Of a stretch of DNA of 64,000 bases, positions 1-64,000 are shown piece by piece; positions within the stretch are counted from its first letter, which is position 1, and every line of letters begins with the position of its first letter. The stretch covers positions 660 to 64,659 of the forward strand of contig DAOUBP010000038.1 of NCBI GenBank assembly GCA_034432655.1, written 5' to 3'. Below the pieces are notes generated by a model, which was not told the DNA's origin, did not search any database, and was given only the letters and a program-made list of their open reading frames with translations. Made by a program: the position numbers and the translations under genes. This DNA comes from Anaerolineae bacterium. Lineage in GTDB: Bacteria; Chloroflexota; Anaerolineae; CG2-30-64-16.

Positions 1-8
1 CGCAAGCG

Positions 9-983
9 ATGTGCCTGCGCCTGCTGGTGCTGGTGGGCGACGAGGCGGTCGAGTACGCGCATCATTTCGACCTGGTCGGATCGGTGGCGCGCGTGTCCGG
101 GGAGCAGCCGGGTTTCTACGAAGATGTGGTGTGGCGTGTGGCCACCGCGATCAGCGCCGCAGAGATCGGCAAGCACCAGGTCGTCCCGCCGGCCATCCCG
201 GCCGAGGTGTGGTCCGGCCTGGCGGGTCCGGCCGCCATGCGCCGGGCCAGCCTGGAGTTAGGCCGTCGCAATTTCTTCACCGAGATGGTGCGCATTGCCG
301 ATCTGGTGGCCGTGCCGGCCCTGCAAGACGCGATCGCCAGCCAGTACAGCGAAGGCTGTTTCGGCACCTGGGAGCCCGGTTTGAACGCGTTGTTGGTGAC
401 CGTTACGGGGAGCGCCCGGCCGGTGGACAAGGGCAACCTGACCGACGATGACCTGGCCGTCATCGTCGGCGCGCAGGAAGACGGCCGGGGCGTCCTGGTG
501 CGGCAGGTGGTCGGCCTGCGCAACGATCCCCCCTCCTCGGAGGGGTTCGAGATGTGGGATATAGACGAGGCGTTGCCGCGCGTTGCGCTGGACGGCATCG
601 GCGAGGTGCCGGTGGCGCGTTCGAAGCTGCACGGCCATCGCGGGGTGGCGGCCTATGACCCGGCCTGGGTCGAGTATGTCCCGCTGCCCCCGGCATACTT
701 TGCCTATCCCGTCACCTGCGGCACGTACGCCCAGGCCCAAGGGCTGCGGGCTGCATTTGCTCGTGCGCAGGCGCTGCGCAATCCCGCCGACCCGCGCCAG
801 GTCGTCTTCACCCTCTTGCCCACCCACGGCGTCTTTATCGTCGAGAAGTGGGTCCCCGGCAAAGCACCGTTTCAGGTGATCTGGGAATACATGGACACCG
901 GCCGGCTGCAGATCACGCGCACTGTGCCGCAAGGGCCTGAGGTCTTCGTGCCGCGCGCGTTGGCGGCTGAAGCGGCAGGATAA
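9..983 (+). CDS. hypothetical protein, 5'-truncated by window edge; 8-nt gap to the downstream DUF2344 gene suggests it is the C-terminal part of the partner (TIGR03960-like radical SAM) protein
   Basis: ORF runs off window start; tight coupling to next gene; no nameable motif. Confidence 0.35.
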   Translation: MCLRLLVLVGDEAVEYAHHFDLVGSVARVSGEQPGFYEDVVWRVATAISAAEIGKHQVVPPAIPAEVWSGLAGPAAMRRASLELGRRNFFTEMVRIADLVAVPALQDAIASQYSEGCFGTWEPGLNALLVTVTGSARPVDKGNLTDDDLAVIVGAQEDGRGVLVRQVVGLRNDPPSSEGFEMWDIDEALPRVALDGIGEVPVARSKLHGHRGVAAYDPAWVEYVPLPPAYFAYPVTCGTYAQAQGLRAAFARAQALRNPADPRQVVFTLLPTHGVFIVEKWVPGKAPFQVIWEYMDTGRLQITRTVPQGPEVFVPRALAAEAAG

Positions 984-990
984 AGGGGTT

Positions 991-1647
991 ATGGCCGAGA
1001 CTTATGCGCAACGCATGCGCGTCACCTTCGCCACCGACGACACCGTGAAGTACGTCGGCCACCTGGACATGCACCGCGCCTGGGAACGGGCGATCCGCCG
1101 GGCGCAGCTGCCGCTGGCGTACACCCAGGGCTTCAACCCACAGCCGCGGCTCCAATTTGCGGCCGCGCTGCCGGTGGGGTTCACCGGCGAGGCCGAAGTG
1201 GCCGATGTCTTCTTGAACGAGGCGGTGGCGCCGGACGAGTTCCTGGCGCGCCTGGCCGCGGCGCTGCCGCCCGGCATCCGCCCCTATCGCGCCGAACCGG
1301 TCCCGCGCGAGCTGCCGTCGCTGCAATCGCAGGTGTGTGGGGCCACTTACCGGGTCGAGGTTGAGGCGGACGAGCCGGCTGAGGCTTTTGCCGCGCGCCT
1401 GGCCGCGTTTCTGGCCCGGCCGGAGGCGTGGCGCGCGCGGCGCAAGGGCAAAGAGATGGACCGCTACGACCTGCGGCCGCTGGTGCAAGCGCTGACCTAC
1501 CTGGGGCCGTGCGAGTTGGGCCACGCGTTCGAGGTGGTCATGCGCGCCGAGCCCGGCGCCACCGGCCGGCCCGATGAGTTATTGGCCGAGCTGGGGCTGG
1601 AAACGGCCGCGCGGCGGATCGTGCGGGTGGGGTTGGTGTTCGGGTGA
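991..1647 (+). CDS. DUF2344 / TIGR03936 radical SAM-linked protein
   Basis: N-term VTFATDDTVKYVGHLDMHRAWERAIRRAQLPLAYTQGFNPQPRLQFAAALPVG matches DUF2344 signature (VRFxKxGxxRFISHLD...GFxPxPxxxFxxALP). Confidence 0.75.
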   Translation: MAETYAQRMRVTFATDDTVKYVGHLDMHRAWERAIRRAQLPLAYTQGFNPQPRLQFAAALPVGFTGEAEVADVFLNEAVAPDEFLARLAAALPPGIRPYRAEPVPRELPSLQSQVCGATYRVEVEADEPAEAFAARLAAFLARPEAWRARRKGKEMDRYDLRPLVQALTYLGPCELGHAFEVVMRAEPGATGRPDELLAELGLETAARRIVRVGLVFG

Positions 1648-1649
1648 TG

Positions 1650-1780
1650 GGGAACTGAGGGGACTCAGGGAATTGAGGGAAGGCGGAGAATTGATCGAAG
1701 CCGGAGGGGCAAGCATCCTCAGATGAGACCTTCGGGACGCGGCCGTTCGCATCTGAGCCGCTCGCATCGGAGGATGCGAA
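1650..1780. repeat. purine-rich ~9-mer tandem repeats (GAGGGGACT/CAGGGAATT/GAGGGAAGG) followed by a palindromic element GCATCCTCAGATG...CATC(T/G)GAGGATGC (family also at 8538-8607)
   Basis: direct reading; inverted arms 1713-1726 vs 1761-1777. Confidence 0.6.
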
Positions 1781-1814
1781 CACCGCGGCTTTGCAACGAT
1801 AAGAGGGAGGACTC

Positions 1815-2708
1815 ATGCGTTTACTCACCTTCTTCGCCGACGAGCAGCCCCGGCTGGGGGCCTTGATGGACGGCGACCGGGTGGTGGACCTGGCTGCGGC
1901 GCAGGGGGCGGTGACGGGGCGGCCGCCGGCCATCACAACCATGCGGCAGCTCATCGAGGCGGGGCCGGAGGTCTGGGCGCGGCTGGCGGCGGACCTGGCG
2001 CGAGGGGATGTGGCTGCGTTCAGCCGGCCGCTGGCCGAGGTCCGGCTGGCCGCGCCGGTGCAGCCATCCAAGATCTGCGCAATCGGCCTGAACTACATGG
2101 AACACGTGCTGGAAGGCGGCCGCAAACCGCCGGAGCGGCCGGTGCTGTTCGCCAAGCTGCCCACCAGCGTGATCGGCCCCGGCGACGAGATCCGCTGGGA
2201 GCCAGCGCTGTCGGACAAGATTGACTTCGAGGCGGAGCTGGCGGTGGTGATCGGCCGGACGGCCCGGCGGGTGAAGGCAGCCGACGCCTACGACTACGTG
2301 TTCGGCTATACCTGCGCCAACGACGTGACCGCGCGCGACCTGCAGGAAGCGGACGGCCAATGGGTGCGCGCCAAGTCGTTCGACACCTTTTGCCCGCTGG
2401 GCCCGTGGATCGTCACCCGCGACGAGATCGCGGAGCCACACGGCCTGCCGATCCGCTGCGAGGTCAACGGCGAGGTCATGCAGCAGTCGGCCACCGATAT
2501 GCTGATCTTCCGCATCCCGTTTCTGATCGAATTTCTCTCGCGTGCCTTCACCCTGTTGCCCGGCGACCTGATCCTCACCGGCACGCCGCCGGGGGTGGGC
2601 CACTACCGCAAGCCGCCGCGTTATCTGACAGATGGCGACGTGGTAACCGTGACGGTCGAGGGGATCGGCGCGCTGACCAACACTTGCCGGACGGAAATCC
2701 TGACCTGA
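1815..2708 (+). CDS. fumarylacetoacetate hydrolase (FAH) family protein (2-keto-4-pentenoate hydratase-like)
   Basis: IGLNYMEH...FAKLPTSVIGPGDEI...DFEAELAVVIGR...GYTCANDVTARDLQ...PGDLILTGTPPGVG; RBS agagggagg upstream. Confidence 0.85.
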   Translation: MRLLTFFADEQPRLGALMDGDRVVDLAAAQGAVTGRPPAITTMRQLIEAGPEVWARLAADLARGDVAAFSRPLAEVRLAAPVQPSKICAIGLNYMEHVLEGGRKPPERPVLFAKLPTSVIGPGDEIRWEPALSDKIDFEAELAVVIGRTARRVKAADAYDYVFGYTCANDVTARDLQEADGQWVRAKSFDTFCPLGPWIVTRDEIAEPHGLPIRCEVNGEVMQQSATDMLIFRIPFLIEFLSRAFTLLPGDLILTGTPPGVGHYRKPPRYLTDGDVVTVTVEGIGALTNTCRTEILT

Positions 2709-2746
2709 GGATGATGTGGCCGCCAGTTTTGAAAGGAGAGAGGACC

Positions 2747-4054
2747 ATGCCAGCACAAGTCATCACCCTTCCCTGGGGCAATGAAGAGTTGCGATTGGAG
2801 CTGCCGCCGGCCTGGCAGGTGCAGGGGGTCCTGACCCCGGCCGCCTTGCCCGGGGTGCCTGATCCGATGGCCGAGGTGCAGCGCAGCCTGGCCGCGCCCA
2901 TCGGTGCCCCGCGGCTGAGCCAGCTGGCGCGGCCCGGCGCGCGCGTGGCGCTGGTGGTGGACGACGGCAGCCGGCCCACGCCGGTCTCGCTGATCGCGCC
3001 GGCCGTCATCGCGGAGCTCGAGGCCGCCGGGGTCCGTCGTGAGGATATCACGGTTGTCCCGGCCCTGGGCCTGCATCGCCCCATGACAGAGGCGGAGCTG
3101 GCCGAGCGGCTGGGGTCTGAGGCCTTCGCCGGGCTGCAGTGGGAGAACCACGATTGCGATGACGCCAGCCGTTTGGTCGAACTGGGCACGACGACGCGCG
3201 GGACGCCGGTGCTGCTCAATCGAACCGTGGCCGGGGCCGACCTGGTGGTGTCCATCGGCTGCATCGAGCCGCATATCATCGCCAGCTTCGGCGGCGGTTA
3301 CAAGAACCTGGTGCCAGGGGTGGCCGGCCGCATCACGGTGGCCCATAACCACGGCTTGAACTGCACCCCTGACACTTTCAACAACGTGGGCCAGCCTATC
3401 GAGCGCAACCCCATGCGGCTCGACCTGGAAGAGGCCGGCCGCATGCTCGTGCCGCCGGTGTTCATCGTCAACGCAGTGATCAATGACCGCCGCGAGATCG
3501 TGCAGATGGTGGCCGGGGACGGCGTGGCAGCCCACCGGGAGGGGGTCAGGACCAGCGCTGCGATCTTTGGGGTCAAGGTGCCGGGCGAGGCGGATGTGGT
3601 CATCACCAACTCGCGGCCGATGGACCAGGACTTACGCCAGGGGGTGAAGGCGCTGGCGAACACGGTGCGGGCGATGAAGCCGGGCGGTGTGCTGATCACG
3701 CTGGTGCGCGCGGACGAGGGGGTTGGCGTCTTCGGGCTGGCCAACCGCAAGCTGATGAGCCGGGGGATGCTCAGCGTCGTCGCACCGCTCTTGATCCGGC
3801 TGGTCCCCAAGCTGAAGCTGAAAGGCATGGGGGAGGAAGACCGTTTCTTCCTGTACTTTGCGCTCCAGGCGATGCGCCGCGGCCTGCTGCTGATGTACGC
3901 GCCGACTATCCCGGCTGCCACCAAAGAGAACCTGCCGTTCGTGCTGTTCCGAGACACGCCCGGCGCGGCCGTGGCCGAGGCTGCCAGACGTTTCCCCGCA
4001 AAGGCGGACGTCCTGGTCTTCCCCTACGGCGGCAGCACGTATCCGATCTTGTGA
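2747..4054 (+). CDS. LarA-like nickel-dependent lactate racemase family protein (DUF2088)
   Basis: ORF-track ORF 2360-4054 trimmed to ATG 2747 with RBS gaaaggagagagg (earlier part overlaps FAH gene); motifs VALVVDDGSRPTP, ITVVPALGLHRPMT, HIIASFGGGYKNLVPG. Confidence 0.75.
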   Translation: MPAQVITLPWGNEELRLELPPAWQVQGVLTPAALPGVPDPMAEVQRSLAAPIGAPRLSQLARPGARVALVVDDGSRPTPVSLIAPAVIAELEAAGVRREDITVVPALGLHRPMTEAELAERLGSEAFAGLQWENHDCDDASRLVELGTTTRGTPVLLNRTVAGADLVVSIGCIEPHIIASFGGGYKNLVPGVAGRITVAHNHGLNCTPDTFNNVGQPIERNPMRLDLEEAGRMLVPPVFIVNAVINDRREIVQMVAGDGVAAHREGVRTSAAIFGVKVPGEADVVITNSRPMDQDLRQGVKALANTVRAMKPGGVLITLVRADEGVGVFGLANRKLMSRGMLSVVAPLLIRLVPKLKLKGMGEEDRFFLYFALQAMRRGLLLMYAPTIPAATKENLPFVLFRDTPGAAVAEAARRFPAKADVLVFPYGGSTYPIL

Positions 4055-4090
4055 GTCAGCCCGTGCGCGGCCGAACGACTGAAGCCGTTA

Positions 4091-5239
4091 CTACAAGGGG
4101 CATGTGAGCCGGCGCAGCGCGTCGGCCAGCACCTCGACCCCGCGCAGCCATTCGGCGATTTCCACGTGCTCCTCCGGCGTGTGGTCCAGGCTGCTGTCGC
4201 CGGGGCCATACGCCAGGATGGGGCAGTTCCAGACCGGGCCGACCACGTTCATGTCCGAGGTGCCGGTTTTGAGCAGGAAGTTGGGCGCGCCGCCCTGGCC
4301 CCGCACCGCTGCGACGAAGGCGCGCACCAGGGGCGTATTCTTCTCCGCCCGGTAGGCACGTTCTTCGCCGCTGAACCGGAATGTGCCGTTGCCATCCACG
4401 CTCACCAACAGCCGCTTGAAGGTCTCCGGTGTCACGCTCTCCGGCAAGCGGAACCCCATGCGCATCTCGGCGGTCTCCAACAAACCGTCGTCGCTGGAGG
4501 CAAAGTGTCGCAGCGACGGCTGCACCTGCTCCCAGACCCGTTCCCGGCCGGTATTCAGCTCCTCGACCAGCTCCTGCACCCGCCGCCAGTAGGCGAAGGC
4601 CATCTCCGGCGCGCTGGCGGCCGGCCCGGCTGTGTGGCTCATTAGGCGCTGGAACTCCACATCGGCCAGCAGACGGCCCTTGTAGCCCAGCGCCACACGC
4701 TGCCAGCCGGTCGGCTCGCCGATCACCACCATGTCCGGCTTGCGCCGCCGCGCCAGATGGCGCGCGCCTTTCGAGGTCGCGGCCTCTTCTTCTACCGCGC
4801 CGGCGATCACGATGCGCCAGCCGGGCTGCGGGCCCACCAGCGCCGCGGCCGTGGCGAACGCGGCCAGCGGCCCCTTTGCGTCCACCGCGCCGCGGCCGTA
4901 CAACCGCCCGCCGCGTTCGTGGACACGCGGGAACCCGCGCACCGTGTCAATGTGGCCGAGGAGGAGGAGTTCTTGCGGATTGCGTACTGCATACTGCGTA
5001 TTGCGTACTACGGATTGTGGATTGGGGATTGGTTCAGCTTCCAGCTTCCAGTTTCCAGCGCCCAGCACGCCGACCGCGTTGCCGGCCGCGTCGCGGTGGG
5101 CGGAGAAGCCGTGGTCGCGCAGCCAGGCGACCAGGTGCTCGACGGCCGGCCGTTCCTCGCCGGAGGGGGAGGGGATTTCGAGCAGTTCGCGCAACAGGCG
5201 CAGGCCGCTGGCGATGATGGCTTGGGAGGATTCCCTCAT
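4091..5239 (-). CDS. lysK: M20-family deacylase: [LysW]-lysine hydrolase LysK / acetylornithine deacetylase-like; contains an in-frame 28-aa insertion encoded by 12 tandem heptamers
   Basis: LLLGHIDTV, GRGAVDAKG, context at the end of the LysW-AAA cluster; start at MRESSQ with RBS gaggtg; insertion [27 protein letters not shown] = DNA 4975-5062. Confidence 0.7.
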   Translation of the reverse strand: MRESSQAIIASGLRLLRELLEIPSPSGEERPAVEHLVAWLRDHGFSAHRDAAGNAVGVLGAGNWKLEAEPIPNPQSVVRNTQYAVRNPQELLLLGHIDTVRGFPRVHERGGRLYGRGAVDAKGPLAAFATAAALVGPQPGWRIVIAGAVEEEAATSKGARHLARRRKPDMVVIGEPTGWQRVALGYKGRLLADVEFQRLMSHTAGPAASAPEMAFAYWRRVQELVEELNTGRERVWEQVQPSLRHFASSDDGLLETAEMRMGFRLPESVTPETFKRLLVSVDGNGTFRFSGEERAYRAEKNTPLVRAFVAAVRGQGGAPNFLLKTGTSDMNVVGPVWNCPILAYGPGDSSLDHTPEEHVEIAEWLRGVEVLADALRRLTCPL

Positions 5240-5322
5240 GGTACACCTCAGTTTTGGTCGTTGACTGGAGTCGAGGCTGTGCGAAGCCTCCTTTAGGATT
5301 AGCCGGTCTCTCTGTCCGGGCG

Positions 5323-6399
5323 TCAAAGCGCCTGAAGGCTCGATTCCGTTGTTCTCCTGATGATTTCATCCGTTACCTGATCCGTGCTGGCCCGTCCGCT
5401 CAGGTCGGGTGTGACGATGCCGGCAGCGACCGTGGCTTGCACCGCATGGCGGACGCGCGTCGCGGCCGCGGCCTGTCCCAGGTGATCCAGCAGCAGCGCG
5501 GCCGACAGGATCGCGCCGATCGGGTTGGCGATGCCGCGGCCGGCGATGTCGGGCGCGCTGCCGTGCACCGGCTCGAACACCGCGACCTGTCCTGCGCCCA
5601 CATTGGCCGACGGCGCTACGCCCAGCCCGCCCGCCAGCCCCGCGGCCAGGTCCGACAGGATGTCGCCGAAGAGGTTGGTGGTGACGATGACGTCGAAGCG
5701 GGTCGGGTCCTTCGCCAGCCACATCGCGGCCGCGTCCACCAGCAGCTCCTCGACCTGCACGTCCGGGTAGTCCCGCGCGACGGCCAGGCAGCTTTCCCGG
5801 AACAGGCCGTCGGTGAGTTTGAGGACGTTGGCTTTGTGGATAACGGTAACTTGGGGCCTGGTAGATTGGTAATTTGGTTCCAGAGATTGAACATTTGTGG
5901 TTTGCAGTTTGCGGTTTGCTCGTTGCCGTGCTTGCTCAAACGCCACTCTTGCGATGCGCTCGCTGGCCTGGCGGGTGATAACGCGCTCGACGATGGCGGT
6001 ATCGGGGTCCTCCCAACGCTCGCGGCCGCTGTAGAGGCCCTCGGTGTTTTCGCGCACGATGAGCAGGTCAATCGGCCGGCCGCCCGGCACCAATTGGACG
6101 GTCGGCCGCAGGTTGGCGTAGAGGTCGAAGTGGCGGCGCAGGGCCAGGATGGGGGAGCGGTAGCCTGCCACCTCTCCTGTTGTTGGCGACTGTGTAGCGC
6201 CGAACAGCGTCCCATCGGCCGCGGCCACGGCGCGCAGGGTCTCGTCGGGCAGGGCTGTGCCGCGGCGGAGGAAGCAGTCCCAGCCGGCATCGGCCTCGAC
6301 GAAGCGCACATCCGGCAGCACGGCCGCCAGCACGCGCGCCGCCGCGGGGATCACCTCCCGGCCGACGCCGTCGCCGGGGATCAGACAGATCGTTGGCAT
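5323..6399 (-). CDS. homoisocitrate / 3-isopropylmalate dehydrogenase family (beta-decarboxylating dehydrogenase), with in-frame repeat-encoded insertion
   Basis: [48 protein letters not shown]; ~24-aa insert [23 protein letters not shown] between ARQR and [10 protein letters not shown] encoded by heptamers ~5838-5925. Confidence 0.85.
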
Positions 6400-6466
6400 A
6401 GAGTCTTCGCTTTCAAAATGCTCATAGATTCCGGAACTCACCTGATCACGTATCACGCACCACGCC

Positions 6467-8506
6467 TCACGCCTCACGTCTCAACATCGCCAACAGCCCG
6501 CCCGCGTCCAAGATCGCCGCGACCGACGCGGAGAACGGCGGGAACGGGAATTCGCCGGCCGCGCAGGTCACAACGCCGCGGCCCAGGTCAATGCTGATGT
6601 GTGCACCGGGTTGGATAGCTGCAACCGCCTCGGGGCAGACGATGGGGAGGAGGCCGTTGTTGACAGCGTTTCGGAAGTAGATCCTTGCGAAGGACGCCGC
6701 AATGATAACCCGAATCCCCGCCGCGCGCAAACAGGTGACGGCCTGCTCACGACTGGAGCCGCAGCCGAAGTTGCGGCCGGCTACGATGATGTCGCCCGGT
6801 TGAACATTGGCCGCGAAGGTCGGGTCGAGGTCCTCCAGCGCGTGGCGGGCCATCTCGGCTTCTTCCTTGATGGTGTAGGTGTATTTGCCCGGGAAGATGA
6901 CGTCGGTGTTGACATCGTCGCCGTAGACCCAGGCGCGGCCGGAGAGGATGTTGGATGTTCGATGTTCGATGGACGATGGAGCGCGTTGCGTATTGCGTAT
7001 TGCGTACTTCGTATCTGGGGTAACCTTTTGTTCTGGAATCGAGGCTTTAGCCGGTTTCGTGGGCGAAGCAGTAGACCGGCTCACATCTCGATCCCAGTCG
7101 TCTTGATTCGGAATCGAGGCTTTAGCCGGTTTGGTGGATGAAGCATCTGACCGGCTAAGGCCTCGAGTCCAGTCGCGCAATTCCTCCATGTACGGGATCC
7201 GCCCCAGGGCCGCGCTGGCGGCGACGACCGCAGGGCTGGCCAGGTAGATCCGGGCGTCGGGGTTGCCCATGCGGCCGCGGAAGTTGCGGTTGGCGGTGCT
7301 GATGACGGTCTCGCCCGCGGCGGGGATGCCCAGGTGGTTGCCCATGCACGGGCCGCAGCCGGGCGTGCCGATCAGCGCGCCGGCTTCGAGGAAGGTCTGG
7401 ATGTAGCCCGCGGCCAGCGCATCCTGCAGCACCTGACTCGATGCCGGGACAACCAGCAACCGCGTGCCCGCGGCAACGCGGCGCACCCGTCCGTCCGGCC
7501 CGCGCAGTGCCGCGGCGGCCTCTGCCAGGTCCTCCAGCCGGCCGTTGGTGCAGGTGCCGATGAAGGCCTGGTGGACCGGGGTGCCCGCCACCTCGGACAG
7601 CGGCACGACGTTTGCGGGGTTGTGGGGCACGGCGACGACCGGCTCCAACGCGCTCAGGTCCACGGTATGACGGGCGATGTAGGGCGCGTCCGGGTCGGGG
7701 TAGAGCGCGAGCGCAGCAAGGTTCATAGGGACGACTTCAGTCGTCCCGCCGCGCTCGGAACGGCTGAAGCCGTTACGACGAACTGCCAACCGTTCCGCCA
7801 GCCACGCGAACACCGCCTCGTCCGGTTCCAGGTACGCGCTTTTCGCGCCCGATTCGGCCAGCAGGTTGGGGAGCACCATCCGGCTCTCGATGCTCAGCGC
7901 CCGCAGCCCCGGCCCGCCGATCTCGATGGCCCGGTAGATGCCCGCCTCGGGGCCGAGCAGCTTCAGCAGCCACAGGCCCAGGTCTTTGGCGGTGACTCCG
8001 GGCCGCAGGCTGCCGATCAGGTCCACGCGGATCGTCTCCGGCACGCGCAGCCAGAGCTCGCCGGTGGCCCACAGCGCGGCAACCTCGCTGCGGCCGATGC
8101 CCGCGCCGAACGCGCCCAGCCAGCCGAAGTGCGTGGTGTGGCTGTCTGCGCCCAGGATGAGCTGGCCGGGCAGCACCAGCGCCTCCTCGCTGAGCACCTG
8201 ATGGCAGATGCCCCGGCCGACGTCGAAGAAGTGCGTGATGCCCTGCTCGGCCACAAAGCGGCGCACCTCGGCGTGGTTCTGCGCGTGCTCGGCCGTGGGC
8301 GCGGGCACGGCGTGATCCAGGGTGATGGCCAGCCGCTCCGGGTAGCGCACCCGGTCGCGCCCCAGGCTGCGGAAGAGCCGGGCGATAGCTGCGGTGTTGT
8401 CGTGGCTCAGCACGATGTCGGGCCGGGCGTCCACGATCTGGCCGATGGCCGCGTGCGGCAGCCCCGCCGCGCGGGCCAGGGCTTTTTGGGCAAAAGTTTG
8501 TGACAT
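6467..8506 (-). CDS. homoaconitase / 3-isopropylmalate dehydratase large subunit and small subunit read as one ORF, joined in-frame by a ~80-aa repeat-derived linker
   Basis: N-part [15 protein letters not shown]...SHTTHFG...GTCTNGR...GCGPCMG (large subunit); C-part [19 protein letters not shown]...[11 protein letters not shown] (small subunit); no stop and no ATG/GTG/TTG start between them; linker DNA 6950-7200 = heptamers + two palindromic elements. The 40 codons upstream of ATG 8506 (to 8626) lie in a palindromic repeat and were excluded. Confidence 0.7.
6950..7034. repeat. tandem heptamers (ATGTTGG/ATGTTCG/ATGGACG... then GCGTATT/GCGTACT) inside leuC-leuD linker
   Basis: direct reading, period 7. 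Confidence 0.7.
7035..7169. repeat. two tandem copies of a ~60-bp palindromic MITE/REP-like element GGAATCGAGGCTTTAGCCGGT-N19-ACCGGCTAAGGCCTCGAGTCC (third copy at 62678-62738)
   Basis: 16-bp inverted arms; copy A right arm degenerate; lies in-frame inside the leuCD ORF. Confidence 0.7.
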
Positions 8507-8537
8507 GCAACGCCTTTCTGATTCATGCGCAGGGTCA

Positions 8538-8607
8538 GCATCCTCAGATGCGGTTTTCGGGCAAAGCCGTTCGCATCGGGGGCAAAGCCGTTCGCATCTG
8601 AGGATGC
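8538..8607. repeat. palindromic element: GCATCCTCAGATGCG ... CGCATCTGAGGATGC with internal direct repeat GCAAAGCCGTTCGCATC x2
   Basis: perfect 15-nt inverted arms; same family as 1713-1777. Confidence 0.65.
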
Positions 8608-8643
8608 TCACTCCACAATCTACCAATTTACCAGGTTACCAAC

Positions 8644-9792
8644 CTACCCATGTATCCCGTTCGCCCAATTTCGCAACAGGTTATCCACGTCGTCCAAGGT
8701 CAGGGCGCGTTCGTCGGCCAAAGCCTTGATATGCTGCGTCAGCTTCTTGACCTTGGCGTCGGTCAGCTCCAGGCCGAGCTGGTCGGCGCGGGCTTTCACC
8801 GCGTTCCAGCCGGTGAGCCGGTGTGCGATGGAGATGTAGCGGGTCAGGCCGAAGTCGTGCGGGTCCAGCGCCTCGTAGGTCTCCGGTGCGTTGAGCAGCG
8901 CCTTGGCGTGGATGCCGGCCTTGTGGGTGAACGCGCTGTAGCCGGTGATCTGGTTGTTGAACGGGATGTCCACGTTCACCATCTCGGCCACCATCATCTC
9001 CAGCGCCCGCAGCCGCTCGAGCCGGTACTTGCGCCGGGTAGCCTCCCGGTCGTAGGTGTACATGCGGGCCACGAAGCCACCCAGCGACGGGATGCCGTTG
9101 CGCTCGCCGATGCCCAGCACCGAGGTGTCAATGTGCGTGGCGCCGGCCTCCAGCGCGGTGAACGCGTTGGCGATCGCGCAGCCGGAGTCGTTGTGGCCGT
9201 GGAACTCGATGTCGCAGCGGGTCAACCGGCGTAGCGTGCCCACCAGCCGGGCGACCTGGGTCGGCGTGGCGATCCCCACCGTGTCGGCGATGCCCAGCCG
9301 GTTCACCACCCCCAGCCTGTCCACCGCCAGGTAGACCCGCAACAGCTCGGCCTCGTCGCTGCGGAAGGAATCCTCGGTGCTGAAGCGCAGTTCGATGTCG
9401 GGCGCCTGCTGGCGGATCCACGGCAGCACGTCCGCGGCCAGATCAATGATCTCGTCAATGCTCTTGCCGTGGCTGAACTGGCGCAGCTTCGACGATGTGC
9501 CGATGACCACATCCACGCCGTCCACGCCGGCATCCAACGCGACCGCGGCGTCCTCCTTGTGGCAGCGGATGTGGGTCAGGACGCGGGCGCGCAGCCCCAA
9601 CCGGGCGACCGTGCGCAGGTCGGCCAGGCTGCCCGGCGACGCCTGCGGCGAGGTCAGTTCCAGGTATTCCACCCCGAACTCGTCCAGCGCCCGCGCGATG
9701 CGGATCTTCTGCTCGGTGGTGAACGCCGCGTTGATGAACTGTTCCCCTTCGCGAAGGGTAGAGTCTATGATGGCGTAGTTGTCCAGGGACAT
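8644..9792 (-). CDS. homocitrate synthase (LeuA/NifV-type; first step of the AAA lysine pathway)
   Basis: [42 protein letters not shown]; cluster context. Confidence 0.85.
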
Positions 9793-9799
9793 GGGTTGC

Positions 9800-9993
9800 T
9801 CCGTGATGCGTATTGCGTACTGCGTACTGCGTATTGCGTACTGCGTACTACGTATTGCGTATTGCGTACTGCGTGATGCATGATGCGTTAATTCGCTGAT
9901 TCGTCATTCGTCCTTCGTCCTTCGTCCTTCGTCCTTCGTCCTTCGTCATTCGTCCTTCGTCATTCGTCCTTCGTCCTTCGTCATTCGTCCTTC
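9800..9993. repeat. intergenic tandem arrays: CGTATTG/CGTACTG heptamers (9805-9885) then CGTCCTT/CGTCATT heptamers (9895-9993)
   Basis: direct reading, period 7, two families. Confidence 0.8.
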
Positions 9994-9994
9994 G

Positions 9995-11212
9995 TCAAGT
10001 AAGTGCAGTTTCGATCGCCTCTGCCACCCGCTCCAAATCCTCCTCCTCGATCACCAGCGGCGGGAGGAGGCGGAGGACGGTGGCGCCGGCGGGGAGGGCG
10101 AGGACGCCCAGGGCTTGCAGCCGCTGCAGGATGGGCGTGACTTTGACCTTCAGCTCGATGCCGATCAGCAGGCCCAGGCCACGCACCTCGCGGATGAGCG
10201 GCGAGTTGATGGCGCGCAGGCGGGCTTGCATGTGCTCGCCCAGCCGCGCGGCGCGTTGGGGGAGGATTTCGGTTGTAATCGTATCAATCGCCGCCAGCGC
10301 GGCCGCGCAGGCCAGCGGGTTGCCGCCGAAGGTGCTGCCGTGGGTCATGGGGCGAATGCCGGCGACACGCGGCCCGATCAGGCAGGCGCCCATCGGCAGG
10401 CCGCCAGCCATGGACTTGGCGACCGTCATCAGATCGGGAGCCAGGCCATAGTGCTCGCAGGCGAACAGCCGGCCCGTGCGACCGAAGCCGGTTTGGATCT
10501 CGTCCAGGATCAGCAGCGCGCCCCGCTCCCAGCAGACGCGCTGCGCCGTCTCCAGGAACCCGGGCGTCGCCGGGTGGACCCCGCCTTCGCCCTGCACGAC
10601 TTCCAGCAGCACCGCGGCCGTCTGGTCGGTCACCGCCCGTTCCAGCGCCGCACTGTCGTTGAACGGGATGTGGCTGAAGCCGGGCACCAGCGGCTCGAAG
10701 GGCTGGCGGTACTCGCGGTTCCACGTCGCCGACAGCGCGCCCAGAGTGCGACCGTGGAAGCCGCGCATGGCCGCCACGATCCCGCTGCGGCCGGTGCTCA
10801 GCCGGGCGAACTTGATGGCCGCCTCCACCGCCTCCGCACCGGAGTTGCACAGGAACGCGCGCTCCAGCCCGGCCGGCGCGATCGCGGTCAGGCGGGCCAG
10901 CAGCTCGGCGCGGCGGTCGTTGTAGAAGATCTCCGGGCAGGAGATGAGGGTGGCTGCCTGCCCGGCGATGGCCGCGACCACTGCCGGGTGCGCGTGGCCC
11001 AGGTTGGCCGCGCCCTGCCCGCCCACGCAGTCAATGTACTCCCGGCCCTCCGCGTCCCAGACCCGCGCGCCCTGTCCTCGCACGATCGCCAGCGGCCGCT
11101 TGGGGTAAACGCCGGAGGTGTGGCGCGATTCGAGGGAGAGGATGGTAGATTGGTAGGTTGGTAGATTGGTAGATTGGTAGGTTGGTGGGTGGATGGGACG
11201 AGTGTCAGTCAT
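9995..11212 (-). CDS. lysJ: class-III aminotransferase: [LysW]-aminoadipate semialdehyde / acetylornithine aminotransferase
   Basis: [45 protein letters not shown]; N-terminal ~30 aa ([22 protein letters not shown]) is encoded by the GGTAGRTT octamer array so the true start is uncertain. Confidence 0.8.
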
Positions 11213-11310
11213 GGGAGACCTCCCCCAATTCACCAAGTCCCAATCTACCAGTTCCTACTTTACCAACCCCCAATTTACCAACTTCCACTGTGCCAATCAC
11301 AGTCCCCTCC
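11140..11310. repeat. octamer array GGTAGATT/GGTAGGTT (11140-11195) and an inverted copy (11225-11310) spanning the lysZ stop / lysJ start junction
   Basis: direct reading; the two arrays are reverse complements and can pair. Confidence 0.65.
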
Positions 11311-12098
11311 CCGGCCAGCGCGGCGCGCACCGGGTGCGGGCGACGGGAGTCGGCCAGGATGACGGCGGGGACGCCGCCGGCCAGGGCCTCGCGGGCGGCC
11401 AGCAGCTTCTTCTTCATGCGGCCCTGGGCCAGGCCTTCGACCGCGTCCAGGTGAGAGGGCGCCACGTGGCGCACCAGGCTGCTTTCGTCCGGGAAGTTCG
11501 CCAGCAGGCCGGGCACGTTGCTGAGGATGATCAGCGCGCCGGCCCCTAGCGCGACCGCCAGCGCCGCCGCGGCCCGGTCGCCGTCCACGTTGAGCCGCTC
11601 GCCCTGCGCGCCCAACGCCAGCGGCGCGATGACCGGGGTGTAGCCGGCGCCCAGCATCAGCCGCAGCAGGTCGCCGTTGGCCGTTTCGAGCTGGCCGGTG
11701 TAGTCGTCACGGATGATCCGCTGCCGGCCGTTTTCCACCGCGCGCACCGCGTCCTTCCGCCGGGCCACCAGCAGCCGGCCGTCCACGCCCGACAGCCCGA
11801 CCGCGTTGCAGCCCAGCGCCTGGAGCCGGGCCACCAGCGCCTTGTTCACCTGCCCGGCCGCGGCCGCCACGTAGAGCTCCAGCATCTCCGGGTCGGTGTA
11901 GCGGCTGACGTGGCCCGAGGGCGAGGTGATGTGCCGCACCGGCACGCCCGCTCGCGCGGCCAGCGCATCGGCCGCGGCCGACGTGCCGTGCACCAGCACG
12001 ACCGGCCAACCCTCGGCCGCCAGCCCCGCGCTATCTGCCAGCACGGCGTCGGCATCCACCCCCGCCGCGCCGCCGAGTTTGATGATGATGGGATACAT
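11205..12098 (-). CDS. lysZ: [LysW]-aminoadipate kinase / acetylglutamate kinase family
   Basis: MYPIIIKLGG...VLVHGTSAA...; C-terminal tail [26 protein letters not shown] is repeat-encoded and overlaps lysJ start. Confidence 0.8.
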   Translation of the reverse strand: MYPIIIKLGGAAGVDADAVLADSAGLAAEGWPVVLVHGTSAAADALAARAGVPVRHITSPSGHVSRYTDPEMLELYVAAAAGQVNKALVARLQALGCNAVGLSGVDGRLLVARRKDAVRAVENGRQRIIRDDYTGQLETANGDLLRLMLGAGYTPVIAPLALGAQGERLNVDGDRAAAALAVALGAGALIILSNVPGLLANFPDESSLVRHVAPSHLDAVEGLAQGRMKKKLLAAREALAGGVPAVILADSRRPHPVRAALAGEGTVIGTVEVGKLGVGKVGTGRLGLGELGEVSHD

Positions 12099-12197
12099 GA
12101 GTGCTCCTGTTGCGTATTGCGTACTGCGTATTGCGTACTGCGTATCTTCTCCAGGCGGTACGCAGTACGAAGTACGAAGTACGAAGTACGGAGTATG
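12099..12197. repeat. inverted heptamer arrays (GCGTATTGCGTACTG... vs GTACGCAGTACGAAGTACG...) forming a long hairpin between lysY stop and lysZ start
   Basis: direct reading. Confidence 0.7.
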
Positions 12198-13253
12198 CTA
12201 TATCGGGTGCAGTCCTGTAGACTTCAACCCAGCCGTTTCGTCCAGCCCGCACATCAGGTTCATGCACTGCACCGCGCTGCCGGCCGCGCCTTTGCCCAGG
12301 TTATCAATGGCGGCCAGGGCCACCAGGCGGCCGGTGGCCGGCTCCAGCTCCCAGCCGACGTCGGCCAGGTTCGTGCCGGCCAGCAGCTTCGGCTCCGGGT
12401 GGCGGTAGATGCCGCCCCGCTCGTGGACGATGCGCACGAACGGCTCCTGGCCGTAGGCCGCGCGGTAGGCCCGCCAGAGGTCTTTGTCGCTCAGGCCGGG
12501 CTGCACCCACGCGTGCGCGGTCGCCAGCACCCCGCGCACCAGCTCGATCGAGGTCACCGACAGATGCACATCTCCGATCCCCAACACCTGCCGCACCTCG
12601 GCCTGGTGGCGGTGGCCGGTGGGCGCGAAGGAGCGCACCGCGCCGGCCCGCTCCGGATGATGCGACGCCGCGTTCGCGGCCGCGCCCCCCTCGGACGACC
12701 CTGCCTTCACGTCCACGATCACCGGTCGGTCGGCCCGCAGCAGCCCGGCCCGGACCAGCGGCAGCAGCGCCAGGACGGCGGCGGTCGCGTTGCAGCCGAC
12801 GCCGGAAGCATATTGCGTACTGCGTATTGCGTCGCGGTTGGCTTCGGGGAGGCCGTAGGTGAAGCGTGAGAGCCAGTCGGGGGCGGCGTGGGGTTCGCCG
12901 TAGGTGGCTTGATAGGTTTGCGGGTCGGAGAGGCGGAAGTCGGCGGAGAGGTCAATGATGCGGGGGGCGAGGCGGGCAAAGTGCTCGATGCGGCGCTGGG
13001 CCTGGCCGTGGGGCAGCGCCAGGAACAGCACGTCGCACGGGGCCAGCTCGCTGAGGGCCGTGAAGCGTATGGGCGGGATCCGGCCGCCCACGGGCCGCAG
13101 GTTGGGGTGCAGGCTGTGCACGTACTCGCCCGCGTGCGACTCGGAGGTCACCTGCGCCAGCTCGACGGCCGGGTGGCCCAACAGCAGCCGGATCAGCTCG
13201 CCCCCGCCGTAGCCGGAGCCGCCGACGATGGAGACGCGGAGGGGGGCGGTCAT
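12198..13253 (-). CDS. lysY: N-acetyl-gamma-glutamyl-phosphate reductase family: [LysW]-aminoadipyl-phosphate reductase
   Basis: [32 protein letters not shown] (active-site Cys region), NLGKGAAG; in-frame RSTQYA insertion from heptamers at ~12805-12840. Confidence 0.85.
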
Positions 13254-14212
13254 GGGCGGGCCTCCGGGGTGGTATTGCGTATTGCGTATTGCGTACTGCT
13301 TGCCGTTGAATGAGCAGTTCTCTCATGGTCTACGCAGTATGCAGTACGCAGTACGTACTCTGCCACCCGCGCCGGGATATCCACCCCCGTCGTGTGAATG
13401 CTGTTGCGGAACTCCATGGTGTGGTTCACCTCGTTGACCAGGAAGCCGCGATCGGGGTCTTCCAGCACGTCAATCGCGAGGACGCCGCCGCCCACGGCTG
13501 CCGCGGCCCGGCGGCAGAGGTCGTCCAGCTCCGGCGTCACCGGGCAGTTGGAGGCCTGGCCCCCGCGCGCGGTGTTGGTGATCCAGTGCGTCGAGCCCCG
13601 GTAGATCGCCGCGATGGTCTCGTCGCCCACGACGAAGGCGCGGATGTCGCGGCCGGGCTTGCGGATGTATTCCTGGATGTAGAAGATGCTGTGCAGGTAG
13701 TTGCCCAGCACCTCCTTGTGTTCCAGGATCGCCTCGGCCGCGTCCCGGTCGTTGATGCGGGCCAGCAGTCGGCCCCACGAGCCGACCAGCGGCTTGAGCA
13801 CGACCGGGTAGCCCAGTTCTTCGATGGCTTGCAAGGCCGCTTCGGGGGTGAAGGCCACGCGCGTGCGAGGCTGCGGGATGCCGGCCTCGGCCAGCGCCGC
13901 GCTGGTCAGCAGCTTGTCCCAGCACGTGGCCGCGGTGCGATAGGTGTTGACCGTGGGGATCCCGGCCGCCTGGAGCAGCCGCAGCGCATAGATGCCGCGT
14001 GCCGCGCTGACGGAGCGCTCGAGGACGATGTCGGCGCGGATGTTGTAGGGCGAGATTCCATCTCGCCCCACCGGCAGCACCAGCTCATCATCGTTTACCA
14101 GCTGCACCGTCGCGCCGGTGGCTTCCAGCGCGGCCAGCAGCAGCTTCTCCTCCACGCGGATGCGGGAGACGATCATCGCGACGGTGATCTGGGAGTGACC
14201 GTTCTTGCTCAT
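13250..14212 (-). CDS. lysX: RimK-type ATP-grasp ligase: alpha-aminoadipate--LysW ligase
   Basis: ATP-grasp motifs ([27 protein letters not shown]); start MSKNGHS 4 nt overlapped with lysW stop; C-terminal ~30 aa ([27 protein letters not shown]) repeat-encoded. Confidence 0.8.
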
Positions 14213-14379
14213 TCGCCCCAATCCTCCGCCTCTTCCGGCGCCAGGTCGAGGACCAGTGGGTCCAGCGACACCACCTCCAGCTCCGCGCCGCACGCCGGGC
14301 ACGGCACGATCTCCCCCTGCAACGGGTCGCGCAGGGTCACAGGACCTTCACATTCTGGACAGAGTGCTTCGCGTGACAT
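14209..14379 (-). CDS. lysW: LysW amino-group carrier protein (zinc-ribbon, C-terminal EDWGE)
   Basis: [16 protein letters not shown]...[10 protein letters not shown]...EEAEDWGE; perfect RBS aggagg 8 nt upstream; ORF-track ORF (to 14517) extended upstream through repeats by a TTG start. Confidence 0.85.
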
Positions 14380-14394
14380 GAGTGCCTCCTGATG

Positions 14395-14510
14395 ATGTGG
14401 GTTCGTACTGCGTATTGCGTACTGCGTATTGCGTGATTCGCCATTCGTTGATTCGTTGATTCGCTGATTCGCTGATTCGCCATTCGCTGATTCGTTGATT
14501 CGCCATTTCG
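14395..14510. repeat. 5' UTR of lysW built from heptamers (CGTACTG/CGTATTG) and ~12 octamers TGATTCG(C/T)
   Basis: direct reading. Confidence 0.75.
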
Positions 14511-14511
14511 C

Positions 14512-14556
14512 CCCCAAACAAAAAGCCCCCTCCCGCCAGACTGGTCGGGAAGGGGC
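14512..14556 (-). terminator. intrinsic terminator 2 (11-bp GC stem, 10-nt loop, UUUUUGUUUGGGGG) immediately upstream of lysW
   Basis: minus strand: GCCCCUUCCCG-accagucugg-CGGGAGGGGGC-UUUUUGUUUG. Confidence 0.6.
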
Positions 14557-14580
14557 CTGCGATGGGCTTCAGGGTGCGCG

Positions 14581-14652
14581 CTAGCGGCCTATCCAGACAC
14601 AGTCTGGCAAGCTGGTGACCTGCTTCTTAGCGCGCTTGAAGTTGAGATTCAT
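14581..14652 (-). CDS. candidate leader peptide 2: MNLNFKRAKKQVTSLPDCVWIGR (3 AAG Lys codons in 5)
   Basis: ATG with GGTGA 4 nt upstream; stop 22 nt before terminator 2; not in ORF track (below length cutoff). Confidence 0.3.
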   Translation of the reverse strand: MNLNFKRAKKQVTSLPDCVWIGR

Positions 14653-14662
14653 GGTTTCACCG

Positions 14663-14704
14663 CAAACAAAAAGCCCTGCCTGGCATCTTGGGCCTGGCAG
14701 GGCT
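14663..14704 (-). terminator. intrinsic terminator 1 (AGCCCUGCCAGGC-ccaagau-GCCAGGCAGGGCU + UUUUUGUUUG)
   Basis: 12/13 paired stem followed by U-tract on minus strand. Confidence 0.6.
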
Positions 14705-14727
14705 GCTGTGCTGAGTTGCGTCGCTTC

Positions 14728-14811
14728 TTACCCCAAGCACAAACGACCGTCCCTGCAGGCCAGGGCGGGCTTCTTGGACTTGGAGCACTTGGAGAGCGAC
14801 ATAGAGTTCAT
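14728..14811 (-). CDS. candidate leader peptide 1: MNSMSLSKCSKSKKPALACRDGRLCLG (4 AAG Lys codons in 7)
   Basis: small ORF downstream of consensus promoter, stop ~25 nt before terminator 1. Confidence 0.3.
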   Translation of the reverse strand: MNSMSLSKCSKSKKPALACRDGRLCLG

Positions 14812-14841
14812 CAAGGTTGTCTTTGCCTCACGCTGGGCGGT

Positions 14842-14869
14842 AGTATAACTAAAGTGCGCGATCTGTCAA
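14842..14869 (-). promoter_or_regulatory. sigma-70-type promoter TTGACA-N16-TATACT driving the leader/terminator region and lys operon
   Basis: minus strand TTGACAgatcgcgcactttagtTATACT. Confidence 0.5.
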
Positions 14870-14907
14870 ATTTCAAGTGTGGCCAACAAGACGATCAAAA
14901 CATCAGG

Positions 14908-15003
14908 CGGGGGCGGATGGGAGTCGAACCCACCTTGGACGCTTCCTAGGCGCCCATCACCGGTTTTGAAGACCGGGGCCGCCACCGGACGACAACCACC
15001 CCC
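14908..15003 (-). tRNA. selC: tRNA-Sec (selenocysteine), anticodon UCA, 96 nt, 8/5 acceptor/T-stem architecture with long variable arm
   Basis: GGGGGTGG-TT-GTCGTCCGGTGGCGGC-C-CCGGT-CUUCAAA-ACCGG-[26-nt variable arm]-GTGGG-TTCGACT-CCCAT-CCGCCCCC-G; aligns block-for-block with E. coli selC (TCGTCTCCGGTG..., CTTCAAA, TTCGACTCC). Confidence 0.85.
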
Positions 15004-15010
15004 ACACATG

Positions 15011-15039
15011 ATGATACACGACTTCGGTCAGATGGTCAA
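15011..15039 (-). promoter_or_regulatory. promoter for tRNA-Sec: TTGACC-N17-TATCAT, TSS ~7 nt upstream of tRNA 5' end
   Basis: minus strand TTGACCatctgaccgaagtcgtgTATCATcatgtgtG(+1). Confidence 0.55.
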
Positions 15040-15069
15040 AATGGTTGAAGTCGGCGCGTGTTCGTGGTA

Positions 15070-15222
15070 GAATAAATAAAATACTGCGTACTACTTACTG
15101 CGTATTGAGTGCTTCATGCGATCGCTCGCGCAATGTTTGTACGGAGTATGCAGTACGGAGTATGCAGTACGGAGTATGTAGTACGGAGTATGCAATACGG
15201 AGTATGTAGTACGGAGTTCGCC
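15070..15222. repeat. tandem GTACGGAGTATGCA(G/A) 14-mer (2x7) repeats upstream of AmrS gene
   Basis: direct reading. Confidence 0.75.
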
Positions 15223-16245
15223 ATGTCCCACCCCGCCATTCTCTGGGAACGACTGGGGCCCGACGACCTGCGGGTCCGCTGCAATCTGTGCGCGCACCAT
15301 TGTGTGATCGCGCCGGGCAAATTGGGGGTCTGCTGTGTGCGGGAGAACGTGGACGGCGAGTTGGTGACGCTGGTCTACGGTCGGGCGATTTCGCAACATG
15401 TAGATCCCATCGAGAAGAAACCGCTGTTCCATTTCCAGCCGGGCAGCAAGTCATACTCCATCGCCACGGTCGGCTGTAACTTTCAGTGTGCCTTCTGTCA
15501 GAACTGGGAGATCTCGCAGATGCCGCGTGAGGAGGGCGCCGTCATGGGGCGCTTCGTTGCCCCGGCTGAGGTCGCGCGCGCGGCCCGGCAGGCCGGCTGC
15601 GCTTCGGTGGCCTACACCTACACGGAGCCGACTATCTACGCCGAGTACGCGCTGGACTGTGCGCGGGAGGCGCAGAAATTGGGGCTGCGTAACGTGTTCG
15701 TCAGCAACGGCTATATGACGCCGGCGTTACTTGAGTTGATGGCGGGCCTGATTGACGGCATCAATGTTGACCTGAAGGCCGGCCGGGGCGAGTTCTACCG
15801 CAAGATATCGGGCGCGGGGTTGAAGGCCGTGTTGGAGAACCTGGTGCGCATCCACAAGTTGGGCATCTGGCTGGAGGTGACGACCCTGGTGATCCCCGGC
15901 CTCAATGACTCAGATGAGGAGCTGCGTTGGGCCGCGCGTTATCTGTACGACAACCTGGGGCCTGATGTGCCGTGGCATATCAGCCGCTTTTACCCGCACT
16001 ACAAGATGAGCGATGTGCCGCCCACCCCTGCCAAGACGCTCGAGCGTGCCTGGCAGATCGGCCGGGACGTGGGCCTGCACTACGTCTATGTGGGCAACCT
16101 GCCCGGCCATCACGCCGAGAGCACCTTCTGCCCTGGCTGCGGCGGCCTGGTCATCGAGCGCAGCGGCTACTGGCTCGGCCGGCGCAACCTGCGGGACGGC
16201 AAGTGCACTGCGTGCGGGACGGTCATCGCCGGCGTGGAGATGTGA
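15223..16245 (+). CDS. AmmeMemoRadiSam-system radical SAM enzyme (PflA-like)
   Basis: CNLCAHHCVI...CxxxC..C; VGCNFQCAFCQNWEIS; C-terminal CPGCGG...CTACG; adjacent AMMECR1 gene. Confidence 0.8.
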   Translation: MSHPAILWERLGPDDLRVRCNLCAHHCVIAPGKLGVCCVRENVDGELVTLVYGRAISQHVDPIEKKPLFHFQPGSKSYSIATVGCNFQCAFCQNWEISQMPREEGAVMGRFVAPAEVARAARQAGCASVAYTYTEPTIYAEYALDCAREAQKLGLRNVFVSNGYMTPALLELMAGLIDGINVDLKAGRGEFYRKISGAGLKAVLENLVRIHKLGIWLEVTTLVIPGLNDSDEELRWAARYLYDNLGPDVPWHISRFYPHYKMSDVPPTPAKTLERAWQIGRDVGLHYVYVGNLPGHHAESTFCPGCGGLVIERSGYWLGRRNLRDGKCTACGTVIAGVEM

Positions 16246-16294
16246 GGGCGCGTGGCAAAATACGCAATGCGCAATACGGAGTGCGCAGCACTCG

Positions 16295-16825
16295 CTACTC
16301 GTATTTCTCAACCCGAAACCGGAACATCTCCACCGGCTCATCATCCCGCAGCCCGGCCTTGCGCCGCGCATACCACAGCTGGGTCTTCACATCGTCTATG
16401 CCCTCGATGTCCGGCAGCAGCAGGCCGCGCTGCCAGCCCCGCTGCACGATCACGCCGTAGCGCTTGGGGTCGAGTTCTGTTTCCGAAGTGATCCGCTCCG
16501 GCGGGTAAAGCACGCTTACGTCAATTTTGAGATCGTCCAGCTCTTCAGGCCGCACCGGCGGGAAGCGCGGATCGCGCGTGGCCGCGGCGATGGCGTTGTT
16601 GATCACCTCCTGCGCCAGCGATTTCTCGGTCGCGGTGATGGTGCCGATGCAACCGCGCAGCTCGCCGGTGCTTTTGGTGTGCAAAGTGACGAAGACCCCG
16701 GCCGGCTCGCCTTCGATGGGCGCCGGGGCCTCTGCTGGCTTCAGTTTTCTGCCCTCGCGCACGTAACGCTCGATGGCCGCGCGGGCCAGTTGGACGAGAG
16801 GGTGATGGGTGGGTTGGGTGGACAT
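16295..16825 (-). CDS. AMMECR1-domain protein (AmmeMemoRadiSam system protein A)
   Basis: GVFVTLHTKSTGELRGCIGTI...LLLPDIEGIDD pattern typical of AMMECR1. Confidence 0.75.
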   Translation of the reverse strand: MSTQPTHHPLVQLARAAIERYVREGRKLKPAEAPAPIEGEPAGVFVTLHTKSTGELRGCIGTITATEKSLAQEVINNAIAAATRDPRFPPVRPEELDDLKIDVSVLYPPERITSETELDPKRYGVIVQRGWQRGLLLPDIEGIDDVKTQLWYARRKAGLRDDEPVEMFRFRVEKYE

Positions 16826-16939
16826 GGGTAGCTCCTGGCGTGGTCGGATGCCGTACTTCGTAGTCCGCGTGTAGCGCTTGACGGCCAGCCGCCTCCTCGC
16901 AGCAAAACGGAAGCCGCAGCACGCAATACGTGTAATCCT

Positions 16940-18061
16940 TCAAGCAATCGTGCGCGCGATTATCAACCGCTGCATCTCGCTCGTTCCCTCGCCGATGGTC
17001 ATCAGCCGGGCGTCGCGGTAGATGCGCTCCACCGGGTACTCGCTGCTGTAGCCGTAGCCGCCGTGGATCTGGATCGCGTCCCGGGCCACGCGTTCGGCCA
17101 TCTCGGTGGCCACCAGCTTGGCGATGGAGGCCTCTTTGGTGTGTGGTCGGCCCTGGTCGCGCAGCCACGCAGCATGATAGGTCAGCCAGCGCGCCGACTC
17201 GATCTCGGCCGCCATATCCGCCAGCATGAACGCGACCGCCTGGTGCTCGACCAGCGGCTGGCCGAAGGTGTGCCGCGTTTTGGCATAGGCGGCCGCAGCG
17301 TCAAACGCGGCCTCGGCCAACCCCAGGCTGAGCGCGGCGATGCCGATGCGGCCGCCGTCCAGCACCTGCAGGGTCTGCGCCAGGCCGCGGCCCTCGACCC
17401 CCAGCAGGTGATCGGCCGGCACGCGCACGTCCTCCAGGCTGACCGCGTAAGTGTGCGAACCGTGGAGCCCCATCTTCTTCTCCGGCGGGCCAAAGGTGAG
17501 GCCGGGCGCATCGGTGGGGACCAGGAAGTGGCTGAATTTGTCGCCCGTGCGGGCCAGCAGGATGGCGATCCCGGCCTCGGCGCCGTTAGTGAGCCACATC
17601 TTGCTGCCGTTGATGACCCAGTCGTCTCCATCTCGAACGGCGGTCGTGCGGATGCCCCGCAGGTCGGAGCCGGCACCCGGTTCGGTCAGCCCCAGGCAGC
17701 CGAGCATCTTCCCCTGGGCCAGCGGGACGAGCCAGCGCCGTTTCTGTGCCTCAGTGCCGAAGAGCGTCAGCGGCCCGCACGCCAGTCCCAGGTGGGCAGC
17801 TACGATCAGCCCGGTGGAGCCGCAGCCCTTGCCGATCTCCTCCAGCATCAGCGCAACGCTCAGGTAGTCAGCGCCGGAGCCGCCGTATTCCTCCGGCACG
17901 TTCAGGCCCAGCAGCCCCAGCTTGCCCATCGCCTTCAGCGTCGGCCACGGGAACTCGCCCGTCTCGTCTGTGTGCCGGGCGCGGGGGGTTACTTCTTTGG
18001 CCACGAACTCGCGGACGGTCTCCTGCAACATGCGGTGTTCTTCGGACAGGTCGAAGTCCAT
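16940..18061 (-). CDS. acyl-CoA dehydrogenase
   Basis: GLLGLNVPEEYGG, LTEPGAGSDL, IYEGTSEMQRLIIAR-like C-term (IGEGTSEMQRLIIARTI); start MDFDL with RBS ggagg; ORF-track N-term extension is heptamer-encoded. Confidence 0.85.
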   Translation of the reverse strand: MDFDLSEEHRMLQETVREFVAKEVTPRARHTDETGEFPWPTLKAMGKLGLLGLNVPEEYGGSGADYLSVALMLEEIGKGCGSTGLIVAAHLGLACGPLTLFGTEAQKRRWLVPLAQGKMLGCLGLTEPGAGSDLRGIRTTAVRDGDDWVINGSKMWLTNGAEAGIAILLARTGDKFSHFLVPTDAPGLTFGPPEKKMGLHGSHTYAVSLEDVRVPADHLLGVEGRGLAQTLQVLDGGRIGIAALSLGLAEAAFDAAAAYAKTRHTFGQPLVEHQAVAFMLADMAAEIESARWLTYHAAWLRDQGRPHTKEASIAKLVATEMAERVARDAIQIHGGYGYSSEYPVERIYRDARLMTIGEGTSEMQRLIIARTIA

Positions 18062-18258
18062 GAGAACCTCCGTACCTTTACTGAATACTGCGTATTGCGT
18101 ACTGCGTATTGCGTACTGCGTATTGCGTACTAAGTATTCCAAACTGCGTGCTGTTATGCAGCTTACCTCGCAACTGCGCCATACGGAGTACGGAGCACGG
18201 ACTACGAAGTACGGACTACGGAGTACGAAGTACGGACTACGGAGTACGCAATGCGTCG
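18062..18258. repeat. heptamer arrays in both orientations between acyl-CoA DH start and CoA-transferase B stop
   Basis: direct reading. Confidence 0.7.
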
Positions 18259-19338
18259 TTATCTGATGAGCAATCCCGTCGGATCAATTTCCCTCAAGAT
18301 CCTTCGTTCCTCCTCCGTCGGCGCGGCGGTGACGGCCAGCGGCTCGGCCACCGGGATCGGGAAGCTGCTGTTGGCCTGGATCTCCTCCACGGTGACGCCG
18401 GGGTGAACGGCCAATAGATACATGGTCCTGGTCGCTTCGTCGAAGCCGTAGACGCCCAGCTGCGTGATCACCCGATAGGGGCCGGTGTTCGCCGGCAGCC
18501 CTGCGCGCTCACGTGCGCCCGGACCGGTCAGATAGCCTGGGGTGGTGATAAAGTCCAGCTTCTCGGCGAACTTACGGCGGTCCTGGCGCATGATGATGAT
18601 GGTGCGATGGCAGGCCGAGCCTACGTCATTTGCCCCGCCGCTGCCGGGCAATCGGACCGTAGGGTGCTCCCAATCGCCGATCACGGTGGTGTTGATGTTG
18701 CCGTACGGGTCAATCTGCGCGGCGCCCAGGAAGCCGTAGTCCAGATGGCCGGCCTGGGCCATGGACATCACGTCGTGCATGCTCGAGGCGGCCACAGCCT
18801 GATGGAAGGTGCGCGAATCGCCCACGGAGATGGGCAGCACCGGGATGTGGGGGCCGATGCCGCCGGCTTCGAAGATAATCAACAGGCCCGGCGCGTGGGT
18901 GCGCTGCGCCAGCATGGCGGCGATCATAGGCAGCCCTGTGCCGACGAACACTGATTTACGGTCTTCCAGCAGGTGTGCCGCGACACAGGCGAGCAGCTCG
19001 GTGGAGGAATAAGGAGACGTGGAAGCAGGGAGACGCGAAGATTCTCCGCGTCCCCGCGTCTCCGCCTCCCCGTGTCCCCGCGTCCCCGCGTCCCCGCGTC
19101 CCCACGTCTCCGCCTCCCCGTGTCCCCGCGTCTCCGCGTCCCCGTGTCCCCGCGTCTCCGCGTCCCCGTGTCCCCGCGTCCCCGCGTCCCCGTGTCCCCG
19201 CGTCTTCGCGTCTCCGCGTCCCCGCATCCCCGCGTCCCCGTGTCCCCGCGTCTCCGCCTCCCCGCGTCCCCGCGTCTCCGCCTCCCCGCGTCCCCGCGTC
19301 TCCGCGTCCCCGCGCGCCTGCATCATCGGATCCTCCAT
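18259..19338 (-). CDS. CoA-transferase subunit B (glutaconate/3-oxoacid CoA-transferase beta-like) with ~80-aa N-terminal extension encoded by the TCCCCGCG octamer array
   Basis: VFVGTGLPMIAAMLAQRTHAPGLLIIFEAGG, AQIDPYGNINTTVIGD, GSGGANDVGS; no in-frame ATG/GTG/TTG between the repeat and the conserved domain. Confidence 0.7.
   Translation of the reverse strand: MEDPMMQARGDAETRGRGEAETRGRGEAETRGHGDAGMRGRGDAKTRGHGDAGTRGHGDAETRGHGDAETRGHGEAETWGRGDAGTRGHGEAETRGRGESSRLPASTSPYSSTELLACVAAHLLEDRKSVFVGTGLPMIAAMLAQRTHAPGLLIIFEAGGIGPHIPVLPISVGDSRTFHQAVAASSMHDVMSMAQAGHLDYGFLGAAQIDPYGNINTTVIGDWEHPTVRLPGSGGANDVGSACHRTIIIMRQDRRKFAEKLDFITTPGYLTGPGARERAGLPANTGPYRVITQLGVYGFDEATRTMYLLAVHPGVTVEEIQANSSFPIPVAEPLAVTAAPTEEERRILREIDPTGLLIR
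19016..19320. repeat. ~37 tandem octamers TC(C/T)CCG(C/T)G
   Basis: direct reading, period 8; translates as (R/G)GDAETRG in CoA-transferase B frame. Confidence 0.85.
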
Positions 19339-19700
19339 TGCTCAGAGTGGCTGATCATGTTCACCAGTTTGCCCAGCACGTTGTCGTATGCGGCCGATAT
19401 TTCATTGCCCACGGAGGGAGCCAGATAGCTACACTTGACGGAAAACTCCAGCCAGACCTGGGTTTCAGCAGCCTCTGCTTCGGAATCGCTGAGCTTGCTG
19501 CTGAAAGCGTTGGGATATCGTCGTTTCCGCCAGGCCTCAGCTATGTTTGCGCAGACGGACCGTGAGGATCGTCGAATCTGGTCAGTTAGCGAGTAACGTT
19601 CTTCCTTCGGGAAGTCTTTTGTCAACTCAAAGATCCGCATCGCCAGCTCCATCGCCAGCTTGTACACATCCAACTCACGAAAATCCCGAATATTGCTCAT
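19323..19700 (-). CDS. four-helix-bundle protein (TIGR02436 / 23S rRNA intervening-sequence protein family)
   Basis: MSNIRDFRELDVYKLAMELAMRIFELTKDFPKEERYSLTDQIRRSSRSVCANIAEAWRKR...; start with RBS ggaggg; ORF-track N-extension (to 19844) is octamer-encoded. Confidence 0.8.
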   Translation of the reverse strand: MSNIRDFRELDVYKLAMELAMRIFELTKDFPKEERYSLTDQIRRSSRSVCANIAEAWRKRRYPNAFSSKLSDSEAEAAETQVWLEFSVKCSYLAPSVGNEISAAYDNVLGKLVNMISHSEQWRIR

Positions 19701-19703
19701 ACT

Positions 19704-19912
19704 CCCTCCTCTCCGCGTCCCCGCGTCTCCGCGTCCCCGCGTCTCCGCGTCCCCGCGTCCCCGCGTCCCCGCGTCTCCGCGTCCCCGCGTCTCCGCGTCC
19801 CCGCGTCCCCGCGTCCCCGCGTCTCCGCGTCTCCGCGTCTCCACGTCCCCGCGTCTCCGCGTCTCCGCGTCCCCGCGTCCCCGTGTCTCCGCGTCTCCGC
19901 GTCTCCGCGTCT
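19704..19912. repeat. ~26 tandem octamers TC(C/T)CCGCG (same family and orientation as 19016-19320)
   Basis: direct reading. Confidence 0.85.
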
Positions 19913-19914
19913 CC

Positions 19915-20901
19915 TCACGCCCTGAGCGCCTCGACCTCTCGCAGATAATCCAGCCGTTCCCGACCTCCTATCTTCTCCAGGTATGCCTCGAAGTCGGGCA
20001 CCCCGAAGACGAACTCCTCGAAATACTCGGCTGCGCCTGCCGCAGTTTTTGAGCGCTGCATCCAGGAGCGAATATGGTCTTCGTCGAAGTAGTAAAGCCG
20101 TGGCATCTGACAGGGATGGCTGCCGAAGGGCACTTCCACCACTGCGTCCACCAGATGGTAAGGGATGACCGTGCGCCAGGGTGTTTCCCGGATCTGTGCT
20201 TCGGGGATGATCTGCTCGGTGGTGAGGATCAGACGGCGGGCCGCGCGCGCCAGCTCGAAGTCCTCGATGATGGTGCCGTCAATCTGCGCGTTGCCGTACA
20301 TATCGCACCGGGTCACGTGGATGAAAGCGACGTCGGGGTAACAGGCGGGCAGCAGGCAGATCGGCTTGCCGCTCCACGGATCGCGCACCACCTTGGCCGA
20401 GCTGTGGGCCAGGGTGTCGGTGCCCAGCAAGCTGCGGGTAGGGATGAAGGGCAGGCCCATGGCCGCGGCCAGGAAGCGCCACTGGTAACCGGCGTTGCTG
20501 GTCTCGGCCACCACGCGGCAGTGGCCCTCTTCCACCATGCGCCGCGAGGCAGGGGAGAGGCCGCGCAGCTCGTGTCCGAAGGTGTACGCCACCTCGACCC
20601 GATCCACGCAGCCGGACGCAATGAGGATGTCGCCGTCGTGCACGGCCGTCTTGCCGGCCAGTGTCAGATGACGCTTGCGCTGGCGGATGATCTCGTAGAT
20701 GACGGCCATGCTCACGCGCACATGGCCGAAGCCGCCGGAGGCGATCAAGGCACCGTCGGGCACAAAACGCGCCACCGCCTCGGCCACCGTCATGCGCTTG
20801 TCACGCAGGTCCCGGGATTTGTTCTTCAGCACCCATTCCCGGTTCTCATCCGGGTCGTGCCAGCCGATCAGCTCGCCGTGGCCTTCTTGCAAGAGCTCCA
20901 T
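19915..20901 (-). CDS. CoA-transferase subunit A (glutaconate CoA-transferase alpha-like)
   Basis: family-level similarity over whole length; strong RBS ggaggtg upstream of ATG 20901. Confidence 0.7.
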   Translation of the reverse strand: MELLQEGHGELIGWHDPDENREWVLKNKSRDLRDKRMTVAEAVARFVPDGALIASGGFGHVRVSMAVIYEIIRQRKRHLTLAGKTAVHDGDILIASGCVDRVEVAYTFGHELRGLSPASRRMVEEGHCRVVAETSNAGYQWRFLAAAMGLPFIPTRSLLGTDTLAHSSAKVVRDPWSGKPICLLPACYPDVAFIHVTRCDMYGNAQIDGTIIEDFELARAARRLILTTEQIIPEAQIRETPWRTVIPYHLVDAVVEVPFGSHPCQMPRLYYFDEDHIRSWMQRSKTAAGAAEYFEEFVFGVPDFEAYLEKIGGRERLDYLREVEALRA

Positions 20902-21031
20902 TGCTCACCTCCGGAGAGACTACGGCGTACTCCGTGTTCCGTGCTACGTACTACGTAGTGCTTCAACCATCGAGGGATCGCGATTCAAGGAATACGCAGT
21001 ACGCAGTACGCGACACGCAATACGCAATACG

Positions 21032-21664
21032 CTATACTTCCAGCCCCACCAACTCCGGTTCCCCCCACACGGCCCAGGCCCATTGGTGTTCGCCCAAGCC
21101 GTCGGTGGCGAAGGCCAGGCGCAGGATACTTCCGGCCTGGAAGGGCAACGCCACTTCGAACGGGTCCCAGGCCCGTGGGTAGGCGGCCCGACTCCACACC
21201 TGCCAGCCGTCCACTTTGATGCGAAAGGCGACCAGCTGCTCTGCGCCCTGCGCGCCATCGCGGATGCCGATGCTGAAACGCAGGCGCAGGTCTTGCAGGC
21301 CGGCCGGGACGGGCACGTGGAACTCGACCAGCGCCTCGCCGCTGACCGGGGGATGCTGCCAAAGCGCGGGCCGACGTTGACCGCCTACGCTGGCCTCGCC
21401 GATCTTAACTTCCATCCCTGCCGCGTCCTCGCGGCCGCCAGAACGGCTGGCCACAGCGCGCACGTCGGCCTCCGCAAAGTGTTCCAGGAAATTGAAGCAC
21501 CAGGGCCGGCCTGCTTTTGCGCCCTCTGCCGGGTTGCGGTGTCCGGCTCGCCAGCGCAGAAAAGCGATGTACTCGGCCACCCGCTCCTGATCTGGTGGCG
21601 AAAGGGTGGTAAGGTCACGCAGGATCGTTTCTAGGGGAGTCATCATGATGTCGTCACCGGCCAT
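21032..21664 (-). CDS. hypothetical protein
   Basis: ORF only; no recognisable motif. Confidence 0.4.
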   Translation of the reverse strand: MAGDDIMMTPLETILRDLTTLSPPDQERVAEYIAFLRWRAGHRNPAEGAKAGRPWCFNFLEHFAEADVRAVASRSGGREDAAGMEVKIGEASVGGQRRPALWQHPPVSGEALVEFHVPVPAGLQDLRLRFSIGIRDGAQGAEQLVAFRIKVDGWQVWSRAAYPRAWDPFEVALPFQAGSILRLAFATDGLGEHQWAWAVWGEPELVGLEV

Positions 21665-21847
21665 CTACGGATGCACCTCTTGCGGAAGCATCTCGATGAT
21701 GAACGCGTAAATCTCTTCTGCATCGCGCATTGCTTGCTCAAGTGCGAATGGTTCAGGCTCCAGTACGTCGCCAGGATAGCGGAACAAAGTGGCATACGGC
21801 GTTAATCGCTCGGCTGCACCCTACAGGCCTTTGAATTCCGGCCGCAT

Positions 21848-22417
21848 CTACATCGCTTCTTTCGCCTCCAACGGATAGAAATATACATCCGTCGGTTTGA
21901 ACTTGCTGTTTCTGCGAAAGCGCAAGCCGACGCGCATCCCGATCCAATCCAGCGTGGGCGCGTGGGGGTCTACGCCCAGCAGCCGGCCCAGGAACAGGGT
22001 ATTCGCGCCCTCAAACTCGATCAACGCCAGCACAAACGGGCATTCGGGCAAAAACTCTTCGGAGCCGAAGTAGCACACGGTGAACGCGTGCACGCGGGCC
22101 GGCCGGCGGGTGAGGTCAACCCAGTTCGTCTCCGCACCGGTGTACATGTCGTGCCCGCGCGGGTTTGCATAGGTGTAGCCCGTGGTCGGCTCCATGCAGC
22201 CCAACAGGCGACCATTGGCCAGCCCGGCGAAGAAGGGGCTGTCCTGACCGTAAGAATGGATGTAATCAATCGCATAGGGCTGCTTGATGATGATCGGCGC
22301 CATCGCCTTCAGCGCAGCCAGCGTCTCGTCGTTCAGCTCAGTTGGGAACGGCACATTGAACAGGATGGTGCCGTCGTCGGTCTCGGCGATGCGGGTGGGG
22401 AAAGCAGCTTCTGACAT
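21848..22417 (-). CDS. DUF35 OB-fold/Zn-ribbon protein (thiolase partner)
   Basis: position immediately downstream of thiolase-like gene; C-x-x-C...C-x-x-C pattern absent/degenerate, assignment by context and family-like length. Confidence 0.5.
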   Translation of the reverse strand: MSEAAFPTRIAETDDGTILFNVPFPTELNDETLAALKAMAPIIIKQPYAIDYIHSYGQDSPFFAGLANGRLLGCMEPTTGYTYANPRGHDMYTGAETNWVDLTRRPARVHAFTVCYFGSEEFLPECPFVLALIEFEGANTLFLGRLLGVDPHAPTLDWIGMRVGLRFRRNSKFKPTDVYFYPLEAKEAM

Positions 22418-22526
22418 GGAACAGGCTCCTTGTATGGCAAAGCAAATGGACGAATCAGCAAATCACGCATCACGAGTTACGCAATACGCAGTACGCAGTA
22501 CGCAATACGCAGTACGCAATACGTCC

Positions 22527-23894
22527 TTATGCCTCTTTCTCTAAAATACTCACCGTCACATACGTCCCCGTGCCGGCATGGCTGTGGATTGCCCCGCGGC
22601 GGGCGTTCGCTATCTGTAGCCTGTCGTCGCGAAAGTGTTTGCCGATAGTGCCCTGCAACTGCCACAGGGCGAAAACCCCTTGCATCAGTCCGGTGGCGCC
22701 CACGGGATGGCCGCAGGCGATCAGGCCGCCGCTGGGATTTACCGGGCAGGCGCCGACACGCTCCGGCTGGGTGAAGGTCAACCCGTAGTCCACCCCGGGC
22801 ATGAATGCCTGGCCAGAGACGGCAAACGGCCCGCCTTCGCCGTATCGGCACAGCCCCATGTCTTCATAGGTCTGGATTTCGGAGGAAGTATAGGCGTCAT
22901 GGAGCTCTACGAAGTCAATCTCATGCAACGGGTCGGTGATGCCAGCATGGGCATAGGCCTGTTTGCTGGCCATGCGGCCGGCGCGGAAGGAGTGAATGCC
23001 CGGATAGCGAAAACCATGATCCCAGAGGTTCTTGTAGTAAGCGCGCGTCTCGGCAGTGTCCTCGTGAGGCAACAGGTTATATTTCAAGAACTCTTCGTAG
23101 GACTGATGGGGCCGGTCCGCCATGCGCATGGCATCGGTGCCGCGGCCGATCCCTGTTACCTTGATCCGCGGGAAGCGCCGGCCGGCCGCTTTTTCCAGTT
23201 TGGCCAGGCCTTCCTCGCTGGCCAGCACCACTGCGGCCGCGCCGTCCGACATCACACAGATGTCCAGGCGGGTGAGGGGCCAGGCGACCATCGGCGCGGA
23301 ACGCACGTCGGCCACCGTGAGGCGTTCGTGTTTCTGGCTATAGGGGTTATGGTATGCGTTGCGATGGTTCTTCACCGACACGTACGCCATCTGCTCCACG
23401 GTGGTGCCGAACTCCTTCATGTGTCGCGTCACCATGATGGCATAGTAGCCGGAGTAGAAACCGCCGACAGGGTAGTCGAAGCTGACATCGGACGCCAGCG
23501 CGATGAACTCGTTGCCTTTCCAGGTGTTGACGTGGCTCATGGTCTCAAAGCCATAGGCCAGGCAGATGTCCATGTGGCCAGACGCGACCGACTTCCAGGC
23601 CTCCTGGAAACAGATGCCTCCGGTAGCGCCGCCGCCCTCCACCCGATGCCCGGGCTTCGGACAGAGGCCCAGGTAATCTTGCACCATGATGCCGGCCATG
23701 AGCTGGCGGGTGAAGTGGTCGGAGAAGTAAGACGCTACGGAGCCATCCACCAGTTCGATGAACTGACGGTGCTCCAGTCCCATATCGGCGATGGCGTAAT
23801 CGTAGGCTTCTTTGACCAGAGCCTGGAAGGTTTTGTCGGGGCGGGCTTTGGCGAACTTGCTGACGCCGCCTGAAACGACGTAAACGTTGCGCAT
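22527..23894 (-). CDS. thiolase-like protein (SCP-x / non-specific lipid-transfer protein-type acetyl-CoA acyltransferase)
   Basis: MRNVYVVSGGVSKF, MSDGAAAVVLASEE, NPSGGLIACGHPVGATG; start with RBS aggagg. Confidence 0.8.
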   Translation of the reverse strand: MRNVYVVSGGVSKFAKARPDKTFQALVKEAYDYAIADMGLEHRQFIELVDGSVASYFSDHFTRQLMAGIMVQDYLGLCPKPGHRVEGGGATGGICFQEAWKSVASGHMDICLAYGFETMSHVNTWKGNEFIALASDVSFDYPVGGFYSGYYAIMVTRHMKEFGTTVEQMAYVSVKNHRNAYHNPYSQKHERLTVADVRSAPMVAWPLTRLDICVMSDGAAAVVLASEEGLAKLEKAAGRRFPRIKVTGIGRGTDAMRMADRPHQSYEEFLKYNLLPHEDTAETRAYYKNLWDHGFRYPGIHSFRAGRMASKQAYAHAGITDPLHEIDFVELHDAYTSSEIQTYEDMGLCRYGEGGPFAVSGQAFMPGVDYGLTFTQPERVGACPVNPSGGLIACGHPVGATGLMQGVFALWQLQGTIGKHFRDDRLQIANARRGAIHSHAGTGTYVTVSILEKEA

Positions 23895-24056
23895 GGTGCC
23901 TCCTTGCACGGATAGCGGGGTGTAACTGGCAACACGCCGGTGCCGATCAGACGATGCGCCTCTCGGCACCGGCTATCTTAACACAACAACGGGCGTCAAG
24001 TCAATTGTGCAACAGCAGTTTCAGGCGTGCCAGGCTCGAAATTCCCTGCCAGCAGC

Positions 24057-25373
24057 TTATCCCAACTTCTGTTTCAGCACATCTTCCAGGGTTGGTTGGC
24101 CGATCACCTGCAGCTCATAGCGCACCCGCTGGACAGGATGGTAGATCCTGGCCACCCGCGTCAGGTCAATGGGCGTGGCCGAGATGACCAGGTCGCACGG
24201 CACCCGGCGGATGGTCTCTTCCAGGTCTTTGATCTGCTGGCCGCCGTAACCCATGGCCGGCAACAAGGTCCCGATCTCCGGGTATTGCTTGAAGGTTTCG
24301 GTGATGGTGCCCACCGTGTAAGGCCGCGGGTCAATGATCTCGGCCGCGCCAAAGCGCCGCGCGGCCACGATGCCCGCGCCGTATTTCATCTCGCCGTGGG
24401 TCAGGGTAGGGCCGTCTTCGATCACCAGCACCCGTTTGCCGCGGATCGCAGCGGGGTCGGGCACGAAGATGGGAGAGGCCGCCTCGATCACGATGGCGTT
24501 CGGGTTCACCGCGCTAGCGCTTTCCCGCACCGCGCTGATGGGGGCCAGGTCGGCCGTGTCCACTTTGTTGATTACGATCACATCGGCCATGCGGAAGTTG
24601 GCCGAGCCCGGCCAGTAGGTTAGCTCATGCCCGGGGCGGTGCGGATCGGCCACCACAATGTGGAGGTCGGGCTTGAAGAAAGGCAGGTCGTTGTTGCCGC
24701 CGTCCCATAGCACCACGTCGGCCTCCTGCTCCGCCTGGCGTAAGATGGCCTCGTAATCCACCCCGGCATAGACCACCACCCCGCGATCCAGGTGCGGCTC
24801 ATACTCCTCACGTTCTTCAATGGTGCAATTGTACCTGTCCAGATCGGCGTAGGTGGCGAAGCGCTGCACCTTTTGCGCCACCAGGTCGCCGTAGGGCATG
24901 GGATGGCGCACGGCAACGACCTTCTTACCCATGCGCTGCAACGCGTTGGCCACATAGCGCGTGGTCTGCGATTTGCCGCTGCCCGTGCGCACCGCGCACA
25001 CCGCCACCACCGGCTTGCTGGAGGTCAGCATCGTCTCTTTGGGGCCGATCAGCCGGAAATCGGCACCGGCCGCGATCGCCATAGCCGCCTTGGTCATGAC
25101 GTATTGGTGGCTGATGTCCGAGTAGGCGAAGACCACCTGGTCCACGTCCAGGGTCCGGATCAGGGTGGTCAGCTCACTTTCCGGGTAGATCGGGATGCCC
25201 TGCGGATAGCGTTCTCCCGCCAGCTCGGGCGGGTAACGCCGGCCTTCGATGTTGGGGATCTGGGTGGCGGTGAAGGCCACAACTTCGTAGTTATCGTCCG
25301 CGCGGAAGACCGTGTTGAAGTTGTGAAAATCACGCCCTGCGGCGCCCATGATAAGGATTCTCTGCTTCGCCAT
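24057..25373 (-). CDS. cyclic 2,3-diphosphoglycerate synthetase-like protein
   Basis: MAKQRILIMGAAGRDFHNFN N-terminus and ~440-aa length resemble the methanogen cPGS family; recollection-based. Confidence 0.45.
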   Translation of the reverse strand: MAKQRILIMGAAGRDFHNFNTVFRADDNYEVVAFTATQIPNIEGRRYPPELAGERYPQGIPIYPESELTTLIRTLDVDQVVFAYSDISHQYVMTKAAMAIAAGADFRLIGPKETMLTSSKPVVAVCAVRTGSGKSQTTRYVANALQRMGKKVVAVRHPMPYGDLVAQKVQRFATYADLDRYNCTIEEREEYEPHLDRGVVVYAGVDYEAILRQAEQEADVVLWDGGNNDLPFFKPDLHIVVADPHRPGHELTYWPGSANFRMADVIVINKVDTADLAPISAVRESASAVNPNAIVIEAASPIFVPDPAAIRGKRVLVIEDGPTLTHGEMKYGAGIVAARRFGAAEIIDPRPYTVGTITETFKQYPEIGTLLPAMGYGGQQIKDLEETIRRVPCDLVISATPIDLTRVARIYHPVQRVRYELQVIGQPTLEDVLKQKLG

Positions 25374-25401
25374 TGATCTTGATCACTCCTGACAAGGTTT
25401 T

Positions 25402-26328
25402 TTATGGTCGTGGGCGGTAAACAGCCCGCGCCATCAATACGCCCAGCGCATACAACGCCAGCAACGGCCCCAGCACCAGGGTCATGTTGACCGGGTCCAC
25501 TGTGGGCGTGATGGCCGCCGCTACGAACGCCATGCCGACGATAGCGTAACGCCATTGGCGGGCCAAGGCCTGCGGTGAGACGAGGCCCAACCTGGCCAGC
25601 AACGCCATGATCAGCGGGGTCTCAAAAGCCGCGCCGATCCACAGCAGCACGGCCAACACAAAGGAGTAATACGGCCGGATGTCCCAGTTGGGCCTGGCGA
25701 TATCACTGCCGGTGCCTAACAAGAAGGGCAGCATGGCCGGCAATAACACGAAATAGGCGAAGAGCAGGCCAGCAATGAAGAAAAGGATCACCAGCGGCGC
25801 GCCCACCAGGGCGATCATACGGAACACCCGGATCTCGTGGGGGTTTTCCAGCGCCGGTCGGATGAACATCAGGGTTTGATAGAGAAGCATGGGCAACGCC
25901 AGTACCAACGCCGCGCTGAAGATGATCTCCATGCGCACCCAGATCATGTCGGTGGGCCGCAGGAAGATCCACACGGCATCCCCGGCCGGCGCCTGCAGGA
26001 GGCGCAAGATGCGGTCCACGAAGAAAGCGCACGCGATGGCGCCGACCAGCATGGTGCCGAGGATCACGAAAATGCGCCGCCGCAGCTCCACCAGGTGCTC
26101 GACGGCCGCGTAAAGGATCTGGATCAAGTCGTACAGCGGGCTGTCGCTGGATTGCCATGAACGCCGCGCCTGCTCCAGGGTGAGCGGCTCCAGGTCGGCC
26201 TGGGAGCGCCGGATGTTAGTGATCATGAGCCAGAGCTGCTCGAGGCCGCGCGGCAGTTTGCTGGGTCCCAAGAGGGCAATGGCGACGATCGCCAGGATGA
26301 CCAGGCCGAAAACGCCGGTGAACGACAT
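25402..26328 (-). CDS. tatC: Sec-independent translocase TatC with an extra N-terminal TatA/B-like TM + amphipathic helix
   Basis: TatC core (HLVELRRRIFVILGTMLVGAIACAFF..., 6 TM); first 35 aa MSFTGVFGLVILAIVAIALLGPSKLPRGLEQL mimic the TatA FGPxKLP signature; ATG 1 nt after tatA stop. Confidence 0.75.
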   Translation of the reverse strand: MSFTGVFGLVILAIVAIALLGPSKLPRGLEQLWLMITNIRRSQADLEPLTLEQARRSWQSSDSPLYDLIQILYAAVEHLVELRRRIFVILGTMLVGAIACAFFVDRILRLLQAPAGDAVWIFLRPTDMIWVRMEIIFSAALVLALPMLLYQTLMFIRPALENPHEIRVFRMIALVGAPLVILFFIAGLLFAYFVLLPAMLPFLLGTGSDIARPNWDIRPYYSFVLAVLLWIGAAFETPLIMALLARLGLVSPQALARQWRYAIVGMAFVAAAITPTVDPVNMTLVLGPLLALYALGVLMARAVYRPRP

Positions 26329-26331
26329 GGG

Positions 26332-26931
26332 CTAGTCCTCCCGGCCGGGCAAAGGATCTTCACCTGGGTGCGGCGTCACTCCACTTTCATCCCGGCCGTC
26401 GGGGCTGGCCCCGGAACCCGGCTCCGCACCAGGGGGCGACATCTGCCCGCTTTCATCCAGGGCGTCGGGGCTTGCCCCAACCTCCTCGACCCCGGGGCTG
26501 GCCCCGGAACCCGGCTCCGCACCAGGGGGCGACATCCGCCCGCTTTCATTCAGGGCGTCAGGGCTTGCCCCAACCTCCTGGACCTCGCGGCTGGCCCCGG
26601 AACCCGGCTCCGCACCAGGGGGGGTCGTCAATTCGCGCATGACCGAATCGCGGATCGCCCGGCCGGGGTCGCGGGCGGCCATGGCCAGCGCGGTGGCATC
26701 TTTGGCAACTTCCTTGATCTCTTCCAGCGGGCGGCTGATCTCCTGGTCAGGGTCCAGCGCCTGGCGCGCCTTCTCCAGCTCGCGCGAGAACTCGCGCGTC
26801 GCTTTGCGCATCTGCCGCATGCTCCTGCCAAGCTTCGCGCCGATTTCCGGCAGCTTATCGGGGCCAAAAACGGCTAGCGCCAGGATCAGGATGATGATCA
26901 GTTCAAACGGCCCGATTCCGAGAATTTCCAC
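26332..26931 (-). CDS. tatA: Sec-independent translocase TatA/TatB with long acidic/Pro-rich repeat tail
   Basis: MEILGIGPFELIIILILALAVFGPDKLPEIGAKLGRSMRQMRKA. Confidence 0.85.
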   Translation of the reverse strand: MEILGIGPFELIIILILALAVFGPDKLPEIGAKLGRSMRQMRKATREFSRELEKARQALDPDQEISRPLEEIKEVAKDATALAMAARDPGRAIRDSVMRELTTPPGAEPGSGASREVQEVGASPDALNESGRMSPPGAEPGSGASPGVEEVGASPDALDESGQMSPPGAEPGSGASPDGRDESGVTPHPGEDPLPGRED

Positions 26932-26939
26932 GCTAAATC

Positions 26940-27386
26940 CTACGCTCCGGCAAAGGTCAACTCTTCCCTGGCAGCTATCACAGCGCCCAGCACGCCGTTC
27001 ACAAACCGTGAGCTATTATCGCTCCCGAATATCTTCGCCAGATCAACCGCTTCGTTGATCGCTACCTTGGGCGGCGTGCCTATCGCGTCGCTGATCTCCA
27101 GCAGCGCCATGCGCAGGATGTTGCGGTCAATCACCGCGATCTGCTCCACGGGCCACGCAGGCGCGTGCTTCTGGATGAGCGCATCCAACGCCTGGCGGTG
27201 GCATAACACACCGCTCACCAGCTGGCGTAGGAAAGCCTCGCCCTCCGGCGGTAACGGCTGCTCCTCCAGCCGGTACTTGATGACGTCACCGGCCTGGTGG
27301 TGCGTGGTATCCAGTTCGTAAAGCGCTTGAAGTGCACAAATACGTGCCTGGCGACGGATGTGCACGGGTAACCCTACCTGCGGCAC
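26940..27386 (-). CDS. nusB: transcription antitermination factor NusB
   Basis: RRQARICALQALYELD..., AVIDRNILRMALLEI, INEAVDLAKIFG. Confidence 0.85.
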   Translation of the reverse strand: MPQVGLPVHIRRQARICALQALYELDTTHHQAGDVIKYRLEEQPLPPEGEAFLRQLVSGVLCHRQALDALIQKHAPAWPVEQIAVIDRNILRMALLEISDAIGTPPKVAINEAVDLAKIFGSDNSSRFVNGVLGAVIAAREELTFAGA

Positions 27387-27435
27387 AGGGCCGCAAACCT
27401 ATGGTCAAAAGTGTTGTCGGCAGAACGACCGGGCC

Positions 27436-27786
27436 TTAGTCTCCCTTGGTCGGCACTACCACATCATCAATGAACACATCTACGGTCGTGACCGGCATGC
27501 CCACCATCACCTCCAGCGCCTGCCGCACGCTGTTCTGCAGCGTCTCGCCCAGCTTCAACATGTTGGTGTTGGCGGAGGCGACGACGTGGAGCTCCACCTG
27601 GACCCCTTCATCGGTTACCACCACCAGGATGCCGTTGTCCACCGCGCTGCCGGCCAGCAATCCGCGCACCTTAGGCGGCGTCGGCGCCAGCCGCGCAACT
27701 CCCTTCTGTTCCAGCGCAGTCTGGCGGACGATGGTCGTCAACACCCCCGGCGCAATGGTAACTTTGCCGCGTACTTCAGTGTCCAT
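27436..27786 (-). CDS. Asp23/Gls24 family stress protein
   Basis: family-typical ~115 aa, IAPGVLTTIV..., downstream of nusB as in many Firmicutes/Chloroflexi. Confidence 0.7.
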   Translation of the reverse strand: MDTEVRGKVTIAPGVLTTIVRQTALEQKGVARLAPTPPKVRGLLAGSAVDNGILVVVTDEGVQVELHVVASANTNMLKLGETLQNSVRQALEVMVGMPVTTVDVFIDDVVVPTKGD

Positions 27787-27797
27787 CTGTTCCCTCC

Positions 27798-28541
27798 CTA
27801 TTGCATCACCAGGCCGCCGTCCACGCTGAGCACCTGGCCCGTGATAAACGCTGCCCGGTCGCTGGCCAGAAAAGCCACGGCATACGCGATCTCTTCCGGC
27901 CGGGCGAAACGGCCCAACGGCGTCATGTTGATGGCCAGTTGTTTCTGCTCTTCGGTCAGGACGCTGGTGAGCGCCGTGGGCACAAAGCCGGGTGCCACCG
28001 CGTTGACGGTGATCCCACGCGGGCCCACCTCCTTGGCCAGCGCTTTGGTGAAGCCGATGAGGCCGGCCTTAGAGGCCGCGTAGTTGGTCTGGCCCGCCTG
28101 ACCCGCCAGCCCCACCACCGAGGTGATGTTGACGATCCGGCCGTAACGTTGCTTGAACATCGGCCGGAGCACGGCTTTGCAGCAGTTGTAGGCGCTCTTC
28201 AGGTTGGTACGGATGACGGTGTCCCAGTCGTCCTCGCTCATCATCATCAACAACATGTCCCGGGTGGTGCCGGCGTTGTTGACCAGGATGTCAATCCGGC
28301 CAAAGCGGTCGGTGGTCTCCTTGACCAGCCGCTGAGCATCGGCAAAGACGCTCACATCGGCCTGGATCACCACCGCTTCACCGCCAGCGGCCGTAATGCC
28401 CGCCGCGACCTCTTCGGCCTGCGCGGCGCTGTCCCGGTGGTTGATCACCACCCGGGCGCCTTGAGCGGCCAGCTCACACGCAATGGCAGCGCCGATCCCG
28501 CGCGATGCACCGGTCACAACGGCGATTTTCCCTTCCAACAT
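27798..28541 (-). CDS. fabG: 3-oxoacyl-[ACP] reductase
   Basis: GKIAVVTGASRGIGAAIA, NNAG, YAASKAG; start MLEGK with RBS aggag (alternative ATG at 28562). Confidence 0.85.
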   Translation of the reverse strand: MLEGKIAVVTGASRGIGAAIACELAAQGARVVINHRDSAAQAEEVAAGITAAGGEAVVIQADVSVFADAQRLVKETTDRFGRIDILVNNAGTTRDMLLMMMSEDDWDTVIRTNLKSAYNCCKAVLRPMFKQRYGRIVNITSVVGLAGQAGQTNYAASKAGLIGFTKALAKEVGPRGITVNAVAPGFVPTALTSVLTEEQKQLAINMTPLGRFARPEEIAYAVAFLASDRAAFITGQVLSVDGGLVMQ

Positions 28542-28558
28542 GTGGATGGCTCCTGTGC

Positions 28559-29497
28559 TCATGGGTTAAAAGCGGCGATATCCTCGGGCGTGCGGATGTT
28601 AGCCGTCTCCGGCTCCGGCAGGATGCGTTTGATCAGGCCCGTCAGGACGTCGCCCGGCCCGACTTCGACAAAACGGCTGGCGCCCAGCCCGGCCATCTGG
28701 CGCACCGACTCGGTCCACTGCACCGAAGCAGTCAGCTGGGCCACCAGTTCCTCCCGGATCTCATCGGGTGTAGTCAGCGGCCGGGCGTGGATGTTGCCGA
28801 TGACCGGGACCTGCGGTTTTCTAAATGGGGTGTCGGCTACTGCCCGGGCAAAACGCTGGACGGCCGGCGCCATGAGCGCGGAGTGGGCAGCGATGCTGAC
28901 CGCCAGCGGCCGCGGCCGGCCACCCGCCGCGCGCGCCAGCTCCATTGCGGCTGCCACGCCTGCCGGTCCGCCGGAGATGACCACCTGACCGGGCGCGTTG
29001 TAGTTGGCCACCTGCACCACGTCGCCGGACTGAGCCGCGGCCTGCTGACAGAGCGCGGCCACCTGTTCGTCTTCCAGCTTCAGAATGGCCGCCATGCTGC
29101 CGGGATGTTCCGCGCCGGCCGCAGCCATCAACTCCCCGCGCACCCGGGTCAACCGCACCGCGTCCGTGAAATCCAACGCGCCGGCCGCTACCAACGCGCT
29201 GTACTCGCCCAGGCTGTGGCCGGCCACACAACACGGCGCGGCCAGGTCCGGATACGCCGCGTGCAGCGCCCGCCAGGCCGCGATGCTGGTCGTCAGGATG
29301 GCCGGTTGCGCGTTGGAGGTGTCGGTGAGCTGTTCGGCCGGGCCTGCGAAGCAAAGCGCAGACAACGGGAAGCCCAGGATGGCGTCCGCAGCCGCAAAGG
29401 TTTCGCGCGCGACCGGGAAGGCTTCGGCCAGCGCCTGCCCCATACCGACGCTTTGTGAGCCCTGACCCGGAAAGACGTAAGCAGTTAGATCGCTCAT
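28559..29497 (-). CDS. fabD: malonyl CoA-ACP transacylase
   Basis: FPGQGSQSVGMG, GHSLGEYSALVAAGAL. Confidence 0.85.
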   Translation of the reverse strand: MSDLTAYVFPGQGSQSVGMGQALAEAFPVARETFAAADAILGFPLSALCFAGPAEQLTDTSNAQPAILTTSIAAWRALHAAYPDLAAPCCVAGHSLGEYSALVAAGALDFTDAVRLTRVRGELMAAAGAEHPGSMAAILKLEDEQVAALCQQAAAQSGDVVQVANYNAPGQVVISGGPAGVAAAMELARAAGGRPRPLAVSIAAHSALMAPAVQRFARAVADTPFRKPQVPVIGNIHARPLTTPDEIREELVAQLTASVQWTESVRQMAGLGASRFVEVGPGDVLTGLIKRILPEPETANIRTPEDIAAFNP

Positions 29498-29600
29498 AGG
29501 ACTCCCATAGACAAGAGCGGGGACGTGGGAGGGCCCCCAGTCCCCGCTCACGCCTCAGCGGGCCAACAATTGCAAAGGGACGACAGCAAGCCGATCAGCT

Positions 29601-29792
29601 TTACTTCTTTTCGCTTTCAACTTCGAAGACCGTTTCGCCTTTGTAGCTGCCGCAGTCCGGGCATGCATGATGGGGCAGGCGCAGGGCGCCGCACTGCGGG
29701 CATTTGACCAGATGGACAGGCGGCAGAGCGTCCTGCGAGCGCCGGCGATCGCGGCGGCCTTTGGACAGTTTTCGTTTTGGATGAGGTGGCAC
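29601..29792 (-). CDS. rpmF: 50S ribosomal protein L32
   Basis: MPPHPKRKLSKGRRDRRRS...KCPQCGALRLPHHACPDCGSYKG. Confidence 0.9.
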   Translation of the reverse strand: MPPHPKRKLSKGRRDRRRSQDALPPVHLVKCPQCGALRLPHHACPDCGSYKGETVFEVESEKK

Positions 29793-29810
29793 GGTAAAAA
29801 CTCCTTTTTC

Positions 29811-30367
29811 CTACGGATTCAAGTCTTTCAACAGATCTGCCAGGGCGGCCCAACGCGGGTCGGTCTCGCTCTGGCAGGTACATGGCCCTTCGTTCAAGTT
29901 CTGGCCGCACGTGGGACACAGCCCCTTGCAGTCCGGCCGGCACAACACGTGCAGCGGCATCGCGATCAACGCGTCCTGGCGCAACACCTCGGCCAGGTCC
30001 AGGATGTGATGATCATCAATCCAAAGCGCCTGATCCTCTTCATCAGGGACCAGCGCCTTGCCGGTGATGATGTCTACGGTCGGCGCGTAGACCTCTTCCA
30101 GGTCGAAGTCCAAGGCGATCTGGACCGGCTCCAGGCAACGGGCACAGGCTGCGGTCACAGTGGCCGACATGTGCCCCCGGGCCAGGATGCCGGTGTTGGT
30201 GTGCACCAGGCGGACAGAGCCTGCCAGGACGGCCTCGGGCACTGTCTCCAATCCGACGGCCAGCTCAGGAGCCAGCTGATACAGGTCCACCTCGAACGCA
30301 GCAGTGCGTGAAGCGCCCAGCGGGTCTCGCAGCAGCCCTGCGACGTTAAATCTCAGTTGGTCAAACA
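29811..30367 (-). CDS. YceD/DUF177 protein (upstream partner of rpmF)
   Basis: C-terminal CRPDCKGLCPTCGQNLNEGPCTC; start uncertain - chosen GTG at 30367 because ORF-track start 30458 would swallow a terminator-like hairpin. Confidence 0.6.
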
Positions 30368-30385
30368 CGATTGATATCTTTGTCC

Positions 30386-30418
30386 TGAAAATACAGGCGC
30401 CCGGGCTTGCCCGGGAGA
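30386..30418 (-). terminator. putative intrinsic terminator (CCCGGG-caag-CCCGGG + UGUAUUUUC) after coiled-coil gene
   Basis: direct reading minus strand. Confidence 0.35.
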
Positions 30419-30471
30419 GCACCGGGCGCGCGAGTGCCAAGCGGCCATTATAGGCCACAGGAAAATCCCTG

Positions 30472-30942
30472 TCAAGAACGGGGCTTTGTGTCTGTTGGCT
30501 CGTCAGCGTTGTGCGTCAGCGCCCTTTGGCCGGCCTGAACTTCACGCAGGATGCGGAGCAGCCGCGCTTCCAATGCGCTGAGCTGGTTGATAACGTACTG
30601 GTCGGTCTCGGCCCGCAGCGCAGCCGCTTTGCGTTCGGCCTCTTGCTGGATGTCGCGTGCCCGCTGGCGGGCAGCCTGCACCATCCCTTGTTCGTCCAGG
30701 CGCGCGTTGACCTGGGCTTGGGCATCTTCGATGATGCGCCGGGCCTGGGCCCGGGCTTCGGCCAGGATGCGATCGCGCTCGCCGGCGATGCGCTGGCCCA
30801 TGCGCAGTTCGTCGGGGACCGCAGCGCGCATCTCTTCGATCAACCGCCGGAGTGCAGCTTCGTCCATCAGGATTTTGTTGCCGACCGGCATGCGGATGGC
30901 ATTCTCCGTCAGTCGCTCCAATTCATCAATTAACGCTTGCAT
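30472..30942 (-). CDS. coiled-coil protein (ATP synthase b / DivIVA-like heptad pattern), function unknown
   Basis: Ala/Arg/Gln-rich heptads; no catalytic motif. Confidence 0.5.
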   Translation of the reverse strand: MQALIDELERLTENAIRMPVGNKILMDEAALRRLIEEMRAAVPDELRMGQRIAGERDRILAEARAQARRIIEDAQAQVNARLDEQGMVQAARQRARDIQQEAERKAAALRAETDQYVINQLSALEARLLRILREVQAGQRALTHNADEPTDTKPRS

Positions 30943-30978
30943 GTTTCCTCCCCGGCCGGGCGCAGGTAAACGGGAAAT

Positions 30979-31500
30979 TCAATCGCGTGACGTACGAATA
31001 GGCACCGCCGTGGTCTCCGTAATGCCGTCGAAACGGGCCTGCAAGGCGTCCAATACCGCTTGCGGGGCCAGATGCGACACATCTCCGCCCAGCAAAGCGA
31101 TCTCCTTGAGAATCGAAGAGCTGAGGTACGCGTGTTCCAGGCTGGTCATCAGGCAAACGAATTCGATATCGGGCGCCAGTTTTTTGTTGGTCAGAGCCAT
31201 CTGGAACTCGAACTCAAAGTCCGAGATGGCGCGCAGGCCGCGCACCAATACCCGCGCGCCTATCTCCCGGGCACATGTCACCGTCAGCCCGCGATACGGG
31301 ATCACCCGGACATTAGGCAGATGATGCAGGGCTTGCTGTGCCAACGCCACGCGTTGGGCAGTATCGAACGTCAAGGTCTTAGGGGGGCTATCATACACGC
31401 CGATAACCAGCTCGTCGAACAGGCTGGCCGCGCGCGTGGCGATATCCACGTGGCCGTTGTGGATCGGGTCAAACGTGCCGGGATAAAGTGCTCGGATCAT
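30979..31500 (-). CDS. coaD: phosphopantetheine adenylyltransferase
   Basis: [25 protein letters not shown]. Confidence 0.9.
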
Positions 31501-31517
31501 CTTGTCTCTCGGCGTCC

Positions 31518-34130
31518 TCAACTGATATCTCCTGCGCCTTGCCAGAATTCGGCTACGCGCGCTGCCAGGTTGTGATGCTCCGGCCGCACCAGGCCGGGAT
31601 CAGCAGCAAACAGCTTCTGGGCCGCGTTGCGGGCTTCTTCCAGGGTGCGCAGGTCGCTGAGCTGGGCTGTGCGCAGGGGGGGCAGGCCGCTTTGTCGGGT
31701 GCCGAAGAAATCGCCGGGGCCGCGCAGCTCCAGGTCAATTTGTGCCAGGGCAAAACCGTCGGTCGTGTTTTCCAACGCCTGTAACCGTCTGCGGCTATCG
31801 CCTTCGGCTGCATCTGAGATCAGGATGCAGTATGACGGGTGTTCCCCGCGGCCCACCCGGCCCCGAAACTGGTGGAGCTGGGCCAGGCCGAAACGTTCGG
31901 CGCTTTCGATCAGGATCACGGTGGCATTGGGCACGTCAATCCCCACCTCGACCACGGCCGTGGCGACCAGGATGTCGCTTTCGCCGGCGGCAAATGCCCG
32001 CATGACCCGATCCTTTTCGTCGGCTTTCAGGCGGCCGTGCAGCAGGGCCACCCGTAAGTCCGGGAAGATCACCTGTTGCAGCCGGGTGTATTCCTCCACC
32101 GCGGCTTTAGCATCGGTGGTCTCCGACTCCTCGACCAGGGGATAGATGATGAACGCCTGGTGCCCCGCCTGCACCTGACGGCGGATGAACCCGTAGGCAC
32201 GCTCCCGCTCGGTAGAGGTAAGCCATTTGGTCTTGACGGGGGTGCGCCCCGCAGGCATTTCATCAATGACCGAGATATCCAGGTCGCCGTAGATGGTCAG
32301 CGCCAACGAGCGCGGGATGGGGGTGGCGCTCATCACCAGCATGTGCGGCTGGATGGGGCGGCTGCTGCCCGCGAAGTTGCGCTGGCGCAAGGCCGCGCGC
32401 TGTTCCACGCCGAAACGATGTTGTTCGTCCACCACCGCCACCGCCAGGTTACGGAAGGTGACCCCGCGCTGGATCAGGGCGTGCGTGCCCACCACGATAT
32501 CGGCCTCGCCGGTGGCAATGGCAGCCAGGGCCTCCTCACGCTCCGCCGTGCGCAGGCCGCCGGTGAGCAAGACCACCCGGACCGGCCGGTTTTTCAACGG
32601 ATGTTTCAGCCGCTCGAAAAGGCGGGCAAAGGAGCGGGCATGTTGTTCCGCCAGGATCTCTGTGGGCGCCATAATGGCGCCTTGTTTGCCGTCGGCCACG
32701 GCGAACCACAGCGCGGCCGCGGCCACCACCGTCTTGCCCGAGCCCACATCCCCTTGCAGCAGCCGGCTCATGGGCCTGTCTTTGCGCAGGTCATCGGCGA
32801 TCTGCGCCAGGGCGCGACGTTGGGCTTGGGTGAGCGAGAACGGCAACGCGGCCAGGAAGGCAGCCTCGGCGGCGGGATCGGCCGGCAACGGCGCAGCGGG
32901 AGTGCCGCGGAAGTGCTGGCGGGCCGAGAGGAAGCCGAGTTGCAACAGCAGGAATTCATCGAAGCTCAGCCGGCGATGGGCAGCGGCCAGCATCTCGCGG
33001 CTGTCGGGGAAGTGGATTTGGGTCAGCGCCTGGGCCAACGGCAACAACTGGTACTCGCGGCGCACGGCCTCGGGCAAAAAGTCGGGAACTTCAGCGGCCC
33101 ACGTTTTCACCGCCCGATCCATCACCCGGCGCAGCCACGGCGCGGAAAGCCCCTCGGTCAGCGGATATACCGGCACCAACCGGCCCGTGCTCACCTGGTT
33201 GCGGTCCAACGGCTCGAAGGACGGGTGGCGCATGGTGGGCACGCCCCGGTAGCTGTCCACTTTGCCGCTGAACGCGTAAGCGTGGCCGATGTGCAACTGG
33301 CGTTCGATGAAGGGTGCGAACCACGTCATCTCCATCTCGCCCGTGCCGTCGCCGACGCGAGCCGTGACCAGACGGCGCTCCTCACCGATGGGCCGGCTCT
33401 TGATCTCCCACACCGTGCCGATGACCGTTACCTCTTCGCCCCAGCGCAGCTGCGCGATGGTACGCAGGTTGCTGTAATCCTCATAGCGGCGCGGTAGCAG
33501 GTAGAGCAGATCGCGCACGGTGCGAACGCCCAGCTTGCCCAGTTTTTGGGCAAAGCCGGGACCGACGCCGGGCAAACGCGTCACCGGCGCGTCGAGCCCC
33601 GTGCCGGGTGCAGTGGGACGCGGCGTCAATACCGGCCGGGCCACGGCTTCCGGCTCCGGTGGTGGGGGTTCAACCGGTTGGGGGGCCGGAGGCGGCTCAC
33701 CAGGGGCCACGCTGACCGGCTTGCTCAGGGCCGGGCCGAACCCCTCCCGGCCGCGGGAGGGTGGCTTTTCTGCGAGTGCTCCAGAAGGCGGCCGGGGCGC
33801 AGCCTCCGCGGGCGGAAGCGACGGTTCCGGCGCCGGAGGGGCCGGCGCCTCGGCGGCCGGGGCCGGCCCGCTGCTCAGGTCACGGGCCCGGCGCTCCACT
33901 TCTTCAATGATCCTCTCGCGCGCAGCCGGCTCCTCAATCACCGCGTAGCCAAGCAACAGAGCCACGATCTGGCTGACGGCTTCTGGGTTGCCCAGCTCGG
34001 CGCGCGCGTCCGTCTCCCATCGGCTGACGAATTTGTCTAACCCGCCGATGACAGCTTTGTTGCGATAACCCTGCTTTTTCTCCAGGGCCAGGATCTTCAG
34101 GAGACGGGCAAGTACGCTCTCTGTGTTCAT
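31518..34130 (-). CDS. recG: ATP-dependent DNA helicase RecG (with ~100-aa Pro/Ala-rich insertion)
   Basis: [15 protein letters not shown] (Walker A), [10 protein letters not shown] (DEQH), [12 protein letters not shown]. Confidence 0.9.
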
Positions 34131-34149
34131 GCGCTGGCAGATTTGCGGT

Positions 34150-34998
34150 TCAGGATGTGCCTTCGTAGACCATGATACCCAAGGCCCGGGGGCCGATGTG
34201 CACGGCCAGCGAAGGCGTATAGCCGATCACCGGGAAATCCCGGTTGGGATAGGTGGCCTCCAGGCGCTCCAGCAGTTGGGCAGCTTCGGCATTGAAGTCG
34301 TTTTGCACGATGTAAAGTTGCTTGATGCGCGAGAATTCTATGATGAAGTCATAGAACTTGTCAATGGCGAACGAATAGCTGCGCGTCTTTTCAATCGGGA
34401 TCAGCTCGCCGTCTTCCATCGTTGAGATGGGCCGCAGGCCCAACATCGTGCCCAACAGGGTCTGCGCGGGGCCCAGGCGCCCCCAATCCTCCAGGTACTT
34501 CAAGCTGTCGGACAGGAAAAGCGCGTAGATGCGCGGGATCATGCTGCGTACGATCTTCACGATCTCGGTTTGTGAGGCGCCGTCTGAAGCAGCCTTGGCC
34601 GCAGCTTCCACGATAAGCCCCAGGCCGATGGAGGTGGTCAGGCTGTCTATGACGATGATGCGCTGCCGGCCCATGAAGCTGCGGGCGGCGCGCTCTGCAA
34701 CCTCGACTACGTCGTGCAAGGCCCGGGAGGTGTGGATGCACACCACGCTGTCGGTGGTTTGGCCCAGCCGGCTGAAGACTGCCTGCATCTGGCTCAACGT
34801 CGGCGGCCTGACGGCGACCTGGCTGCTGTCCTGGACCATATGACGGAAGAACGTCTCATCAGTCCGGTTGATCTGCTCCAGGTAGGTCCGGTTGCCCACC
34901 TGGAGGTTCATCGGGACCACCTCGATCTTATAACGCGTGATCAGGACGGGATCGGGCAGATACGCGCCGCTGTCGGTAACGATTCTGACTTTCGCCAA
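34150..34998 (-). CDS. DegV family fatty-acid-binding protein
   Basis: MAKVRIVTDSGAYLP...; family-typical length. Confidence 0.8.
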   Translation of the reverse strand: MAKVRIVTDSGAYLPDPVLITRYKIEVVPMNLQVGNRTYLEQINRTDETFFRHMVQDSSQVAVRPPTLSQMQAVFSRLGQTTDSVVCIHTSRALHDVVEVAERAARSFMGRQRIIVIDSLTTSIGLGLIVEAAAKAASDGASQTEIVKIVRSMIPRIYALFLSDSLKYLEDWGRLGPAQTLLGTMLGLRPISTMEDGELIPIEKTRSYSFAIDKFYDFIIEFSRIKQLYIVQNDFNAEAAQLLERLEATYPNRDFPVIGYTPSLAVHIGPRALGIMVYEGTS

Positions 34999-35055
34999 TG
35001 TCGGCCTCGCAATCTCAAGGATAGTGTTGTCGGCGAGTATGCGATTGCAGATCGG

Positions 35056-36831
35056 CTATTCCACCGAGATGATGTAATGATAGTACGGCTGGCCGCCTTC
35101 GACACACTCGATCTCTTGATCGGGATAGAGCTCGCGCAGCTCAGCCTGGAGTGCCTGGGCCTGGGCCGCCGTCACCGGTTCCCCGTAGTACAGGGTGATC
35201 ACCTCCAGCTCGTCCGCGTGCATTTGCTCCAGCAAGGTTTTCACCACGGCTTCGGGGGTGGGCCCTGTGGCGGTGAGCTGATCGTTCAAGAGGCCGATCA
35301 CATCCCCGGCGTGTACCTCGATGCCGTCAAACCGGGCGTCGTGCACGGCGATGGTCACTTCGCCCGTCTGGACGTTATCCAACGCCGAGGTCATCATCGC
35401 GGCATTTTGCTGCAAGTCGGCATGGGGGTTATAGGCCAGCAGCGCGCTGATGCCCTGGGGGATGCTCTTGCTGGGGATGACGGTGACAGTCTTGCCCTCG
35501 GCGGCGGCCAGCACCTGGGCTTGTTGGGCCGCCATGAGAATGTTGCCGTTGTTGGGCAGCAAAAGCACCTCGGACATCGGCAGGCGGTTGATGGCATCCA
35601 GCAGGTCTTGGGTGCTGGGATTCATGGTCTGTCCGCCCGGCACAACGCAATGAGTGCCCAGGCTCAGGAACACCTGGGCCAGGCCGTTGCCGGGCACTAC
35701 GGCGACGATGCCGGGGCCTTCGCCGGCCCCTTCAGTGTTGCACAGCGGTTGTGGCTCACTCTCGGCGACGGCTGGCGCGGCCGACGGGGCCTCTGCCGTC
35801 GCAAAGCGAGGTGGCAGCGGATCATACCCGGCCGGCATCTCGGGGATGTGCATGTCATCCATATTCTCGACCACGACATCGGTCACGAAGCCCAAGCTGA
35901 CGGCGTAGGAGAGCACTTTGCCGGGATCGGGCACATGGACGTGGACCTTGACCAGATTCTGGTCCCCTTCGACCAGGGGACAATCCCCCATCGCGGTGAT
36001 CTGTTCGCGGATGGCAGCCACATCCAGCCGTTCCCCTTCGACCAGGAACTGCACATCGAAGCCATAGACCAGGGGCGGCAACGGACGGCGGCCCTTTACC
36101 GCCGCGCGTGGGGGCGCGGCCGGGACAGCCACGGCCGGCGCGGCCGCTTTTTCGCCGGTGAGCGCGCGGTACATCCCCTCCAGGATGAAGAAGAGGCCCT
36201 TGCCGCCGCTGTCTACCTTACCGGCCTGCTTGAGCACGGGCAGGAGGTTGGGAGTGTTGATGACCGCTTCATCGGCGGCGCGCACGACGCGCTCCAAGAT
36301 GAACCGGATGTCGTCCTCCAGTTGGGCAGCGCTCTCCGCAGCCGCAGCCGCTTCTTTGATCACGGTCAGGATGGTGCCTTCGACCGGCCGGTTTACACCT
36401 TTGTACGCCACCCGGCTCCCTTCGCTCAGGGCCGCGGCCAGGGCCGGACCGGTCAGGGTAACCTGGTCCCCCAGGCTGCGCGCGATGCCGCGCAGGATCT
36501 GCGACAGGATCACGCCAGAGTTGCCGCGCGCACCCATGAGCGCGCCATGGGCGACCGCCCTGGCAACCTCGCTCACGCTGTGGAGGTGTTCATCGGTGAT
36601 CTCCCGACACGCCGACTTCATGGTCAACAGCATATTGGTCCCCGTGTCCCCATCGGGCACGGGGAAGACGTTAAGCGCGTTGACGATTTCGTGATGTTGA
36701 TCCAGCCAGTCCAGTCCGGCCAGGAGCAAATCACGCCACTGGGTGCCGGTCAGGCTCAGGATCGGCCCACCGGCGGGCGCGGGCTGTGGGTTCATAGTAG
36801 TAGAGCCGGTTCGACTTTCTACTGCAGTCAA
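35056..36831 (-). CDS. DAK2 domain fusion protein YloV
   Basis: EIVNALNVFPVPDGDTGTNM, GARGNSGVILSQI; C-terminal DegV-like half. Confidence 0.85.
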   Translation of the reverse strand: MTAVESRTGSTTMNPQPAPAGGPILSLTGTQWRDLLLAGLDWLDQHHEIVNALNVFPVPDGDTGTNMLLTMKSACREITDEHLHSVSEVARAVAHGALMGARGNSGVILSQILRGIARSLGDQVTLTGPALAAALSEGSRVAYKGVNRPVEGTILTVIKEAAAAAESAAQLEDDIRFILERVVRAADEAVINTPNLLPVLKQAGKVDSGGKGLFFILEGMYRALTGEKAAAPAVAVPAAPPRAAVKGRRPLPPLVYGFDVQFLVEGERLDVAAIREQITAMGDCPLVEGDQNLVKVHVHVPDPGKVLSYAVSLGFVTDVVVENMDDMHIPEMPAGYDPLPPRFATAEAPSAAPAVAESEPQPLCNTEGAGEGPGIVAVVPGNGLAQVFLSLGTHCVVPGGQTMNPSTQDLLDAINRLPMSEVLLLPNNGNILMAAQQAQVLAAAEGKTVTVIPSKSIPQGISALLAYNPHADLQQNAAMMTSALDNVQTGEVTIAVHDARFDGIEVHAGDVIGLLNDQLTATGPTPEAVVKTLLEQMHADELEVITLYYGEPVTAAQAQALQAELRELYPDQEIECVEGGQPYYHYIISVE

Positions 36832-36865
36832 CGTTACTTTCCTCCGCTAACAAAACTTCGTCTCT

Positions 36866-37228
36866 TCATTCCTTGTCACCGTTGGGCATTCGCAATCCCT
36901 GGACGTGGACGTTGACCTCAGCGACCGGCAGGCCCAGCGTCTGCTCCAGCGCGTACTTCACGCCGTTCATCACGCCATGCGCCACCTCGGAGATACGCGT
37001 GCCGTACTGGATAATCACATAGAGGTCCACAATCACCTGACCATCCCGCACCTGGACATCTATCCCGCGATGCCATTTGTCGGGCTGCAGCAGGTCGGCC
37101 AGGCCGTCAATCAGGTTCTTGTTGGCCATGCCGACGACGCCGTAACACCGCAGGACCGCTTCGCCCGCGATGGCGGCGATGGCATGGGGTGAGATCTCGA
37201 TTCGCCCTGCTTTCTTCTCTTCAACCAT
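36866..37228 (-). CDS. Asp23/Gls24 family protein
   Basis: RIEISPHAIAAIAGEAVLRCYGVVGM; RBS ggaggag. Confidence 0.75.
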   Translation of the reverse strand: MVEEKKAGRIEISPHAIAAIAGEAVLRCYGVVGMANKNLIDGLADLLQPDKWHRGIDVQVRDGQVIVDLYVIIQYGTRISEVAHGVMNGVKYALEQTLGLPVAEVNVHVQGLRMPNGDKE

Positions 37229-37295
37229 AAAACGACTCCTCCGCAAGGGTACACGGGCCATCACCAACGATGACGTGCTGTTTGCGTCTTTTGGC

Positions 37296-37330
37296 CGGTT
37301 GTGGTATGATCAGTTCCGCTGTGGCCGGGC
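37296..37330 (+). promoter_or_regulatory. sigma-70-type promoter for rpmB: TTGCGT-N17-TGgTATGAT (extended -10)
   Basis: ttgcgtcttttggccggttgtggtatgat ~60 nt upstream of rpmB ATG. Confidence 0.4.
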
Positions 37331-37391
37331 CTGTGAGGCTCGGTCGCCATTTGTCTGATGACTTTGAGCACTCACAAGGGAGAATGTACTG

Positions 37392-37574
37392 ATGGCTAAA
37401 TGTCAAATCTGCGGTAAGGGGCCACAGTTCGGGCATAATGTCAGCCACTCAATGCGCCACACCAAGCGCCGCTGGAATGTGAACATCCAGCATATGCGTC
37501 TGTCGGTGGACGGCCGAGAGCAGCGGATTTATGTCTGTGCCAAGTGCATCAAAACGATGCAGAAGGCCGGTTGA
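37392..37574 (+). CDS. rpmB: 50S ribosomal protein L28
   Basis: MAKCQICGKGPQFGHNVSHSMRHTKRRWNVNIQHMRL. Confidence 0.9.
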   Translation: MAKCQICGKGPQFGHNVSHSMRHTKRRWNVNIQHMRLSVDGREQRIYVCAKCIKTMQKAG

Positions 37575-37627
37575 AACGCTCCTGTCCATCCAGGCAGGCG
37601 GCCGGCGGCAACGCCGGCTGTTTGCTT

Positions 37628-38290
37628 TTAAAGGCCCTGTACTGCCTTGCGCAAGGCAGCGATGCCCGCTGCGATCCCCTCAGGATGGCCGAATACCGCA
37701 GTGCCGGCCACCAGTACACGCGCGCCGGCGGCCACAATGGCCGGCGCCGTGTGTGACTCGATCCCCCCATCTACTTCGATTTCTACCGCCAGTCCGGCCT
37801 CCCGGATCATCTCTGCCAGCCGCGCCACCTTGGCCGTCATGCTGGGGATGAAGGTCTGCCCGCCGAAGCCGGGATTAACGGTCATCACCAATACCTGTTC
37901 CACATACGGCAGCGCCTCGCGCAACGTTTCCAGCGAGGTGGCTGGGTTCAGTGTCACCCCGGGCCGCGCACCCAATTCCCGGATGGATTGCAAGGTGCGA
38001 TGCAGATGGGGACAGGTCTCTACATGCACGGTGATGATGCTGGCGCCGGCCTGCGCAAAGTCATCCAGGTAGCGCTCGGGCTGCTCGATCATCAAGTGCA
38101 CGTCCAACGGCAAGGTTGTAACACGGCGCAGCGCCGCGACCACCGGCGGCCCGACGGTAATGTTGGGGACAAAATGACCGTCCATCACATCCACATGGAT
38201 GTAATCGGCGCCGGCAGCCTCGGCGGCCTGCACGGCCGCGCCCAACGCTGCGAAATCGGCGGCCAGGATGGATGGCGCGATCTTGATCAC
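37628..38290 (-). CDS. rpe: ribulose-phosphate 3-epimerase
   Basis: KIAPSILAADF, HVDVMDGHFVPN, MTVNPGFGGQ. Confidence 0.9.
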   Translation of the reverse strand: MIKIAPSILAADFAALGAAVQAAEAAGADYIHVDVMDGHFVPNITVGPPVVAALRRVTTLPLDVHLMIEQPERYLDDFAQAGASIITVHVETCPHLHRTLQSIRELGARPGVTLNPATSLETLREALPYVEQVLVMTVNPGFGGQTFIPSMTAKVARLAEMIREAGLAVEIEVDGGIESHTAPAIVAAGARVLVAGTAVFGHPEGIAAGIAALRKAVQGL

Positions 38291-38408
38291 CCGCTAACCT
38301 CCAGGAATTCCGGTCATGACACAGCAGAGCCGAACACACACGGTCCGGCTCTCGAATGCGCCCAATCATACAACGGAATGAGGGATTTGGCAAAGCGGAA
38401 AACGCCGT

Positions 38409-39575
38409 TTATGCGTGGCCGGCAATGGGAAAGGTAACGTGAAAGGTGCTGCCCTGGGCCGGCGCGCTCTCAAACCACAGGCGCCCCCCCTGGAGCTCGG
38501 CCAGGGCGCGGGCGATGTAAAGGCCCAGCCCGATGCCGCCGCTCCCCGTCCGGCCCACGTTGCGCGCGCGGAAAAAGGGGTCGAAGACCTGCTTGCGATC
38601 CTCTTCGGCGATGCCGATCCCTTCATCGGTCACGGCCACCTCCAGGAAACCGTCTTCGGCGGCCTTCTTGACTTCGACAATGATGTTTGAACCGGCCGGG
38701 GAGTACTTGCTGGCGTTGCTAAGCAGGTTGCCCACCACCTGACCGGCACGCGCCGGGTCGCAAAGCGCCAGGGGGAGGCCGGTCGGCGCACGCAGGGAGA
38801 GCTGTTGCGCCCGGGCTTCCAGTTGCGGGACCTGTTCGGCGATCACCTCTTCCACCAGCGCGATCAGGTTGGCCGGCTTCAGGGTCACCTCCATGCGGCC
38901 GATTTCGATGCGCGTCAGGTCCAACAGGTCACGGGTGATCTGCAACAGACGATGTGCACTGTTCTCGACGATGCGCAGGTATTCGCGTTGCCGGTCGGTC
39001 AAGGGGCCCGCATCCCCGTCCAACAACATTTCGATGTAGCCGCTGATCGAAGCCAAAGGGGTGCGCAGCTCATGGGCAGCGATGGATACGAAGATGGATT
39101 TGACCTCGTCCAGCCGTTGCAACTCGGCGTTGGCGGCCTCTAACGCCATGTTCTGACGATGAAGTTCATCGCGCAACAGGCGCAACTCGTTGCGCTGCTG
39201 TGTCAGGCGTTGTTCCAGCTCCCCCACCTCGGTGACATCCTGCACCACATGGATCAGCCCGGTGATGTGGCCGGTCTCATCGGTATAGGGCAGGTCAATC
39301 ATGGTGAGATACGCAGTTCTGCCCCCGGGCAAGTCGCGGTTGATGTAAGAAAGCTGGAAGCGGGGCAGCTCGCCGGTCAACAGGTCGGCCAGCACTTCCT
39401 CGTTGCCGATCAGTTCGGGCACGACCTCAGTCAACGGGCGGCCCATCCAACTTTTGAGCCAGGTTTGCAGGCCGTTGCTGGCTCCACTGACCTCGATGAC
39501 ATTCAGATCCCGATCGGTGATGGCATAAGAGATGCGACGATCGTGCAGGATGGTTTGGGCGACCCGTTGCTTCAT
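38409..39575 (-). CDS. PAS-domain sensor histidine kinase
   Basis: HELRTPLASISGYIEML (H-box), HATPase GGIGLGLYIA. Confidence 0.85.
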   Translation of the reverse strand: MKQRVAQTILHDRRISYAITDRDLNVIEVSGASNGLQTWLKSWMGRPLTEVVPELIGNEEVLADLLTGELPRFQLSYINRDLPGGRTAYLTMIDLPYTDETGHITGLIHVVQDVTEVGELEQRLTQQRNELRLLRDELHRQNMALEAANAELQRLDEVKSIFVSIAAHELRTPLASISGYIEMLLDGDAGPLTDRQREYLRIVENSAHRLLQITRDLLDLTRIEIGRMEVTLKPANLIALVEEVIAEQVPQLEARAQQLSLRAPTGLPLALCDPARAGQVVGNLLSNASKYSPAGSNIIVEVKKAAEDGFLEVAVTDEGIGIAEEDRKQVFDPFFRARNVGRTGSGGIGLGLYIARALAELQGGRLWFESAPAQGSTFHVTFPIAGHA

Positions 39576-39603
39576 GAGCGCGCTCCAGGTAAGGCGACCG
39601 TAG

Positions 39604-40119
39604 TCAAAGGATCAGGAGCTGGCCGAGATGGCGAAAGACAGCTTCTACGTTGGCTCCTGTTTTGGCGCTGGTAAGATAGTAGGGTGCGTGGAGCGCTGCT
39701 GCCCGGCCGGCGATCTCTTCGTCCGCCACCTGACGTTGCTCTCGCAGGTCTTCTTTGTTGCCGGCGATAATCAGCCGGGCGCCGGGGTTGATCCGCTGCA
39801 GTTCGGCCGCGTAGCACGGGACACTGTCCAGGCTGGCCGGCCGGGTCAAATCGCACACGATAATAGCGCCGGCTGCTCCGCGCAGATAGCTGGCCCGTAT
39901 CACGTCATATTCCTCACTGCCTGCCAGGTCCCACAAGATCAGCGTGAGTTCCACCAGGTCACCGTTGCGCGGGAGGACGATCACTTTGCGACTGACCTTA
40001 ACCCCGATCGTGCTGAGGTATTTGTCGTCGAACAGATTGTAGACGAAGCGACGCACCAGGCTGGTTTTGCCCACCGCGTAATCGCCCAATAAGCAGACTT
40101 TCTTGCTTAGCGAGATCAA
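39604..40119 (-). CDS. Ras-superfamily small GTPase (MglA/Rup-like)
   Basis: G1 GDYAVGKT, G3 WDLAGSEEY, G4 AGNKEDL, G5 TSAK. Confidence 0.8.
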   Translation of the reverse strand: MISLSKKVCLLGDYAVGKTSLVRRFVYNLFDDKYLSTIGVKVSRKVIVLPRNGDLVELTLILWDLAGSEEYDVIRASYLRGAAGAIIVCDLTRPASLDSVPCYAAELQRINPGARLIIAGNKEDLREQRQVADEEIAGRAAALHAPYYLTSAKTGANVEAVFRHLGQLLIL

Positions 40120-40156
40120 AGTTGTGCGTCCCTTCTTGTCTGGCCGGCCGCCACCG

Positions 40157-41590
40157 TCACGGTGCAGGGACGACCGGCACGCTCAGGAGGTCTCCCTCCA
40201 GGCCGACTAACATCGCCGCCACCCAGCCGATCCTGCCATCCTGCGTGCAACACACTTGCCACCAGCCGCCCGTTGCGTTGCGGCCGACAACGGTCAGGAC
40301 CCGGCCGCTCTCCGCCACTTCCCACACCGGATAGTTCAGCCCTGGCCCGGCCCGGATGTTGACGCCCCGCTCCCCCACCCTGACAATGGGTGTCGGGGCC
40401 GGAGTGACGGTGGCCGTCACGGTGACCGTCGGCGTCGGGGTGGCGGTCGGCGTCGGGGTGGGCGTGGCCGTCGCTGTTGCGGTGGCCGTCGGCGTCGCAG
40501 TCGTGGTGGCCGTCGCTGTTGCGGTGGCCGTCGGCCCTGGGGTCGCAGTGACAACAACCAGGATAGTGGTCACCGGCCGGTTCAGCGCGTTGCGCAGCGC
40601 CAATGTCCCGCCGATGCACGCGGCCAACAGGCACAGGACCAACAGGCCACCGAGTGCCGCCACAATGCGCCGCTGGCCGGGGCTCAACCCCTTGTCCGGC
40701 GCGCTGGCCCGGTCCGGAGAGAGTGCCAGCAAAGCAGATAGATCGCGCTGCGCGTCTGCGAAACGGGTCGCGTCGCCGTCGAAGCGCACCAGCGCGGTGT
40801 GATAGCCATTTTCGATGGCGATGATGCGCTCGCGCATGGCCGCCCGGAAGCCCGGCGGCTCGATCCCATCCACCACGACCGCGAGATAGGCATGTCGGGT
40901 CGCTTCGATCAGGATGCGCCGGGTGCCGTACTGGATCTCGTCCAGCTGGCCCTCCTTGCCCCGACCGAAAGCGTCCTGGGCAAAATCGCGGATCGCGGTC
41001 AGCATGCCGCTGATCAGATCGGCCTGATCGGCAATTTCTGGTTCGTTGGAAAGGTGCAACAGCAGCAGGCCGGTCTCACGGTGGATCAGGAACAGCTCCG
41101 CCACCCGGAACGGCAGCGCCTCGCGCAGGGCCAATGCCTCATCCGGGATGCCGGCCAGCCGGCCCCGCAGCCGCCGCCAGACCGACTTCAGGTCCAGGGA
41201 GGTGCGCATCCGGGTGTCAATGGCCCGGGCCAGGTCGCGGATCGCCTCGGCGACCGCGCGGCCGATGAGCTGGCCGATGATCGGGTAGAGCGCCTCGATC
41301 ATCTCATCGCGGCCTTCCTGGATTTTGTGCCGGATGATGTCACCCATCAAGGGCGAAATGGCGGCCACCAGGCGCTGTGGGTCACCGGTGCGATGCTCCA
41401 GCTCGGTCACCCGCGCGGCGAGCTGGTCGGCGCGCGCGCGGTCCGGCGCCGCGAGAATGCGGCGTAACTCCTCCAGGGCCGGGTCAACTCCCTGGGCGTT
41501 CGCCACGGCCTCGCCCTGGCCAGGCAACAGCCCAGGCCCCATCGGCGCCCGCGATTCGGCGCAGTCCGCCGAGGCCGGTTGATCGTCCAT
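40157..41590 (-). CDS. membrane protein: cytoplasmic roadblock/LC7-like domain, one TM, Thr/Pro/Ala-rich linker, C-terminal SH3b domain
   Basis: LFLIHRETGLLLLHLS...RRILIEATRHAYLAVVVDG (roadblock-like strands); TM IVAALGGLLVLCLLAACIGGTLAL; (TA)n(TP)n linker; SH3b VRVGERGVNIRAGPGLNYPVWEV...GWWQV. Confidence 0.6.
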   Translation of the reverse strand: MDDQPASADCAESRAPMGPGLLPGQGEAVANAQGVDPALEELRRILAAPDRARADQLAARVTELEHRTGDPQRLVAAISPLMGDIIRHKIQEGRDEMIEALYPIIGQLIGRAVAEAIRDLARAIDTRMRTSLDLKSVWRRLRGRLAGIPDEALALREALPFRVAELFLIHRETGLLLLHLSNEPEIADQADLISGMLTAIRDFAQDAFGRGKEGQLDEIQYGTRRILIEATRHAYLAVVVDGIEPPGFRAAMRERIIAIENGYHTALVRFDGDATRFADAQRDLSALLALSPDRASAPDKGLSPGQRRIVAALGGLLVLCLLAACIGGTLALRNALNRPVTTILVVVTATPGPTATATATATTTATPTATATATATPTPTPTATPTPTVTVTATVTPAPTPIVRVGERGVNIRAGPGLNYPVWEVAESGRVLTVVGRNATGGWWQVCCTQDGRIGWVAAMLVGLEGDLLSVPVVPAP

Positions 41591-41598
41591 AGCTGTGA

Positions 41599-42222
41599 TC
41601 AGCCGGGCTGGTCCAGGCCCTGCAGCAGGTCCGCCAGGGAGCCGCCGGCCTTCACATGGTTGCCCAGCTCAATGAACAGGTCGCCCAGCATGGTCCGATC
41701 GGCCTTTTCGTCGGTGAGCCGTTGGGCGATCATCCGCAGTTCGTCGCGCAGCTCAGCGTCCGCTTTGCGCAGTTCCAGGCGCAGGTTTTGCAGCGCGGTC
41801 TCGTGGGCGGCTGCCTGGTCCGTCAGCCCGGTGTCCAGACGGCCGATCTCGGCCTTCAGCGCTGCCTGCAGCTCGCTGTCCGCCTGTTGCAACTCCTGGC
41901 GCAGGTTCTTCATGCCGGTGGTGTGGGCGGCATCCTGCTCGGCCAGTTGGGCGGTCAGCCGGCCGGTTTCTGCTTTCAGAGCGGTTTTCAATTCATCATC
42001 GGCCTGGCGCAGCTCCTGGCGCAGGGCTTGCAGATTGCGGCTTTGGGCAGCGTCCCGAGCGGTGAGCTGTTCGCTCAGGCGGTCCAGTTCTTGTTGGAGC
42101 CGGCCGATGTCGCGCATGACCGCCTCAAAGCGTTGCTCGTAATCGCGCATCTTCGGGCCAAAGATGATGTCGCGAATCCGCTCGACCGATTCCGTGCCTG
42201 TGATTTGCTCTTTGTCCGCCAT
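41599..42222 (-). CDS. coiled-coil repeat protein (4 x ~30-aa LQxLRQELxxADxELxxALKAE repeats)
   Basis: internal direct protein repeats visible. Confidence 0.55.
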   Translation of the reverse strand: MADKEQITGTESVERIRDIIFGPKMRDYEQRFEAVMRDIGRLQQELDRLSEQLTARDAAQSRNLQALRQELRQADDELKTALKAETGRLTAQLAEQDAAHTTGMKNLRQELQQADSELQAALKAEIGRLDTGLTDQAAAHETALQNLRLELRKADAELRDELRMIAQRLTDEKADRTMLGDLFIELGNHVKAGGSLADLLQGLDQPG

Positions 42223-42291
42223 TCAACCCTCCTGAAGGATAGCGCTAAAGGATTACAGTGATGATTACAAGACAAAAAGGCCAGGGCGCGA

Positions 42292-43017
42292 TCAGCGCCT
42301 GGCCGGGAAGCTATAGCCCAGCCCGCGTTCAGTGAGGATATAAACCGGCTGGGCGGGGATCGGCTCGATCTTCTGGCGCAGCCGGTGCACGTGGACGCGC
42401 AGGGTGTCCTCGAACACCTCTTCCATCGGCCACAGCCGACGAAGCAAGAAGTCGGTGGTGACGGTGCGTCCGGCGTTGCGCATCAACAGATAGAGCAGCT
42501 TGGTCTCGGTGGGGGTGAGCGACACCGGCTGGCCTGCGACGAACACCCGTTGGTGGGGGAAGTCCACCGTCAGGCGGTCGTCCACTTTGATCAGCACATC
42601 CAGGGTGTAGGCGAAGTCTCCGATGCGCCGGAGCACACGCTGCACGCGGGCCACCAGCTCGCGCGGGCTGAACGGCTTGACCACATAGTCCTCGGCATAG
42701 CGGTTGATGCCCTGGATGATCGTCTCTTCTTCATCCACCGCGCTCAGCATGATGATGGGCAGGTCGCTGAACTGCTGGACCGCCTGGCAGAACTCGAAAC
42801 CGGACATCCCGGGCAGGTTGATGTCCACGATGGCCAGGTGGGGCATGCCGCGACGCTGGATGATATCCAGCGCCTGGGGGCCGCTGCCGGCGGTGAACAC
42901 CTCGTAGCCGGCGTTTTCCAGCTTGTCTTTCACCAGGCGCTGGATGGCGGGGTCATCGTCAACCACCAGGATGCGTTGCGCTGCCGGCGCAGTGCCGGGC
43001 AGAGGGGCATCGGACAT
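42292..43017 (-). CDS. OmpR-family response regulator
   Basis: ILVVDDDPAIQ, receiver Asp, winged-helix C-term LGYSF. Confidence 0.85.
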   Translation of the reverse strand: MSDAPLPGTAPAAQRILVVDDDPAIQRLVKDKLENAGYEVFTAGSGPQALDIIQRRGMPHLAIVDINLPGMSGFEFCQAVQQFSDLPIIMLSAVDEEETIIQGINRYAEDYVVKPFSPRELVARVQRVLRRIGDFAYTLDVLIKVDDRLTVDFPHQRVFVAGQPVSLTPTETKLLYLLMRNAGRTVTTDFLLRRLWPMEEVFEDTLRVHVHRLRQKIEPIPAQPVYILTERGLGYSFPARR

Positions 43018-43020
43018 GGC

Positions 43021-43623
43021 TTATCCTGCTTTTGCCAGATTGGCGGCCACGAAATCCCAGTTGACCAGGTGATCCAGAAACGCCTGGACGAAATCGGGCC
43101 GTCGGTTCTGGTAATCCAGATAATAAGCGTGCTCCCACACATCCACGGTGAGCAAGGCGACTTTGCCCTGGGTCATGGGGGTCTCGGCGTTGGGCGTGCT
43201 CATGATGCTGAGCCGGTCGCCGTCCAGCACCAGCCAGCCCCAGCCGCTGCCGAAGCGCCCCACCGCAGCGGCCTTAAACTGCTCGGCGAACTTCTCGTAG
43301 CTCCCGAAAGCGGCTTCAATCCTGGCCGCCAGTTCGCCCGTGGGCCGGCCACCGCCGCCCGGCTTCATGCAGTGCCAGAAGAAGGTGTGGTTCCACACCT
43401 GGGCCGCGTTGTTGAAGAAGCCGGCTTTTGTCGGATCGCCGGCCGTGGCCAGGATGATTTCCTCCAGGGTCGCATGTTCGTAGGGGCTGCCGGGCAGCAG
43501 CTTATTCAGGTTGTCCACGTAGGCCTTGTGATGCTTGCCGTGATGAAAGCTGAAGGTGCGGGCCGTGTAGTACGGCTCCAACGCGTCGTCGGAATACGGC
43601 AGAGGGGGTAGCTCGAAAGCCAT
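43021..43623 (-). CDS. Fe/Mn superoxide dismutase
   Basis: FHHGKHH, DVWEHAYYLDYQNRR; RBS aaaggag. Confidence 0.9.
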   Translation of the reverse strand: MAFELPPLPYSDDALEPYYTARTFSFHHGKHHKAYVDNLNKLLPGSPYEHATLEEIILATAGDPTKAGFFNNAAQVWNHTFFWHCMKPGGGGRPTGELAARIEAAFGSYEKFAEQFKAAAVGRFGSGWGWLVLDGDRLSIMSTPNAETPMTQGKVALLTVDVWEHAYYLDYQNRRPDFVQAFLDHLVNWDFVAANLAKAG

Positions 43624-43701
43624 GGCAGTCTGCTCCTTTCTTCTTATAGAAGTGAGATATCGAACGGTGCCGCAGCGCACGTCGGTCAAAACCTGTGAGC
43701 T

Positions 43702-43730
43702 ATTCTACACTTTTGCGTTTCACGAAGCAA
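43702..43730 (-). promoter_or_regulatory. putative promoter for SOD gene TTGCTT-N17-TGTAGAAT
   Basis: minus strand reading. Confidence 0.3.
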
Positions 43731-43827
43731 ATGTGATGTCCAGCTTGTCGTGTCCGGCAGACTGCGAGATCATGCCCGGCTCGGAGAAGCGGTAGCGGCT
43801 TCTCGGGCGAACTTCCCTGCCAGCGGC

Positions 43828-43856
43828 TTGTCGAACGGCAGCGCTCACGCTATAAT
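43828..43856 (+). promoter_or_regulatory. putative promoter for comM TTGTCG-N17-TATAAT
   Basis: ttgtcgaacggcagcgctcacgctataat ~70 nt upstream of ATG. Confidence 0.4.
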
Positions 43857-43927
43857 TCGTACAGCCTCGTGTGGGGTAGCTGATCCGATCGCAACCTTCC
43901 CCATATGACCGAGTGGGAGGTAATCTC

Positions 43928-45448
43928 ATGCTTGCCAAAGTCTACAGCTGTGCCCTGGTCGGCCTGGAAGGCGCGCTGGTGGAGGTGGAAGCAGATCTGA
44001 ACACCCGCTCTCTGCCCTCGGTGACCCTGGTCGGCCTGCCTGACACAGCCGTGAAGGAATCCACCGAGCGGGTGCGCGCTGCGATCTTCAACTCGGGCCT
44101 GACCTATCCCCGCGGCCGGCTGACCATCAACCTGGCGCCGGCCGACCTGCGCAAAGAGGGGCCGGCTTACGACCTGCCCATCGCCGTGGCGCTGCTGATT
44201 GTGGCCGAGCAGATCCCGGCCGACCTGGAGGGGGTCGTTTTCCTGGGCGAGCTTTCGCTGGACGGCTCGGTGCGGCATGTGGAAGGGGTCTTGCCCATGA
44301 CCCATGCAGTGAAGGAGCTGGGCTACAAGGCCATCTTCGTGCCTCAGGTTGACGCGCCCGAGGCTGCGCTGGTGGAAGGGATTGATGTTTACCCCGTCGA
44401 GTCGCTGGGCCGGCTGGCTGCGCACTTCAGAGATTATCATCCCATCGAGCCGTATCGCACCGACCTGCGCCTGGACGATGAGCCGCCCCCTTATGCCGCC
44501 GACTTTCAGGACATCAAGGGCCAGGAGCACGTCAAGCGGGCGTTAGAGGTGGCGGCCGCCGGCGGGCACAACGTCCTGATGTCCGGTCCGCCCGGCTCCG
44601 GCAAGACGCTGCTGGCCCGCTCCCTGCCCTCGATCCTGCCGCGCATGACCCCGTCCGAGGCGTTGGATGTGACCCGCATCTACTCGGTGGCCGGCATGCT
44701 GCCCTCGGACATGCCGTTGATCCGCCACCGGCCCTTCCGCGCGCCGCACCACACCATCTCGCACGCCGGCCTGGTAGGGGGTGGCCAGTGGCCGCGGCCA
44801 GGGGAGATCAGCCTGGCGCATCGCGGCGTGCTGTTCCTGGACGAGCTGCCGGAGTTCGGACAACACGGCCTGGAGGTACTGCGGCAGCCGCTGGAAGATA
44901 AGGTGGTCACCATCAGTCGGGCGCAAGGCAGCCTGACCTTCCCGGCCAATTTTATGCTGGTGGGTGCGATGAACCCATGTCCCTGCGGCTACTACGGCGA
45001 CCCGGAGCACCAATGCACGTGCAGCCCCATGCTCATCAGCCGCTACCAGAAGCGCCTCTCCGGCCCGCTGCTGGACCGCATTGACATCCACGTGGAGGTC
45101 CCGCGCGTCCCATTCCAGAAGCTGAGCGATGATCGCCGCGGTGAGCCCTCGGTGGCGGTACGGGCGCGGGTGGAAGCGGCGCGGGCGCGGCAGGCGGCGC
45201 GTTTTGCCGGCACCCCGCTGACCACCAACGCGGACATGGGGCCGACGCATATCCGGGAATTCTGTCAGGTAGATGAGACGGGGCGCCAGCTTCTAGCCGC
45301 GGCCATGCGGCAGTTGAACCTGAGCGCGCGGGCTTATCACCGGGTGCTGAAGCTGGCGCGCACCATCGCCGACCTGGCCGGAAGCGAGCGCATCCAGCCG
45401 GCACATATCGCGGAGGCGATCCAGTATCGGCCGCGACGGATGGAGTGA
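43928..45448 (+). CDS. comM: YifB/ComM family Mg-chelatase-like AAA+ ATPase
   Basis: MLAKVYSCALVGLEGALVEVE, GPPGSGKT, RAYHRVLKLARTIADLAG. Confidence 0.9.
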   Translation: MLAKVYSCALVGLEGALVEVEADLNTRSLPSVTLVGLPDTAVKESTERVRAAIFNSGLTYPRGRLTINLAPADLRKEGPAYDLPIAVALLIVAEQIPADLEGVVFLGELSLDGSVRHVEGVLPMTHAVKELGYKAIFVPQVDAPEAALVEGIDVYPVESLGRLAAHFRDYHPIEPYRTDLRLDDEPPPYAADFQDIKGQEHVKRALEVAAAGGHNVLMSGPPGSGKTLLARSLPSILPRMTPSEALDVTRIYSVAGMLPSDMPLIRHRPFRAPHHTISHAGLVGGGQWPRPGEISLAHRGVLFLDELPEFGQHGLEVLRQPLEDKVVTISRAQGSLTFPANFMLVGAMNPCPCGYYGDPEHQCTCSPMLISRYQKRLSGPLLDRIDIHVEVPRVPFQKLSDDRRGEPSVAVRARVEAARARQAARFAGTPLTTNADMGPTHIREFCQVDETGRQLLAAAMRQLNLSARAYHRVLKLARTIADLAGSERIQPAHIAEAIQYRPRRME

Positions 45449-45667
45449 GTGCCCGTTGAAAATCGCTGGCATGGTGAAGCTGAGTGACCATGCAATCGCG
45501 CCCGCTTGACCCCCGGTTGTGGTCTGTGTAAAACGGCTATCAAGATGGCTATTTGGAGGCTGTGATGATACCCAGATACTCTGCAAATTTGACCTGGCGA
45601 AAGAGGGAATCGAACCATCGGTCTTCGAGGGCTTGCGAGACCGATCTCCGGGCCGGGAGATGAGCTG

Positions 45668-46127
45668 GTGACTCTCCGCTTTCTCCTTGACACCAATGTC
45701 ATCTCCGAACCACTGCGCCCTGTCCCTAACCAGGCGGTGCTGGAACGCCTGCGTGAGCACCAGGCAGAGATCGCCATTGCAGCCGTTGTCTGGCATGAGT
45801 TATGGTATGGCTGCTATCGGCTGCCCGAATCGAACAAGCGCACCGTGATCGAGGCCTATCTCAAAGAGGTGGTCGCGCGTGCGATCCCGATCCTGTCGTA
45901 TGATCCGCGGGCAGCATTATGGCACACAGTGCGCAGCCTCCCCTAAGGGGATCGCGGCGGCGATCCACCTTCGGCCGGCCGCGACGGATGGCGTCATGTA
46001 TGGTATGATATTTACAGCAATACTTCGCAGAGGCGGCATGGCGGTTCGTGATGCTGATACCGAGTGGTTGCGCGTGCAGGCTTACCGGCGCATCGGCGCC
46101 AGCCGGGCGCGTTCTTCTACCGGCTAG
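45668..46127 (+). pseudogene. degraded PIN-domain (VapC-like) toxin gene: GTG start, frameshift after ~85 codons; no antitoxin ORF upstream
   Basis: LLDTNVISEP...AVVWHELWYG (PIN N-half) in frame 45668-45946; C-half-like residues (AAAIHLRPAATDG...) in a different frame 45879-46127. Confidence 0.5.
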
Positions 46128-46954
46128 AACTCCTTCTCGCTGATGAACGCGCCGTGCCAGGTGTGATACCACACCTGCCCGGTGTAGGCGTTGACGCTGA
46201 GCATGCCGGCCGGCTTACCGTTCTGCAGGAAGTCCATGGTGTAGTAGCCGGGAAACTGCATCTCGTCGTCGGCCAGGGTGGCGCCGGGGAGGTTGGCGTC
46301 GAGCCACCCCTGTCCCGCGGCCCGCGCCTGCGCCACGGTGATGGCCGTGGGGCCGGCCGGACGATTCCACCAGCCCATCATGCCGCCGAAGCCGGCCATA
46401 TGGCCGTACTTCGTGTTCCACATCATGTTGGGGCCGGGCTCGGGGATCACGGAGCCGGTGTAGCGGTTGACCAGCAGCTCGAAGGCGCCCATGCCCGTGC
46501 TCTGCTCCTTGACCATGGCGTAGAAGTTGTTCTCGAACTCCATCACCTCGGCCAGGGTCAGGTCGCCGTTGCCATAGCGCTTCAGGTATTCCTGCACGGC
46601 TGCCGCGGCCTGATCGAGGGTGATCGGCTGGCCGCTTGCCTGGCCCGGCGCGGCGCCGAGCATCGGGCAGCCGGCCGACCAGGGGTCGGTGATGGGGTTG
46701 CCGAATCCCATCATGCCGCCGGGGCCATAGCTGCCCATCATGCTGCCGGGGCCATAGTTGCCCATCATGCCAGGGCCATAGTTGCCCATCATGCCGGGGC
46801 CATAGTTGCCCATCATGCCGGGGCCATAGCCCTGGCGGCCCCAGCCGCCCCACGCGCCGCCCGGCCCTTGGGCGAAGGCAGTCGCCGCGAAGACAGCCAT
46901 CAGCAACAGGACGGCCAATCCCAGGCCGACCACGAGTCTGGTACGCTTGTTCAT
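46124..46954 (-). CDS. secreted Met/Gly-rich repeat protein (signal peptide; 6x YGPGMMGN; PepSY-like C-terminal half)
   Basis: MNKRTRLVVGLGLAVLLLMAVFAATAFA signal; Met-rich repeats suggest Cu(I) binding; RBS aggag. Confidence 0.6.
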   Translation of the reverse strand: MNKRTRLVVGLGLAVLLLMAVFAATAFAQGPGGAWGGWGRQGYGPGMMGNYGPGMMGNYGPGMMGNYGPGSMMGSYGPGGMMGFGNPITDPWSAGCPMLGAAPGQASGQPITLDQAAAAVQEYLKRYGNGDLTLAEVMEFENNFYAMVKEQSTGMGAFELLVNRYTGSVIPEPGPNMMWNTKYGHMAGFGGMMGWWNRPAGPTAITVAQARAAGQGWLDANLPGATLADDEMQFPGYYTMDFLQNGKPAGMLSVNAYTGQVWYHTWHGAFISEKEF

Positions 46955-47117
46955 CTTTGCTTCTCCTGCTGTGAGATGGAAGACGCGGGGGCGATCGCTG
47001 TCGCCCTCCACGCGCTTCAGGAGCCAGTATAGAGCGGTTCCGGGCTGTCGGTAAGCGCCGATTGTCGCATTGTCCCCGCGCCGTTTGGCCTATGCGGGGA
47101 GCAGGGGCAAGCAGGGG

Positions 47118-48836
47118 TTACGGCCGGTCGGCCTTATGCAGGGGCAGGCGCGCCGTGAGGGTCGTGCCCTGGCCGGGCGCGGAGGCGATGGTGAGCCGGC
47201 CGCCGTAGAGGAGGGCGCGTTCGCGCATCCCCATCAACCCGAAGTGGCCCTGCCGCGCCAGGTCGGCCGGCTGCTCCGGCGGGACGAAGCCGACGCCGTC
47301 GTCCCGCACGGTCAGGGTGAGGGCATCGGCCGCGAAGACGATCTTGATCCATGCGTTGGTCGCGCGGGCGTGCGCGGCCACGTTGTCCAGCGCCTGCTGG
47401 ACGATGCGGTAGGCAGCCAGTTCCAGGTCGGGGGCCAGTCGAACGACTTCCCCCTCGACGGCGAAATGGACGCGCAGGCCGTGGCGCTCCTCGACCTGCC
47501 GGGCCAGCATCTCCAGGCCGGGCACGAAGCCGAGGTCCTCCAGGTAGATCGGCCGCAGGTCGCCGATGATGCGACGCAGGCCGGCGATCTCCTCGTCAAT
47601 CAGGGCGTTCAGCTCTTGCAGCCGCGCGGCTGCGCGAGCGGGGTCATGCGCCAGGGCCTTCAACGCCATCTGGCCGCGCTGTTTGAGCGCGATGAGGCCC
47701 TGGATGGTCACGTCGTGCAGCTCGTGCGCCAGGCGATGGCGCTCGGCTTCCTGGCCCTGGGTGATGGCGCTCAGGTAATCGCGCATGCCGCTCTGGTACG
47801 AGCGGATGCGTTCGGCCATCTGGGCCAGGGTGACGCGCAGATCGTCTATCTCCTGCACGCCATCCACCGGTGCTTCGATGGCGTCGAAGTCGCCCCAGGC
47901 GACGCGCGCCGCGCGGCGCGCCAGCTCTTGCAGCGGCCGCACCACATTGAGCATCCCCAGCGAGACGGCCAGCAGCGCCACGACCGCGACGAAGAGCAGC
48001 ACCAGCGGCAACACCTCCACCTCGCTCATCCCCATCGAGACGATCCCGCGCACGTCCTCGGCCATGATCAGCGTCCAGCCGGGCGGCTCGATGCGGGCGT
48101 AGGAGGCCAGCAGCTCGCGGCCGTCGCGGTCGCGCAGGTAGCTCGAGCCGGAATCGGCCGCGGGCAGGTCGGCGAAGATGCCGATGTCCTGGATGAGGCC
48201 GGCCGGGTCGAAATGGCGGACGCGCCGGCCGGTCTGGTCGAGGATCACCAGCGCCGCGTGCAGCGCGCCATCGGCCGCCAGGTTGTCTTCGTTGAGGCTC
48301 AGCGTCTCCACAGGGAGGGCCGTGATCAGCGCGCGCTGGCCGGCCGCCGGCGCGGCGATCAACAGCCGCGGGGACGCCGGATCGGCCAGGTCGGTCTCAT
48401 ACTGCGGCTGGCCGAGCGCTGCGGCGCGCGCGGCCGCGATGCGCGCGGCATCGCCAGCGGCCCAGGGGGTCGCCGCGGGCGATGCGGCCAGGAGCGCGCC
48501 GGAGGCATCCAGCAGCGCCAGGCCGCCGGCGTCGAACGGTTCATCGGGCAGGGGGGAAGCGGGAGCGGCCGACAAGGGGGCGGCCAGCCGCGTCAGGGTG
48601 GCGATCTGTTGCGCGATCTCGCGGCCCAGGCGGTTGGCCTCGGCCGTCGTCCAGCTGCGGTCGCGCTCCTCGACCAGGCGGGTCATGGCCTGACGATGGC
48701 GCGCAATGCCGATCAGCGACAGCGCCACGAGCACGATGGCCAGCGGCAGGATCGTCCAGAGCAGCAGTTGGGCGCGCAGGCCGCGCAGGAGCCGGGCGCC
48801 GCGCGGCGGCCGTCGTTCGCTCGCCTCACGCGTCAT
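47118..48836 (-). CDS. NarX-type sensor histidine kinase (HisKA_3)
   Basis: ERHRLAHELHDVTIQGLIAL (H-box), 2 TM flanking periplasmic domain, HATPase C-term. Confidence 0.85.
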   Translation of the reverse strand: MTREASERRPPRGARLLRGLRAQLLLWTILPLAIVLVALSLIGIARHRQAMTRLVEERDRSWTTAEANRLGREIAQQIATLTRLAAPLSAAPASPLPDEPFDAGGLALLDASGALLAASPAATPWAAGDAARIAAARAAALGQPQYETDLADPASPRLLIAAPAAGQRALITALPVETLSLNEDNLAADGALHAALVILDQTGRRVRHFDPAGLIQDIGIFADLPAADSGSSYLRDRDGRELLASYARIEPPGWTLIMAEDVRGIVSMGMSEVEVLPLVLLFVAVVALLAVSLGMLNVVRPLQELARRAARVAWGDFDAIEAPVDGVQEIDDLRVTLAQMAERIRSYQSGMRDYLSAITQGQEAERHRLAHELHDVTIQGLIALKQRGQMALKALAHDPARAAARLQELNALIDEEIAGLRRIIGDLRPIYLEDLGFVPGLEMLARQVEERHGLRVHFAVEGEVVRLAPDLELAAYRIVQQALDNVAAHARATNAWIKIVFAADALTLTVRDDGVGFVPPEQPADLARQGHFGLMGMRERALLYGGRLTIASAPGQGTTLTARLPLHKADRP

Positions 48837-49500
48837 CGAGCACCAGCCAGCCCAGTTTGAGCGCCTTGGTCACCGCCTCGGTGCGACTGGCCACGGCAAG
48901 CTTGCCGTAGATGTTGGCCAGGTGGCCCTGCACCGTACGGTCGCTGAGGCCCAGCTCGGCCGCGATGGCTTTGTTCGTCAGGCCTTGCGCGGCCAGGCGC
49001 AACACAGCGAGCTCGCGCTCGGTCAACGGCTCCACCTGCCCGGCCGCGGCCGCCGGCTTGCCGGTGGTCATCTGGGCGATCACCTTTGCCGCGACGTCGG
49101 GGGCCAGCACCTTGCCGCCGGCCGCCACCGTCTTCACCGCGGCCACCAGGTCGTCGGGATCGGCGTTTTTCAGGATGTAGCCGTCGGCGCCGGCGCGCAG
49201 CAGGGCGAAGACGTAGGGGTCCTCGTCGTAGGCGGTGAGGATGAGCACGCGCACTTCGGGACAGGCGGCCTTGATCTGCCGCGTGGCCTCGATGCCGTTG
49301 ACGCGGGGCATCTGCACGTCGAGTAGGGCGACGGCCGGCCGCAGCTCGCCGACCAGGCGCACGGCCTCGGCGCCGTCGGCAGCCTCGGCCACCACCGTGA
49401 CCCCGCCGTCCTCTTCCAGGAACTCGCGGATGCCCTTGCGCACCACGGCATGGTCGTCGGCCAGCAAGACCCGAATCGGGTCAGATGAAGCAGTCGTCAT
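48826..49500 (-). CDS. NarL/LuxR-family response regulator
   Basis: IRVLLADDHAVVR, LDVQMP, LTERELAVLRLAAQGLTNKAIA; ORF-track N-extension (to 49800) lacks features. Confidence 0.85.
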   Translation of the reverse strand: MTTASSDPIRVLLADDHAVVRKGIREFLEEDGGVTVVAEAADGAEAVRLVGELRPAVALLDVQMPRVNGIEATRQIKAACPEVRVLILTAYDEDPYVFALLRAGADGYILKNADPDDLVAAVKTVAAGGKVLAPDVAAKVIAQMTTGKPAAAAGQVEPLTERELAVLRLAAQGLTNKAIAAELGLSDRTVQGHLANIYGKLAVASRTEAVTKALKLGWLVLDDA

Positions 49501-49571
49501 GATTATGCCATTCTCCGTGTCAGGCGGCGGGAACCCCTGTCGCCAACGCTTGCCCGCGTCGGCGCGCCGTT

Positions 49572-51371
49572 TTACTTGCCGAAGCGTACCCCCAGCAGGT
49601 TCGCCAATTCCTGTACCTCCTGGGAGCCGCTGATCAGAATGCCCGCGTTCGCGGCATAATCCAGCGCCGAGGCCTTGAAACCGCTGCTGGAGATCATCCA
49701 TAGGGTCGGCGCGCCGGTCAGTTTGAGATGTTCGGCCGCGGCGCGAGCTTTCTGGACGAAGGCGGCCAGATCGGCCCGATCTGCTGGCCGGTTGCGCCAT
49801 TTGACTTCCACCAGCCAGGGCGAAGGGCCTTCGGCCACCGCATCCAGCTCGATCTGGCCGTCCGGGCTTTGATAAGCGGCGACGCGCGTAAAGGCCGGCA
49901 GTGTCAGGGTTTCGGCCTCTTCTGCCGACCGGCCGAAGAGACGTCCCGGCACCTGACGACCGTCGAAAGCCGCCAGCAACTCGCGCACCTGGCTTTCCCT
50001 GGCCAGGCCCAATTCGCTGCTGAGGCGCTGATAGCGTTGGCTCATGTCGGCGACCAATCCCTCCAGGATCTCGCGGCGTGGGACAGTCAGCAGCTCGATG
50101 CCGGCATGGAAGTAAGCCAGCCAGATCTTGAGCACCGGATCGGGCAGGTCGTAGGCCCCGTCCGTCTGGAGCACCAGATCCACTTCGGCCAGACGGTTTA
50201 GCAGGGCGCGCGTGGCACCGGCCGGCCGGCGTAATCTTTGCGCAAGCTCGGTCAAAGTCAAGGGGTGTTCCGACTCGGCCAGGATCTGCAGGAGCAGGCG
50301 CAGGAGCGCCTGGCCGCGGGCATGGCCCATGGACTCCTCGATCACGTAACGACAGAGGTTGTAGATTCTGCCGGTAGTAGAGAGGGTCTCCAACACAAAG
50401 GCTTCCCGCACCAGTTGCGCATCCACCGTGCGACCGGAGAGCAGGATCAGCTCGCGCATGCGCTCGGCGACCGCATAGATGTAGAACGGATGGCCGCGCG
50501 TCCAGACATAAAGGGTATGGGCCGCGTCGGAGGGCAATGTCTCGCCGGCCAACGCCTTGCGCGCCAGCTCCTCGCTCTCGGCGCGGCCGAACGGGCCGAC
50601 GCGCTCGGTGCGAAAGTGGACGAAAAGGGGCGAACGCGCCTGGTGGAAGATCCCTTCCATGAGGCTGATCGCCGACCCGGCTGCCACGTAGGCCACTGCC
50701 GACTGAGTCTGCAATACCGAACGAAAGAGGTCCAGCACGTCGCCAACCTGCGGAAAGTTGGATAGCAGGCCGAGATCCTGAAACTCATCAATGCAAATCA
50801 GGAAGCGGACGCCCTGTTCGCGCGCCAACACCTCTGGAAAGCTAAACGCCAATTCCAACAGGCGTCGTTGCGGAATGGCTTGTTGGCGCAGGTCGCGGTC
50901 CAACTCCAGTACGATGTCCAGCACATGCGGATTGGCCAGTGCGCTCGCAGCTCGAAGGAGGGTTGGCAAGCGCGCATATTCATCCCAGCGGCCTTCGCCC
51001 TTCTCAAGAAACCAGTAGAGCACGGAGCCAATGTATTCCACGGCAAACGATTCTGGCGATAAGCCCAGGCGCTTGAGGTCCAGATAGACCGGCAGGACGC
51101 GCGGAACATCGGCTGCCGCGGGGCGCTGGAGCCAGCGCAAAATGAATTCCTTGAGGATGAGGGTCTTGCCGATACGACGCAATCCCAGGAGCGCCAGGTG
51201 TTTGCGACGGCCCTGCTGGAGCTCGATGCCACACATCTCAAGCAGCCCCAAGTGGTAGTCGCGGTCGGTGAATAACGCGCGTTCATCAACCGGATAAAGA
51301 TAATCTAGCACGACCGATGCTCCTGGCGCAAGGCGATTGCGCGGCGAGACTGAGAGGCACTGAAATCGCAA
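49572..51371 (-). CDS. ATP-binding protein, archaeal-type ATPase (PF01637-like) with C-terminal DUF234/nuclease-like domain
   Basis: LLGLRRIGKTLILKEF (Walker A), ICIDEFQDL (Walker B), C-term DAVAEGPSPWLVEVKW. Confidence 0.6.
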   Translation of the reverse strand: MRFQCLSVSPRNRLAPGASVVLDYLYPVDERALFTDRDYHLGLLEMCGIELQQGRRKHLALLGLRRIGKTLILKEFILRWLQRPAAADVPRVLPVYLDLKRLGLSPESFAVEYIGSVLYWFLEKGEGRWDEYARLPTLLRAASALANPHVLDIVLELDRDLRQQAIPQRRLLELAFSFPEVLAREQGVRFLICIDEFQDLGLLSNFPQVGDVLDLFRSVLQTQSAVAYVAAGSAISLMEGIFHQARSPLFVHFRTERVGPFGRAESEELARKALAGETLPSDAAHTLYVWTRGHPFYIYAVAERMRELILLSGRTVDAQLVREAFVLETLSTTGRIYNLCRYVIEESMGHARGQALLRLLLQILAESEHPLTLTELAQRLRRPAGATRALLNRLAEVDLVLQTDGAYDLPDPVLKIWLAYFHAGIELLTVPRREILEGLVADMSQRYQRLSSELGLARESQVRELLAAFDGRQVPGRLFGRSAEEAETLTLPAFTRVAAYQSPDGQIELDAVAEGPSPWLVEVKWRNRPADRADLAAFVQKARAAAEHLKLTGAPTLWMISSSGFKASALDYAANAGILISGSQEVQELANLLGVRFGK

Positions 51372-51469
51372 TGCTTATACCATGTGGTTACTATACCAGA
51401 TGGTATAGGCAATAGTCAAATCTGGCCCCGCGACTCTACGATCAATCGCGCGGCCAGACGACTCCGTGC

Positions 51470-51709
51470 TCACATGCCCAGCTTCCGCCGCAAGTCATCG
51501 TACTCCTGCGGCGTGATCTCGCCGGCCGCCAGCCGACGGCGCAGGATCTCTGCCGCGGTGTCGGGCGCCGCGCTTCGGCCCGCGCCGCCCTGGCTCAGCC
51601 GCGTCAGCGTGACGATCAGCCAGATCACCAGGCCGATGATCAACCCCCAGAAGAGGAGCATGCCCAGGCCGCCCAGCAGGCCCATGCCCCAACCCCAACC
51701 GTGCATCAT
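51470..51709 (-). CDS. SHOCT-domain small membrane protein
   Basis: TM then ILRRRLAAGEITPQEYDDLRRKL. Confidence 0.7.
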   Translation of the reverse strand: MMHGWGWGMGLLGGLGMLLFWGLIIGLVIWLIVTLTRLSQGGAGRSAAPDTAAEILRRRLAAGEITPQEYDDLRRKLGM

Positions 51710-51986
51710 GTCCGTACCCTCGCTTTCTCTTGTACTCCATGTATTCTCGCGCTGCCTGAGCTGCGCGGCAAGGGTGTTTCGGCGGGCGAGACCACCCGCC
51801 GTTTGGCGCGGTGTAGGGCAACTGCTGCGCAGTTGCCCTACACCATGGTCGCCGCGCCAAATGGCGCGTGATCCTCGCGCCGGATTGCGCTTTCCGGCGC
51901 AGGCAAGAGGGGATACACTGACTCACGTGTCAAGCGCCTGTGAGGCGCCTGGCCTGTGACCAACCGCCTATGACAGAGGACATCCG

Positions 51987-52421
51987 ATGTCGCAACGATC
52001 TATTCTCGCTCTTGCCCTCGCCCTGCTCGGCGCCCTGCTGTTGGCCGCTTGCGCCGGCCGCGGGCAAGCCGACAGCACGGTGAAGCTGGCCCCGGTTTCA
52101 ACATTGCCCGGAGAAATCCAGCGCGCGCCGGCCGCGGTCCGCACGGCCTATCAGTTCGCTCTGGCCAACCCGGACGCACTGGCGAACGTGCCGTGCTACT
52201 GCGGCTGCGGCGCGATCGGGCACCGGAGCAACCTGGCCTGCTACGTCAAGGAGTTCGGCCCCGACGGGCGGCCGGTCTTCGACGACCACGCGCTGGGGTG
52301 CAGCATCTGCGTGGACATCGCCACCGATGTCATGAAGATGAGCGGCGAGGGCAAGGCGCCGGCCGAGATCCGCCAGCGGATCGTGGACGCCTACAGCAAG
52401 TTCGGGCCGGGGAACCAGTGA
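51987..52421 (+). CDS. PCYCGC-motif lipoprotein
   Basis: lipobox LLLAAC; NVPCYCGCGAIGH...LGCSICVDI. Confidence 0.75.
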   Translation: MSQRSILALALALLGALLLAACAGRGQADSTVKLAPVSTLPGEIQRAPAAVRTAYQFALANPDALANVPCYCGCGAIGHRSNLACYVKEFGPDGRPVFDDHALGCSICVDIATDVMKMSGEGKAPAEIRQRIVDAYSKFGPGNQ

Positions 52422-52442
52422 CCGGGCGACAAGGTGACAAGG

Positions 52443-52611
52443 TGACAAGGTGTATCTGCAGACGCCCGTGCTGTTGATCGGCCTGGTCGCGGCGATGGCC
52501 CTGGCGCTGCGCACAGCGCGGCAGCACGATCAGCCGCCGCGCGCGGCCCTGCCCGTCGCGTTCTTCTGTGTCGCGGCGACGTTGGGGCTGCTGGGCCTGT
52601 ATCTGGGATAA
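52443..52611 (+). CDS. possible small two-TM membrane protein (GTG start)
   Basis: hydrophobic 54-codon ORF between PCYCGC and cupredoxin genes, preceded by GACAAGGT x2.5 repeat. Confidence 0.2.
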
Positions 52612-52663
52612 GGACGTGCCAGGCACTTGGGAAGTGCCTGGCACGCAAGATCTCGCTTGAGCC

Positions 52664-53692
52664 ATGAACCGCAACGCTGAGCATTTCGCTCTCGCACTTC
52701 TGCTGCTGGCGCTCGCGGCCCTGCCGATCGGCATCTTCGGCTATCGGGCATGGCGGCTGGGGCCGGCCGCGGCCGGCGTCCGGGTGATCGAGATCACGGC
52801 GCGCGCGCCGGAACAGGGCGGCTTCCATCCCGACCGGCTGACCTTTCGGGCCGGCGAGACGGTGCGGCTGCGCATCACTTCGCCCGATGTCGTGCATGGA
52901 CTGGTCATCCCCGGCCTGGGGATCGAGATCAACGAAATCTACCCCGGCAAGGTCGTCGAGGTGGATGTGACGCCGACCCGGCCGGGCCGCTACGCCTTCG
53001 CCTGCACGCGCTGGTGCGGCGCGGATCACTGGCGCATGCGCGGGGTGATCGAGGTGGTGGACCCGACCCCCCGGCCCCCTTCCCTTTCAGGGGAGGACTC
53101 GGGGGAGAGGTCGTCGGAGGCGCCACTCTACCAACAGCTCGGCCTCGACCTGGACGCCATGCGCCACGCGGCGGCCACGACGCCCGCGGCCCGGCCCTCG
53201 GCAGCGGCCGCCGCGACATGGTCCGGCCGCCTCCCGGCCGATCTGGCCGATCCGCGCGCGCGGCGCGCCATCGCCCCGGCCGACGCGTTTCGCCGCCTGC
53301 GGGCCGATCCGGCCAACGCCGACCTGAGCGACGCCGACTTGTGGGATCTGGTTGCCTGGGCGTGGTTCAAGGATGTGGACGAGAAGGCGCTGACGCGTGC
53401 GGCCGCGCTCTACGCCCGCGATTGCGCGGCGTGTCATGGCGAGGGCGGCGCCGGGGACGGCCCGGCCGGGGCGAATCTGCCGGGCATGGCCAAGATGGAT
53501 CCCATGATGCCCCGCGGCCCGGCCGACTTCACCGACGCCAGGGCCATGCTGACAGCCAGCGACGCGCTGCTCCAGGGCAAGCTCTTGCGCGGGGGCGTGG
53601 GCACCGGCATGCCGGAGTTCGGCTCGCTCTACACCGACGCGGAGCTATGGGCGATGGTCGCCTATCTCAGGGCCTTCCTGTTTGGGAAGTAG
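52664..53692 (+). CDS. cupredoxin (CuA, cytochrome oxidase subunit II-like) fused to C-terminal cytochrome c
   Basis: TM; HGLVIPGLGIEINEIYPGK; CuA-like CTRWCGADHWRM; heme site CAACHGEGG. Confidence 0.7.
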   Translation: MNRNAEHFALALLLLALAALPIGIFGYRAWRLGPAAAGVRVIEITARAPEQGGFHPDRLTFRAGETVRLRITSPDVVHGLVIPGLGIEINEIYPGKVVEVDVTPTRPGRYAFACTRWCGADHWRMRGVIEVVDPTPRPPSLSGEDSGERSSEAPLYQQLGLDLDAMRHAAATTPAARPSAAAAATWSGRLPADLADPRARRAIAPADAFRRLRADPANADLSDADLWDLVAWAWFKDVDEKALTRAAALYARDCAACHGEGGAGDGPAGANLPGMAKMDPMMPRGPADFTDARAMLTASDALLQGKLLRGGVGTGMPEFGSLYTDAELWAMVAYLRAFLFGK

Positions 53693-53856
53693 ATCCGTCG
53701 CCACCCCCCTCGCCCCCGCAAGGCGAGGGCGAAGGGGGAGAAAAAAAGTCGGTTGGGGTTTGGGGCGGCAGCTTCGCCGCCGCCCCAAACCCCAATTTGA
53801 GGGGCTTCCCCCTCCCCAAGCCGCACAGCTCTCATCATTTCTGTAAGGAGGAACCG

Positions 53857-54033
53857 ATGCCTTCAAGGGCCAATCAACTGCCAAAAGACGCCAAAGCCGG
53901 CGCTGCGCCCACGACGACGCGTCGGCTGCTGCCGATCGTTGCCCTCGTCGCGGCGGTGCTGCTCATCGCCGCGGGGATCGTGTTGGCGCGCTGTCAACAT
54001 GCCGCGGCTGGCCGTGGACCGCACGCGGATTGA
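53857..54033 (+). CDS. small membrane-anchor ORF (58 aa) in frame 0, probably the N-terminal TM anchor of the DUF1573 gene separated by a -1 frame shift
   Basis: excellent RBS taaggagg; TM LLPIVALVAAVLLIAAGIVLA; overlaps start of next ORF. Confidence 0.45.
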   Translation: MPSRANQLPKDAKAGAAPTTTRRLLPIVALVAAVLLIAAGIVLARCQHAAAGRGPHAD

Positions 54034-54331
54034 TTTCGGCAAGGTGCCGCTCGACGTGCCGGTGCGGGCCACCTTCCGGCTGAGCAATATCGGCGATCGG
54101 CCGCTCAAGCTCCTCAACCAGCCGGTCGTCGAAGTCAAGCAGGGCTGCTGACCGCCCCGGCCGGTCGTCGGTGCGACGACCTTGCAGCCCGGACAGAGCA
54201 CGCAGCTCGCGATGGAATTCATGATGCACAAAGGCATGGAAGGCCCGCACGACTTTCGGGTGCGGCTCAAGACGAACGATCCCGTGACGCCGGAGGTGGA
54301 GCTGGTGGTGCTCTCGGATTGGGGGAAGTGA
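53999..54331 (+). CDS. DUF1573-domain protein with in-frame UGA (54149-54151) - candidate selenoprotein, or recent pseudogene
   Basis: RIDFGKVPLDVPVRATFRLSNIGDRPLKLL...KQGC-UGA-...PGQSTQL...FRVRLKTNDPVTPEVELVV matches DUF1573 on both sides of UGA; 7-bp stem-loop 54163-54181 exactly 11 nt 3' of UGA. Confidence 0.4.
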
Positions 54332-54564
54332 TCGCCCCTTACTTGCCGTTTCGCGGCCGTCGAAGGGGCGATGATGTACGCCGACTTCTTCCTGGCGGGC
54401 CAGCGCCTCGCCATCGGCGAGAGCGCCCTTCGGCGTTTGTGACGATCGGCTCGATGGGCTGCGGCGGATCGAGTGTGGTATAATGGCAGGGCCCACCTGT
54501 GGTGGCGTGTTGCTGAAGTCCGGTGAGCAACATGCAAAGAAGTCCAACCTTTGGAGGGGTCAAC

Positions 54565-56166
<1,602 letters not shown>

Positions 56167-56302
56167 GATGCCACATGCGGCGGTCGGCCGCACCAGGGCG
56201 GAGGAAAAAGCTCACACAAAGACACAAAGGCACAAAGAGATATAATTTTTTGGGCGTCTTTGTGGCTTTGTGTGAGACCAGGAGGGCGCTTTCAGGGCAG
56301 GG

Positions 56303-59300
56303 ATGAGAATTGGTCTTCTGATTTCCCGGTTGGATCGGGGCTTCCACCGTACGGCCTGGCTGAGCGTTGCGGAGACGGCCCGGCGCCATGGTGTGGACGC
56401 GATCTGCTTCGACGGCGGCGTGCTGGCGCCCGATGACGAACTGGCGCGCAAGAGCAACGCGCTCTATGACCTGATCAGCGCCGAAACGATGGACGGGCTG
56501 CTGGTCTGGTCGAGCTGCCTGGATTGGTCGGTGCAGCCGGGCGCGATGCAGGCGTTCTGTGAGCGGTTTCGTCCCCTGCCGCTGGTGAGCATCGGCCGCG
56601 CGCTGGCCGGCTTTCCCTCGGTCCTGGTGGACAATTACCAGGGGATGCGGGAAGCGGTCTGCCACCTCATCGAAGTGCACGGCTATCGGCGCATCGCCTT
56701 TCTGCGTGGGCCGGTCGGTAACGCCGAGGAGGTACTGCGCTATCGGGCTTACGTTGACGCGCTGGACGAGCACGGCATTCCCCTGGACCCGTTGTTGATC
56801 TCCACGCACACAAGCTGGGAGCGCTCAGACGGCACGGCAATGGTCCAGTTATTGGTGGACGAGCGTGGCCTGCGGCCAGGCCGCGATTTCCAGGCGCTGG
56901 TTTCCGTGGGCGACGATATGGCCTGTGGCGCGATGGAGGCATTGATCGCGCGCGGGGTGCGCATCCCTGATGACGTGGCGATCGTGGGCTTCAACGACGA
57001 CCAGGAGGGACAGTCCATCGTGCCTTCGCTGACGACGGTGCGCCAGCCGGTGGCGCGCATCGGCGCCTGCGCGACAGAAACGCTCCTGGCCCTGCTGCGC
57101 GGTGAACCGGTCGCCGAACAAACGGTGCTGCCGTTGACGACAGTGATCCGGCAATCGTGCGGTTGCCTGTCGCCAGCGGTGCTGCAGGCGGTTGCTGTGC
57201 CCGTGCCTGCGCTGCCGCCGCACGCTGATTTGAAAATGGAACGCGCGCAAGCGCAGGGTGCCAGCAGTGAGAGCCTGGATCGCAACTGGGTCGCCCAAGT
57301 CAACGCCGCTTTCTGGCGGAATGTGCAGACCGATGCCTGTGCCGACGTGCGGCGCACCGGGCGTGGGGCGTTCATAACTGCGCTCAACGAGGCGCTGCAC
57401 CACACCGTCGCGGTCGGGGCCGATGTTCTGGCCTGGCAAGGGGCGCTGGCGGCATTGCGTCGCCAAGTCTTGGAACAGACGCTTACGATGGATCAACTGC
57501 GGTGTGCGGAGGATCTGTTCCAGCAAGCGCAGGTGTTGATCGCGGAGACGGCCGTGCAGGCCGAACGTTATCGGAGTTATCAGGTCGAGTGGGATGCGCA
57601 TCAGTTGAGCCAGGCGAGCCAGAGCCTGGCCACTGCCGCCGACCTGCGCAGCGCGGTTACCATGATGGCGCAAGAATTGCCTCGCGCCGGGGTCAAAAGC
57701 TGCTATCTGTCGTTGTACGCCGACCCCAACGCGCCGGACGGCTGGGCGCGGCTGGTGTTGGCGTACAATCAGGCCGGCCGGATCAGCCTGCCGGAAGGCG
57801 GCATCCGGTTCCCGGCCCTTGCGCTGATCCCGCCTGACTTGTGGCCGGCGCATGGTATGCCGCCTTTGCTGGCGTTGCCGCTGTACTTCCGCGAACGCGC
57901 GTTGGGATTCGGGCTCTTCGAATTGAAAGAAAGCGCCCTGGCAGGCAGCGAGACGCTGCGCCAGCAGATCAGCAGCGCGCTGGAAGGCGCTCTGTTACGT
58001 GAGGATCTCGCCCGCGCCTGGCGGCAGGCCGAAGATGCTAACCAACTGAAAAGCCGCTTTCTGGCCATGGTCAGCCATGAACTGCGCACACCCCTCAGCC
58101 TGATCGTGGGCACCATCGAGATGCTGCAACGCGAGGGCGCTGGCGCGAGGGCCGAACACAGCGACACGTATCGCCGGGACCTGGCCCGCATTCACACCAG
58201 CGCCCAGCACCTCAGCCGGCTGATCGGCGATGTGCTCGACCTGGCCAGCAGCCAGGTCGGCGAGCTGCGCCTGGCCTGCCAACCGCTACGCCTCGACACC
58301 CTGATCAGCGAGGTGGCCGTCTTGGGTGAATGCATGGCGACAGAGAAGGGCCTTGTCTGGGCGTGCGAGGCGCCAGCCGACCTGCCGCGCGTCTGGGGCG
58401 ATCGCCGGCGGCTGCAGCAGGTGATCCTTAACCTGATCAGCAACGCCGTGAAGTTCACCAACCAGGGCTTCATCACCCTCTGGGTTGAACGGGGCCGAAA
58501 TCAGGTGATGGTGGCGGTCAGCGACACAGGCATAGGCATCCCGTTGGCCGAGCAAGAGTTCATCTTTGACGAGTTCCGCCAGACGGAGCGCAGCGCGCAA
58601 CGTGGATACGGCGGCATGGGGTTGGGGCTTGCCATCAGCAAGCGCCTGATCGAGCTGCACGGCGGCCAGATTGGCGTCATTTCATCGGGCTCGGACGGCA
58701 CAGGTTCCACCTTTTTCTTCACGCTGCCGATCTTGCAGCAGGACGAGGGGGTGCTGTCGCCGGCAAAGAGTCGCGCCGGGGTCGTCCTCGTGTTGACCGA
58801 GCAGGCTGCCTCCGGCGCGCGCGTGCGCCAACATCTGGTCCGCCGGGGCTACGAGGTAGAGGTGCTGGTTGTTGACCCGGCCTCTGACTGGCTGGCCCAG
58901 GTGCTGATGGCTCCGCCCGGCGCCATTGTGCTGGACGCCGAACCGGCTGCAGAGCAAGGCTGGCAGTTGATGCAGGCGCTCAAGCAAAGCTCAACGACCT
59001 GCGACATCCCGGTGATCTTCTACAGCCTCTCGGCTGAGCGGGACGCCGGCAGCTTGTTGATGGTGGACTACCTGGGCAAGCCGGTCACCGAGGAAGCCTT
59101 GACGCAGGCGTTGGCGCGCCAGGGGGTGAGCACAGGCCCCGGCAAACGACCGACGATCCTGGTCGTGGAGGATGATCCGGGCATCCAGGAACTGCACGCG
59201 CGCATCGTGCGCGCCCATATTCCTGGCAGCCGGATCATGCGTGCCAGCAACGGCGCCGAAGCATTGGCCATCATGGCAACCACAACACCGGACCTGGTGT

Positions 59301-59881
59301 TGCTTGATCTGATGATGCCGCAGGTGGACGGGTTCGCCGTGTTGGAACAGATGCGGCAGGACCGCCGGACGCGGGGCGTGCCGGTCATCGTGCTTACGGC
59401 CCAGATGCTCACCGGCGCCGAGATGGCGCGGCTGCAGCGCGGGGTGGTTGCCGTGCTGCGCAAGGAATTGTTCTCGGAAGCCGAAGTCCTGGCCCAGGTA
59501 GAGGCCGCGCTGGCCCATAGCAAACGTTTAGGAGACGAGGCGCAGCGGATCGCGCGCCTGGCCATGGCCTATATTCACGAGCATTACGCCGAACCCGTTT
59601 CCCGGGAGGCCCTGGCGGCCGCGGTGGGCGTCAGCGAGCGTTACCTGACCCGCTGCTTCAAACAGGAGACCGGCATCACGCCGGTCGTCTATCTCAACCG
59701 CTATCGCATCCGGCAGGCATGCCATCTTCTCGAAATCGGCGAACGCAACGTGACCGAAGTGGCGCTGGCCTGCGGCTTCGATGATAGCAACTACTTCGGC
59801 AAGGTCTTCCGGGCCGAGATGGGCGTGTCCCCGCGCGCCTACCAGCGCGGGCTGCGCGCTCCCACCACCTCCCGGACATAG
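56303..59881 (+). CDS. cytoplasmic hybrid sensor/regulator: LacI-type sugar-binding domain + histidine kinase + pseudo-receiver + receiver + AraC-type HTH
   Basis: Peripla_BP_3-like N-term (no HTH, no signal peptide); HELRTPLSLIVGTIEML; HATPase GYGGMGLGLAI; REC ILVVEDDPGIQ...LLDLMMP; C-term AraC HTH GFDDSNYFGKVFRAEMGVSPRAY. Confidence 0.8.
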   Translation: MRIGLLISRLDRGFHRTAWLSVAETARRHGVDAICFDGGVLAPDDELARKSNALYDLISAETMDGLLVWSSCLDWSVQPGAMQAFCERFRPLPLVSIGRALAGFPSVLVDNYQGMREAVCHLIEVHGYRRIAFLRGPVGNAEEVLRYRAYVDALDEHGIPLDPLLISTHTSWERSDGTAMVQLLVDERGLRPGRDFQALVSVGDDMACGAMEALIARGVRIPDDVAIVGFNDDQEGQSIVPSLTTVRQPVARIGACATETLLALLRGEPVAEQTVLPLTTVIRQSCGCLSPAVLQAVAVPVPALPPHADLKMERAQAQGASSESLDRNWVAQVNAAFWRNVQTDACADVRRTGRGAFITALNEALHHTVAVGADVLAWQGALAALRRQVLEQTLTMDQLRCAEDLFQQAQVLIAETAVQAERYRSYQVEWDAHQLSQASQSLATAADLRSAVTMMAQELPRAGVKSCYLSLYADPNAPDGWARLVLAYNQAGRISLPEGGIRFPALALIPPDLWPAHGMPPLLALPLYFRERALGFGLFELKESALAGSETLRQQISSALEGALLREDLARAWRQAEDANQLKSRFLAMVSHELRTPLSLIVGTIEMLQREGAGARAEHSDTYRRDLARIHTSAQHLSRLIGDVLDLASSQVGELRLACQPLRLDTLISEVAVLGECMATEKGLVWACEAPADLPRVWGDRRRLQQVILNLISNAVKFTNQGFITLWVERGRNQVMVAVSDTGIGIPLAEQEFIFDEFRQTERSAQRGYGGMGLGLAISKRLIELHGGQIGVISSGSDGTGSTFFFTLPILQQDEGVLSPAKSRAGVVLVLTEQAASGARVRQHLVRRGYEVEVLVVDPASDWLAQVLMAPPGAIVLDAEPAAEQGWQLMQALKQSSTTCDIPVIFYSLSAERDAGSLLMVDYLGKPVTEEALTQALARQGVSTGPGKRPTILVVEDDPGIQELHARIVRAHIPGSRIMRASNGAEALAIMATTTPDLVLLDLMMPQVDGFAVLEQMRQDRRTRGVPVIVLTAQMLTGAEMARLQRGVVAVLRKELFSEAEVLAQVEAALAHSKRLGDEAQRIARLAMAYIHEHYAEPVSREALAAAVGVSERYLTRCFKQETGITPVVYLNRYRIRQACHLLEIGERNVTEVALACGFDDSNYFGKVFRAEMGVSPRAYQRGLRAPTTSRT

Positions 59882-60003
59882 CGTCCATTTGAATCCAATC
59901 CGACGATTTCGCGCTCCAATTTTACGAGAAAAAATCCCCCCTTTGCGCGACAATAGCCCCTGGTAATAATCTGATTCACAAGATCATCTGACCCTCTATC
60001 TTC

Positions 60004-60456
60004 ATGGTCGCTTACTGTCTCATCGGCGAGGCCGATTCCTTTATCAGCATGTTGCTGGCGCGCTTTGCCCAGGCGTACGGCCTGCAACCGGTGCAGGCGG
60101 GCGTGGGTGAAGATGTCTGCGCGTTGGCCCGACAACTGCGGCCGGCCGTCATCTTGCTGGATGGCGAGTTGCCGGGCGCCCTGCGCGGCTGGGAAGCAGC
60201 GCGGCAGCTGCGGACCGACGCCGAGCTGCGGCAGATCCCCATCGTTTCCTGTTCGTGGTTGAATGAGCCTGACGCGCGTGCCCTGATAACGGATGCCATT
60301 GCCTATCTACAGAAGCCGGAGCTGCACTACGATGACTTTGCCGCAGCCTTGCAGCTGGCAACAGAAACAACGCGTTTGACTGGGACGGGACGCGACCTTG
60401 CTGATGCGCCCGGCCCGGGATCCCCACTTATCGAAGGAGAACCCCATGCCCGATAA
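60004..60456 (+). CDS. stand-alone receiver-like (REC) domain protein, degenerate
   Basis: VILLDGELPG with acidic pocket partly conserved; 150 aa. Confidence 0.4.
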   Translation: MVAYCLIGEADSFISMLLARFAQAYGLQPVQAGVGEDVCALARQLRPAVILLDGELPGALRGWEAARQLRTDAELRQIPIVSCSWLNEPDARALITDAIAYLQKPELHYDDFAAALQLATETTRLTGTGRDLADAPGPGSPLIEGEPHAR

Positions 60457-61456
60457 CACTGCCGAACGGCAAAACAACCGTGTGCGCACAGGCGCCTGGC
60501 TCGGCGTCTTCCGCGCCCGCGAGATGAGCGTTTTCGTTGCATTAGTCGCCCTGGTCGTGATCATGTCGTTCGCCAGCCCATATTTCCTGGATGCACAGAA
60601 CATCTTCAACGTGCTGCGCAACATGTCCACCATCAGCATCGTGGCGATCGGCATGACTATGGTGATCATCACCGGAGGGATTGACCTGTCGGTCGGTTCT
60701 GTCCTGGCGGTGTCAGCCATGTTAACGGCGCGCCTGATGGTGCAATACGGGCTCAATCCGTGGCTGGCCTTTGCGCTCGGCTTGCTGATGGGCGCCCTGG
60801 CCGGCGGCATTAACGGGCTGATCATCACCAAGGTGCAAGTGAATCCCTTCATCACAACGATGGGCATGATGAGCATCGGTCGTGGGCTGACCTATTTGTT
60901 TGCCAGCGGTCTCAAGGGCACTGTGGCCAGCAACATCCCCATGCGGGATCAGGCGTTGAACTTCCTCGGCGCCGGTTACATTGGACCGGTGCCCTTCCCG
61001 GTTATTGAGATGATCATCCTGGTCACGCTGGCCAGCCTGTTCCTGGCAAACACCGTCCTGGGGCGGCAGATCTACGGCGTGGGGAGCAATGAGCAGGCCT
61101 CGCGCCTGTCGGGCGTGGACGTGGACCGCGTGCGCCTGTTCTGTTACACCCTGACCGGCCTGCTGGCGGCCTACGCAGGCGTGATGACCGCAGGGTTGCT
61201 CTCCACTGCGGCCACCAATGCCGGGATCGGCACTGAGCTCGATGTGATCGCGGCGGCGGTCATCGGCGGCGCCAGCCTCGCGGGCGGCGAGGGAACAGTG
61301 TACGGCGCAGTGATCGGGGCCGCCATCATGGCCGTGCTACGCAACGCGTTCGTGCTGTTGGGCCTGCCTGTCTACTTGCAGACGGTGAGCATCGGGGTTG
61401 TGATCATCCTGGCGGTGGCGCTCGATCGCTTGCGGCGCCGGGGCCAGACGGTTTGA
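60446..61456 (+). CDS. ABC sugar transporter permease (ribose/xylose type)
   Basis: 10 TM pattern, GGIDLSVGS motif; RBS gaaggaga. Confidence 0.85.
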   Translation: MPDNTAERQNNRVRTGAWLGVFRAREMSVFVALVALVVIMSFASPYFLDAQNIFNVLRNMSTISIVAIGMTMVIITGGIDLSVGSVLAVSAMLTARLMVQYGLNPWLAFALGLLMGALAGGINGLIITKVQVNPFITTMGMMSIGRGLTYLFASGLKGTVASNIPMRDQALNFLGAGYIGPVPFPVIEMIILVTLASLFLANTVLGRQIYGVGSNEQASRLSGVDVDRVRLFCYTLTGLLAAYAGVMTAGLLSTAATNAGIGTELDVIAAAVIGGASLAGGEGTVYGAVIGAAIMAVLRNAFVLLGLPVYLQTVSIGVVIILAVALDRLRRRGQTV

Positions 61457-61547
61457 AAAGGAGGTGCAGTGCTGGTGTGAAAAGCTCAGGTCAATCCAGG
61501 TTCATGTTCAAACATATCTTGCATTCCGATTCACTCAAGGAGGAAAA

Positions 61548-62645
61548 ATGAAAGTCTATCGTGTGTTCTCTGCATTGGTGGTGCTGGCGATGTTGCTCGG
61601 CGCCTGCGCTGCGCCTGCCGCGCCCACCCAGGCGCCCGCCCAACCGGCCGCGCCGACAATGGCGCCTGCTGCGCCGGCCGAAGCCACCCAGGCGCCGGCT
61701 GCGGCCGCGCCGAAGGAAATGTGTACGCCGGCGGACGAGGCGACGGTGAAGCCGGTGGCTCAGAAGCCGGCGAAGCCGATGAAGATTGCGGTGTTGGGGT
61801 TGGAGAACAACCCGTTCTGGATTCCGGTGAAGGAAGGTGCGCTGAAGGCGGCCGAGGAGTTGGCGCCGTACGGCGTGACGGTCGAGTGGATCGTGCCTGG
61901 GGATCAGCACACCAGCGAGGTGTTTGGCCAGGCGGTCGAGTCGGCGATCGTGAAGAAGTACGATGCGATTGCGACGGTGGCCGGTGATGCGGGCATGGTG
62001 CCGTTCATCAACAAGGCGGTAGATGCGGGCATTCCGGTGGCGACCTTCAACTCGGAGACGGCGGAGCCGAACAAGCGGCTGTTCTTTGTAGGGGCCGACC
62101 TGTACCTGCAAGGACAGACGGCGGGCAAGGCGATGGCCGAGGCGATCGGCGGCAAGGGCAAGGTGGCGATCATCACCGGCTTCTTTGCGGTCGAGGCGCA
62201 CGAGTTGCGGCGCAAGGGCTTTGAGGATGTGATCAAGCAGAACTATCCGGACATCACCATCCTGCCGCCGGTGGAGAACCAGGACAAGGCCGACATCGCC
62301 TTTGCCCAGGCCAAGGACTTCATGACGGCGAATCCGGACCTGGCTGGCATCTACGTGACGGCGGGTGGGCCGTTCGGTGCGGCGAAGGCGGTGGAAGAAG
62401 CGGGGATGACGGGCAAGGTCAAGGTGATCTCGTTCGACTTCGTGGATGAGACGATGGAGTTCGTGCAGAAGGGCGTCATCTCGGCCACCATCGGCCAGGA
62501 CCCCTTCGCCCAGGGCCATGACCCGGCCATCCGGCTCTACAACTACCTGGTGGGCAATGTGCAGCCGGAGTGCGTCAAGCTCGTCACTCGCGCTGACCTG
62601 GTCACCAAGGATAACATTGACCAGTTCTGGAAACCGAGCAAGTAA
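61548..62645 (+). CDS. ABC sugar transporter substrate-binding lipoprotein
   Basis: lipobox LLGAC, Ala/Pro-rich linker, periplasmic-binding fold (KIAVLGLEN..., VVAGDAG). Confidence 0.85.
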   Translation: MKVYRVFSALVVLAMLLGACAAPAAPTQAPAQPAAPTMAPAAPAEATQAPAAAAPKEMCTPADEATVKPVAQKPAKPMKIAVLGLENNPFWIPVKEGALKAAEELAPYGVTVEWIVPGDQHTSEVFGQAVESAIVKKYDAIATVAGDAGMVPFINKAVDAGIPVATFNSETAEPNKRLFFVGADLYLQGQTAGKAMAEAIGGKGKVAIITGFFAVEAHELRRKGFEDVIKQNYPDITILPPVENQDKADIAFAQAKDFMTANPDLAGIYVTAGGPFGAAKAVEEAGMTGKVKVISFDFVDETMEFVQKGVISATIGQDPFAQGHDPAIRLYNYLVGNVQPECVKLVTRADLVTKDNIDQFWKPSK

Positions 62646-62677
62646 TTTCAGTGCGACCATAGGCGCAAAAGGTCTCC

Positions 62678-62738
62678 GGAATAGAGGCTTTAGCCGGTCA
62701 GCTTGTCAACATCAGAAACCGGCTAAAGCCTCGAATCC
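62678..62738. repeat. palindromic MITE/REP-like element GGAATAGAGGCTTTAGCCGGT-N19-ACCGGCTAAAGCCTCGAATCC (same family as 7035-7169)
   Basis: 21-bp inverted arms. Confidence 0.75.
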
Positions 62739-62779
62739 AGAACAGCGAAACAAGTTCTACATGAAGCACGGCGGCCCAT

Positions 62780-64000
62780 ATGACAGACAACCCTGAACCC
62801 ATGCTGCAGGTCATCGGCGTCTCCAAGCGCTACGGAGGCGTGCAGGCCCTGCGCGATGTGCAGTTGGACGTGAGGCCCGGCGAGGTACATGCGCTGGTGG
62901 GCGAAAACGGTGCAGGCAAGACTACGCTGATCAACATCCTGGGCGGCATCGTCCCGCGCGATAGCGGTCGCGTGATCTTCCGCGGCAAGGAGGTGGTGTT
63001 CGAGACCCCTGCTGAGTCGCAACGGGCCGGCATCGCCATCATCCACCAGGAGCTGGCGACCATCCCCGCGCTCAGCGTGATGGAAAATGTCTACATGGGC
63101 CGCATGGAAGCGCGCGGCGGGTGGATCAACTGGCGCAGCATGGAGGCGGCCACCCGCAAAGTGACGGACCTGGTGGGACTGGATGTCTCCCCGCGCACCA
63201 CCGTCAGCAGCCTGACCATTTCCCAACGGCAACTGGTGGAGATCGCCAAGGCGCTGGCGGCTGATGCGCGATTGATCATTATGGACGAGCCGAACTCCTC
63301 CCTGACCGAACGCGAGACCGAACGGCTTTTCGATGTGATTGCGCTCTTGAAACAGCAAGGGGTCGCGGTCATCTATGTGTCACACCGTATCGAAGAAGTG
63401 CTGCGCATCGCCGATCGCATCACCGCCTTTCGGGATGGCCGGTACGTGGGCACTATTGACCGCGCCGAGGCCAGCGTCAACAAGATCATCAGCATGATGG
63501 TTGGCCGGGAGCTGGCCAGTGCGGCGCGCCGGTCTTCCACGAACATCGGCGCGCCCTTGCTGGAGGTGCGGAACCTCTCGCGGCGGGGCAAGCCCAACCT
63601 GCAAAACATCAGCTTCACCTTACATCGAGGCGAGATCCTGGGGTTCGCCGGCCTGGTCGGCGCGGGGCGCAGTGAGACCGCACGCGCGATCTTCGGCGCC
63701 GATCGTTTTGAGGCCGGTGAGATTCTGCTCGATGGCCGGCCCGTGCGGTTTCGCTCGCCCAAAGAAGCGGTCGCTCAGGGCATCGGCATGGTGCCCGAGG
63801 AGCGCAAGCGACAGGCGTTGTTCATGAACATGTCGGTTCTCTACAATATCGGACTGGCGAGCCTCCCGGCGCGCTCACCGGGCGGGATCGTGCGCCATGC
63901 CGGGCAGCGGCAGCTAGCTCAGGAGTTCGTTCAAAAGCTCTCCATCAAGCTCAGCTCCATAGACGCGCCCGTCAAGAGCCTGAGCGGCGGCAACCAGCAA
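62780..64000 (+). CDS. ABC sugar transporter ATP-binding protein (two NBDs), 3'-truncated by window end
   Basis: GENGAGKTTL (Walker A), LSGGNQQ start of second signature; not in ORF track because it has no stop in window. Confidence 0.85.
   Translation, partial: MTDNPEPMLQVIGVSKRYGGVQALRDVQLDVRPGEVHALVGENGAGKTTLINILGGIVPRDSGRVIFRGKEVVFETPAESQRAGIAIIHQELATIPALSVMENVYMGRMEARGGWINWRSMEAATRKVTDLVGLDVSPRTTVSSLTISQRQLVEIAKALAADARLIIMDEPNSSLTERETERLFDVIALLKQQGVAVIYVSHRIEEVLRIADRITAFRDGRYVGTIDRAEASVNKIISMMVGRELASAARRSSTNIGAPLLEVRNLSRRGKPNLQNISFTLHRGEILGFAGLVGAGRSETARAIFGADRFEAGEILLDGRPVRFRSPKEAVAQGIGMVPEERKRQALFMNMSVLYNIGLASLPARSPGGIVRHAGQRQLAQEFVQKLSIKLSSIDAPVKSLSGGNQQ

Follow-up and report, generated by a model that had tools for sequence, protein, structure and literature searches.

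The lysine biosynthesis gene lysK in the analysed window, a 64-kb stretch of DNA from a Chloroflexota metagenome-assembled genome (MAG), contains a tandem array of 7-nt units that is, in our judgement, quite probably a tolerated, slippage-driven and dispersed heptamer satellite, predicted to be translated and filtered by the reading frame. According to the proposed mechanism, a family of dispersed 7-nt arrays would fill the spacers of the lysine operon and a few permissive places within genes, and whole units would be gained or lost through slipped-strand mispairing or unequal exchange. Changes by one or two units would frameshift lysK and be removed, with survival restricted to net three-unit changes (21 nt, 7 codons) and to units free of stops. 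Swapping or re-seeding of unit families between loci, by conversion or template switching, may then account for mosaics and genome-specific variants.

Heptamer tract in lysK

The lysK gene (4091..5239, minus strand) encodes an intact [LysW]-lysine hydrolase of the M20 family with 382 amino acids (NF003367; Pfam Peptidase_M20). Its whole period-7 tract (4974..5064, no strand assigned) comprises 13 units in a single register, which in gene sense (minus strand) read TGGGCGC, TGGAAAC, TGGAAGC, TGGAAGC, TGAACCA and ATCCCCA, followed by ATCCACA, ATCCGTA, GTACGCA, ATACGCA, GTATGCA, GTACGCA and ATCCGCA. The loop of 30 residues encoded by codons 60-89 (4973..5062, minus strand) is made of 4 nt, 12 heptamers and 2 nt, i.e. 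12 whole units plus 6 nt in 90 nt, and the tract occupies all 30 codons. A first-pass annotation of this DNA had described a run of twelve heptamers from position 4975 that adds 28 codons. The tract is real and the same units are found on the plus strand, but the first of the listed units starts at 4981; the list of twelve, all of them heptamers, includes a degenerate unit overlapping the Leu59 codon and omits TGCGGAT at 4974-4980, and the count of 28 codons is at odds with the 27 residues of the peptide given with it.

Three sub-arrays can be distinguished on the minus strand. The first, TGGAAAC TGGAAGC TGGAAGC (5037..5057; predicted peptide NWKLEA), belongs to the CTGGAAG family, which is also found in the lysJ-hcs spacer and the homoisocitrate dehydrogenase (HICDH) gene of the related locus L001, in the LysK of three other loci (L140, L144, L146), and next to an RTACGCA array at metagenome locus L058; the composite of CTGGAAG and RTACGCA units was found again at unrelated loci. 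The second, ATCCCCA ATCCACA ATCCGTA (5009..5029; PIPNPQS), is assigned to the AATCCCC family (reverse complement GGGGATT), which occupies the 3' half of the loop in two orthologues, P0005 (L142) and P0008 (L139). The third, GTACGCA ATACGCA GTATGCA GTACGCA (4981..5008; VRNTQYAVR), with ATCCGCA adjoining it at 4974-4980, represents the RTACGCA family; the loops of L001, L137, L138 and L141 too have this sub-array at their 3' end. RTACGCA is the main unit of the tract and, as read from the unit, is stop-free in all six frames. Predicted tryptic peptides of the insert include LEAEPIPNPQSVVR and NTQYAVR.

The periodicity of the tract is not due to chance. Autocorrelation over bases 4974-5064 reaches 0.71 at lag 7 and 0.60 at lag 14, compared with 0.25±0.05 (maximum 0.46) at lag 7 in 10,000 shuffles and a maximum of 0.38 in the rest of lysK, and TRF reports three period-7 rows in the tract (4981-5009, 5012-5032 and 5035-5059). 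The GC content of the tract is 50% versus about 72% in the lysK gene, and GC3 drops from 0.88 in the remainder of lysK to 0.46 in the insert, whose composition is that of the repeats and not that of the gene.

Repeats misassemble easily, and three homologues (P0074, P0082, P0115) lie on short contigs starting at or just after the loop, as would be expected if the tract were an assembly artefact or lysK a pseudogene. This explanation has virtually no chance of being right. The Logan assembly of SRR7903765 (L016) matches the window at 3004 of 3004 bases, and the open reading frame is uninterrupted, with a score over the LysK cut-off and the invariant presumed M20 residues described below still in place. 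The tract is not an artefact of assembly, because an independent assembly is identical and the orthologues, which come from other, separate samples, have in-frame heptamer arrays at the same site.

Host enzyme and position of the loop

LysK is encoded in the context of the LysW-dependent aminoadipate pathway of lysine biosynthesis, with lysX, lysY, lysZ, lysJ, hcs, hacAB, hicdh and lysK on one strand. The NF003367 score of the protein, 391 bits, exceeds the curated NCBIfam equivalog cut-off of 363, and the match is made up of one stretch on either side of the insert. The columns of H96, D98, D120, E150/E151, E175 and H353, which we take to be the metal-binding and catalytic residues of the M20 family, are invariant across 111 aligned sequences. 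The AlphaFold model has an average pLDDT of 92.7 and superimposes on LysK of T. thermophilus (5xoy_B) with a TMt of 0.96 and an rmsd of 1.4 Å. Residues 61-88 are modelled as coil with a pLDDT of about 55-58, between strand 55-60 and strand 89-96, as the loop of a beta-hairpin, which agrees with the surface loop foreseen by the first-pass annotation. As the model shows it, the loop is disordered while the enzyme fold and the presumed metal and catalytic residues are intact, and the loop would lie at the far end of the His96/Asp98 strand, away from the metal site.

The proposed insertion relative to orthologues was borne out by alignment. The alignments with PDB entries 4q7a and 5xoy are interrupted at residues 62|87, leaving 24 query residues (63-86) without a counterpart, and the loop has 9-13 residues in the solved LysK structures and in most of 120 homologues, compared with 30 in the query. 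The encoded peptide is presumably a neutral passenger without a catalytic role. Since 7 nt is not a whole number of codons, slippage by a single unit shifts the frame, and the sole likely effect of the array on lysK would be that of a frameshift-prone site.

Loop lengths change mostly in three-unit steps

Twelve expanded orthologue loops, including that of the query, were read as DNA. Ten of them are clearly period-7 (autocorrelation 0.56-0.79), each with its own heptamer mosaic; periodicity is weak in P0028 (0.46) and decayed in P0010 (0.40). When loop length is written as r+7n, six orthologues fall into the class r=3 (66, 87, 87, 108, 108 and 171 nt; n = 9, 12, 12, 15, 15 and 24), the query (90 nt, n = 12) and P0009 (69 nt, n = 9) into r=6, and P0047 and P0054 (75 and 138 nt; n = 10 and 19) into r=5; the corresponding lengths modulo 21 are 3, 6 and 12. 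Within-group differences are therefore multiples of 21 nt, i.e. three units or seven codons. Each of the five independent length differences is divisible by 21 nt (p = 6e-5 under in-frame indels of arbitrary size), and two loops, P0006 (105 nt) and P0010 (96 nt), lie outside these classes. Judged from the orthologous DNA, length comparison shows that the lysK loop shifts mostly in three-unit quanta among related species, which upholds, with these two misfits, the earlier proposal that a unit number divisible by three preserves the frame. The excess over a basal loop of 9 residues is not a multiple of 7 residues and was considered as a case against this rule; it was rejected as the wrong reference, as the array replaces the whole loop.

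Units at the site differ completely among species (CAGGGGN, CTGGAAG, AATCCCC), with 9 to 24 copies per loop. Between the query and its 85% orthologue 9 of 35 loop positions are identical, versus 312 of 352 outside the loop. Sister lineages have a 9-residue loop, and loop expansion is independent in at least four LysK lineages. By this comparative evidence, the lysK site is an old hot spot and no one-off insertion, with the array now forming the whole loop. Slippage in the array would follow from lengths compared between species only, and at present it may be slow, because runs of identical units in the window never exceed two.

Two further explanations bear on these data. The loop might be an ordinary low-complexity or disordered segment selected at the protein level, as a linker or for interaction or solubility, with DNA periodicity as a by-product. 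Its repeated independent expansion fits this idea, as do the hydrophilic peptides rich in Pro, Gln, Asn and Thr, and the orientation of RTACGCA arrays in other proteins, which favours the hydrophilic YAIRNTQ, one of the two antisense cases lying in a hydrophobic stretch of a PMT_2 protein. We nevertheless regard it as very unlikely: the 7-nt period of the DNA cycles through the three frames, the peptide is unconserved, GC3 drops within the insert, non-coding spacers are filled with the same units (RTACGCA and others), and the sister lineages work with the short loop.

A contingency (phase-variation) switch, in which gain or loss of one unit would turn lysK off or on and generate heritable heterogeneity in lysine synthesis, is scarcely credible, although the tract is located early in the open reading frame (codons 60-89), its unit length is not divisible by three and its copy number clearly varies over evolutionary time. 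Known phase-variation switches use long perfect tracts. The lysK tract is imperfect, with runs of two identical units at most; the gene encodes a core biosynthetic enzyme and is neither a surface nor a restriction gene; similar arrays are found in HICDH, ValRS, MurC and MurD, where switching is implausible; and all 12 orthologue genes with loop DNA read are in frame through the loop.

Arrays elsewhere in the window and in L001

The reading of the lysK tract as a tolerated satellite is consistent with the abundance of the same units nearby. Allowing one mismatch, the dimer RTACGCARTACGCA has 43 matches in the window against 0.01 expected, and RTACGCA arrays are found at 11 places within 20 kb (4-23 kb of the 64-kb window), mostly in operon spacers but in three neighbouring genes as well. 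This confinement raised the possibility of a chimeric contig, which was dropped as neither GC content nor codon-position GC changes along the window.

All features listed here are on the minus strand. The HICDH gene contains an in-frame repeat-derived insert of 23 residues (5851..5919), with a GC dip to 42-47% and a TRF match of GTTTGCA x2.9; orthologues have different inserts or none at this site, and a metagenome HICDH (L033) has (RTACGCA)n there. In the fused hacAB gene, the linker between the large and small homoaconitase domains (6945..7175) is built of heptamers, including some that encode YAIRNTQ, and a 75-nt tandem duplication. In lysY, three RTACGCA units (12811..12832; AIRSTQYA) are located five residues ahead of the GCNAT motif with length unchanged versus orthologues, and the L001 lysY has ACGCACC units at the same codons. 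Among the spacers, lysJ-hcs (9806..9997) contains (RTACGCA)x10 followed by (GGACGAA/TGACGAA)x14; lysY-lysZ (12108..12197) has inverted heptamer arrays forming an imperfect hairpin (RNA fold z = -2.99); and the spacer upstream of an acyl-CoA dehydrogenase gene (18086..18243) combines RTACGCA with partly complementary TCCGTAC arrays (z = -4.34). The 3' end of lysX (13270..13357; z = -3.10) carries inverted RTACGCA arrays, which are predicted to encode a C-terminal tail, …VLRTAYCV…STQYAIRNT…. L001 carries arrays at the orthologous spacers, and the variant ACACGCA, represented by one unit in the window, occurs there at four or more loci (13 units).

The arrays could instead be functional RNA or DNA elements, such as sites for a heptamer-reading protein or for processing or stability of the lys mRNA, the lysK copy acting alike, e.g. 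by ribosome pausing or transcript marking. Arrays are indeed found between nearly all neighbouring genes of the operon, L001 having them at the corresponding junctions, RNA folding of the inverted arrays in several spacers is far stronger than that of shuffled sequences (z = -3.0, -3.1 and -4.3), verified in-gene copies show a strand bias, RTACGCA is found in genomes of 30-70% GC from two phyla, and regulatory roles have been proposed for other heptamer repeats (PMC4679880, PMC4692102). At the lysK site, however, the units are wholly different between species with 9 to 24 copies, and some arrays are decayed (P0010). No RNA structure was found in the lysK insert (z = -0.80, no long stem) or the HICDH insert (z = +1.42), and an Rfam search of the whole window gave a tRNA-Sec as the sole match, with none for the arrays. 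On balance, we consider a functional element unlikely.

RTACGCA across metagenomes and phyla

The unit RTACGCA is present in contigs of 30-70% GC from Chloroflexota and Omnitrophota. Metagenome contigs of 38-67% GC yielded at least 15 proteins, confirmed by Pfam, that contain (RTACGCA)n in frame. They come from two or more phyla and include ValRS, MurC, MurD, TatD and PrmC; the ValRS is from Omnitrophota, and its loop is likewise an insertion hot spot. Among the 15 verified proteins the orientation is 13 sense (YAIRNTQ) to 2 antisense (p = 0.007), and one of the antisense copies (CVLRIAY) is located within a hydrophobic stretch (19 residues read) of a member of the PMT_2 membrane-protein family. 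The earlier suggestion of purifying selection on frame only may accordingly be too strong, given that in-frame RTACGCA reads YAIRNTQ in these 13 of 15. The antisense spanning ORFs of L060, L067, L129 and L053, on GC-rich contigs, were set aside as they look like shadow ORFs; L060 and L067 have no Pfam match. A protein search with (YAIRNTQ)6 returned 14 short hypothetical ORFs only, which are probably miscalled intergenic arrays. In viral contigs (RTACGCA)3 was matched only 7 times, and there is therefore no sign of a phage vector.

Neutral slippage alone leaves unexplained the identical unit families in distant phyla, the strand bias, and the fact that arrays keep their positions from species to species, three features that hint at a sequence-specific process or at a constraint at the RNA or protein level. 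A broader interpretation is that RTACGCA and its companions (CTGGAAG, AATCCCC and others) form a cross-phylum, actively dispersing repeat system with sequence-specific machinery or an RNA-level function, which places arrays in operon spacers and in loops of essential enzymes and keeps them homogeneous within each genome. We assign it a small but real chance of being correct; if true, loop and linker evolution in uncultured bacteria, together with their exposure to frameshifts, would have a general driver that has not been described before. No account of the RTACGCA, CTGGAAG or AATCCCC units turned up in our literature search, nor any report of heptamer arrays from Anaerolineae or Omnitrophota.

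The lysK locus illustrates a mutational process, the slippage of a 7-nt satellite, beside a selective filter, the reading frame, which would give rise to the 21-nt steps that most of the related orthologues of this essential gene show. Heptamer arrays are not limited to lysK; lysY and the genes for HICDH and homoaconitase nearby contain them too. They enlarge and diversify protein loops, lengthen gene ends, flag structurally permissive sites of enzymes, and probably break MAG assemblies and gene calls. The recurrence of one heptamer in distant genomes provides a concrete lead on the spread of short satellites in bacteria.

Comparison with known repeat systems

The units of the STRR1-3 families are CCCCAGT, TTGGTCA and CAACAGT. 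STRRs are short tandemly repeated repetitive heptamers of cyanobacteria, reported for Calothrix PCC 7601 as cited in PMC4692102, which also describes G-rich heptamers, GGGGA(C/T)T in Nostoc and GGGAATC in Xanthomonas. Both types resemble the arrays studied here in forming short tandem 7-nt arrays at many loci, mostly between co-oriented genes near gene ends and with few intragenic copies, and the Nostoc unit GGGGATT is matched by the window sub-array unit ATCCCCA (reverse complement TGGGGAT). The first-pass label "STRR-type" is useful as an analogy: the tandem heptamers and the many dispersed, mainly intergenic copies, as seen in the 64-kb window only, are shared with STRRs, but the window units are RTACGCA, CTGGAAG and AATCCCC instead of those of STRR1-3, and the host is a Chloroflexota MAG instead of a cyanobacterium. 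In contrast to the G-rich heptamers, the dominant unit RTACGCA is not G-rich, and G-quadruplexes are not expected because the window has no run of four G-tracts. A further difference from both types is that the window array lies inside a core enzyme, where it is predicted to be translated, with 21-nt quanta documented.

Direct repeats of the heptamer TAACTGA are known from Beggiatoaceae, Cyanobacteria and Bacteroidetes, where they are mostly intergenic, mainly upstream of genes, and their translation as a 7-residue peptide repeat was discussed (PMC4679880). Common to both cases is one specific heptamer that forms short arrays in phyla far apart from each other, with no obvious route of transfer, whereas TAACTGA has stops in forward orientation and the stop-free RTACGCA is found in frame within enzymes. 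In Chloroflexus aurantiacus, dispersed (GATAGRA)n satellites, described as non-coding, were interpreted by the authors as transposed satellites (PMC6749651). They represent a single heptamer family scattered genome-wide in the same phylum-level group, differ in the unit, and are reported in that paper with no in-frame or orthologue-comparison data. Contingency loci are similar in having an intragenic repeat with a unit that is not a multiple of three; they differ in their long perfect tracts from the core metabolic gene lysK with its imperfect one, every lysK orthologue seen is in frame, and nothing points to switching.

The Rickettsia palindromic elements (RPEs) and the small repeats BRE and RUP are fused in frame into genes, RPEs being discrete palindromes of about 105-146 bp (PMC3184786). 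The likeness to RPEs lies in selfish or neutral repeat DNA that is found in frame in conserved housekeeping proteins, at structurally permissive sites and with the fold undisturbed, and that extends gene ends. The lysK tract is a variable-length tandem array with little folding potential, unlike a discrete palindrome of 100-150 bp; hairpin-type versions built from inverted arrays were found in relatives, in the LysK of L144 and the Omnitrophota ValRS. By analogy, the lysK tract is comparable to both STRRs and RPEs and is a member of neither: RPEs were inserted once, whereas the lysK array appears to keep altering its copy number in place.

A heptamer array within lysK

The lysK gene (4091-5239, minus strand) encodes a [LysW]-lysine hydrolase of 382 residues (NCBIfam equivalog, 391 bits vs a cut-off of 363) and is the last gene of a co-directional aminoadipate-pathway operon ordered lysX, lysY, lysZ, lysJ, homocitrate synthase, fused homoaconitase hacAB, homoisocitrate dehydrogenase (HICDH) and lysK. 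The family match falls into two stretches interrupted at a heptamer tract, which in gene sense (5064 to 4974) contains 13 heptamers in a single register: TGGGCGC, TGGAAAC, TGGAAGC, TGGAAGC, TGAACCA, ATCCCCA and ATCCACA, followed by ATCCGTA, GTACGCA, ATACGCA, GTATGCA, GTACGCA and ATCCGCA. The corresponding 30-codon loop (residues 60-89; 4973-5062, minus strand) comprises 4 nt, 12 whole units and 2 nt. The first-pass annotation had reported in-frame heptamers here, and this observation is confirmed; its list of twelve units describes this tract with minor slips in register and number.

The lag-7 autocorrelation of the tract is 0.71, as compared with 0.25±0.05 for shuffled sequences (10,000 shuffles, maximum 0.46) and a highest value of 0.38 elsewhere in lysK. 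The GC3 of the insert is 0.46 vs 0.88 for the remainder of the gene, in a window of 65% GC, and a separate assembly of run SRR7903765 is identical to the window over 3004 bases. The period-7 tract is therefore not due to chance, and an artefact is exceedingly improbable.

Alignments to the solved structures of Sphaerobacter (4q7a) and Thermus LysK (5xoy) are interrupted at residues 62|87, leaving query residues 63-86 without a counterpart in either. Between GNAVGVL and ELLLLGHIDTV, most of 120 homologues have 9-13 residues vs 30 in the query, which establishes the tract as an insertion relative to its orthologues. The AlphaFold model of the query, built from an alignment of 111 sequences, has a mean pLDDT of 92.7 (TMt 0.96 and rmsd 1.4 A vs 5xoy_B). 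Residues 61-88 are modelled as coil with pLDDT of about 55-58, flanked by strands 55-60 and 89-96, in agreement with the surface loop envisaged earlier. By topology, we infer that the loop would sit at the strand end opposite His96/Asp98. The residues that we take to be metal-binding and catalytic occupy invariant alignment columns, and the model shows a disordered, permissive loop in an intact enzyme.

Loop length across LysK orthologues

In a neighbour-joining tree calculated with the loop masked, the query's clade has ten members (79-86% identity). Each of them has an expanded loop of 22-57 residues, no two alike, whereas sister lineages retain a 9-residue loop, and independent expansion took place in at least three other lineages. 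We read the loop DNA of eleven orthologues and the query. Ten of these twelve loops, the query included, are clearly period-7 over their entire length (autocorrelation 0.56-0.79), each combining several unit families (drawn from CAGGGGN, CTGGAAG, AATCCCC, RTACGCA and CCAGCTT) in a mosaic, and the loop of orthologue P0028 is weakly so (0.46). Their lengths fall into three classes: 3+7n nt in six orthologues (66, 87, 87, 108, 108 and 171 nt; n = 9, 12, 12, 15, 15 and 24), 6+7n in P0009 and the query (69 and 90 nt; n = 9 and 12), and 5+7n in P0047 and P0054 (75 and 138 nt; n = 10 and 19). Within each class all differences are multiples of 21 nt; assuming in-frame indels of arbitrary size, the chance of five such coincidences is about 6e-5. 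Outside these classes are P0006 (105 nt) and P0010 (96 nt, decayed, autocorrelation 0.40). The P0054 loop DNA (contig L144) reads (GAAGCTG)3 then (CCAGCTT)14, one unit in both orientations and in frame, with the potential for a long hairpin.

The query is identical to its 85% orthologue at 9 of 35 loop positions, as compared with 312 of 352 in the remaining protein. Loop turnover is rapid and quantised at 21 nt, and the proposal that unit number is held to multiples of three by reading frame is therefore borne out, more strongly than a single gene could allow. The frame appears to filter whole-unit changes in the loop. Two other readings of the array, selection on the disordered loop itself and phase variation of lysK, are respectively very unlikely and slightly less probable still.

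A dispersed heptamer family in the window

The window contains 43 RTACGCA dimers (0.01 expected), spread over 11 places from 4 to 23 kb; most are in spacers of either the lys operon or the adjacent operon. The remaining 41 kb of the window (24000-64000) has no RTACGCA arrays; GC and codon-position GC are uniform along the window, and the array-free part also has spacers. Inverted arrays in several spacers have folds far superior to those of shuffled sequence (z = -3.0, -3.1 and -4.3); RNA folding of the lysK and HICDH inserts revealed no structure (z = -0.8 and +1.4). A tRNA-Sec gene (14909-15003, minus strand; Rfam 71.9 bits) lies immediately upstream of the lys operon, adjoined by heptamer and octamer arrays at 14404-14511.

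Arrays or array-derived sequence are present in five genes besides lysK, all on the minus strand. HICDH has an in-frame, low-GC, repeat-derived insert of 7- and 8-nt units (5851-5919). In orthologues, this position and a second hot spot have different inserts or none; a metagenomic HICDH (L033) has (RTACGCA)n exactly where the window's insert lies. In hacAB, the inter-domain linker (6945-7175) contains heptamers (read as YAIRNTQ) and a 75-nt tandem duplication; the fusion of large and small homoaconitase subunits into one ORF is common to most relatives, and the linker differs in each. Three RTACGCA units in lysY (12811-12832, in the stretch 12805-12835) encode AIRSTQYA five residues ahead of the GCNAT motif, presumed to contain the catalytic cysteine, with length unchanged vs orthologues, and lysY of the 85% relative L001 (2125-2154) has four ACGCACC units at the corresponding codons. 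Repeat units seem to have replaced the native sequence here instead of lengthening it. Translated arrays form C-terminal tails beyond the family-model end in LysX (VLRTAYCV; 13250-13342) and LysZ (VGKLGVGKVGTGRLGLGELG; 11205-11294). The native end of LysX is EYVLRVA, which is similar to the repeat when read in antisense.

L001 has arrays at spacers and in-gene sites matching those of the window. It employs the variant ACACGCA at at least four loci (13 units vs 1 in the window), which points to homogenisation of unit families within a genome. CTGGAAG-type and RTACGCA-type units are paired at three unrelated places, namely the lysK loop, an L001 spacer and a metagenomic membrane glycosyltransferase. 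The composition of the lysK insert is repeat-like, not gene-like, and the same units are dispersed to spacers and other genes.

Other repeats are found in the window and in relatives. Octamer arrays of CCGCGTCC (x34, 277 bp, and x26, 211 bp; 19042-19918, minus strand) lie on either side of a gene for a 125-residue bAvd-like protein of the 23S_rRNA_IVP family (Pfam 7e-31), itself wedged between the genes for the two subunits of a CoA-transferase; the arrangement resembles an inserted cassette with arrays at its borders. A 93-nt tandem repeat (x2.4, 95% matches) occupies 26400-26622, and a 24-nt repeat (x4.5) lies at 46718-46829 within the extent of an open frame on the minus strand. Conserved enzymes of relatives have non-heptamer in-frame inserts (L001 LysJ, about 4700-4820; L001 LysX, about 790-860; HICDH of contig L005) with peptides similar to PPSLGGKGVGGLG, SPLAGKGEV and PGEGRTLPPFPGRERGAGGVG; inserts of this type are absent from the window's genes.

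Heptamer arrays in metagenomes

A metagenome scan with three perfect RTACGCA units matched at least 120 contigs. Among the matches listed, 130 arrays are on contigs of 30 to 70% GC, and 27 are within ORFs that continue without a stop for 300 nt or more in both directions. Thirteen of the listed arrays are Pfam-confirmed in sense orientation (YAIRNTQ), in ValRS, HICDH (the window's hot spot), TatD, MurD (twice), PrmC, MurC, an amidohydrolase, RnfC, a glycogen-debranching enzyme, a ThiH-like radical SAM protein, PMT_2 and a GT4 enzyme. Two are antisense (CVLRIAY), one of them within a hydrophobic segment of a protein from a membrane-protein family, giving 13:2 among the matches listed (binomial p = 0.007). 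The ValRS contig (L028, 38% GC) groups with Candidatus Omnitrophota, across which the ValRS loop GWP-x7-YFYPT (L028, P0135-P0214) is a hot spot where repeat inserts of diverse hairpin types are found, one including (RTACGCA)n. Many of these ValRS proteins with inserts are annotated 'partial'. Viral contigs gave only seven (RTACGCA)3 matches.

We suggest that slipped-strand mispairing gains and loses 7-nt units, that reading frame and freedom from stops would be the main filters, and that unit families may spread by inter-locus conversion or re-seeding, the encoded loop peptide probably being a passenger. The original interpretation of repeats colonising coding sequence under selection on frame is supported, with refinements. 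The proposed mechanism does not account for the heptamer common to distant phyla, the array positions conserved between species or the strand bias of arrays; a regulatory RNA or DNA role of the spacer arrays therefore stays a live rival, if an improbable one.

Comparison with known repeats

Bacterial over-representation of heptameric repeats and dispersed heptamer families have been described (PMC4692102, PMC4679880, PMC6749651), including STRR heptamers in cyanobacteria (as cited in PMC4692102), GGGGA(C/T)T in Nostoc and GGGAATC in Xanthomonas (PMC4692102), TAACTGA in three phyla (PMC4679880) and (GATAGRA)n in Chloroflexus aurantiacus (PMC6749651). In the open-access literature we found no description of the units present here, nor of heptamer arrays within proteins from Anaerolineae or Omnitrophota. 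The small elements RPE, BRE and RUP are inserted in frame within housekeeping genes (reviewed in PMC3184786). The lysK array works like STRR but differs in units and host, and is thus not a member of that family; it is likewise similar in working to RPE, BRE and RUP, but is a variable tandem array rather than a discrete palindromic element, and does not belong with them.

Follow-up and report, generated by a model that had tools for sequence, protein, structure and literature searches.

Non-triplet tandem repeats in frame at a recurrent insertion loop of a Chloroflexota homoisocitrate dehydrogenase

Within the 64,000-nucleotide stretch of DNA analysed here (hereafter, the window), the homoisocitrate dehydrogenase (HICDH) gene of an uncultured Chloroflexota bacterium carries a low-GC, in-frame insert built of 7- and 8-nt repeats, which probably represents a translated and tolerated SSR-derived remnant evolving by slippage and filtered by reading frame, stop codons, and structural permissiveness. 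Far from being an isolated event, this insert belongs to a phenomenon that extends across the clade. Heptanucleotide repeats are almost unstudied, and repeats whose unit length is not divisible by three are generally regarded as barred from coding sequence; here, a Chloroflexota lineage has 7/8-nt arrays throughout its lysine-biosynthesis operon, and the reading frame continues across them. It offers a natural system in which to study the entry and survival of non-triplet microsatellites in essential genes, the way in which they create disordered loops and even domain linkers (as in the fused homoaconitase), and the forces that, despite strong GC pressure, preserve a common repertoire of low-GC units.

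Results

An HICDH gene in a lysine biosynthesis cluster

The gene is part of a LysW-type alpha-aminoadipate lysine cluster, a context that we used as the criterion separating HICDH from IPMDH/ICDH. The features considered below are as follows:

5323..6399, minus strand: HICDH gene, 358 aa plus stop, starting at ATG
5851..5919, minus strand: insert proper, codons 161-183, 69 nt, 23 residues, with a low-GC, G-poor, A/C-rich sense strand
5893..5926, minus strand: heptamer block (GCAAACN), three exact units at 5900-5919 plus two degenerate ones, encoding (R)ANRKLQTT(N)
5859..5897, minus strand: diverged 21-nt (7-codon) duplication, TNVQSLE / PNYQSTR; 5863-5876 versus 5884-5897, spacing 21, 79%

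The encoded protein is a beta-decarboxylating dehydrogenase whose top PDB matches by phmmer are the Thermus thermophilus HICDH structures 3asj/1x0l (E=1.6e-99, residues 4-348), with the S. pombe HICDH also among its best solved relatives. PF00180 is precomputed for an identical database protein (P0001). The best NCBIfam match was the subfamily model TIGR02088, at 381.3 bits and below its cut-off of 409.8, and the equivalog models AksF/AksF2 scored ~376 bits, short of their cut-offs of 500-540; several NCBIfam matches, TIGR02088 and AksF2 among them, were broken into two stretches at the insert. An AF2 model (mean pLDDT 89.3, pTM 0.91) matched 1x0l_A (E=1e-41, TM 0.85/0.91) and 3ty3_A (TM 0.88) in Foldseek searches. 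Across an alignment of 66 orthologs, Y123, K189, D222, D246, D250, R88, R98, and R116 were invariant; we take these residues to be equivalent to Thermus IPMDH Y139/K185/D217/D241/D245/R94/R104/R132. L089 (GCA_964551735.1) is the nearest relative for which long context is available; its cluster comprises, in order, LysW, LysX, LysY, LysZ, LysJ, homocitrate synthase, fused homoaconitase, HICDH, and LysK, and it is collinear with that of the window at 84-94% aa identity. Sequence, predicted fold, and genomic context together identify the protein as a predicted HICDH. The only Rfam match in positions 1-24 kb of the window was a tRNA-Sec.

A composite, repeat-derived insert of foreign composition

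The phmmer alignment to Thermus HICDH (3asj/1x0l) leaves a 19-residue gap between ...RPRK and TLHIAHKANVL, which places the insertion at the ARKRRKK|VxxxHKANVL loop, as a preliminary description of this DNA had proposed. The loop is 6 residues long (RKRRGR/RRRK) in the more distant Chloroflexota L006, L009, L010, L017, and L019 and 26 residues long in the window, giving a net surplus of 19-20 residues; the insert first described is thus real, and the figure of about 24 extra residues given for it was too high. The coordinates 5838-5925 given at the same time were otherwise right, except that their start takes in 13 nt of conserved VTVIH codons. The S. pombe HICDH naturally carries extra residues at the same loop in the phmmer alignment.

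In composition and codon usage, the insert is foreign to its host gene. Its GC content is 0.45, versus 0.69 in the remainder of the gene, and GC3 falls from 0.85 to 0.39, with G reduced to 12% (34% in the remainder) and A raised to 39% (16%). Stop codons are absent from all three sense frames and present in two of the three antisense frames. The insert strand folded no better than shuffled sequences (z=+1.15), the insert matched no Rfam family, and a repeat search around the site found no flanking inverted or direct repeats bounding it, i.e., neither terminal inverted repeats nor a target-site duplication.

On the coding strand, the insert reads CGGCAACGA GCAAACC GCAAACT GCAAACC ACAAATG TTCAATCTCTGGA ACCAAATT ACCAATCT ACCAGGCCCCAA. 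Three exact GCAAACN units, differing in their seventh base, lie at 5900-5919 with a 2-mismatch copy on each side (3 overlapping matches; 0.03 expected), where TRF alone reported 2.9 copies of GTTTGCA. The promoter-distal part, at 5859-5878, holds ~2.5 ACCAATCT-family octamers with 2 mismatches (0 expected). The periodicity of the insert therefore exceeds chance expectation and, along with the gap relative to Thermus HICDH, bears out the core of the earlier reading, namely an in-frame insertion derived from a short tandem-repeat array. The insert is nonetheless composite and not a pure heptamer run: a heptamer block is followed by the diverged 21-nt duplication with octamers. Its initial portrayal as a run of heptamers holds for the promoter-proximal third to half, the remainder being the duplication with its ACCAATCT-family octamers. 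The unit family, GCAAACN on the coding strand, is indeed distinct from the CGTAYTG family, as had been suggested. Elsewhere in the window, ACCAATCT-family arrays occur at 8614-8633 and 11143-11186, and no GCAAACN arrays were found at other loci within it. Local seeding of GCAAACN from ancestral CGC-AAA-CGC (RKR) codons appeared attractive by eye; it is unneeded, as GCAAACN arrays sit at many unrelated loci.

The loop is a hot spot of mostly unrelated repeat translations

We compared the gene with its 120 closest homologs, all Chloroflexota/Anaerolineae-type metagenome proteins 64-85% identical to it, whose lengths range from 331 to 422 aa. Extra residues in this family cluster at three places, the insert site being the chief one: 59 of the 120 orthologs have at least 5 residues in low-occupancy alignment columns there. 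Many of the peptides concerned are periodic (ISESANQR xn, SPFAIRH/SFAIR xn, STNLPIYQ xn, SSFQLPA xn, SEIRNPK xn, and NTQYAIRN), and the underlying DNA consists of tandem GCGAATCA, TCGCCAT, TACCAATC, CAGCTTC, GAAATCC, and AATACGC units, a peptide period of 7 or 8 residues corresponding to three 7-nt or 8-nt units. Across the clade, the site is thus filled by hypervariable, mostly unrelated repeat translations. The sense strand was T-poor in every ortholog insert examined (4-21% T), which keeps all frames free of stops.

Insert type and core phylogeny agree only partly. P0002 and P0003, the closest relatives at 10-12% core divergence, carry at the site a CAGCTTC-derived segment, 15-17 residues long in the nearest relative and unrelated to the window insert, and the window architecture is seen again in P0014/15/19 at ~20% core divergence. 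The window and L082 (P0014) inserts align across both blocks, including the 5859..5897 block, homologous to the (TACCAATC)n block of L082, and across a non-repetitive junction, ACCAAT(C/A)TACCAGGCC. An alignment running through blocks and junction points to common ancestry of the two inserts, and on these sequence grounds the insert is homologous in L082/P0014 and hence not private to the window genome. The preliminary description had set its reading against an insertion conserved in distant homologs; these are without it, and the homologous insert is seen in some orthologs at ~20% core divergence.

Left and right blocks combine modularly among orthologs. In L081, a GC-rich palindrome lies between its two arrays. 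By eye, some orthologs pair their arrays as imperfect inverted repeats (GGATTGC/GAAATCC in L003 and GCGAATCA/TCGCCAT in L090), an arrangement not seen in the window insert.

Relatives differ by whole repeat units

Length differences at the insert site occur even within 90%-identity protein clusters, with a difference of +ISESANQR for P0031 versus P0123 and of -7 aa for P0028 versus P0143. At the nucleotide level, L081 and L088 differ at the site by a 24-nt indel of exactly 3 x GCGAATCA, along with 8 substitutions in 1.2 kb. Short-read assemblies of sister samples, L084 and L085, show no difference over 1.2 kb other than a single GAAATCC unit that L084 lacks; this loss shifts the frame, so that gene calling yields two ORFs, of 200 and 160 aa. 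Nature thus provides examples of both a tolerated change (three units, in frame) and a destructive one (one unit). An exact-flank, variable-gap scan of metagenome contigs for variants of the window's own array found no near-identical contig. Two further candidates were set aside. The gene of P0157/L091 is split by a 1-nt indel that lies outside the array and is probably a long-read error. L082 and L083 have identical HICDH but neighbours of different length, which is due not to an array change but to a 219-nt element, with inverted termini, located downstream of the M20 gene.

Period-7/8 arrays are enriched across the clade

Period-7/8 arrays occur at 2.3 per 10 kb in the window and 6.6 per 10 kb in close relatives, compared with 0.21 in other Chloroflexota loci and 0.10 in non-Chloroflexota loci, i.e., 10-60 times denser in the clade than in other genomes. 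Arrays with other periods were about equally frequent in all four sequence sets. The same unit families recur across independent clade genomes; GCAAACN x4 arrays, for instance, were found in at least 120 metagenome contigs, and in GC-rich contigs the reading frame often continues through them to give ANRKLQTAN/ANGKRQTAN, in many cases at a gene N-terminus.

Most arrays in the window lie at gene boundaries. In-frame internal arrays are found in LysK, HICDH, the homoaconitase linker, and LysY, with another near the LysJ N-terminus, and most indels between the lysine genes of the window and those of L089 fall in repeat-derived segments. Internal arrays have fewer copies than gene-boundary arrays (median 3.6 vs 5.25; one-sided Mann-Whitney p=0.005), a difference that suggests selection against long hypermutable tracts within ORFs, under which shorter internal arrays would be expected.

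The insert maps to a predicted helix extension and surface coil

In the AF2 model, helix 143-168 extends into insert residues 161-168 (pLDDT 81 for block 161-170), insert residues 169-182 form a coil (mean pLDDT 56 for block 171-180), and a strand follows at 183-188, with the HK of the invariant HKANVL motif at its end. The three places where insertions concentrate in this family all map to coils of this model. The insert is thus modelled as a helix extension plus a low-confidence surface coil, with the HICDH fold kept. Given the coil location, the invariant residues, and the extension in S. pombe, the loop appears intrinsically permissive and the window HICDH is most likely functional.

Discussion

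Origin of the insert

A slippage origin would proceed as follows. Clade genomes abound in low-GC period-7/8 arrays, their units belonging to a few shared families; an array would arise in, or spread into, a gene, where replication slippage (slipped-strand mispairing) would alter its unit number. One- or two-unit changes would shift the frame and be purged, only net lengths divisible by three, typically reached in three-unit steps (21 or 24 nt), would persist, and only the orientation without a stop in any frame, with its T-poor sense strand, would be retained. The product would be a hydrophilic, largely disordered loop rich in Q, N, T, S, R, and P, extending the preceding helix and located N-terminal to the beta-strand at whose end the catalytic lysine sits, so that the enzyme would still work. 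For the window genome, we infer slippage as the mechanism and a translated, near-neutral insert whose orientation and length reflect selection on frame and stop codons. With no more than 3 exact heptamers left beside diverged copies, the decayed window array should by now be fairly stable.

Two features leave room for lineage-specific maintenance or function of the arrays, namely the persistent low GC and the small shared unit repertoire. The insert is still at a GC content of 0.45 though a homologous copy exists at ~20% core divergence; neutral decay under genome GC pressure might have raised this value, and the low GC hints at renewal or at selection on the DNA. Likewise, the recurrence of a few unit families across loci and genomes is unexplained by plain local slippage. 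It is conceivable, if rather unlikely, that the 7/8-nt arrays are maintained by a lineage-specific, sequence-selective process, such as array propagation, gene conversion, or a protein- or RNA-level function of A/C-rich unstructured tracts. Were this the case, maintenance would preserve a small repertoire of low-GC units, in intergenic regions as well as within core enzymes, in a genome of 65-70% GC; in-gene copies would then be by-products or would serve as reversible switches of biosynthetic pathways.

The naturally occurring split allele of L084, which differs by a one-unit deletion from an intact allele on an otherwise 100% identical contig, together with the presence of arrays in several genes of the same lysine cluster, is what would be expected if the array were a contingency (phase-variation) switch, kept because one-unit slippage reversibly toggles lysine biosynthesis in the population. 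We nevertheless consider such a switch quite improbable, as the window tract is short and degenerate (3 exact units with a varying seventh base) and sits mid-gene, at residue 161 of 358, in a housekeeping enzyme, instead of 5'-proximal in a surface or variable gene. In addition, in-gene arrays are shorter than intergenic ones, suggesting selection against mutability, and arrays are equally common between genes. The sharing of unit families by many loci and several genomes, the modular combination of left and right blocks among orthologs, and the GC-rich palindrome between the arrays of L081 could instead be taken to reflect the in-frame transposition of a small non-autonomous MITE- or RPE-like element, and the separate 219-nt element with inverted termini that is polymorphic between L082 and L083 indicates that small mobile elements do exist in the clade. 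Against this very unlikely origin, the window insert is bounded by neither terminal inverted repeats nor a target-site duplication, there is no fixed-length consensus copy, variation proceeds by whole repeat units, and the insert strand has no above-chance structure.

Selection for the protein segment itself, with the loop serving, e.g., in an oligomer contact, regulation, or solubility, would be in line with the occupancy of the site in most clade members, with the extension of fungal HICDH at the same position, and with the modelling of part of the insert as a helix extension at a pLDDT of ~81. Such a role is most unlikely for a segment that is hypervariable in sequence and length even among close relatives, is replaced by an unrelated one in the nearest relative, directly translates DNA repeats, and otherwise forms a loop of low model confidence. 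Finally, repeats are prone to misassembly, and one related contig is frameshifted, yet by a 1-nt indel outside the array that is probably a long-read error; an artefact, a pseudogene, or a sequence removed before the mature protein (assembly error, intron, intein, or translational bypass) is nonetheless scarcely credible. Analogous in-frame inserts are present in dozens of independent assemblies, the ORF is intact and its catalytic residues invariant, and 69 nt are far too short for an intein (>130 aa) or a group I/II intron; nor was there any RNA structure, or any Rfam match besides the tRNA-Sec in 1-24 kb, to indicate an intron.

Comparison with known repeat systems

According to PMC4679880 (summarising Mrazek et al.) and PMC4692102, no class of long SSR is more abundant than heptanucleotides in many bacteria, polymerase-related slippage has been put forward as an explanation, and repeat units other than 3n are generally kept out of ORFs. 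Described heptamer families include cyanobacterial STRR, GGGNATC in Xanthomonas/Nostoc, and TAACTGA in Beggiatoaceae (PMC4692102, PMC4679880, PMC2700814), and Geobacter metallireducens harbors four-heptamer elements (GGACCGG x4) at 49 inter- and intragenic sites (PMC2700814). The arrays reported here resemble bacterial long SSRs (5-11-nt units) in their head-to-tail 7-nt units, their few families at many loci, and, among relatives, their variable copy number, and they resemble the heptamer arrays of large GC-rich or filamentous-lineage genomes in lying mostly between genes or over gene ends and only occasionally within genes. They differ from the described heptamer families, which are under-represented in ORFs or terminate them, in being read through in frame in core enzymes, in having loops as recurrent hot spots, and in mixing 8-nt with 7-nt units. 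The cyanobacterial STRR units have the consensus CCCCAGT / TTGGTCA / CAACAGT. None of the clade unit families compiled here corresponds to an STRR, GGGNATC, or TAACTGA unit. A literature search on heptanucleotide repeats in Chloroflexi found no report of such arrays, nor did we find one describing core enzymes whose loops recurrently hold 7/8-nt arrays read in frame. In practice, inserts of this kind depress curated family-model scores (below NCBIfam cut-offs here) and split gene calls, and they can mislead the annotation and phylogeny of MAGs.

Partial parallels exist outside the heptamer families. The contingency tracts of Haemophilus, Neisseria, and Campylobacter are long, perfect, mostly made of 1-5-nt units, and located near the 5' end of surface or restriction-modification genes. 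The present arrays share with these loci intragenic tandem repeats with frame-shifting slippage, including a one-unit frameshift allele in a relative; unlike them, the window tract is short, degenerate, mid-gene, and in a biosynthetic enzyme. RPE, selfish palindromic mobile elements of fixed length (about 100-150 nt) found in frame in Rickettsia protein-coding genes, likewise illustrate how short repeated DNA can be tolerated in frame in conserved housekeeping proteins, at surface-compatible positions and with function kept, whereas the window insert is without inverted termini or target duplication, consists of tandem units, and belongs to a family whose lengths change unit by unit. A further parallel may lie in the low-complexity inserts of Plasmodium falciparum, which are also biased in composition, slippage-driven, fast-evolving, hydrophilic, and located in surface loops of conserved housekeeping enzymes. 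Those inserts follow the AT bias of their genome and are codon (3n) repeats, whereas the inserts described here oppose the GC bias of theirs, and their 7/8-nt units cycle through all three frames.

Repeat arrays within lysine genes

Other genes of the LysW-type lysine cluster also contain repeat arrays, located as follows in the window:

4091-5326, minus strand: LysK-like M20 gene
4973-5066: TGCGTAC, GGATTGG and CAGCTTC heptamer arrays, side by side, within the LysK-like M20 gene
6441-6483: CACGCCT/ATCACGC heptamer array, 3' end of the homoaconitase gene
6467-8626, minus strand: fused homoaconitase, large and small subunits in one 719-aa ORF
6947-7175, minus strand: homoaconitase inter-domain linker, made of repeat DNA
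11139-11190: 5.5 tandem copies of an ACCAATCT octamer, 5' end of the LysJ-like gene, at or close to the encoded N-terminus
12814-12832: TGCGTAC array, 2.7 copies, within the LysY-like gene

The three LysK arrays form part of the open reading frame, and at their site L089, the nearest relative with long context, has another segment of similar length in which only TQYAVRN is kept. The L089 LysJ carries YAVRNTP where the window LysJ has its octamer array. At the LysY array the window reads IRSTQYAS vs LRTTHHAS in L089, with length unchanged.

Fused homoaconitase proteins also occur in relatives (651-727 aa). The linker DNA of the window copy includes GATGTTC and TTGCGTA heptamers, as well as a 75-nt tandem duplication (7035-7175) that yields two copies of ...S(T/S)KPAKASIP..., and this linker differs from that of L089 by a 19-aa indel. 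At the 3' end of the gene, the CACGCCT/ATCACGC array overlaps the final homoaconitase codons and the stop codon, and occupies much of the 67-nt spacer upstream of the HICDH start codon.

Intergenic arrays and other elements

9807-9996, 12110-12195, 13272-13355 and 18089-18248: intergenic arrays, paired blocks
14909-15003, minus strand: gene for selenocysteine tRNA, matching Rfam RF01852 at 71.9 bits (E=3.5e-13)
19046-19314: CCGCGTCC octamer array, x33.6, long, GC-rich (0.80)
19710-19914: TCTCCGCG octamer array, x25.6, long, GC-rich (0.80)
26400-26622: GC-rich 93-nt unit repeated 2.4 times in tandem, copies 95% identical

The intergenic arrays often consist of two adjoining blocks with different units, e.g. 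TGCGTAC x9.7 beside TTCGTCC x13.9. Judged by eye only, the two blocks of some pairs come close to being reverse complements of each other (TTGCGTA/GTACGAA and GTATTGC/TACGCAG), which suggests that these pairs may form imperfect long hairpins.

The two long octamer arrays differ in composition from the low-GC unit families; that of CCGCGTCC falls inside the 5' end of a stop-to-stop ORF (18259-19341). The 93-nt repeat sits between ORFs in an apparently non-coding gap.

Relatives carry a second class of in-frame inserts, with peptides like ...SPP(D/S)PLS...GG(K/Q)G(V/G)GG(L/S)G (for example PTGILSAQELTSPPDPLSCEERGNMTPPSLGGKGVGGLG). These were found in L089 LysJ (residues 324-363) and LysX (48-80), and at one HICDH loop in orthologs P0016/P0138, P0039 and P0037/P0164, including a 24-aa duplication distinguishing P0016 from P0138; none was present in the window copies of LysJ, LysX or HICDH. 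Such inserts probably derive from a separate, GC-rich repeat element.

Finally, the related contigs L082 and L083, which share 99.7% identity, are set apart by an insertion of 219 nt (L083 ~4650-4870, L082 ~4838) that looks like a MITE-type element. Its termini are inverted (CTGAGCGGAACAGCCGGTTTTTGGC...GCCCAAAAACCGCCGGAACTCCGCTCAG), and it lies directly after the M20 peptidase gene, whose C-terminus it alters (359 vs 386 aa).

Follow-up and report, generated by a model that had tools for sequence, protein, structure and literature searches.

A predicted homoaconitase gene of uncultured Anaerolineae joins its two modules in one frame through a linker of repeat DNA

The stretch of DNA analysed here (64 kb, hereafter the window) carries a lysine biosynthesis operon comprising LysX, LysY, LysZ, LysJ, homocitrate synthase, a fused Hac, homoisocitrate dehydrogenase (HICDH) and LysK. 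Homocitrate synthase (TIGR02146), LysK (PRK04443), LysZ (PRK14058.1-1) and LysX (TIGR02144) score above their NCBIfam cutoffs, while LysJ and HICDH were assigned as best matches and lie on the same strand as hac. The hac gene has 679 codons followed by a TGA stop at 6467-6469, or 2040 nt including the stop. The longest reading frame in the ORF list runs further upstream to a TTG (6467..8626, 719 aa), but the ATG at 8504-8506 (MSQTF...), preceded by GAAAGG, is the likely start. The 679-aa product is 100% identical to the NCBI-sourced protein P0001. As hac is part of a complete LysW-type alpha-aminoadipate (AAA) lysine operon, the fused enzyme is, on genomic context, identified as the predicted homoaconitase of that pathway; none of the equivalog-level models HacA_Meth, HacB_Meth and PRK14023 reached its cutoff for the hac product.

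A preliminary description of this DNA had reported leuC-like and leuD-like modules read in a single 2040-nt frame, and the ORF scan, Pfam and NCBIfam all agree with it. Pfam finds Aconitase (PF00330, 307 bits) and Aconitase_C (PF00694, 74 bits) in the product; the NCBIfam model TIGR01343 (hacA_fam) covers residues 4-437 (459 bits, cutoff 386), and TIGR02087 (LEUD_arch) covers residues 523-677 (170 bits, cutoff 109). Both module boundaries were found as described earlier, with the large module ending in ...GRIPYMEEL and the small module starting where it had been placed (Table 1). In an alignment of 23 sequences (alignment A1), the three cysteine ligands of the large module (C319, C384 and C387) are invariant, as is the GSSRE motif of the small module (G583, S584, S585, R586 and E587). 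With its above-cutoff matches, three [4Fe-4S] cysteine ligands and GSSRE, the hac product has the defining features of both the large-subunit HacA/LeuC type and the small-subunit HacB/LeuD type. It falls outside the classical heterodimeric HACN/IPMI class, since its modules lie in one ORF with no stop between them, and its relatives are alike in this respect.

Table 1. Coordinates of the fused gene, its modules and the associated repeats in the 64-kb window
Feature	Position	Strand	Evidence
Predicted fused homoaconitase gene hacA-linker-hacB	6467..8506	-	ORF scan, Pfam, NCBIfam
Large module, aconitase domains 1-3, residues 1-437	7196..8506	-	hacA_fam, invariant columns, match to PDB 4KP2
Interdomain linker, 85 residues, residues 438-522	6941..7195	-	Low GC, predicted disorder, hypervariable in alignment A1
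Small module, aconitase domain 4, residues 523-679	6470..6940	-	LEUD_arch, invariant columns, matches to PDB 2PKP and 3VBA
Heptamer array GATGTTC/GATGGAC (coding strand CATCGAA/CATCGTC, read SSIEHRTSN), abutting the small module	6947..6978	.	Tandem-repeat scan
Heptamer array TTGCGTA x4.1 (coding strand TACGCAA, read YAIRNTQ)	6986..7014	.	Tandem-repeat scan
Palindromic element copy A, a 75-nt tandem duplication of copy B with one degraded arm	7033..7097	.	-31.7 kcal/mol, z = -5.2
Palindromic element copy B, arms 7110-7130 / 7150-7170, 19-nt loop	7108..7172	.	-34.2 kcal/mol, z = -5.9
Second in-frame repeat insertion, in the large module, residues 242-262, two short hairpins	7721..7783	-	Alignment columns ~266-337, folding, pLDDT
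Heptamer array, coding strand GGCGTGA, filling the spacer before the homoisocitrate dehydrogenase gene	6445..6483	.	Tandem-repeat scan
Upstream spacer to the homocitrate synthase gene	8507..8643	.	Repeat scan
Third copy of the palindromic element, intergenic, flanked by an ABC substrate-binding-protein gene (end at 62645) and the gene after it	62678..62738	.	-33.4 kcal/mol, z = -6.1

The closest known enzymes in sequence and fold, for both modules, are the heterodimeric homoaconitases and isopropylmalate isomerases, such as LysT/LysU of Thermus and HacA/HacB of M. jannaschii (4KP2, 2PKP). Sequence matches to heterodimeric homoaconitase reach E values of ~1e-95 to 1e-100 for the large module and 6e-33 for the small one, and the modelled structures agree (TMt 0.90 for the large module against PDB 4KP2 HacA, and 0.86-0.88 for the small module against 2PKP and 3VBA). 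The pathway setting, an AAA lysine operon, is also shared. In those systems, however, the two polypeptides come from adjacent genes, an arrangement listed for HACN as '1-2-3, 4' (PMC8184944), whereas here a single ORF includes an 85-aa linker. In domain order and in having a covalent linker, the hac product resembles the monomeric 1-2-3-linker-4 aconitases (mitochondrial aconitase, AcnA/IRP1) and fungal Lys4, and its sequence alignment to monomeric aconitases covers both modules. It is nevertheless not a member of the Lys4 or mitochondrial aconitase families by sequence, and its fusion would have arisen independently within Anaerolineae; scores fall below the equivalog cutoffs of TIGR00139 (373.6 vs 529.9), TIGR01340 (aconitase_mito; 162 vs 825) and PRK07229 (361 vs 612). 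The AF2 model of the product (pTM 0.76) superposes as a whole on mitochondrial aconitase with a TMq of 0.72-0.73. It predicts two folded modules placed as in monomeric aconitase and a disordered linker, with linker pLDDT values of 27-43 and pLDDT below 50 for residues 451-517. The linker of monomeric aconitases is a structured segment packed on the surface; that of hac is longer, predicted to be disordered, and unconserved. Fusion as such is ordinary for the aconitase superfamily, where it is an accepted route and where an artificially joined AcnX is reported to have stayed active (PMC8184944).

The linker has a GC content of 0.54, compared with ~0.72 in the flanking coding sequence, and its frame is free of stops. 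An open frame across it arises in 6% of dinucleotide shuffles, with a further factor of 1/3 for phase. It had been described earlier as translated repeat DNA made of heptamers and two palindromic copies, and we recovered both heptamer arrays and the 75-nt duplicate. Next to the small module, GATGTTC is repeated 3.6 times at 6947-6971. The TTGCGTA array has no stop in any of the six frames, and matches to the TTGCGTA dimer number 42 across the window against 0.17 expected. The palindromic part consists of a 75-nt unit repeated 1.9 times (7035-7175), each unit being a hairpin with arms GGAATCGAGGCTTTAGCCGGT / ACCGGCTAAAGCCTCGATTCC; copies A and B are 79% identical at a spacing of 75.

Both Pfam domains are present in 117 of the 120 best database homologues, which span 603-887 aa, and at 17-22 GTDB species loci the modules are fused in frame with zero stops. 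These relatives are labelled Anaerolineae, Caldilineales or Chloroflexota, and nearly all are metagenome-assembled genomes (MAGs); the best GTDB representative has only 73% identity to the window's product. The nearest GTDB species loci are fused, including members at ~65% identity with non-repeat linkers (e.g. L007). Among 101 proteins in which both boundary motifs were found, the linker is 45-275 aa long (median 66), with a 7-aa periodicity in 20, an 8-aa periodicity in 6 and the palindrome peptide in 3. Linker sequence in the fused relatives is hypervariable, and many linkers consist of translated arrays with 7- or 8-nt units. An assembly or sequencing artefact, in which a collapsed repeat or an indel hides a real stop and start, is hardly credible in light of these data. 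Repeat arrays are prone to assembly errors, and one locus (L032) looks broken inside its heptamer arrays, but independent assemblies of many species are fused in frame with differing linker lengths, and the small module has no start codon of its own in the window or in its relatives. L032 was also considered as a true unfused member of clade A and set aside: the last ~16 residues of its large module are missing and the break lies inside inverted heptamer arrays, which makes it a probable misassembly or pseudogene.

Comparison of the closest loci separates the age of the fusion from that of its repeats. The palindromic element is found at the orthologous linker site of the window, L202 and L203, three relatives at the species level, while the closest relative of all (L001, 83% identity) has octamer arrays at the element site in an equally fused gene; the present repeats would therefore reflect turnover inside a pre-existing linker. 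The GATGTTC/GATGGAC array beside the small module is common to the window, L001 and L202, the heptamers there differing in copy number, and an array homologous to TTGCGTA is found in L001 with a different copy number. The preliminary description had offered a repeat-mediated gene fusion as one of two readings. A genuine single-ORF fusion with a repeat linker is what we find, but one common to a large clade, so that a recent event confined to this genome is not supported. On such a reading, repeats were inserted or expanded while hacA and hacB were still separate genes, and the stop and the start were lost only recently and only in this genome. This would fit a linker built from the same repeat families as intergenic spacers, as well as the repeat-laden spacers of unfused relatives that are one mutation away from fusion. 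We consider it very improbable, since relatives down to ~65% identity are also fused, some with non-repeat linkers, since three species have the element at the orthologous site and L001 is fused with different repeats, and since clade A, taken together with the unfused L035, has 88% neighbor-joining (NJ) bootstrap support. As judged from these comparisons, the hac fusion is old and common to many related Chloroflexota, neither recent nor peculiar to one genome.

The unfused loci suggest how such a gene may have formed. In L035 the stop and start form a 14-nt overlap; in L012 one TAA ends the large module, after which a heptamer spacer runs in frame and without stops up to ATG-LISGRAW; half of the unfused loci that keep both modules in the same frame (10 of 20) have just one stop between them. 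Bootstrap support is 97% for clade B2; clade A without L035 gets 14%, and the placement of L035 relative to that clade is tentative. A single origin of all fused forms was rejected, as clades A and B grouped in only 0-2% of NJ bootstraps. The NJ tree would thus indicate that hacA and hacB fused independently at least twice, with any count of fusions and fissions, and their direction, provisional. It is plausible that repeats aided the original fusion, given that the repeat spacers of unfused relatives are in frame and contain few stops. No direct description of heptamer repeats in Chloroflexi or of a fused bacterial homoaconitase was found in the literature.

A single ORF could still yield two polypeptides, by internal initiation (for instance at GTG475 or at a non-canonical codon) or by proteolysis of the linker, and the product would then be a classical heterodimer. 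It had been suggested earlier that no stop or plausible start lies between the modules. The absence of a stop was borne out, but the in-frame scan does find canonical starts in the linker: ATG440 and TTG443 at its very beginning, and GTG475. In the 48 codons before the small module the scan found no canonical start codon, nor was a convincing Shine-Dalgarno sequence seen near that module. A predicted disordered linker would be accessible to proteases, making cleavage possible, and strong hairpins in the linker could pause ribosomes. Against this, the frame stays open in over 100 variants whose linkers are unrelated in sequence, which independent initiation would not need, and the RNA structure of the linker is not conserved. 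In dinucleotide-shuffle folding only 4 of 17 fused linkers reach z < -3 (upstream coding-sequence controls, 0 of 17), and the linker of the closest relative, L001, gives z = +0.2; a conserved linker RNA structure for pausing or internal initiation was rejected on these values. We regard the hairpins in the window's linker as a by-product of the inserted element. The earlier alternative of a non-canonical internal start within structured RNA accordingly finds no support, and production of two chains by either route seems unlikely to us.

Our findings argue instead, with a probability of roughly 0.8, for a genuine, inherited single-polypeptide homoaconitase in which a [4Fe-4S] large module is tethered to a small 'swivel' module by a long, disordered linker of unconstrained sequence. 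This linker lies where unfused relatives have the spacer between hacA and hacB, and it behaves like such a spacer, being low in GC and colonised by the tandem 7-8-nt arrays and palindromic hairpins that fill other operon junctions in the genome. Selection on it appears to act only on a total length that is a multiple of three and on the absence of a stop codon. The palindromic element was probably already present in the ancestor of several species and has since been tandemly duplicated (75 nt) in the window's linker. We infer that the enzyme is synthesized as one chain and works in that form; the original fusions would have proceeded by loss of the upstream stop, or by a change of frame at an overlapping stop/start, followed by read-through of the stop-poor spacer. 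The conservation of frame and openness across dozens of lineages is what selection on read-through translation would be expected to produce. The textbook view that prokaryotic homoaconitase is always heterodimeric would then need correction for a large clade of uncultured Anaerolineae with a covalently fused form. These loci would also form a series, from overlapping or adjacent genes, through an in-frame repeat spacer with one stop, to a fused gene with a repeat linker, suggesting how repeats lying between two cistrons can be turned into a linker within one protein.

The linker is not the only place in the operon where repeats meet coding sequence. Almost all junctions of the lys operon carry heptamer arrays, and the same repeat families lie in frame within loops and tails of neighboring lys genes. 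The insertion in the large module (residues 242-262) falls where the family alignment is hypervariable, with pLDDT below 50 at residues 246-254. Downstream, the GGCGTGA array has a TGA in every frame and contains the hac stop codon. The upstream spacer holds a 21-nt direct repeat in two copies (8559-8600) within a 19-bp inverted repeat (8534-8552 / 8593-8611). Selection for stop-free repeat units was not significant among the distinct 7- and 8-nt units: 15 of 21 are stop-free on both strands, against 58% from composition (P = 0.16). These arrays resemble the intergenic heptanucleotide repeats of filamentous bacteria (cyanobacterial STRR, the TAACTGA repeats of Beggiatoaceae (PMC4679880) and the satellites of Chloroflexus (PMC6749651)) in their tandem 7-nt units, their many arrays and their location mostly at gene junctions. 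They differ in unit sequence (TTGCGTA, GATGTTC and more), and several of them are translated as parts of proteins, namely the linker, loops and terminal tails.

We tentatively extend this to the operon-junction repeat DNA of this Anaerolineae lineage, although we would put the odds somewhat below even. It may be routinely translated and serve as a steady source of new protein sequence, supplying linkers, tails at either terminus and, at fixed hot spots of housekeeping enzymes, insertions in surface loops. All of these would turn over between species, with nothing conserved but the frame and its openness. The hac locus itself shows that essential enzymes tolerate the repeat families of these genomes in frame. 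For annotation, low-GC repeat islands within ORFs of these MAGs should not be taken as frameshifts or pseudogenes. There may also be a mutational hazard, as slippage by one heptamer inside the hac ORF would frameshift the small module.

The palindromic element is itself a dispersed family. Its pattern gives five arm matches in the window, corresponding to three elements, against 0.01 expected, and it was found on at least 120 metagenome contigs. Compensatory stem variants are present in its consensus, and it has the character of a MITE/REP-like element: multi-copy, dispersed and imperfectly palindromic with a conserved stem. The flank consensus holds no conserved target-site duplication beyond the stem, and a search of Rfam with the hairpin element or the linker gave no match at the gathering threshold, only chance-level ones (E >= 0.14). 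The element is clearly intragenic at 4 of 80 metagenome loci, in three different genes (L085/L093, the histidine kinase of L105 and the membrane protein of L114). The same element thus lies in frame inside unrelated ORFs, as in Rickettsia palindromic elements (RPEs), and the hac linker is an additional case. RPEs and similar intragenic palindromic elements have been reviewed (PMC10969869). The likeness is that of a dispersed, mostly intergenic palindrome also found in frame in unrelated ORFs, to which it adds a peptide without destroying them. Unlike the ~150-bp RPEs, the element here measures ~65 nt, is unrelated in sequence and host phylum, and sits in an interdomain linker and not within a domain. 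If junction repeats are indeed routinely translated in this Anaerolineae lineage, it would offer a genome-wide bacterial parallel to the RPE phenomenon of Rickettsia, and subunit fusions would be unusually easy to reach. Most copies start with TGGAGTC (the TGGAGTC..GGCTTTAGCCGGT element) and some with TGTAGTCCC; the 75-nt duplicate in the hac linker corresponds to 25 codons.

The minus strand of the window carries an open frame of 719 codons counted from an upstream TTG (6467..8626), in which a large and a small aconitase-type module are joined through translated repeat DNA. The conserved protein start is the ATG at 8504-8506, preceded by GAAAGG, giving 679 codons (2040 nt including the stop) and a product that matches the NCBI-sourced protein P0001 at 100% identity. 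This product matches Pfam Aconitase and Aconitase_C as well as the NCBIfam models hacA_fam (residues 4-437; 459 bits, cutoff 386) and LEUD_arch (residues 523-677; 170 bits, cutoff 109). The 85 residues between the modules (DNA 6941-7195) contain no stop and are encoded largely by heptamer arrays and a duplicated 75-nt unit, repeats whose frequencies in the window lie far above chance expectation. Each unit is a ~65-nt hairpin with a stem of 21-23 bp (arms GGAATCGAGGCTTTAGCCGGT / ACCGGCTAAAGCCTCGATTCC), and the two copies have folding energies of -32 and -34 kcal/mol (z about -5 to -6). The preliminary description had proposed a single-frame subunit fusion with a repeat-DNA linker and was right in every detail; it left the minus strand unstated. 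The gene's own stop codon is supplied by a (GGCGTGA)n array, the opposite case to the stop-free arrays within the linker.

Judged by their sequences, the neighboring genes form a complete LysW-type alpha-aminoadipate lysine operon, and the fused protein is therefore taken to be the pathway's homoaconitase. Just upstream lies a tRNA-Sec gene (14909-15003, minus strand; Rfam RF01852, 71.9 bits), the sole Rfam gathering-level match in the window.

Features of the lysine operon and of repeat DNA in the window
Feature	Coordinates	Strand	Context
[LysW]-lysine hydrolase LysK	4091-5326	as fused gene
Low-GC in-frame 7-nt-repeat island	4970-5062	-	inside LysK
Homoisocitrate/isopropylmalate-type dehydrogenase	5323-6402	as fused gene
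Low-GC in-frame 7-nt-repeat island	5851-5925	-	inside homoisocitrate dehydrogenase
(GGCGTGA)n heptamer array	6445-6483	coding strand	after fused gene, supplying its stop; TGA in every frame
GATGTTC heptamer array	6947-6978		linker DNA
TTGCGTA heptamer array	6986-7014		linker DNA
75-nt unit, two copies	7035-7175		linker DNA
Two-hairpin in-frame insertion, AACGGCTTCAGCCGTT + GGGACGACTGAAGTCGTCCC	7721-7783	-	within large module; pLDDT below 50
Homocitrate synthase	8644-9792	as fused gene
LysJ-type transaminase	9995-11212	as fused gene
LysZ C-terminal tail (VGKLGVGKVGTGRLG, 15-nt repeats) and LysJ N-terminus (8-nt repeats)	11135-11288	-	mutually inverted arrays
[LysW]-aminoadipate kinase LysZ	11205-12098	as fused gene
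ArgC/LysY-type reductase	12198-13253	as fused gene
LysX	13250-14302	as fused gene
LysX C-terminal tail (~34 residues)	13253-13354	-	two inverted heptamer arrays (VLRTAYCV ... STQYAIRNT)
Radical SAM enzyme, AmmeMemoRadiSam system	15109-16245	+
14-nt array, x5.6	15139-15217		spans 5' end of radical SAM ORF
Protein A, AmmeMemoRadiSam system	16295-16825	-
CCGCGTCC octamer array, x33	19046-19314		5' part of ORF 18259-19338
TCTCCGCG octamer array, x25	19710-19914		between ORFs 18259-19338 and 19915-20901
93-nt unit, x2.4, 95% identity	26400-26622		inside ORF 26332-26931 (-)
Third copy of palindromic element	62678-62738		intergenic spacer, ABC-transporter operon

Both modules appear functional from their conservation: the three cluster-binding cysteines, the GSSRE segment and ~250 further positions are invariant in an alignment with 23 homologues. 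AlphaFold2, run on a 23-sequence alignment, predicted two confident modules (pTM 0.76) separated by a stretch of pLDDT 27-43 (residues 451-517). The large module superposes on M. jannaschii HacA and LeuC structures (TMt 0.89-0.90), the small one on HacB and LeuD structures (TMt 0.86-0.88), and the whole model on mitochondrial aconitase (TMq 0.72-0.73). From these matches to the predicted model, the protein most likely acts like an aconitase of the 1-2-3-linker-4 type, in which domain 4, held by a flexible tether, would close over the active site that carries the cluster. Cleavage of the disordered linker after translation is conceivable. Three architectures are described in the aconitase superfamily, where prokaryotic homoaconitase is classed as heterodimeric, and artificially joining the AcnX subunits left activity unaffected (PMC8184944). 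The fused protein shares its architecture with fungal Lys4, mitochondrial aconitase and AcnA but is not a member of these families by sequence, missing every one of their NCBIfam equivalog cutoffs; the resemblance is convergent.

The fusion is widespread among relatives. Both Pfam domains occur in one chain of 603-887 aa in 117 of the 120 best matches from a collection of 5.8 billion proteins, these homologues coming from Anaerolineae, Caldilineales and Chloroflexota metagenome-assembled genomes. The comparison with sister genomes called for at the outset found the two modules sharing one frame, uninterrupted by any stop, in L001, the locus 83% identical to ours, and, in the DNA of GTDB representatives, in the nearest relatives (loci L002-L011, L016, L020-L024, L033 and L034). 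More distant Anaerolineae keep the genes separate: hacA and hacB lie 37-260 nt apart in Caldilineaceae, Thermoflexales, Ca. Amarolinea and Litorilinea, and in some the small subunit is encoded elsewhere. The distribution across genomes indicates that the fusion is real, inherited, lineage-wide and old rather than a local accident, which does away with a recent or genome-specific event. That the open frame is an assembly artefact, the sequencing error envisaged as a refutation, is likewise contradicted by the many independent assemblies carrying the fused gene. A neighbor-joining tree of the concatenated modules placed the fused proteins in two groups with many unfused lineages between them; bootstrap values were 88% for the window's clade A with the unfused locus L035, 97% and 70% for the B2 and B1 parts of the second fused clade, and 0-2% for both fused clades as one group. 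The tree points to two or more separate fusion events, whose exact number is provisional since it is neighbor-joining only. In three Thermoflexus MAGs (L058, L065, L076) the hacA-hacB gap reaches about 1-1.2 kb and, read in the hacA frame, resembles an ORF read from its opposite strand, so that a gene may have been inserted between hacA and hacB.

The unfused relatives display plausible intermediate states. L035, sister to clade A or nested inside it, has a large subunit ending in ...EEDAQWEA-TGA that the small-subunit ATG overlaps by 14 nt, an arrangement in which a one-base frame change would join both genes. At the unfused locus L012, the large subunit ends in a single TAA followed by an in-frame, stop-free heptamer spacer and ATG-CTC-ATC-TCC-GGC-CGC (MLISGRAW), and the window reads AAC-ATC-CTC-TCC-GGC-CGC (NILSGRAW) at the equivalent point. 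A single stop likewise separates the modules in 10 of 20 same-frame unfused loci. Comparison with these states places the linker where the spacer between the two cistrons used to be. To fuse the genes it would be enough to lose a single stop codon or, where stop and start overlap, to shift the frame, and we infer one or the other as the origin of the fused gene. The earlier idea of a repeat-mediated fusion holds as far as the linker is made of repeats; repeats cannot be claimed as the cause, because L007 and similar deep members of the fused clade have GC-rich, non-repeat linkers.

It was also proposed that the small subunit is made by non-canonical internal initiation within structured RNA. 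This reading is unsupported: near residue 523 there is neither a start codon nor an SD sequence that convinces, and the canonical in-frame starts of the linker (ATG440 and TTG443 among its first residues, GTG475) leave none fewer than 48 codons from the small module. Strong folding (z < -3) occurs in 4 of 17 fused linkers and 0 of 17 CDS controls, L001 has z = +0.2, so that the RNA structure is not conserved, and Rfam returned no family for linker or hairpin.

Linker sequences point to rapid turnover. Among 101 fused proteins with both boundary motifs located, linkers measure 45-275 aa (median 66); 20 of them repeat exactly every 7 residues, the mark left by heptanucleotide arrays when translated, 6 have an 8-residue period and 3 carry the palindrome peptide. 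At the DNA level, the palindromic element comes directly after the large module's ...MEEL/KDL terminus in the window, L202 (78% identity) and L203; because the site is the same in all three, its insertion predates their divergence. The window then duplicated the 75-nt unit (25 codons), L202 has a 21-nt insertion within one element arm, and L001, a closer relative than L202, carries GAATCAGC octamer arrays at the element site instead. Heptamer arrays adjoining the small module are common to the window, L001 and L202 in differing copy numbers. The frame is open in every variant compared, against a chance expectation for this composition of 6% of shuffles open and 1 in 3 in phase. The linker thus seems an unconstrained, rapidly changing segment, with repeats colonizing and turning over where an intercistronic spacer once stood.

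The palindromic element has the consensus TTGGAGTC(GA|CC)GGCTTTAGCCGGT - loop of 10-30 nt - ACCGGCTAAAGCC(TC|GG)GACTCCAA, and its two stem variants (..TCGA|GGC.. / ..TCCC|GGC..) co-vary on both arms. An exact-pattern scan found the core (GGCTTTAGCCGGT..ACCGGCTAAAGCC) in at least 120 metagenome contigs (L082-L161 among them) from lakes, soils and Baltic sediment; some have only 42-48% GC, which places the element or motif beyond one high-GC lineage. Most copies are intergenic, and 4 of 80 lie clearly within long high-GC3 ORFs of three unrelated genes, reading as ...GIEALAG...PAKAS.P or ...RGFSR...KPAKAS.P. We identified no target-site duplications around the element. Rickettsia palindromic elements (RPEs) behave similarly in ORFs (PMC10969869) but are unrelated in sequence and size; the fused gene combines an aconitase-type covalent fusion with RPE-like in-frame repeat insertion.

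How generally junction repeats are translated across these genomes may be of wider interest than the fusion itself. Over the left 23 kb of the window, nearly all junctions are filled with heptamer and octamer arrays. Chloroflexus is known for an unusual abundance of short tandem repeats (PMC6749651), and heptamers between genes have been described in Beggiatoaceae and cyanobacteria (PMC4679880). Stop-free units are not in excess (15 of 21, against 58% expected by composition; P = 0.16). Repeats of the linker kinds are also translated in other parts of the lys operon. The insertion site within the large module is variable family-wide, relatives having unrelated insertions of 0-70 aa. At the dehydrogenase and LysK islands L001 has different repeat-derived peptides, and its dehydrogenase carries one additional insertion. 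The LysX tail extends past the family profile, and the LysX stop overlaps the LysY ATG (ATGA), a single frame change short of a further fusion. The inverted LysZ/LysJ arrays flank the LysJ SD sequence (GGGGGAGG) and ATG, which overlaps the LysZ stop, and would form a long hairpin with the LysJ start site in its loop. Neither the ORF that contains the first of the very long octamer arrays nor ORF 19915-20901 has an NCBIfam match. The 93-nt repeat is probably coding, its period being a multiple of 3.

Follow-up and report, generated by a model that had tools for sequence, protein, structure and literature searches.

Within the window, i.e. the whole 64,000-nucleotide stretch of DNA that was analysed, a Chloroflexota operon for lysine biosynthesis is located whose gene junctions are crowded by tandem repeat arrays with units of 7 to 8 bases. 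The identities of lysW, lysX, lysY, lysZ and lysJ, all encoded on the minus strand, are backed by matches to NCBIfam profiles, every lys gene of the operon is intact, and the genomes nearest to the window are Chloroflexota MAGs. Residues 6-350 of LysY cover positions 2-345 of the 345 positions of the profile TIGR01850, and comparison with Thermus LysY (PDB 2OZP) yields E = 2.6e-112. The coordinates of genes and repeat-derived features are compiled in Table 1.

Table 1. Genes and repeat-derived features of the lysine operon (positions refer to the window).
Feature	Position	Strand	Remarks
lysW leader	14380..14511	-	(GCGAATCA)n, then (ACGCART)4, AGGAGG, ATG
lysX	13250..14302	-	NCBIfam
LysX C-terminal tail, ~30 aa	13253..13342	-	both arms translated: (ACTGCGT)n at 13331-13355, (ACGCAAT)n at 13272-13299; TGA stop 13250-13252
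lysY	12198..13253	-	[LysW]-aminoadipyl-phosphate reductase, ArgC family; 351 aa, intact
Three perfect heptamers in lysY	12812..12832	-	ACGCAAT ACGCAGT ACGCAAT (plus strand ATTGCGT ACTGCGT ATTGCGT)
lysY-lysZ spacer	12099..12197	-	5' arm (ACTTCGT)n 12158-12195; 3' arm (ACGCART)5 12110-12145
lysZ	11205..12098	-	NCBIfam
LysZ C-terminal tail, 29 aa + stop	11205..11294	-	from 15-nt (7+8) periodic array 11224-11287, the 5' arm of the lysZ/lysJ hairpin
lysJ start and N-terminal residues	11139..11212	-	octamer array (CCAATCTA)n, the hairpin 3' arm
lysJ	9995..11212/11236	-	NCBIfam
lysJ-homocitrate synthase spacer	9793..9997	-	(TGACGAA/GGACGAA)x14, then (ACGCART)x10
Homoaconitase large-small domain linker, single ORF	6947..7175	-	in-frame arrays GAACATC, ACGCAAT
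Homoisocitrate dehydrogenase insertion, 19 aa vs Thermus enzyme	5851..5907	-	(GCAAACY)x3 + CCAATCTACC, array-like
LysK in-frame insertion, ~24-28 aa	4973..5066	-	arrays CTGGAAG, CCAATCC, ACGCART

Three consecutive units of the dominant family, ACGCART, are matched 55 times (overlapping matches, up to 3 mismatches allowed) in the window compared to 0.02 expected matches, and are present in more than 120 metagenome contigs. Within 4.9-22.6 kb, TRF returned 25 arrays with a period of 7-8 nt and at least 2.7 copies, the copy number reaching up to 33. Three of these 25 arrays lie wholly within conserved protein cores, even though 83% of the region consists of core sequence; the arrays are almost excluded from such cores. 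As judged by inspection, ACGCART units contain neither a stop nor a start codon in any frame and, therefore, array DNA which enters an ORF is simply translated. In array-poor relatives chance matches of period 7 occur in conserved cores at about one locus in ten, so that the mere number of intragenic patches constitutes weak evidence.

The heptamer patch within lysY

The patch of three heptamers within lysY agrees with (ACGCART)3 without any mismatch (21 of 21 consensus bases) and encodes the residues DAIRSTQ (D142 to Q148), the catalytic Cys154 following six to twelve residues further on. The sequence-only reading had taken RSTQYA for residues added close to the active site through insertion of a 21-nt heptamer array and tolerated there. 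Such an insertion would conform with the perfect three-unit copy of the dominant family, which is written in codons rare for the genome, as well as with the genuine in-frame array insertions that two other enzymes of this operon, LysK and homoisocitrate dehydrogenase, carry. However, the site has the same residue number in 30 relatives, with no indel in the codon-level comparison, and it aligns without gap to 19-20 homologous proteins from the database and to Thermus thermophilus LysY (2OZP/5EIO), whereby RSTQYA matches RNARYA, RSARYA, RTTHHA and KGADWI of homologues column for column. In the AlphaFold model residues 142-148 span, with a pLDDT of about 96, the last part of helix 136-145 and the turn towards strand 148-150, which leads to Cys154; according to this model the segment is an ordered element of fixed length. 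The alignments thus contradict the view of RSTQYA as added residues. An old 21-nt insertion is conceivable, yet it would need an exactly compensating deletion of 21 nt at this very site, and we consider the insertion very unlikely.

Taken together, the gap-free alignments and the ordered element of fixed length show that the 21 bases replace native LysY codons, i.e. that they represent a same-length overwrite and not an insertion. The native codons, approximately GAC GCC ATC CGC AAC GCG CGC TAC GCC, resemble 3.7 heptamer units, distant relatives display a weak (cryptic) 7-nt period at this site, and the relative L002 carries another unit variant, ACGCACY, there. Conversion of these codons to perfect heptamers over 21 nt, equivalent to seven codons, would have kept the length, the frame and the largely conserved Arg, Tyr and Ala, with the changes confined to variable positions. 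We infer this conversion, neither a donor tract nor the event itself having been observed directly. A second same-length heptamer patch is found in LysY at residues ~222-228; in the relative L010 it is built from the unit family of that genome's own lysY-lysZ spacer. For the loop following HPNLR in LysY, which comprises 16-25 residues in relatives, no convincing array origin was found.

It is hardly credible that the match is a mere coincidence of codon choice, even though the native R-x-A/T-x-Y-A peptide naturally yields CGC every 7 nt and period-7 matches arise by chance in some conserved cores, or that the arrays are assembly artefacts, given the complete consensus match, the fact that the patch is the most A/T-ending eight-codon window of lysY (six of eight codons in a gene with a GC3 of 0.909; P = 1.4e-5, ~0.005 after correction), its recurrence in three independently assembled genomes (L001, P0001, P0004) and the fact that L001 and L002 harbour arrays at orthologous positions. 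A tempting misreading is corrected here, as a flawless repeat copy within the gene of an enzyme does not have to be an insertion.

Translated arrays and hairpins at gene junctions

Outside of lysY, array DNA is translated at the ends of three proteins. The family profile of LysZ stops at residue 268 of 297 and that of LysX at residue 320 of the 350-residue ORF, while in the longest lysJ ORF the profile match sets in only with residue 32. The residues beyond these limits coincide with the 7+8 array in LysZ and with both heptamer arrays in LysX, whose end overlaps the lysY start as ATGA. Since the stretch which separates the octamer array (11139-11190) from the conserved core of LysJ contains no ATG, GTG or TTG, the lysJ start must be the ATG at 11212, which is preceded by GGAGG six bases upstream; the LysJ N-terminus is accordingly repeat-encoded. 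The initial proposal that the termini of LysZ, LysX and LysJ, the latter through an inverse octamer array, are encoded by repeats is thus supported in all three cases.

Translated arrays are also found in the interior of enzymes. In LysK an in-frame repeat insertion occupies a loop which comprises 5-7 residues in distant relatives (the base state) but 20-60 variable residues, including TQYAVRN, in close relatives. The inserted loop splits the profile match of LysK in two and is modelled as coil with a pLDDT below 50. Homoisocitrate dehydrogenase harbours an insertion as well (Table 1). The linker of homoaconitase additionally holds an in-frame 75-nt repeat in 1.9 copies. We dismissed the idea that repeats created the fusion of the large and small domains: relatives devoid of these arrays share the single ORF and, therefore, the arrays only lengthen a pre-existing linker. 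The translated termini, insertions and linker named here are either situated away from conserved cores or occupy a loop predicted to be disordered. As the lys genes are intact, in-frame repeat DNA is tolerated and does not decay into pseudogenes, which agrees with the earlier expectation; tolerated in-frame insertion does occur in this operon, namely in LysK and homoisocitrate dehydrogenase.

The RNA fold predicted for the lysZ/lysJ junction (-78.8 kcal/mol, z = -3.97) places the lysZ stop codon, the lysJ Shine-Dalgarno sequence and the lysJ ATG at the apex of the hairpin. At the lysY/lysZ junction, where (ACGCART)5 adjoins the Shine-Dalgarno sequence of lysZ, the predicted hairpin is imperfect (-38.5 kcal/mol, z = -3.87) and the lysZ GGAG pairs with a CUCC beginning 7 nt after the lysY stop codon. 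The fold of the lysX/lysY junction is weak and not significant (-34.0 kcal/mol, z = -1.5). The notion that opposed arrays at gene junctions can form hairpins is supported, with significant stability at two of the three junctions. In the spacer between lysJ and homocitrate synthase the (TGACGAA/GGACGAA)x14 array begins at the lysJ stop codon and the (ACGCART)x10 array ends in ACGGAG, the Shine-Dalgarno sequence of homocitrate synthase; these two arrays are not complementary, and neither do the arrays of the lysW leader pair with each other.

Metagenomic arrays reveal two regularities. Downstream of unpaired ACGCART arrays, gene starts follow in sense orientation in 20 cases versus two in antisense (P = 1.2e-4), and ten of 90 arrays lie within coding-like ORFs, nine of them in sense, whereby the gene models underlying this test, based on ORF length and GC3, are crude. 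The (ACGCART)n arrays are positioned 0-60 nt upstream of start codons in sense orientation, the unpaired ones ending at a median of ~20 nt before the start codon. Opposed intercistronic arrays are frequent: 22 of 72 arrays possess an inverted partner no more than 200 nt upstream, and the partner is located upstream in 22 cases compared to three downstream. The polarity of such pairs is fixed as 5'-(AYTGCGT)n ... (ACGCART)n-3' and, as a result, a polycistronic mRNA can form an imperfect hairpin which extends from the upstream stop codon to the downstream ribosome-binding site. A further rule, according to which the 5' arm is rich in G/T and stop codons and the 3' arm rich in C/A, fits many junctions but was dropped because a small hairpin at 56214-56270 shows the opposite composition.

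Turnover between relatives and possible RNA or mobile elements

Copy number varies between orthologous sites of close relatives: the lysZ leader contains five ACGCART units in the window, three in L001 and five in L002, the homocitrate synthase leader ten, five and three, respectively. Unit families are replaced as well, unrelated units being present at corresponding junctions in six relatives (L004, L006, L007, L008, L010 and L011), and three others (L005, L009 and L012) have no arrays there. The (ACGCART)n arrays next to the ribosome-binding sites of lysZ and homocitrate synthase are kept in three genomes which differ by 6-8% in LysY. This retention could be a sign of function.

Arrays and hairpins might be cis-acting RNA elements which are under selection in the polycistronic lys mRNA. 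The (ACGCARU)n leader would then serve as a start- and stop-free spacer, as a translation enhancer or as a platform on which an RNA-binding protein docks. Hairpins formed between cistrons by the paired arms would stabilise upstream cistrons or enforce translational coupling, and the hairpin hiding the next start site would be opened by ribosomes as they translate the tails of LysZ and LysX. The orientation bias and position of unpaired arrays, the fixed pair polarity, the signals in the apex of the lysZ/lysJ hairpin, the pairing of the lysZ GGAG, the ATGA overlap of lysX and lysY, retained in spite of two arrays within the tail, and the persistence of ribosome-binding-site-adjacent arrays in L001 and L002 would all suit such a role. 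Comparable roles have been proposed for STRR hairpins like that of hupS-hupL, namely in transcript stability or translational coupling (PMC2670836), and a post-transcriptional one, albeit unproven, has been suggested for TAACTGA repeats (PMC4679880). Against this stands the behaviour of the predicted structures themselves. Among 22 folded junctions the sense RNA shows no consistent gain in stability over the antisense RNA, as would be expected of a selected RNA structure, and several lys junctions even fold better as antisense by 9-25 kcal/mol. The hairpin arms are systematically mismatched every 7 nt, the lysX/lysY hairpin is insignificant, and the arrays of the lysJ-homocitrate synthase spacer and of the lysW leader do not pair at all. 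Moreover, close relatives carry an unrelated palindromic element in place of an arm or lack an array at the junction, and in L006 and L010 the Shine-Dalgarno sequence is not sequestered. We therefore regard a selected RNA element as possible but rather unlikely. Orthologous hairpin arms cannot be aligned between relatives. An Rfam search of 4-24 kb matched only tRNA-Sec and revealed no known RNA family or riboswitch for the arrays; intrinsic terminators were rejected since the hairpins lack T-runs and a terminator scan was empty inside the operon.

With lower probability, the paired arrays may be mobile hairpins akin to MITEs or REP elements, with tandem heptamers as terminal inverted repeats, moved by a transposase which recognises the arrays, single arrays being half-elements. 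The fixed head-to-head polarity of the arms (22 versus 3) would be in line with this idea, as would the occurrence of one unit family, TTGGTAGA, at different junctions and in different genomes (lysZ/lysJ and homocitrate synthase/homoaconitase in the window, lysY/lysZ in L006) and the presence of other dispersed palindromic elements in the corresponding spacers of L001-L003 and L010. REP/BIME elements of enterobacteria and Correia-type MITEs are indeed intercistronic palindromes which are co-transcribed and can protect or process mRNA. Yet, REP and Correia elements are built on a defined consensus and come with a cognate transposase, whereas the arms described here are arrays of variable copy number made of many unrelated units, and no element consensus shared between paired sites is evident on reading them. 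Neither a target-site duplication nor a conserved terminus or internal sequence is apparent at these sites, the length of the arms and the sequence of the loop vary from site to site, and the arms often stem from different sub-families. The exact start of many arrays at the resident stop codon points to local growth. A mobile origin thus appears distinctly improbable.

Kinship with known repeats and origin of the arrays

The arrays share with long simple sequence repeats (LSSR) and with repeats like the cyanobacterial short tandemly repeated repetitive (STRR) sequences the excess of tandem copies, the dispersal outside cores and the variation in copy number. STRR are dispersed tandem 7-bp units which are located mostly between the genes of operons and may form hairpins, e.g. 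at hupS-hupL (PMC2670836). Our arrays are likewise dispersed, intercistronic and hairpin-capable heptamers but differ in that many unit families (ACGCART, TCTACCAA, GGACGAA, GCGAATCA and GGGGACGC) coexist and are swapped between close relatives, and in that translation turns them time and again into tails, loops and linkers of proteins. They are not STRR in the strict sense: the families STRR1-3, reportedly described by Mazel in 1990, belong to heterocystous cyanobacteria, while the present host is a member of the Chloroflexota and its units differ from the STRR unit sequences. We know of no STRR counts equivalent to the pair polarity and the start-codon orientation measured here.

LSSR consist of units of 5-11 nt (Mrazek et al. 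2007, summarised in PMC4679880). Heptamer satellites, (GATAGRA)n, are recorded in the genome of Chloroflexus aurantiacus (PMC6749651). Both resemble our arrays as over-represented tandem repeats with heptamers as the commonest class, a sporadic phylogeny and presumed slippage; the surveys are statistical and do not deal with junction hairpins, start-codon orientation or same-length overwrite of coding sequence. The sampled lys operon loci of Chloroflexus contain no such arrays. The TAACTGA heptamer is known as a direct repeat from marine Beggiatoaceae, cyanobacteria and Bacteroidetes (MacGregor 2015, PMC4679880). Like ACGCART it occurs in one orientation a few nucleotides upstream of start codons, with occasional copies translated at the very start or end of a protein. 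In contrast to ACGCART, TAACTGA carries stop codons in all forward frames, and it occurs almost exclusively as direct repeats with a single inverted pair, whereas about one third of our arrays have an inverted partner. Borg elements are reported to contain rapidly evolving tandem repeats under strong selection which add disordered regions to proteins (PMC9879509). The arrays described here are similarly fast-evolving, arise locally and add new, probably disordered protein segments; as opposed to the Borg repeats in that account, their units of 7-8 nt restore the frame only at every third unit and most arrays are non-coding.

With moderate confidence we conclude that the arrays are a Chloroflexota counterpart of the cyanobacterial STRR/LSSR arrays and that their intrusions into coding sequence are tolerated by-products filtered by selection. 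The source genome, which resembles Anaerolineae/Caldilineales within the Chloroflexota, would carry many dispersed arrays of 7-8 nt units which presumably grow and shrink by replication slippage and are spread or homogenised by template switching or ectopic conversion; selection would then purge those copies which damage genes. Translation of array DNA gives rise to the tails of LysZ and LysX, the N-terminus of LysJ and the loop and linker insertions of LysK, homoisocitrate dehydrogenase and homoaconitase. Any influence on gene expression, for instance through translational coupling or through the stability of the mRNA, we regard as secondary and putative. Slippage alone predicts neither the strong preference of unpaired arrays for the sense orientation nor the constant polarity of paired ones, two properties which fit a selected role at the RNA level and a directional mechanism equally well.

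Besides this STRR/LSSR-like behaviour, a directional, template-driven process may repeatedly rewrite or extend coding DNA in frame-neutral stretches in addition to seeding leaders and spacers, although we deem this unlikely. Such a process might consist in ectopic conversion, in a switch of templates from one dispersed array to another or in the movement of mobile hairpins whose ends are heptamer arrays. Three heptamers amount to seven codons and would hence be frame-neutral, and the LysY segments 142-148 and 222-228 would be footprints of rewriting. If so, the repeat families would provide a built-in generator of variation for protein loops, tails and linkers as well as a tunable set of intercistronic leaders; should the same-length overwrite prove to be active conversion, selfish or neutral repeats would thereby have an unusual way of shaping the sequence of proteins.

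Catalogues of MAG proteins call for care wherever start codons are chosen, ORFs appear extended, genes are fused or odd peptides of low complexity like TQYAIRN turn up, as the arrays are routinely translated in core biosynthetic enzymes and follow rules of orientation and polarity. As the counts given above document, some uncultured Chloroflexota abound in STRR/LSSR-type arrays of heptamers and octamers. The distribution of the arrays is patchy, with 0 to 19 arrays per 10 kb among 80 Chloroflexota loci.

A heptamer patch of constant length in LysY

The coding strand of lysY contains three perfect consecutive units of the heptamer family ACGCART (ACGCAAT ACGCAGT ACGCAAT). Three such units in a row, allowing for up to three mismatches, are matched 55 times in the window (overlapping matches included), invariably at 4.9 to 22.6 kb, compared with 0.02 matches expected from shuffled sequences, so that the presence of repeat sequence in lysY is real and far above chance. 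The sequence-only reading, which had correctly recognised this repeat, took the encoded RSTQYA to be an insertion. This does not hold: 19 database homologues (74-92% identity), LysY of Thermus thermophilus (2OZP, 5EIO) and, in a codon-level comparison, 30 related genomic loci all agree exactly in the length of the segment bounded by E-x-N-R and SGVGCNA. RSTQYA aligns with RNARYA, RSARYA, RGARYV, RTTHHA and KGADWI. The AlphaFold model, in which a helix (residues 136-145) and a turn (146-147) are followed by a strand (148-150) leading to Cys154 (pLDDT about 96), predicts the patch region to be an ordered element of fixed length.

Though not inserted, the patch is repeat DNA. Of its eight codons, six have A or T in third position, in a gene with a GC3 of 0.909, and it constitutes the most extreme eight-codon window of the gene in this respect (P = 1.4e-5; about 0.005 after correction). 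At this site more distant relatives read GAC GCC ATC CGC AAC GCG CGC TAC GYC, where CGC already recurs at every seventh base. Among related Chloroflexota loci, L003 harbours a partly perfected heptamer version and L001, like the window, perfect units, while L002 shows the same period with another unit variant (ACGCACT ACGCACC ACGCACC). A second heptamer patch of unchanged length is located at residues ~222-228. The copy in the window is weaker; that of locus L010, (AGGTATT)2 AGGGATT, belongs to the unit family of L010's own lysY-lysZ spacer. L001 has (TTGGGGA)x2.5 at this position and other relatives GCC CTG GGC CGC GAC GAC. We infer a conversion step by which cryptically periodic coding segments would be turned into array sequence in stretches of 21 nt (three units, seven codons), with selection retaining only those versions that keep the length and the mostly conserved Arg, Tyr and Ala.

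Repeat-encoded loops, linkers and termini in the lysine operon

The alpha-aminoadipate lysine operon, whose genes were named from NCBIfam, Pfam and PDB matches, occupies the minus strand from about 4.1 to 14.4 kb in the order lysW, lysX, lysY, lysZ, lysJ, homocitrate synthase, homoaconitase, homoisocitrate dehydrogenase and lysK. A scan found no terminator-like sites within it. A strong sigma-70-like promoter match is located about 460 nt before lysW and implies a long lysW leader, which matches no Rfam family. A tRNA-Sec gene immediately precedes the promoter match.

A true in-frame insertion of ~24-28 residues is present in LysK between GNAVGVLG and ELLLLGHIDTV, and the LysK profile match is broken into two parts. 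Among close relatives this site is hypervariable, with 20-60 residues of differing sequence that often include TQYAVRN; in distant relatives it is a loop of 5-7 residues. In the model the inserted loop is coil with pLDDT <50 and hence predicted to be disordered. A further insertion, defined against the Thermus enzyme alone, is found in homoisocitrate dehydrogenase. Arrays are also present in the linker of the fused homoaconitase, a hot spot for them in many relatives.

The repeat-encoded termini which had been read from the sequence for LysZ, LysX and LysJ are borne out by profile ends and array positions. The family profile stops at residue 268 of the 297 residues of LysZ, the last 29 being translated from an array with a 15-nt (7+8) period. 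In LysX the match stops 30 residues short of the stop codon; the tail crosses two opposed heptamer arrays and its end overlaps the lysY start as ATGA. The LysJ match starts at residue 32 of the longest open reading frame. Since the stretch from the lysJ octamer array to the conserved core offers no ATG, GTG or TTG, translation must start at the ATG at 11212, which follows GGAGG by six bases, and the N-terminus is thus repeat-encoded.

Layout, orientation and origin of the arrays

In mRNA sense a recurring order is observed at lysY, lysZ, an acyl-CoA dehydrogenase gene, a gene starting near 20901 and a plus-strand radical-SAM gene: the upstream stop codon is followed by a first array, a loop, (ACGCART)n, a Shine-Dalgarno sequence and ATG. 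The first array often starts at the stop codon itself and is often rich in stop codons; alternatively it consists of the antisense unit. In the lysW and homocitrate synthase leaders, (ACGCART)n is preceded by a non-complementary array. Only 3 of the 25 arrays of 7-8 nt units at 4.9-22.6 kb lie wholly within conserved cores, which make up 83% of this stretch.

A metagenome scan for ACGCART x3 yielded at least 120 contigs, from which 90 arrays on 80 loci formed the orientation test set. A coding-like reading frame starts within 60 nt downstream of 35 arrays in sense and 11 in antisense orientation (20 versus 2 among arrays lacking an inverted partner; P = 1.2e-4). Inverted partners within 200 nt are on the upstream side of 22 arrays and on the downstream side of 3, which amounts to a strong preference for palindromes of the type 5'-(AYTGCGT)n...(ACGCART)n-3'. 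Ten arrays reside inside coding-like reading frames, nine of them in sense, yielding TQYAIRN-type peptides. By inspection, ACGCART arrays are devoid of stop codons, ATG, GTG and TTG in every frame; TTG is present in the antisense unit ATTGCGT.

Orthologous leaders of the window, L001 and L002 have 5/3/5 and 10/5/3 units. At corresponding junctions six further loci (L004, L006, L007, L008, L010, L011) carry unrelated unit families, and L005, L009 and L012 no arrays. Array turnover among the relatives is rapid. Array density ranges from 0 to 19 per 10 kb over 80 Chloroflexota loci, the Chloroflexus loci among them having zero arrays. At the junctions of many relatives, the downstream array begins with the resident stop codon as its first unit (TGACGAA TGACGAA, TAGGGAT TAGGGAT, TGAAGCG TGAAGCG), suggesting outward growth of arrays from the stop-codon context.

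We favour, with roughly even confidence, the reading that the arrays are prone to slippage, would spread via a templated process and would then be filtered by selection, any effect on expression being secondary. A selected RNA role as functional leader or hairpin ranks second and seems rather unlikely. Of the junction hairpins proposed from sequence, those at lysZ/lysJ (-78.8 kcal/mol, z = -3.97) and lysY/lysZ (-38.5, z = -3.87) are substantiated on folding as RNA, while the lysX/lysY fold is not significant (z = -1.5). In the predicted folds the lysJ start site is placed at the hairpin apex and the lysZ GGAG pairs with a CUCC starting 7 nt past the lysY stop codon, which, together with the orientation and polarity rules and the retention of arrays adjoining ribosome binding sites in three genomes, speaks for such a role. 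Yet the sense RNA is no more stable than the antisense RNA, several lys junctions folding 9-25 kcal/mol better as antisense; the hairpin arms contain one mismatch per unit, some array pairs are incapable of pairing, and arms are lost or replaced in close relatives. Rfam gave no matching family. On this balance slippage and templated spread are preferred. That the arrays represent a mobile hairpin element, ranked third, is highly improbable.

In filamentous cyanobacteria seven-base STRR arrays form hairpins between cistrons, e.g. hupS/hupL, with proposed roles in transcript stability and translational coupling (PMC2670836), the same roles as considered here. Among the long simple sequence repeats (LSSR) of bacteria, heptamers make up the most frequent class (Mrazek 2007, as summarised in PMC4679880); heptamer satellites are on record for Chloroflexus aurantiacus (PMC6749651), and in Beggiatoaceae TAACTGA heptamers are placed shortly before start codons and now and then code for the ends of proteins (PMC4679880). 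The present arrays share the heptamer unit with all of these, their host being an uncultured Anaerolineae-like member of the Chloroflexota. Not described in the papers cited are the measured polarity and orientation rules, the pervasive translation into tails, loops and linkers of the enzymes of one operon, and the overwriting of coding sequence at unchanged length.

Further repeats in the window and its relatives

Arrays of 7-8 nt units are nearly absent at 24000-64000 of the window, where only two small ones occur. A gene for a four-helix-bundle protein (TIGR02436, weakly Avd-like) is flanked by direct octamer arrays (GGRGACGC) of 25 and 33 copies and may be an inserted cassette flanked by repeats. 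The CoA-transferase B-subunit reading frame continues through ~89 residues of the second, RG-rich octamer array, with no later ATG. In L001-L003, the closest relatives, a MITE-like palindrome unrelated to the heptamer arrays stands where the window has the 5' heptamer arm. Another dispersed palindrome and a 93-nt tandem repeat are listed in the table.

Coordinates of repeat-related and neighbouring features (window positions unless a related locus is named)
Feature	Position	Strand	Description
LysY heptamer patch	12812-12832	minus	three units
Second LysY patch	12570-12590; L010 1514-1534		
LysK insertion	4973-5066	minus	three adjacent heptamer arrays
Homoisocitrate dehydrogenase insertion	5851-5907	minus	19 residues versus Thermus HICDH 3ASJ; array-like DNA, (GCAAACY)x3 plus CCAATCTACC
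Fused homoaconitase	6467-8506	minus	large and small subunits in one reading frame, as in many relatives
Homoaconitase linker	6947-7175	minus	~83 residues; two heptamer arrays; 75-nt repeat containing a palindrome
Promoter match	14842-14869	minus	TTGACA-16-TATACT
tRNA-Sec gene	14906-15003	minus	
Region of the four-helix-bundle protein gene	18259-19914	minus	between CoA-transferase A and B subunit genes
93-nt tandem repeat	26400-26622		2.4 copies, 95% identity; long spacer upstream of minus-strand gene
Small array	52428-52452		
Small array	56214-56238		with inverted partner
MITE-like palindrome, ~115 nt	L001 1412-1690 (two copies); L002 7056-7240; L003 7053-7220		lysY-lysZ spacer; GTCATTCTGAGCG...CGCTCAGAATGAC
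Dispersed palindrome	52613-52650		CGTGCCAGGCACTT...AAGTGCCTGGCACG; two copies in lysZ-lysJ spacer of L010
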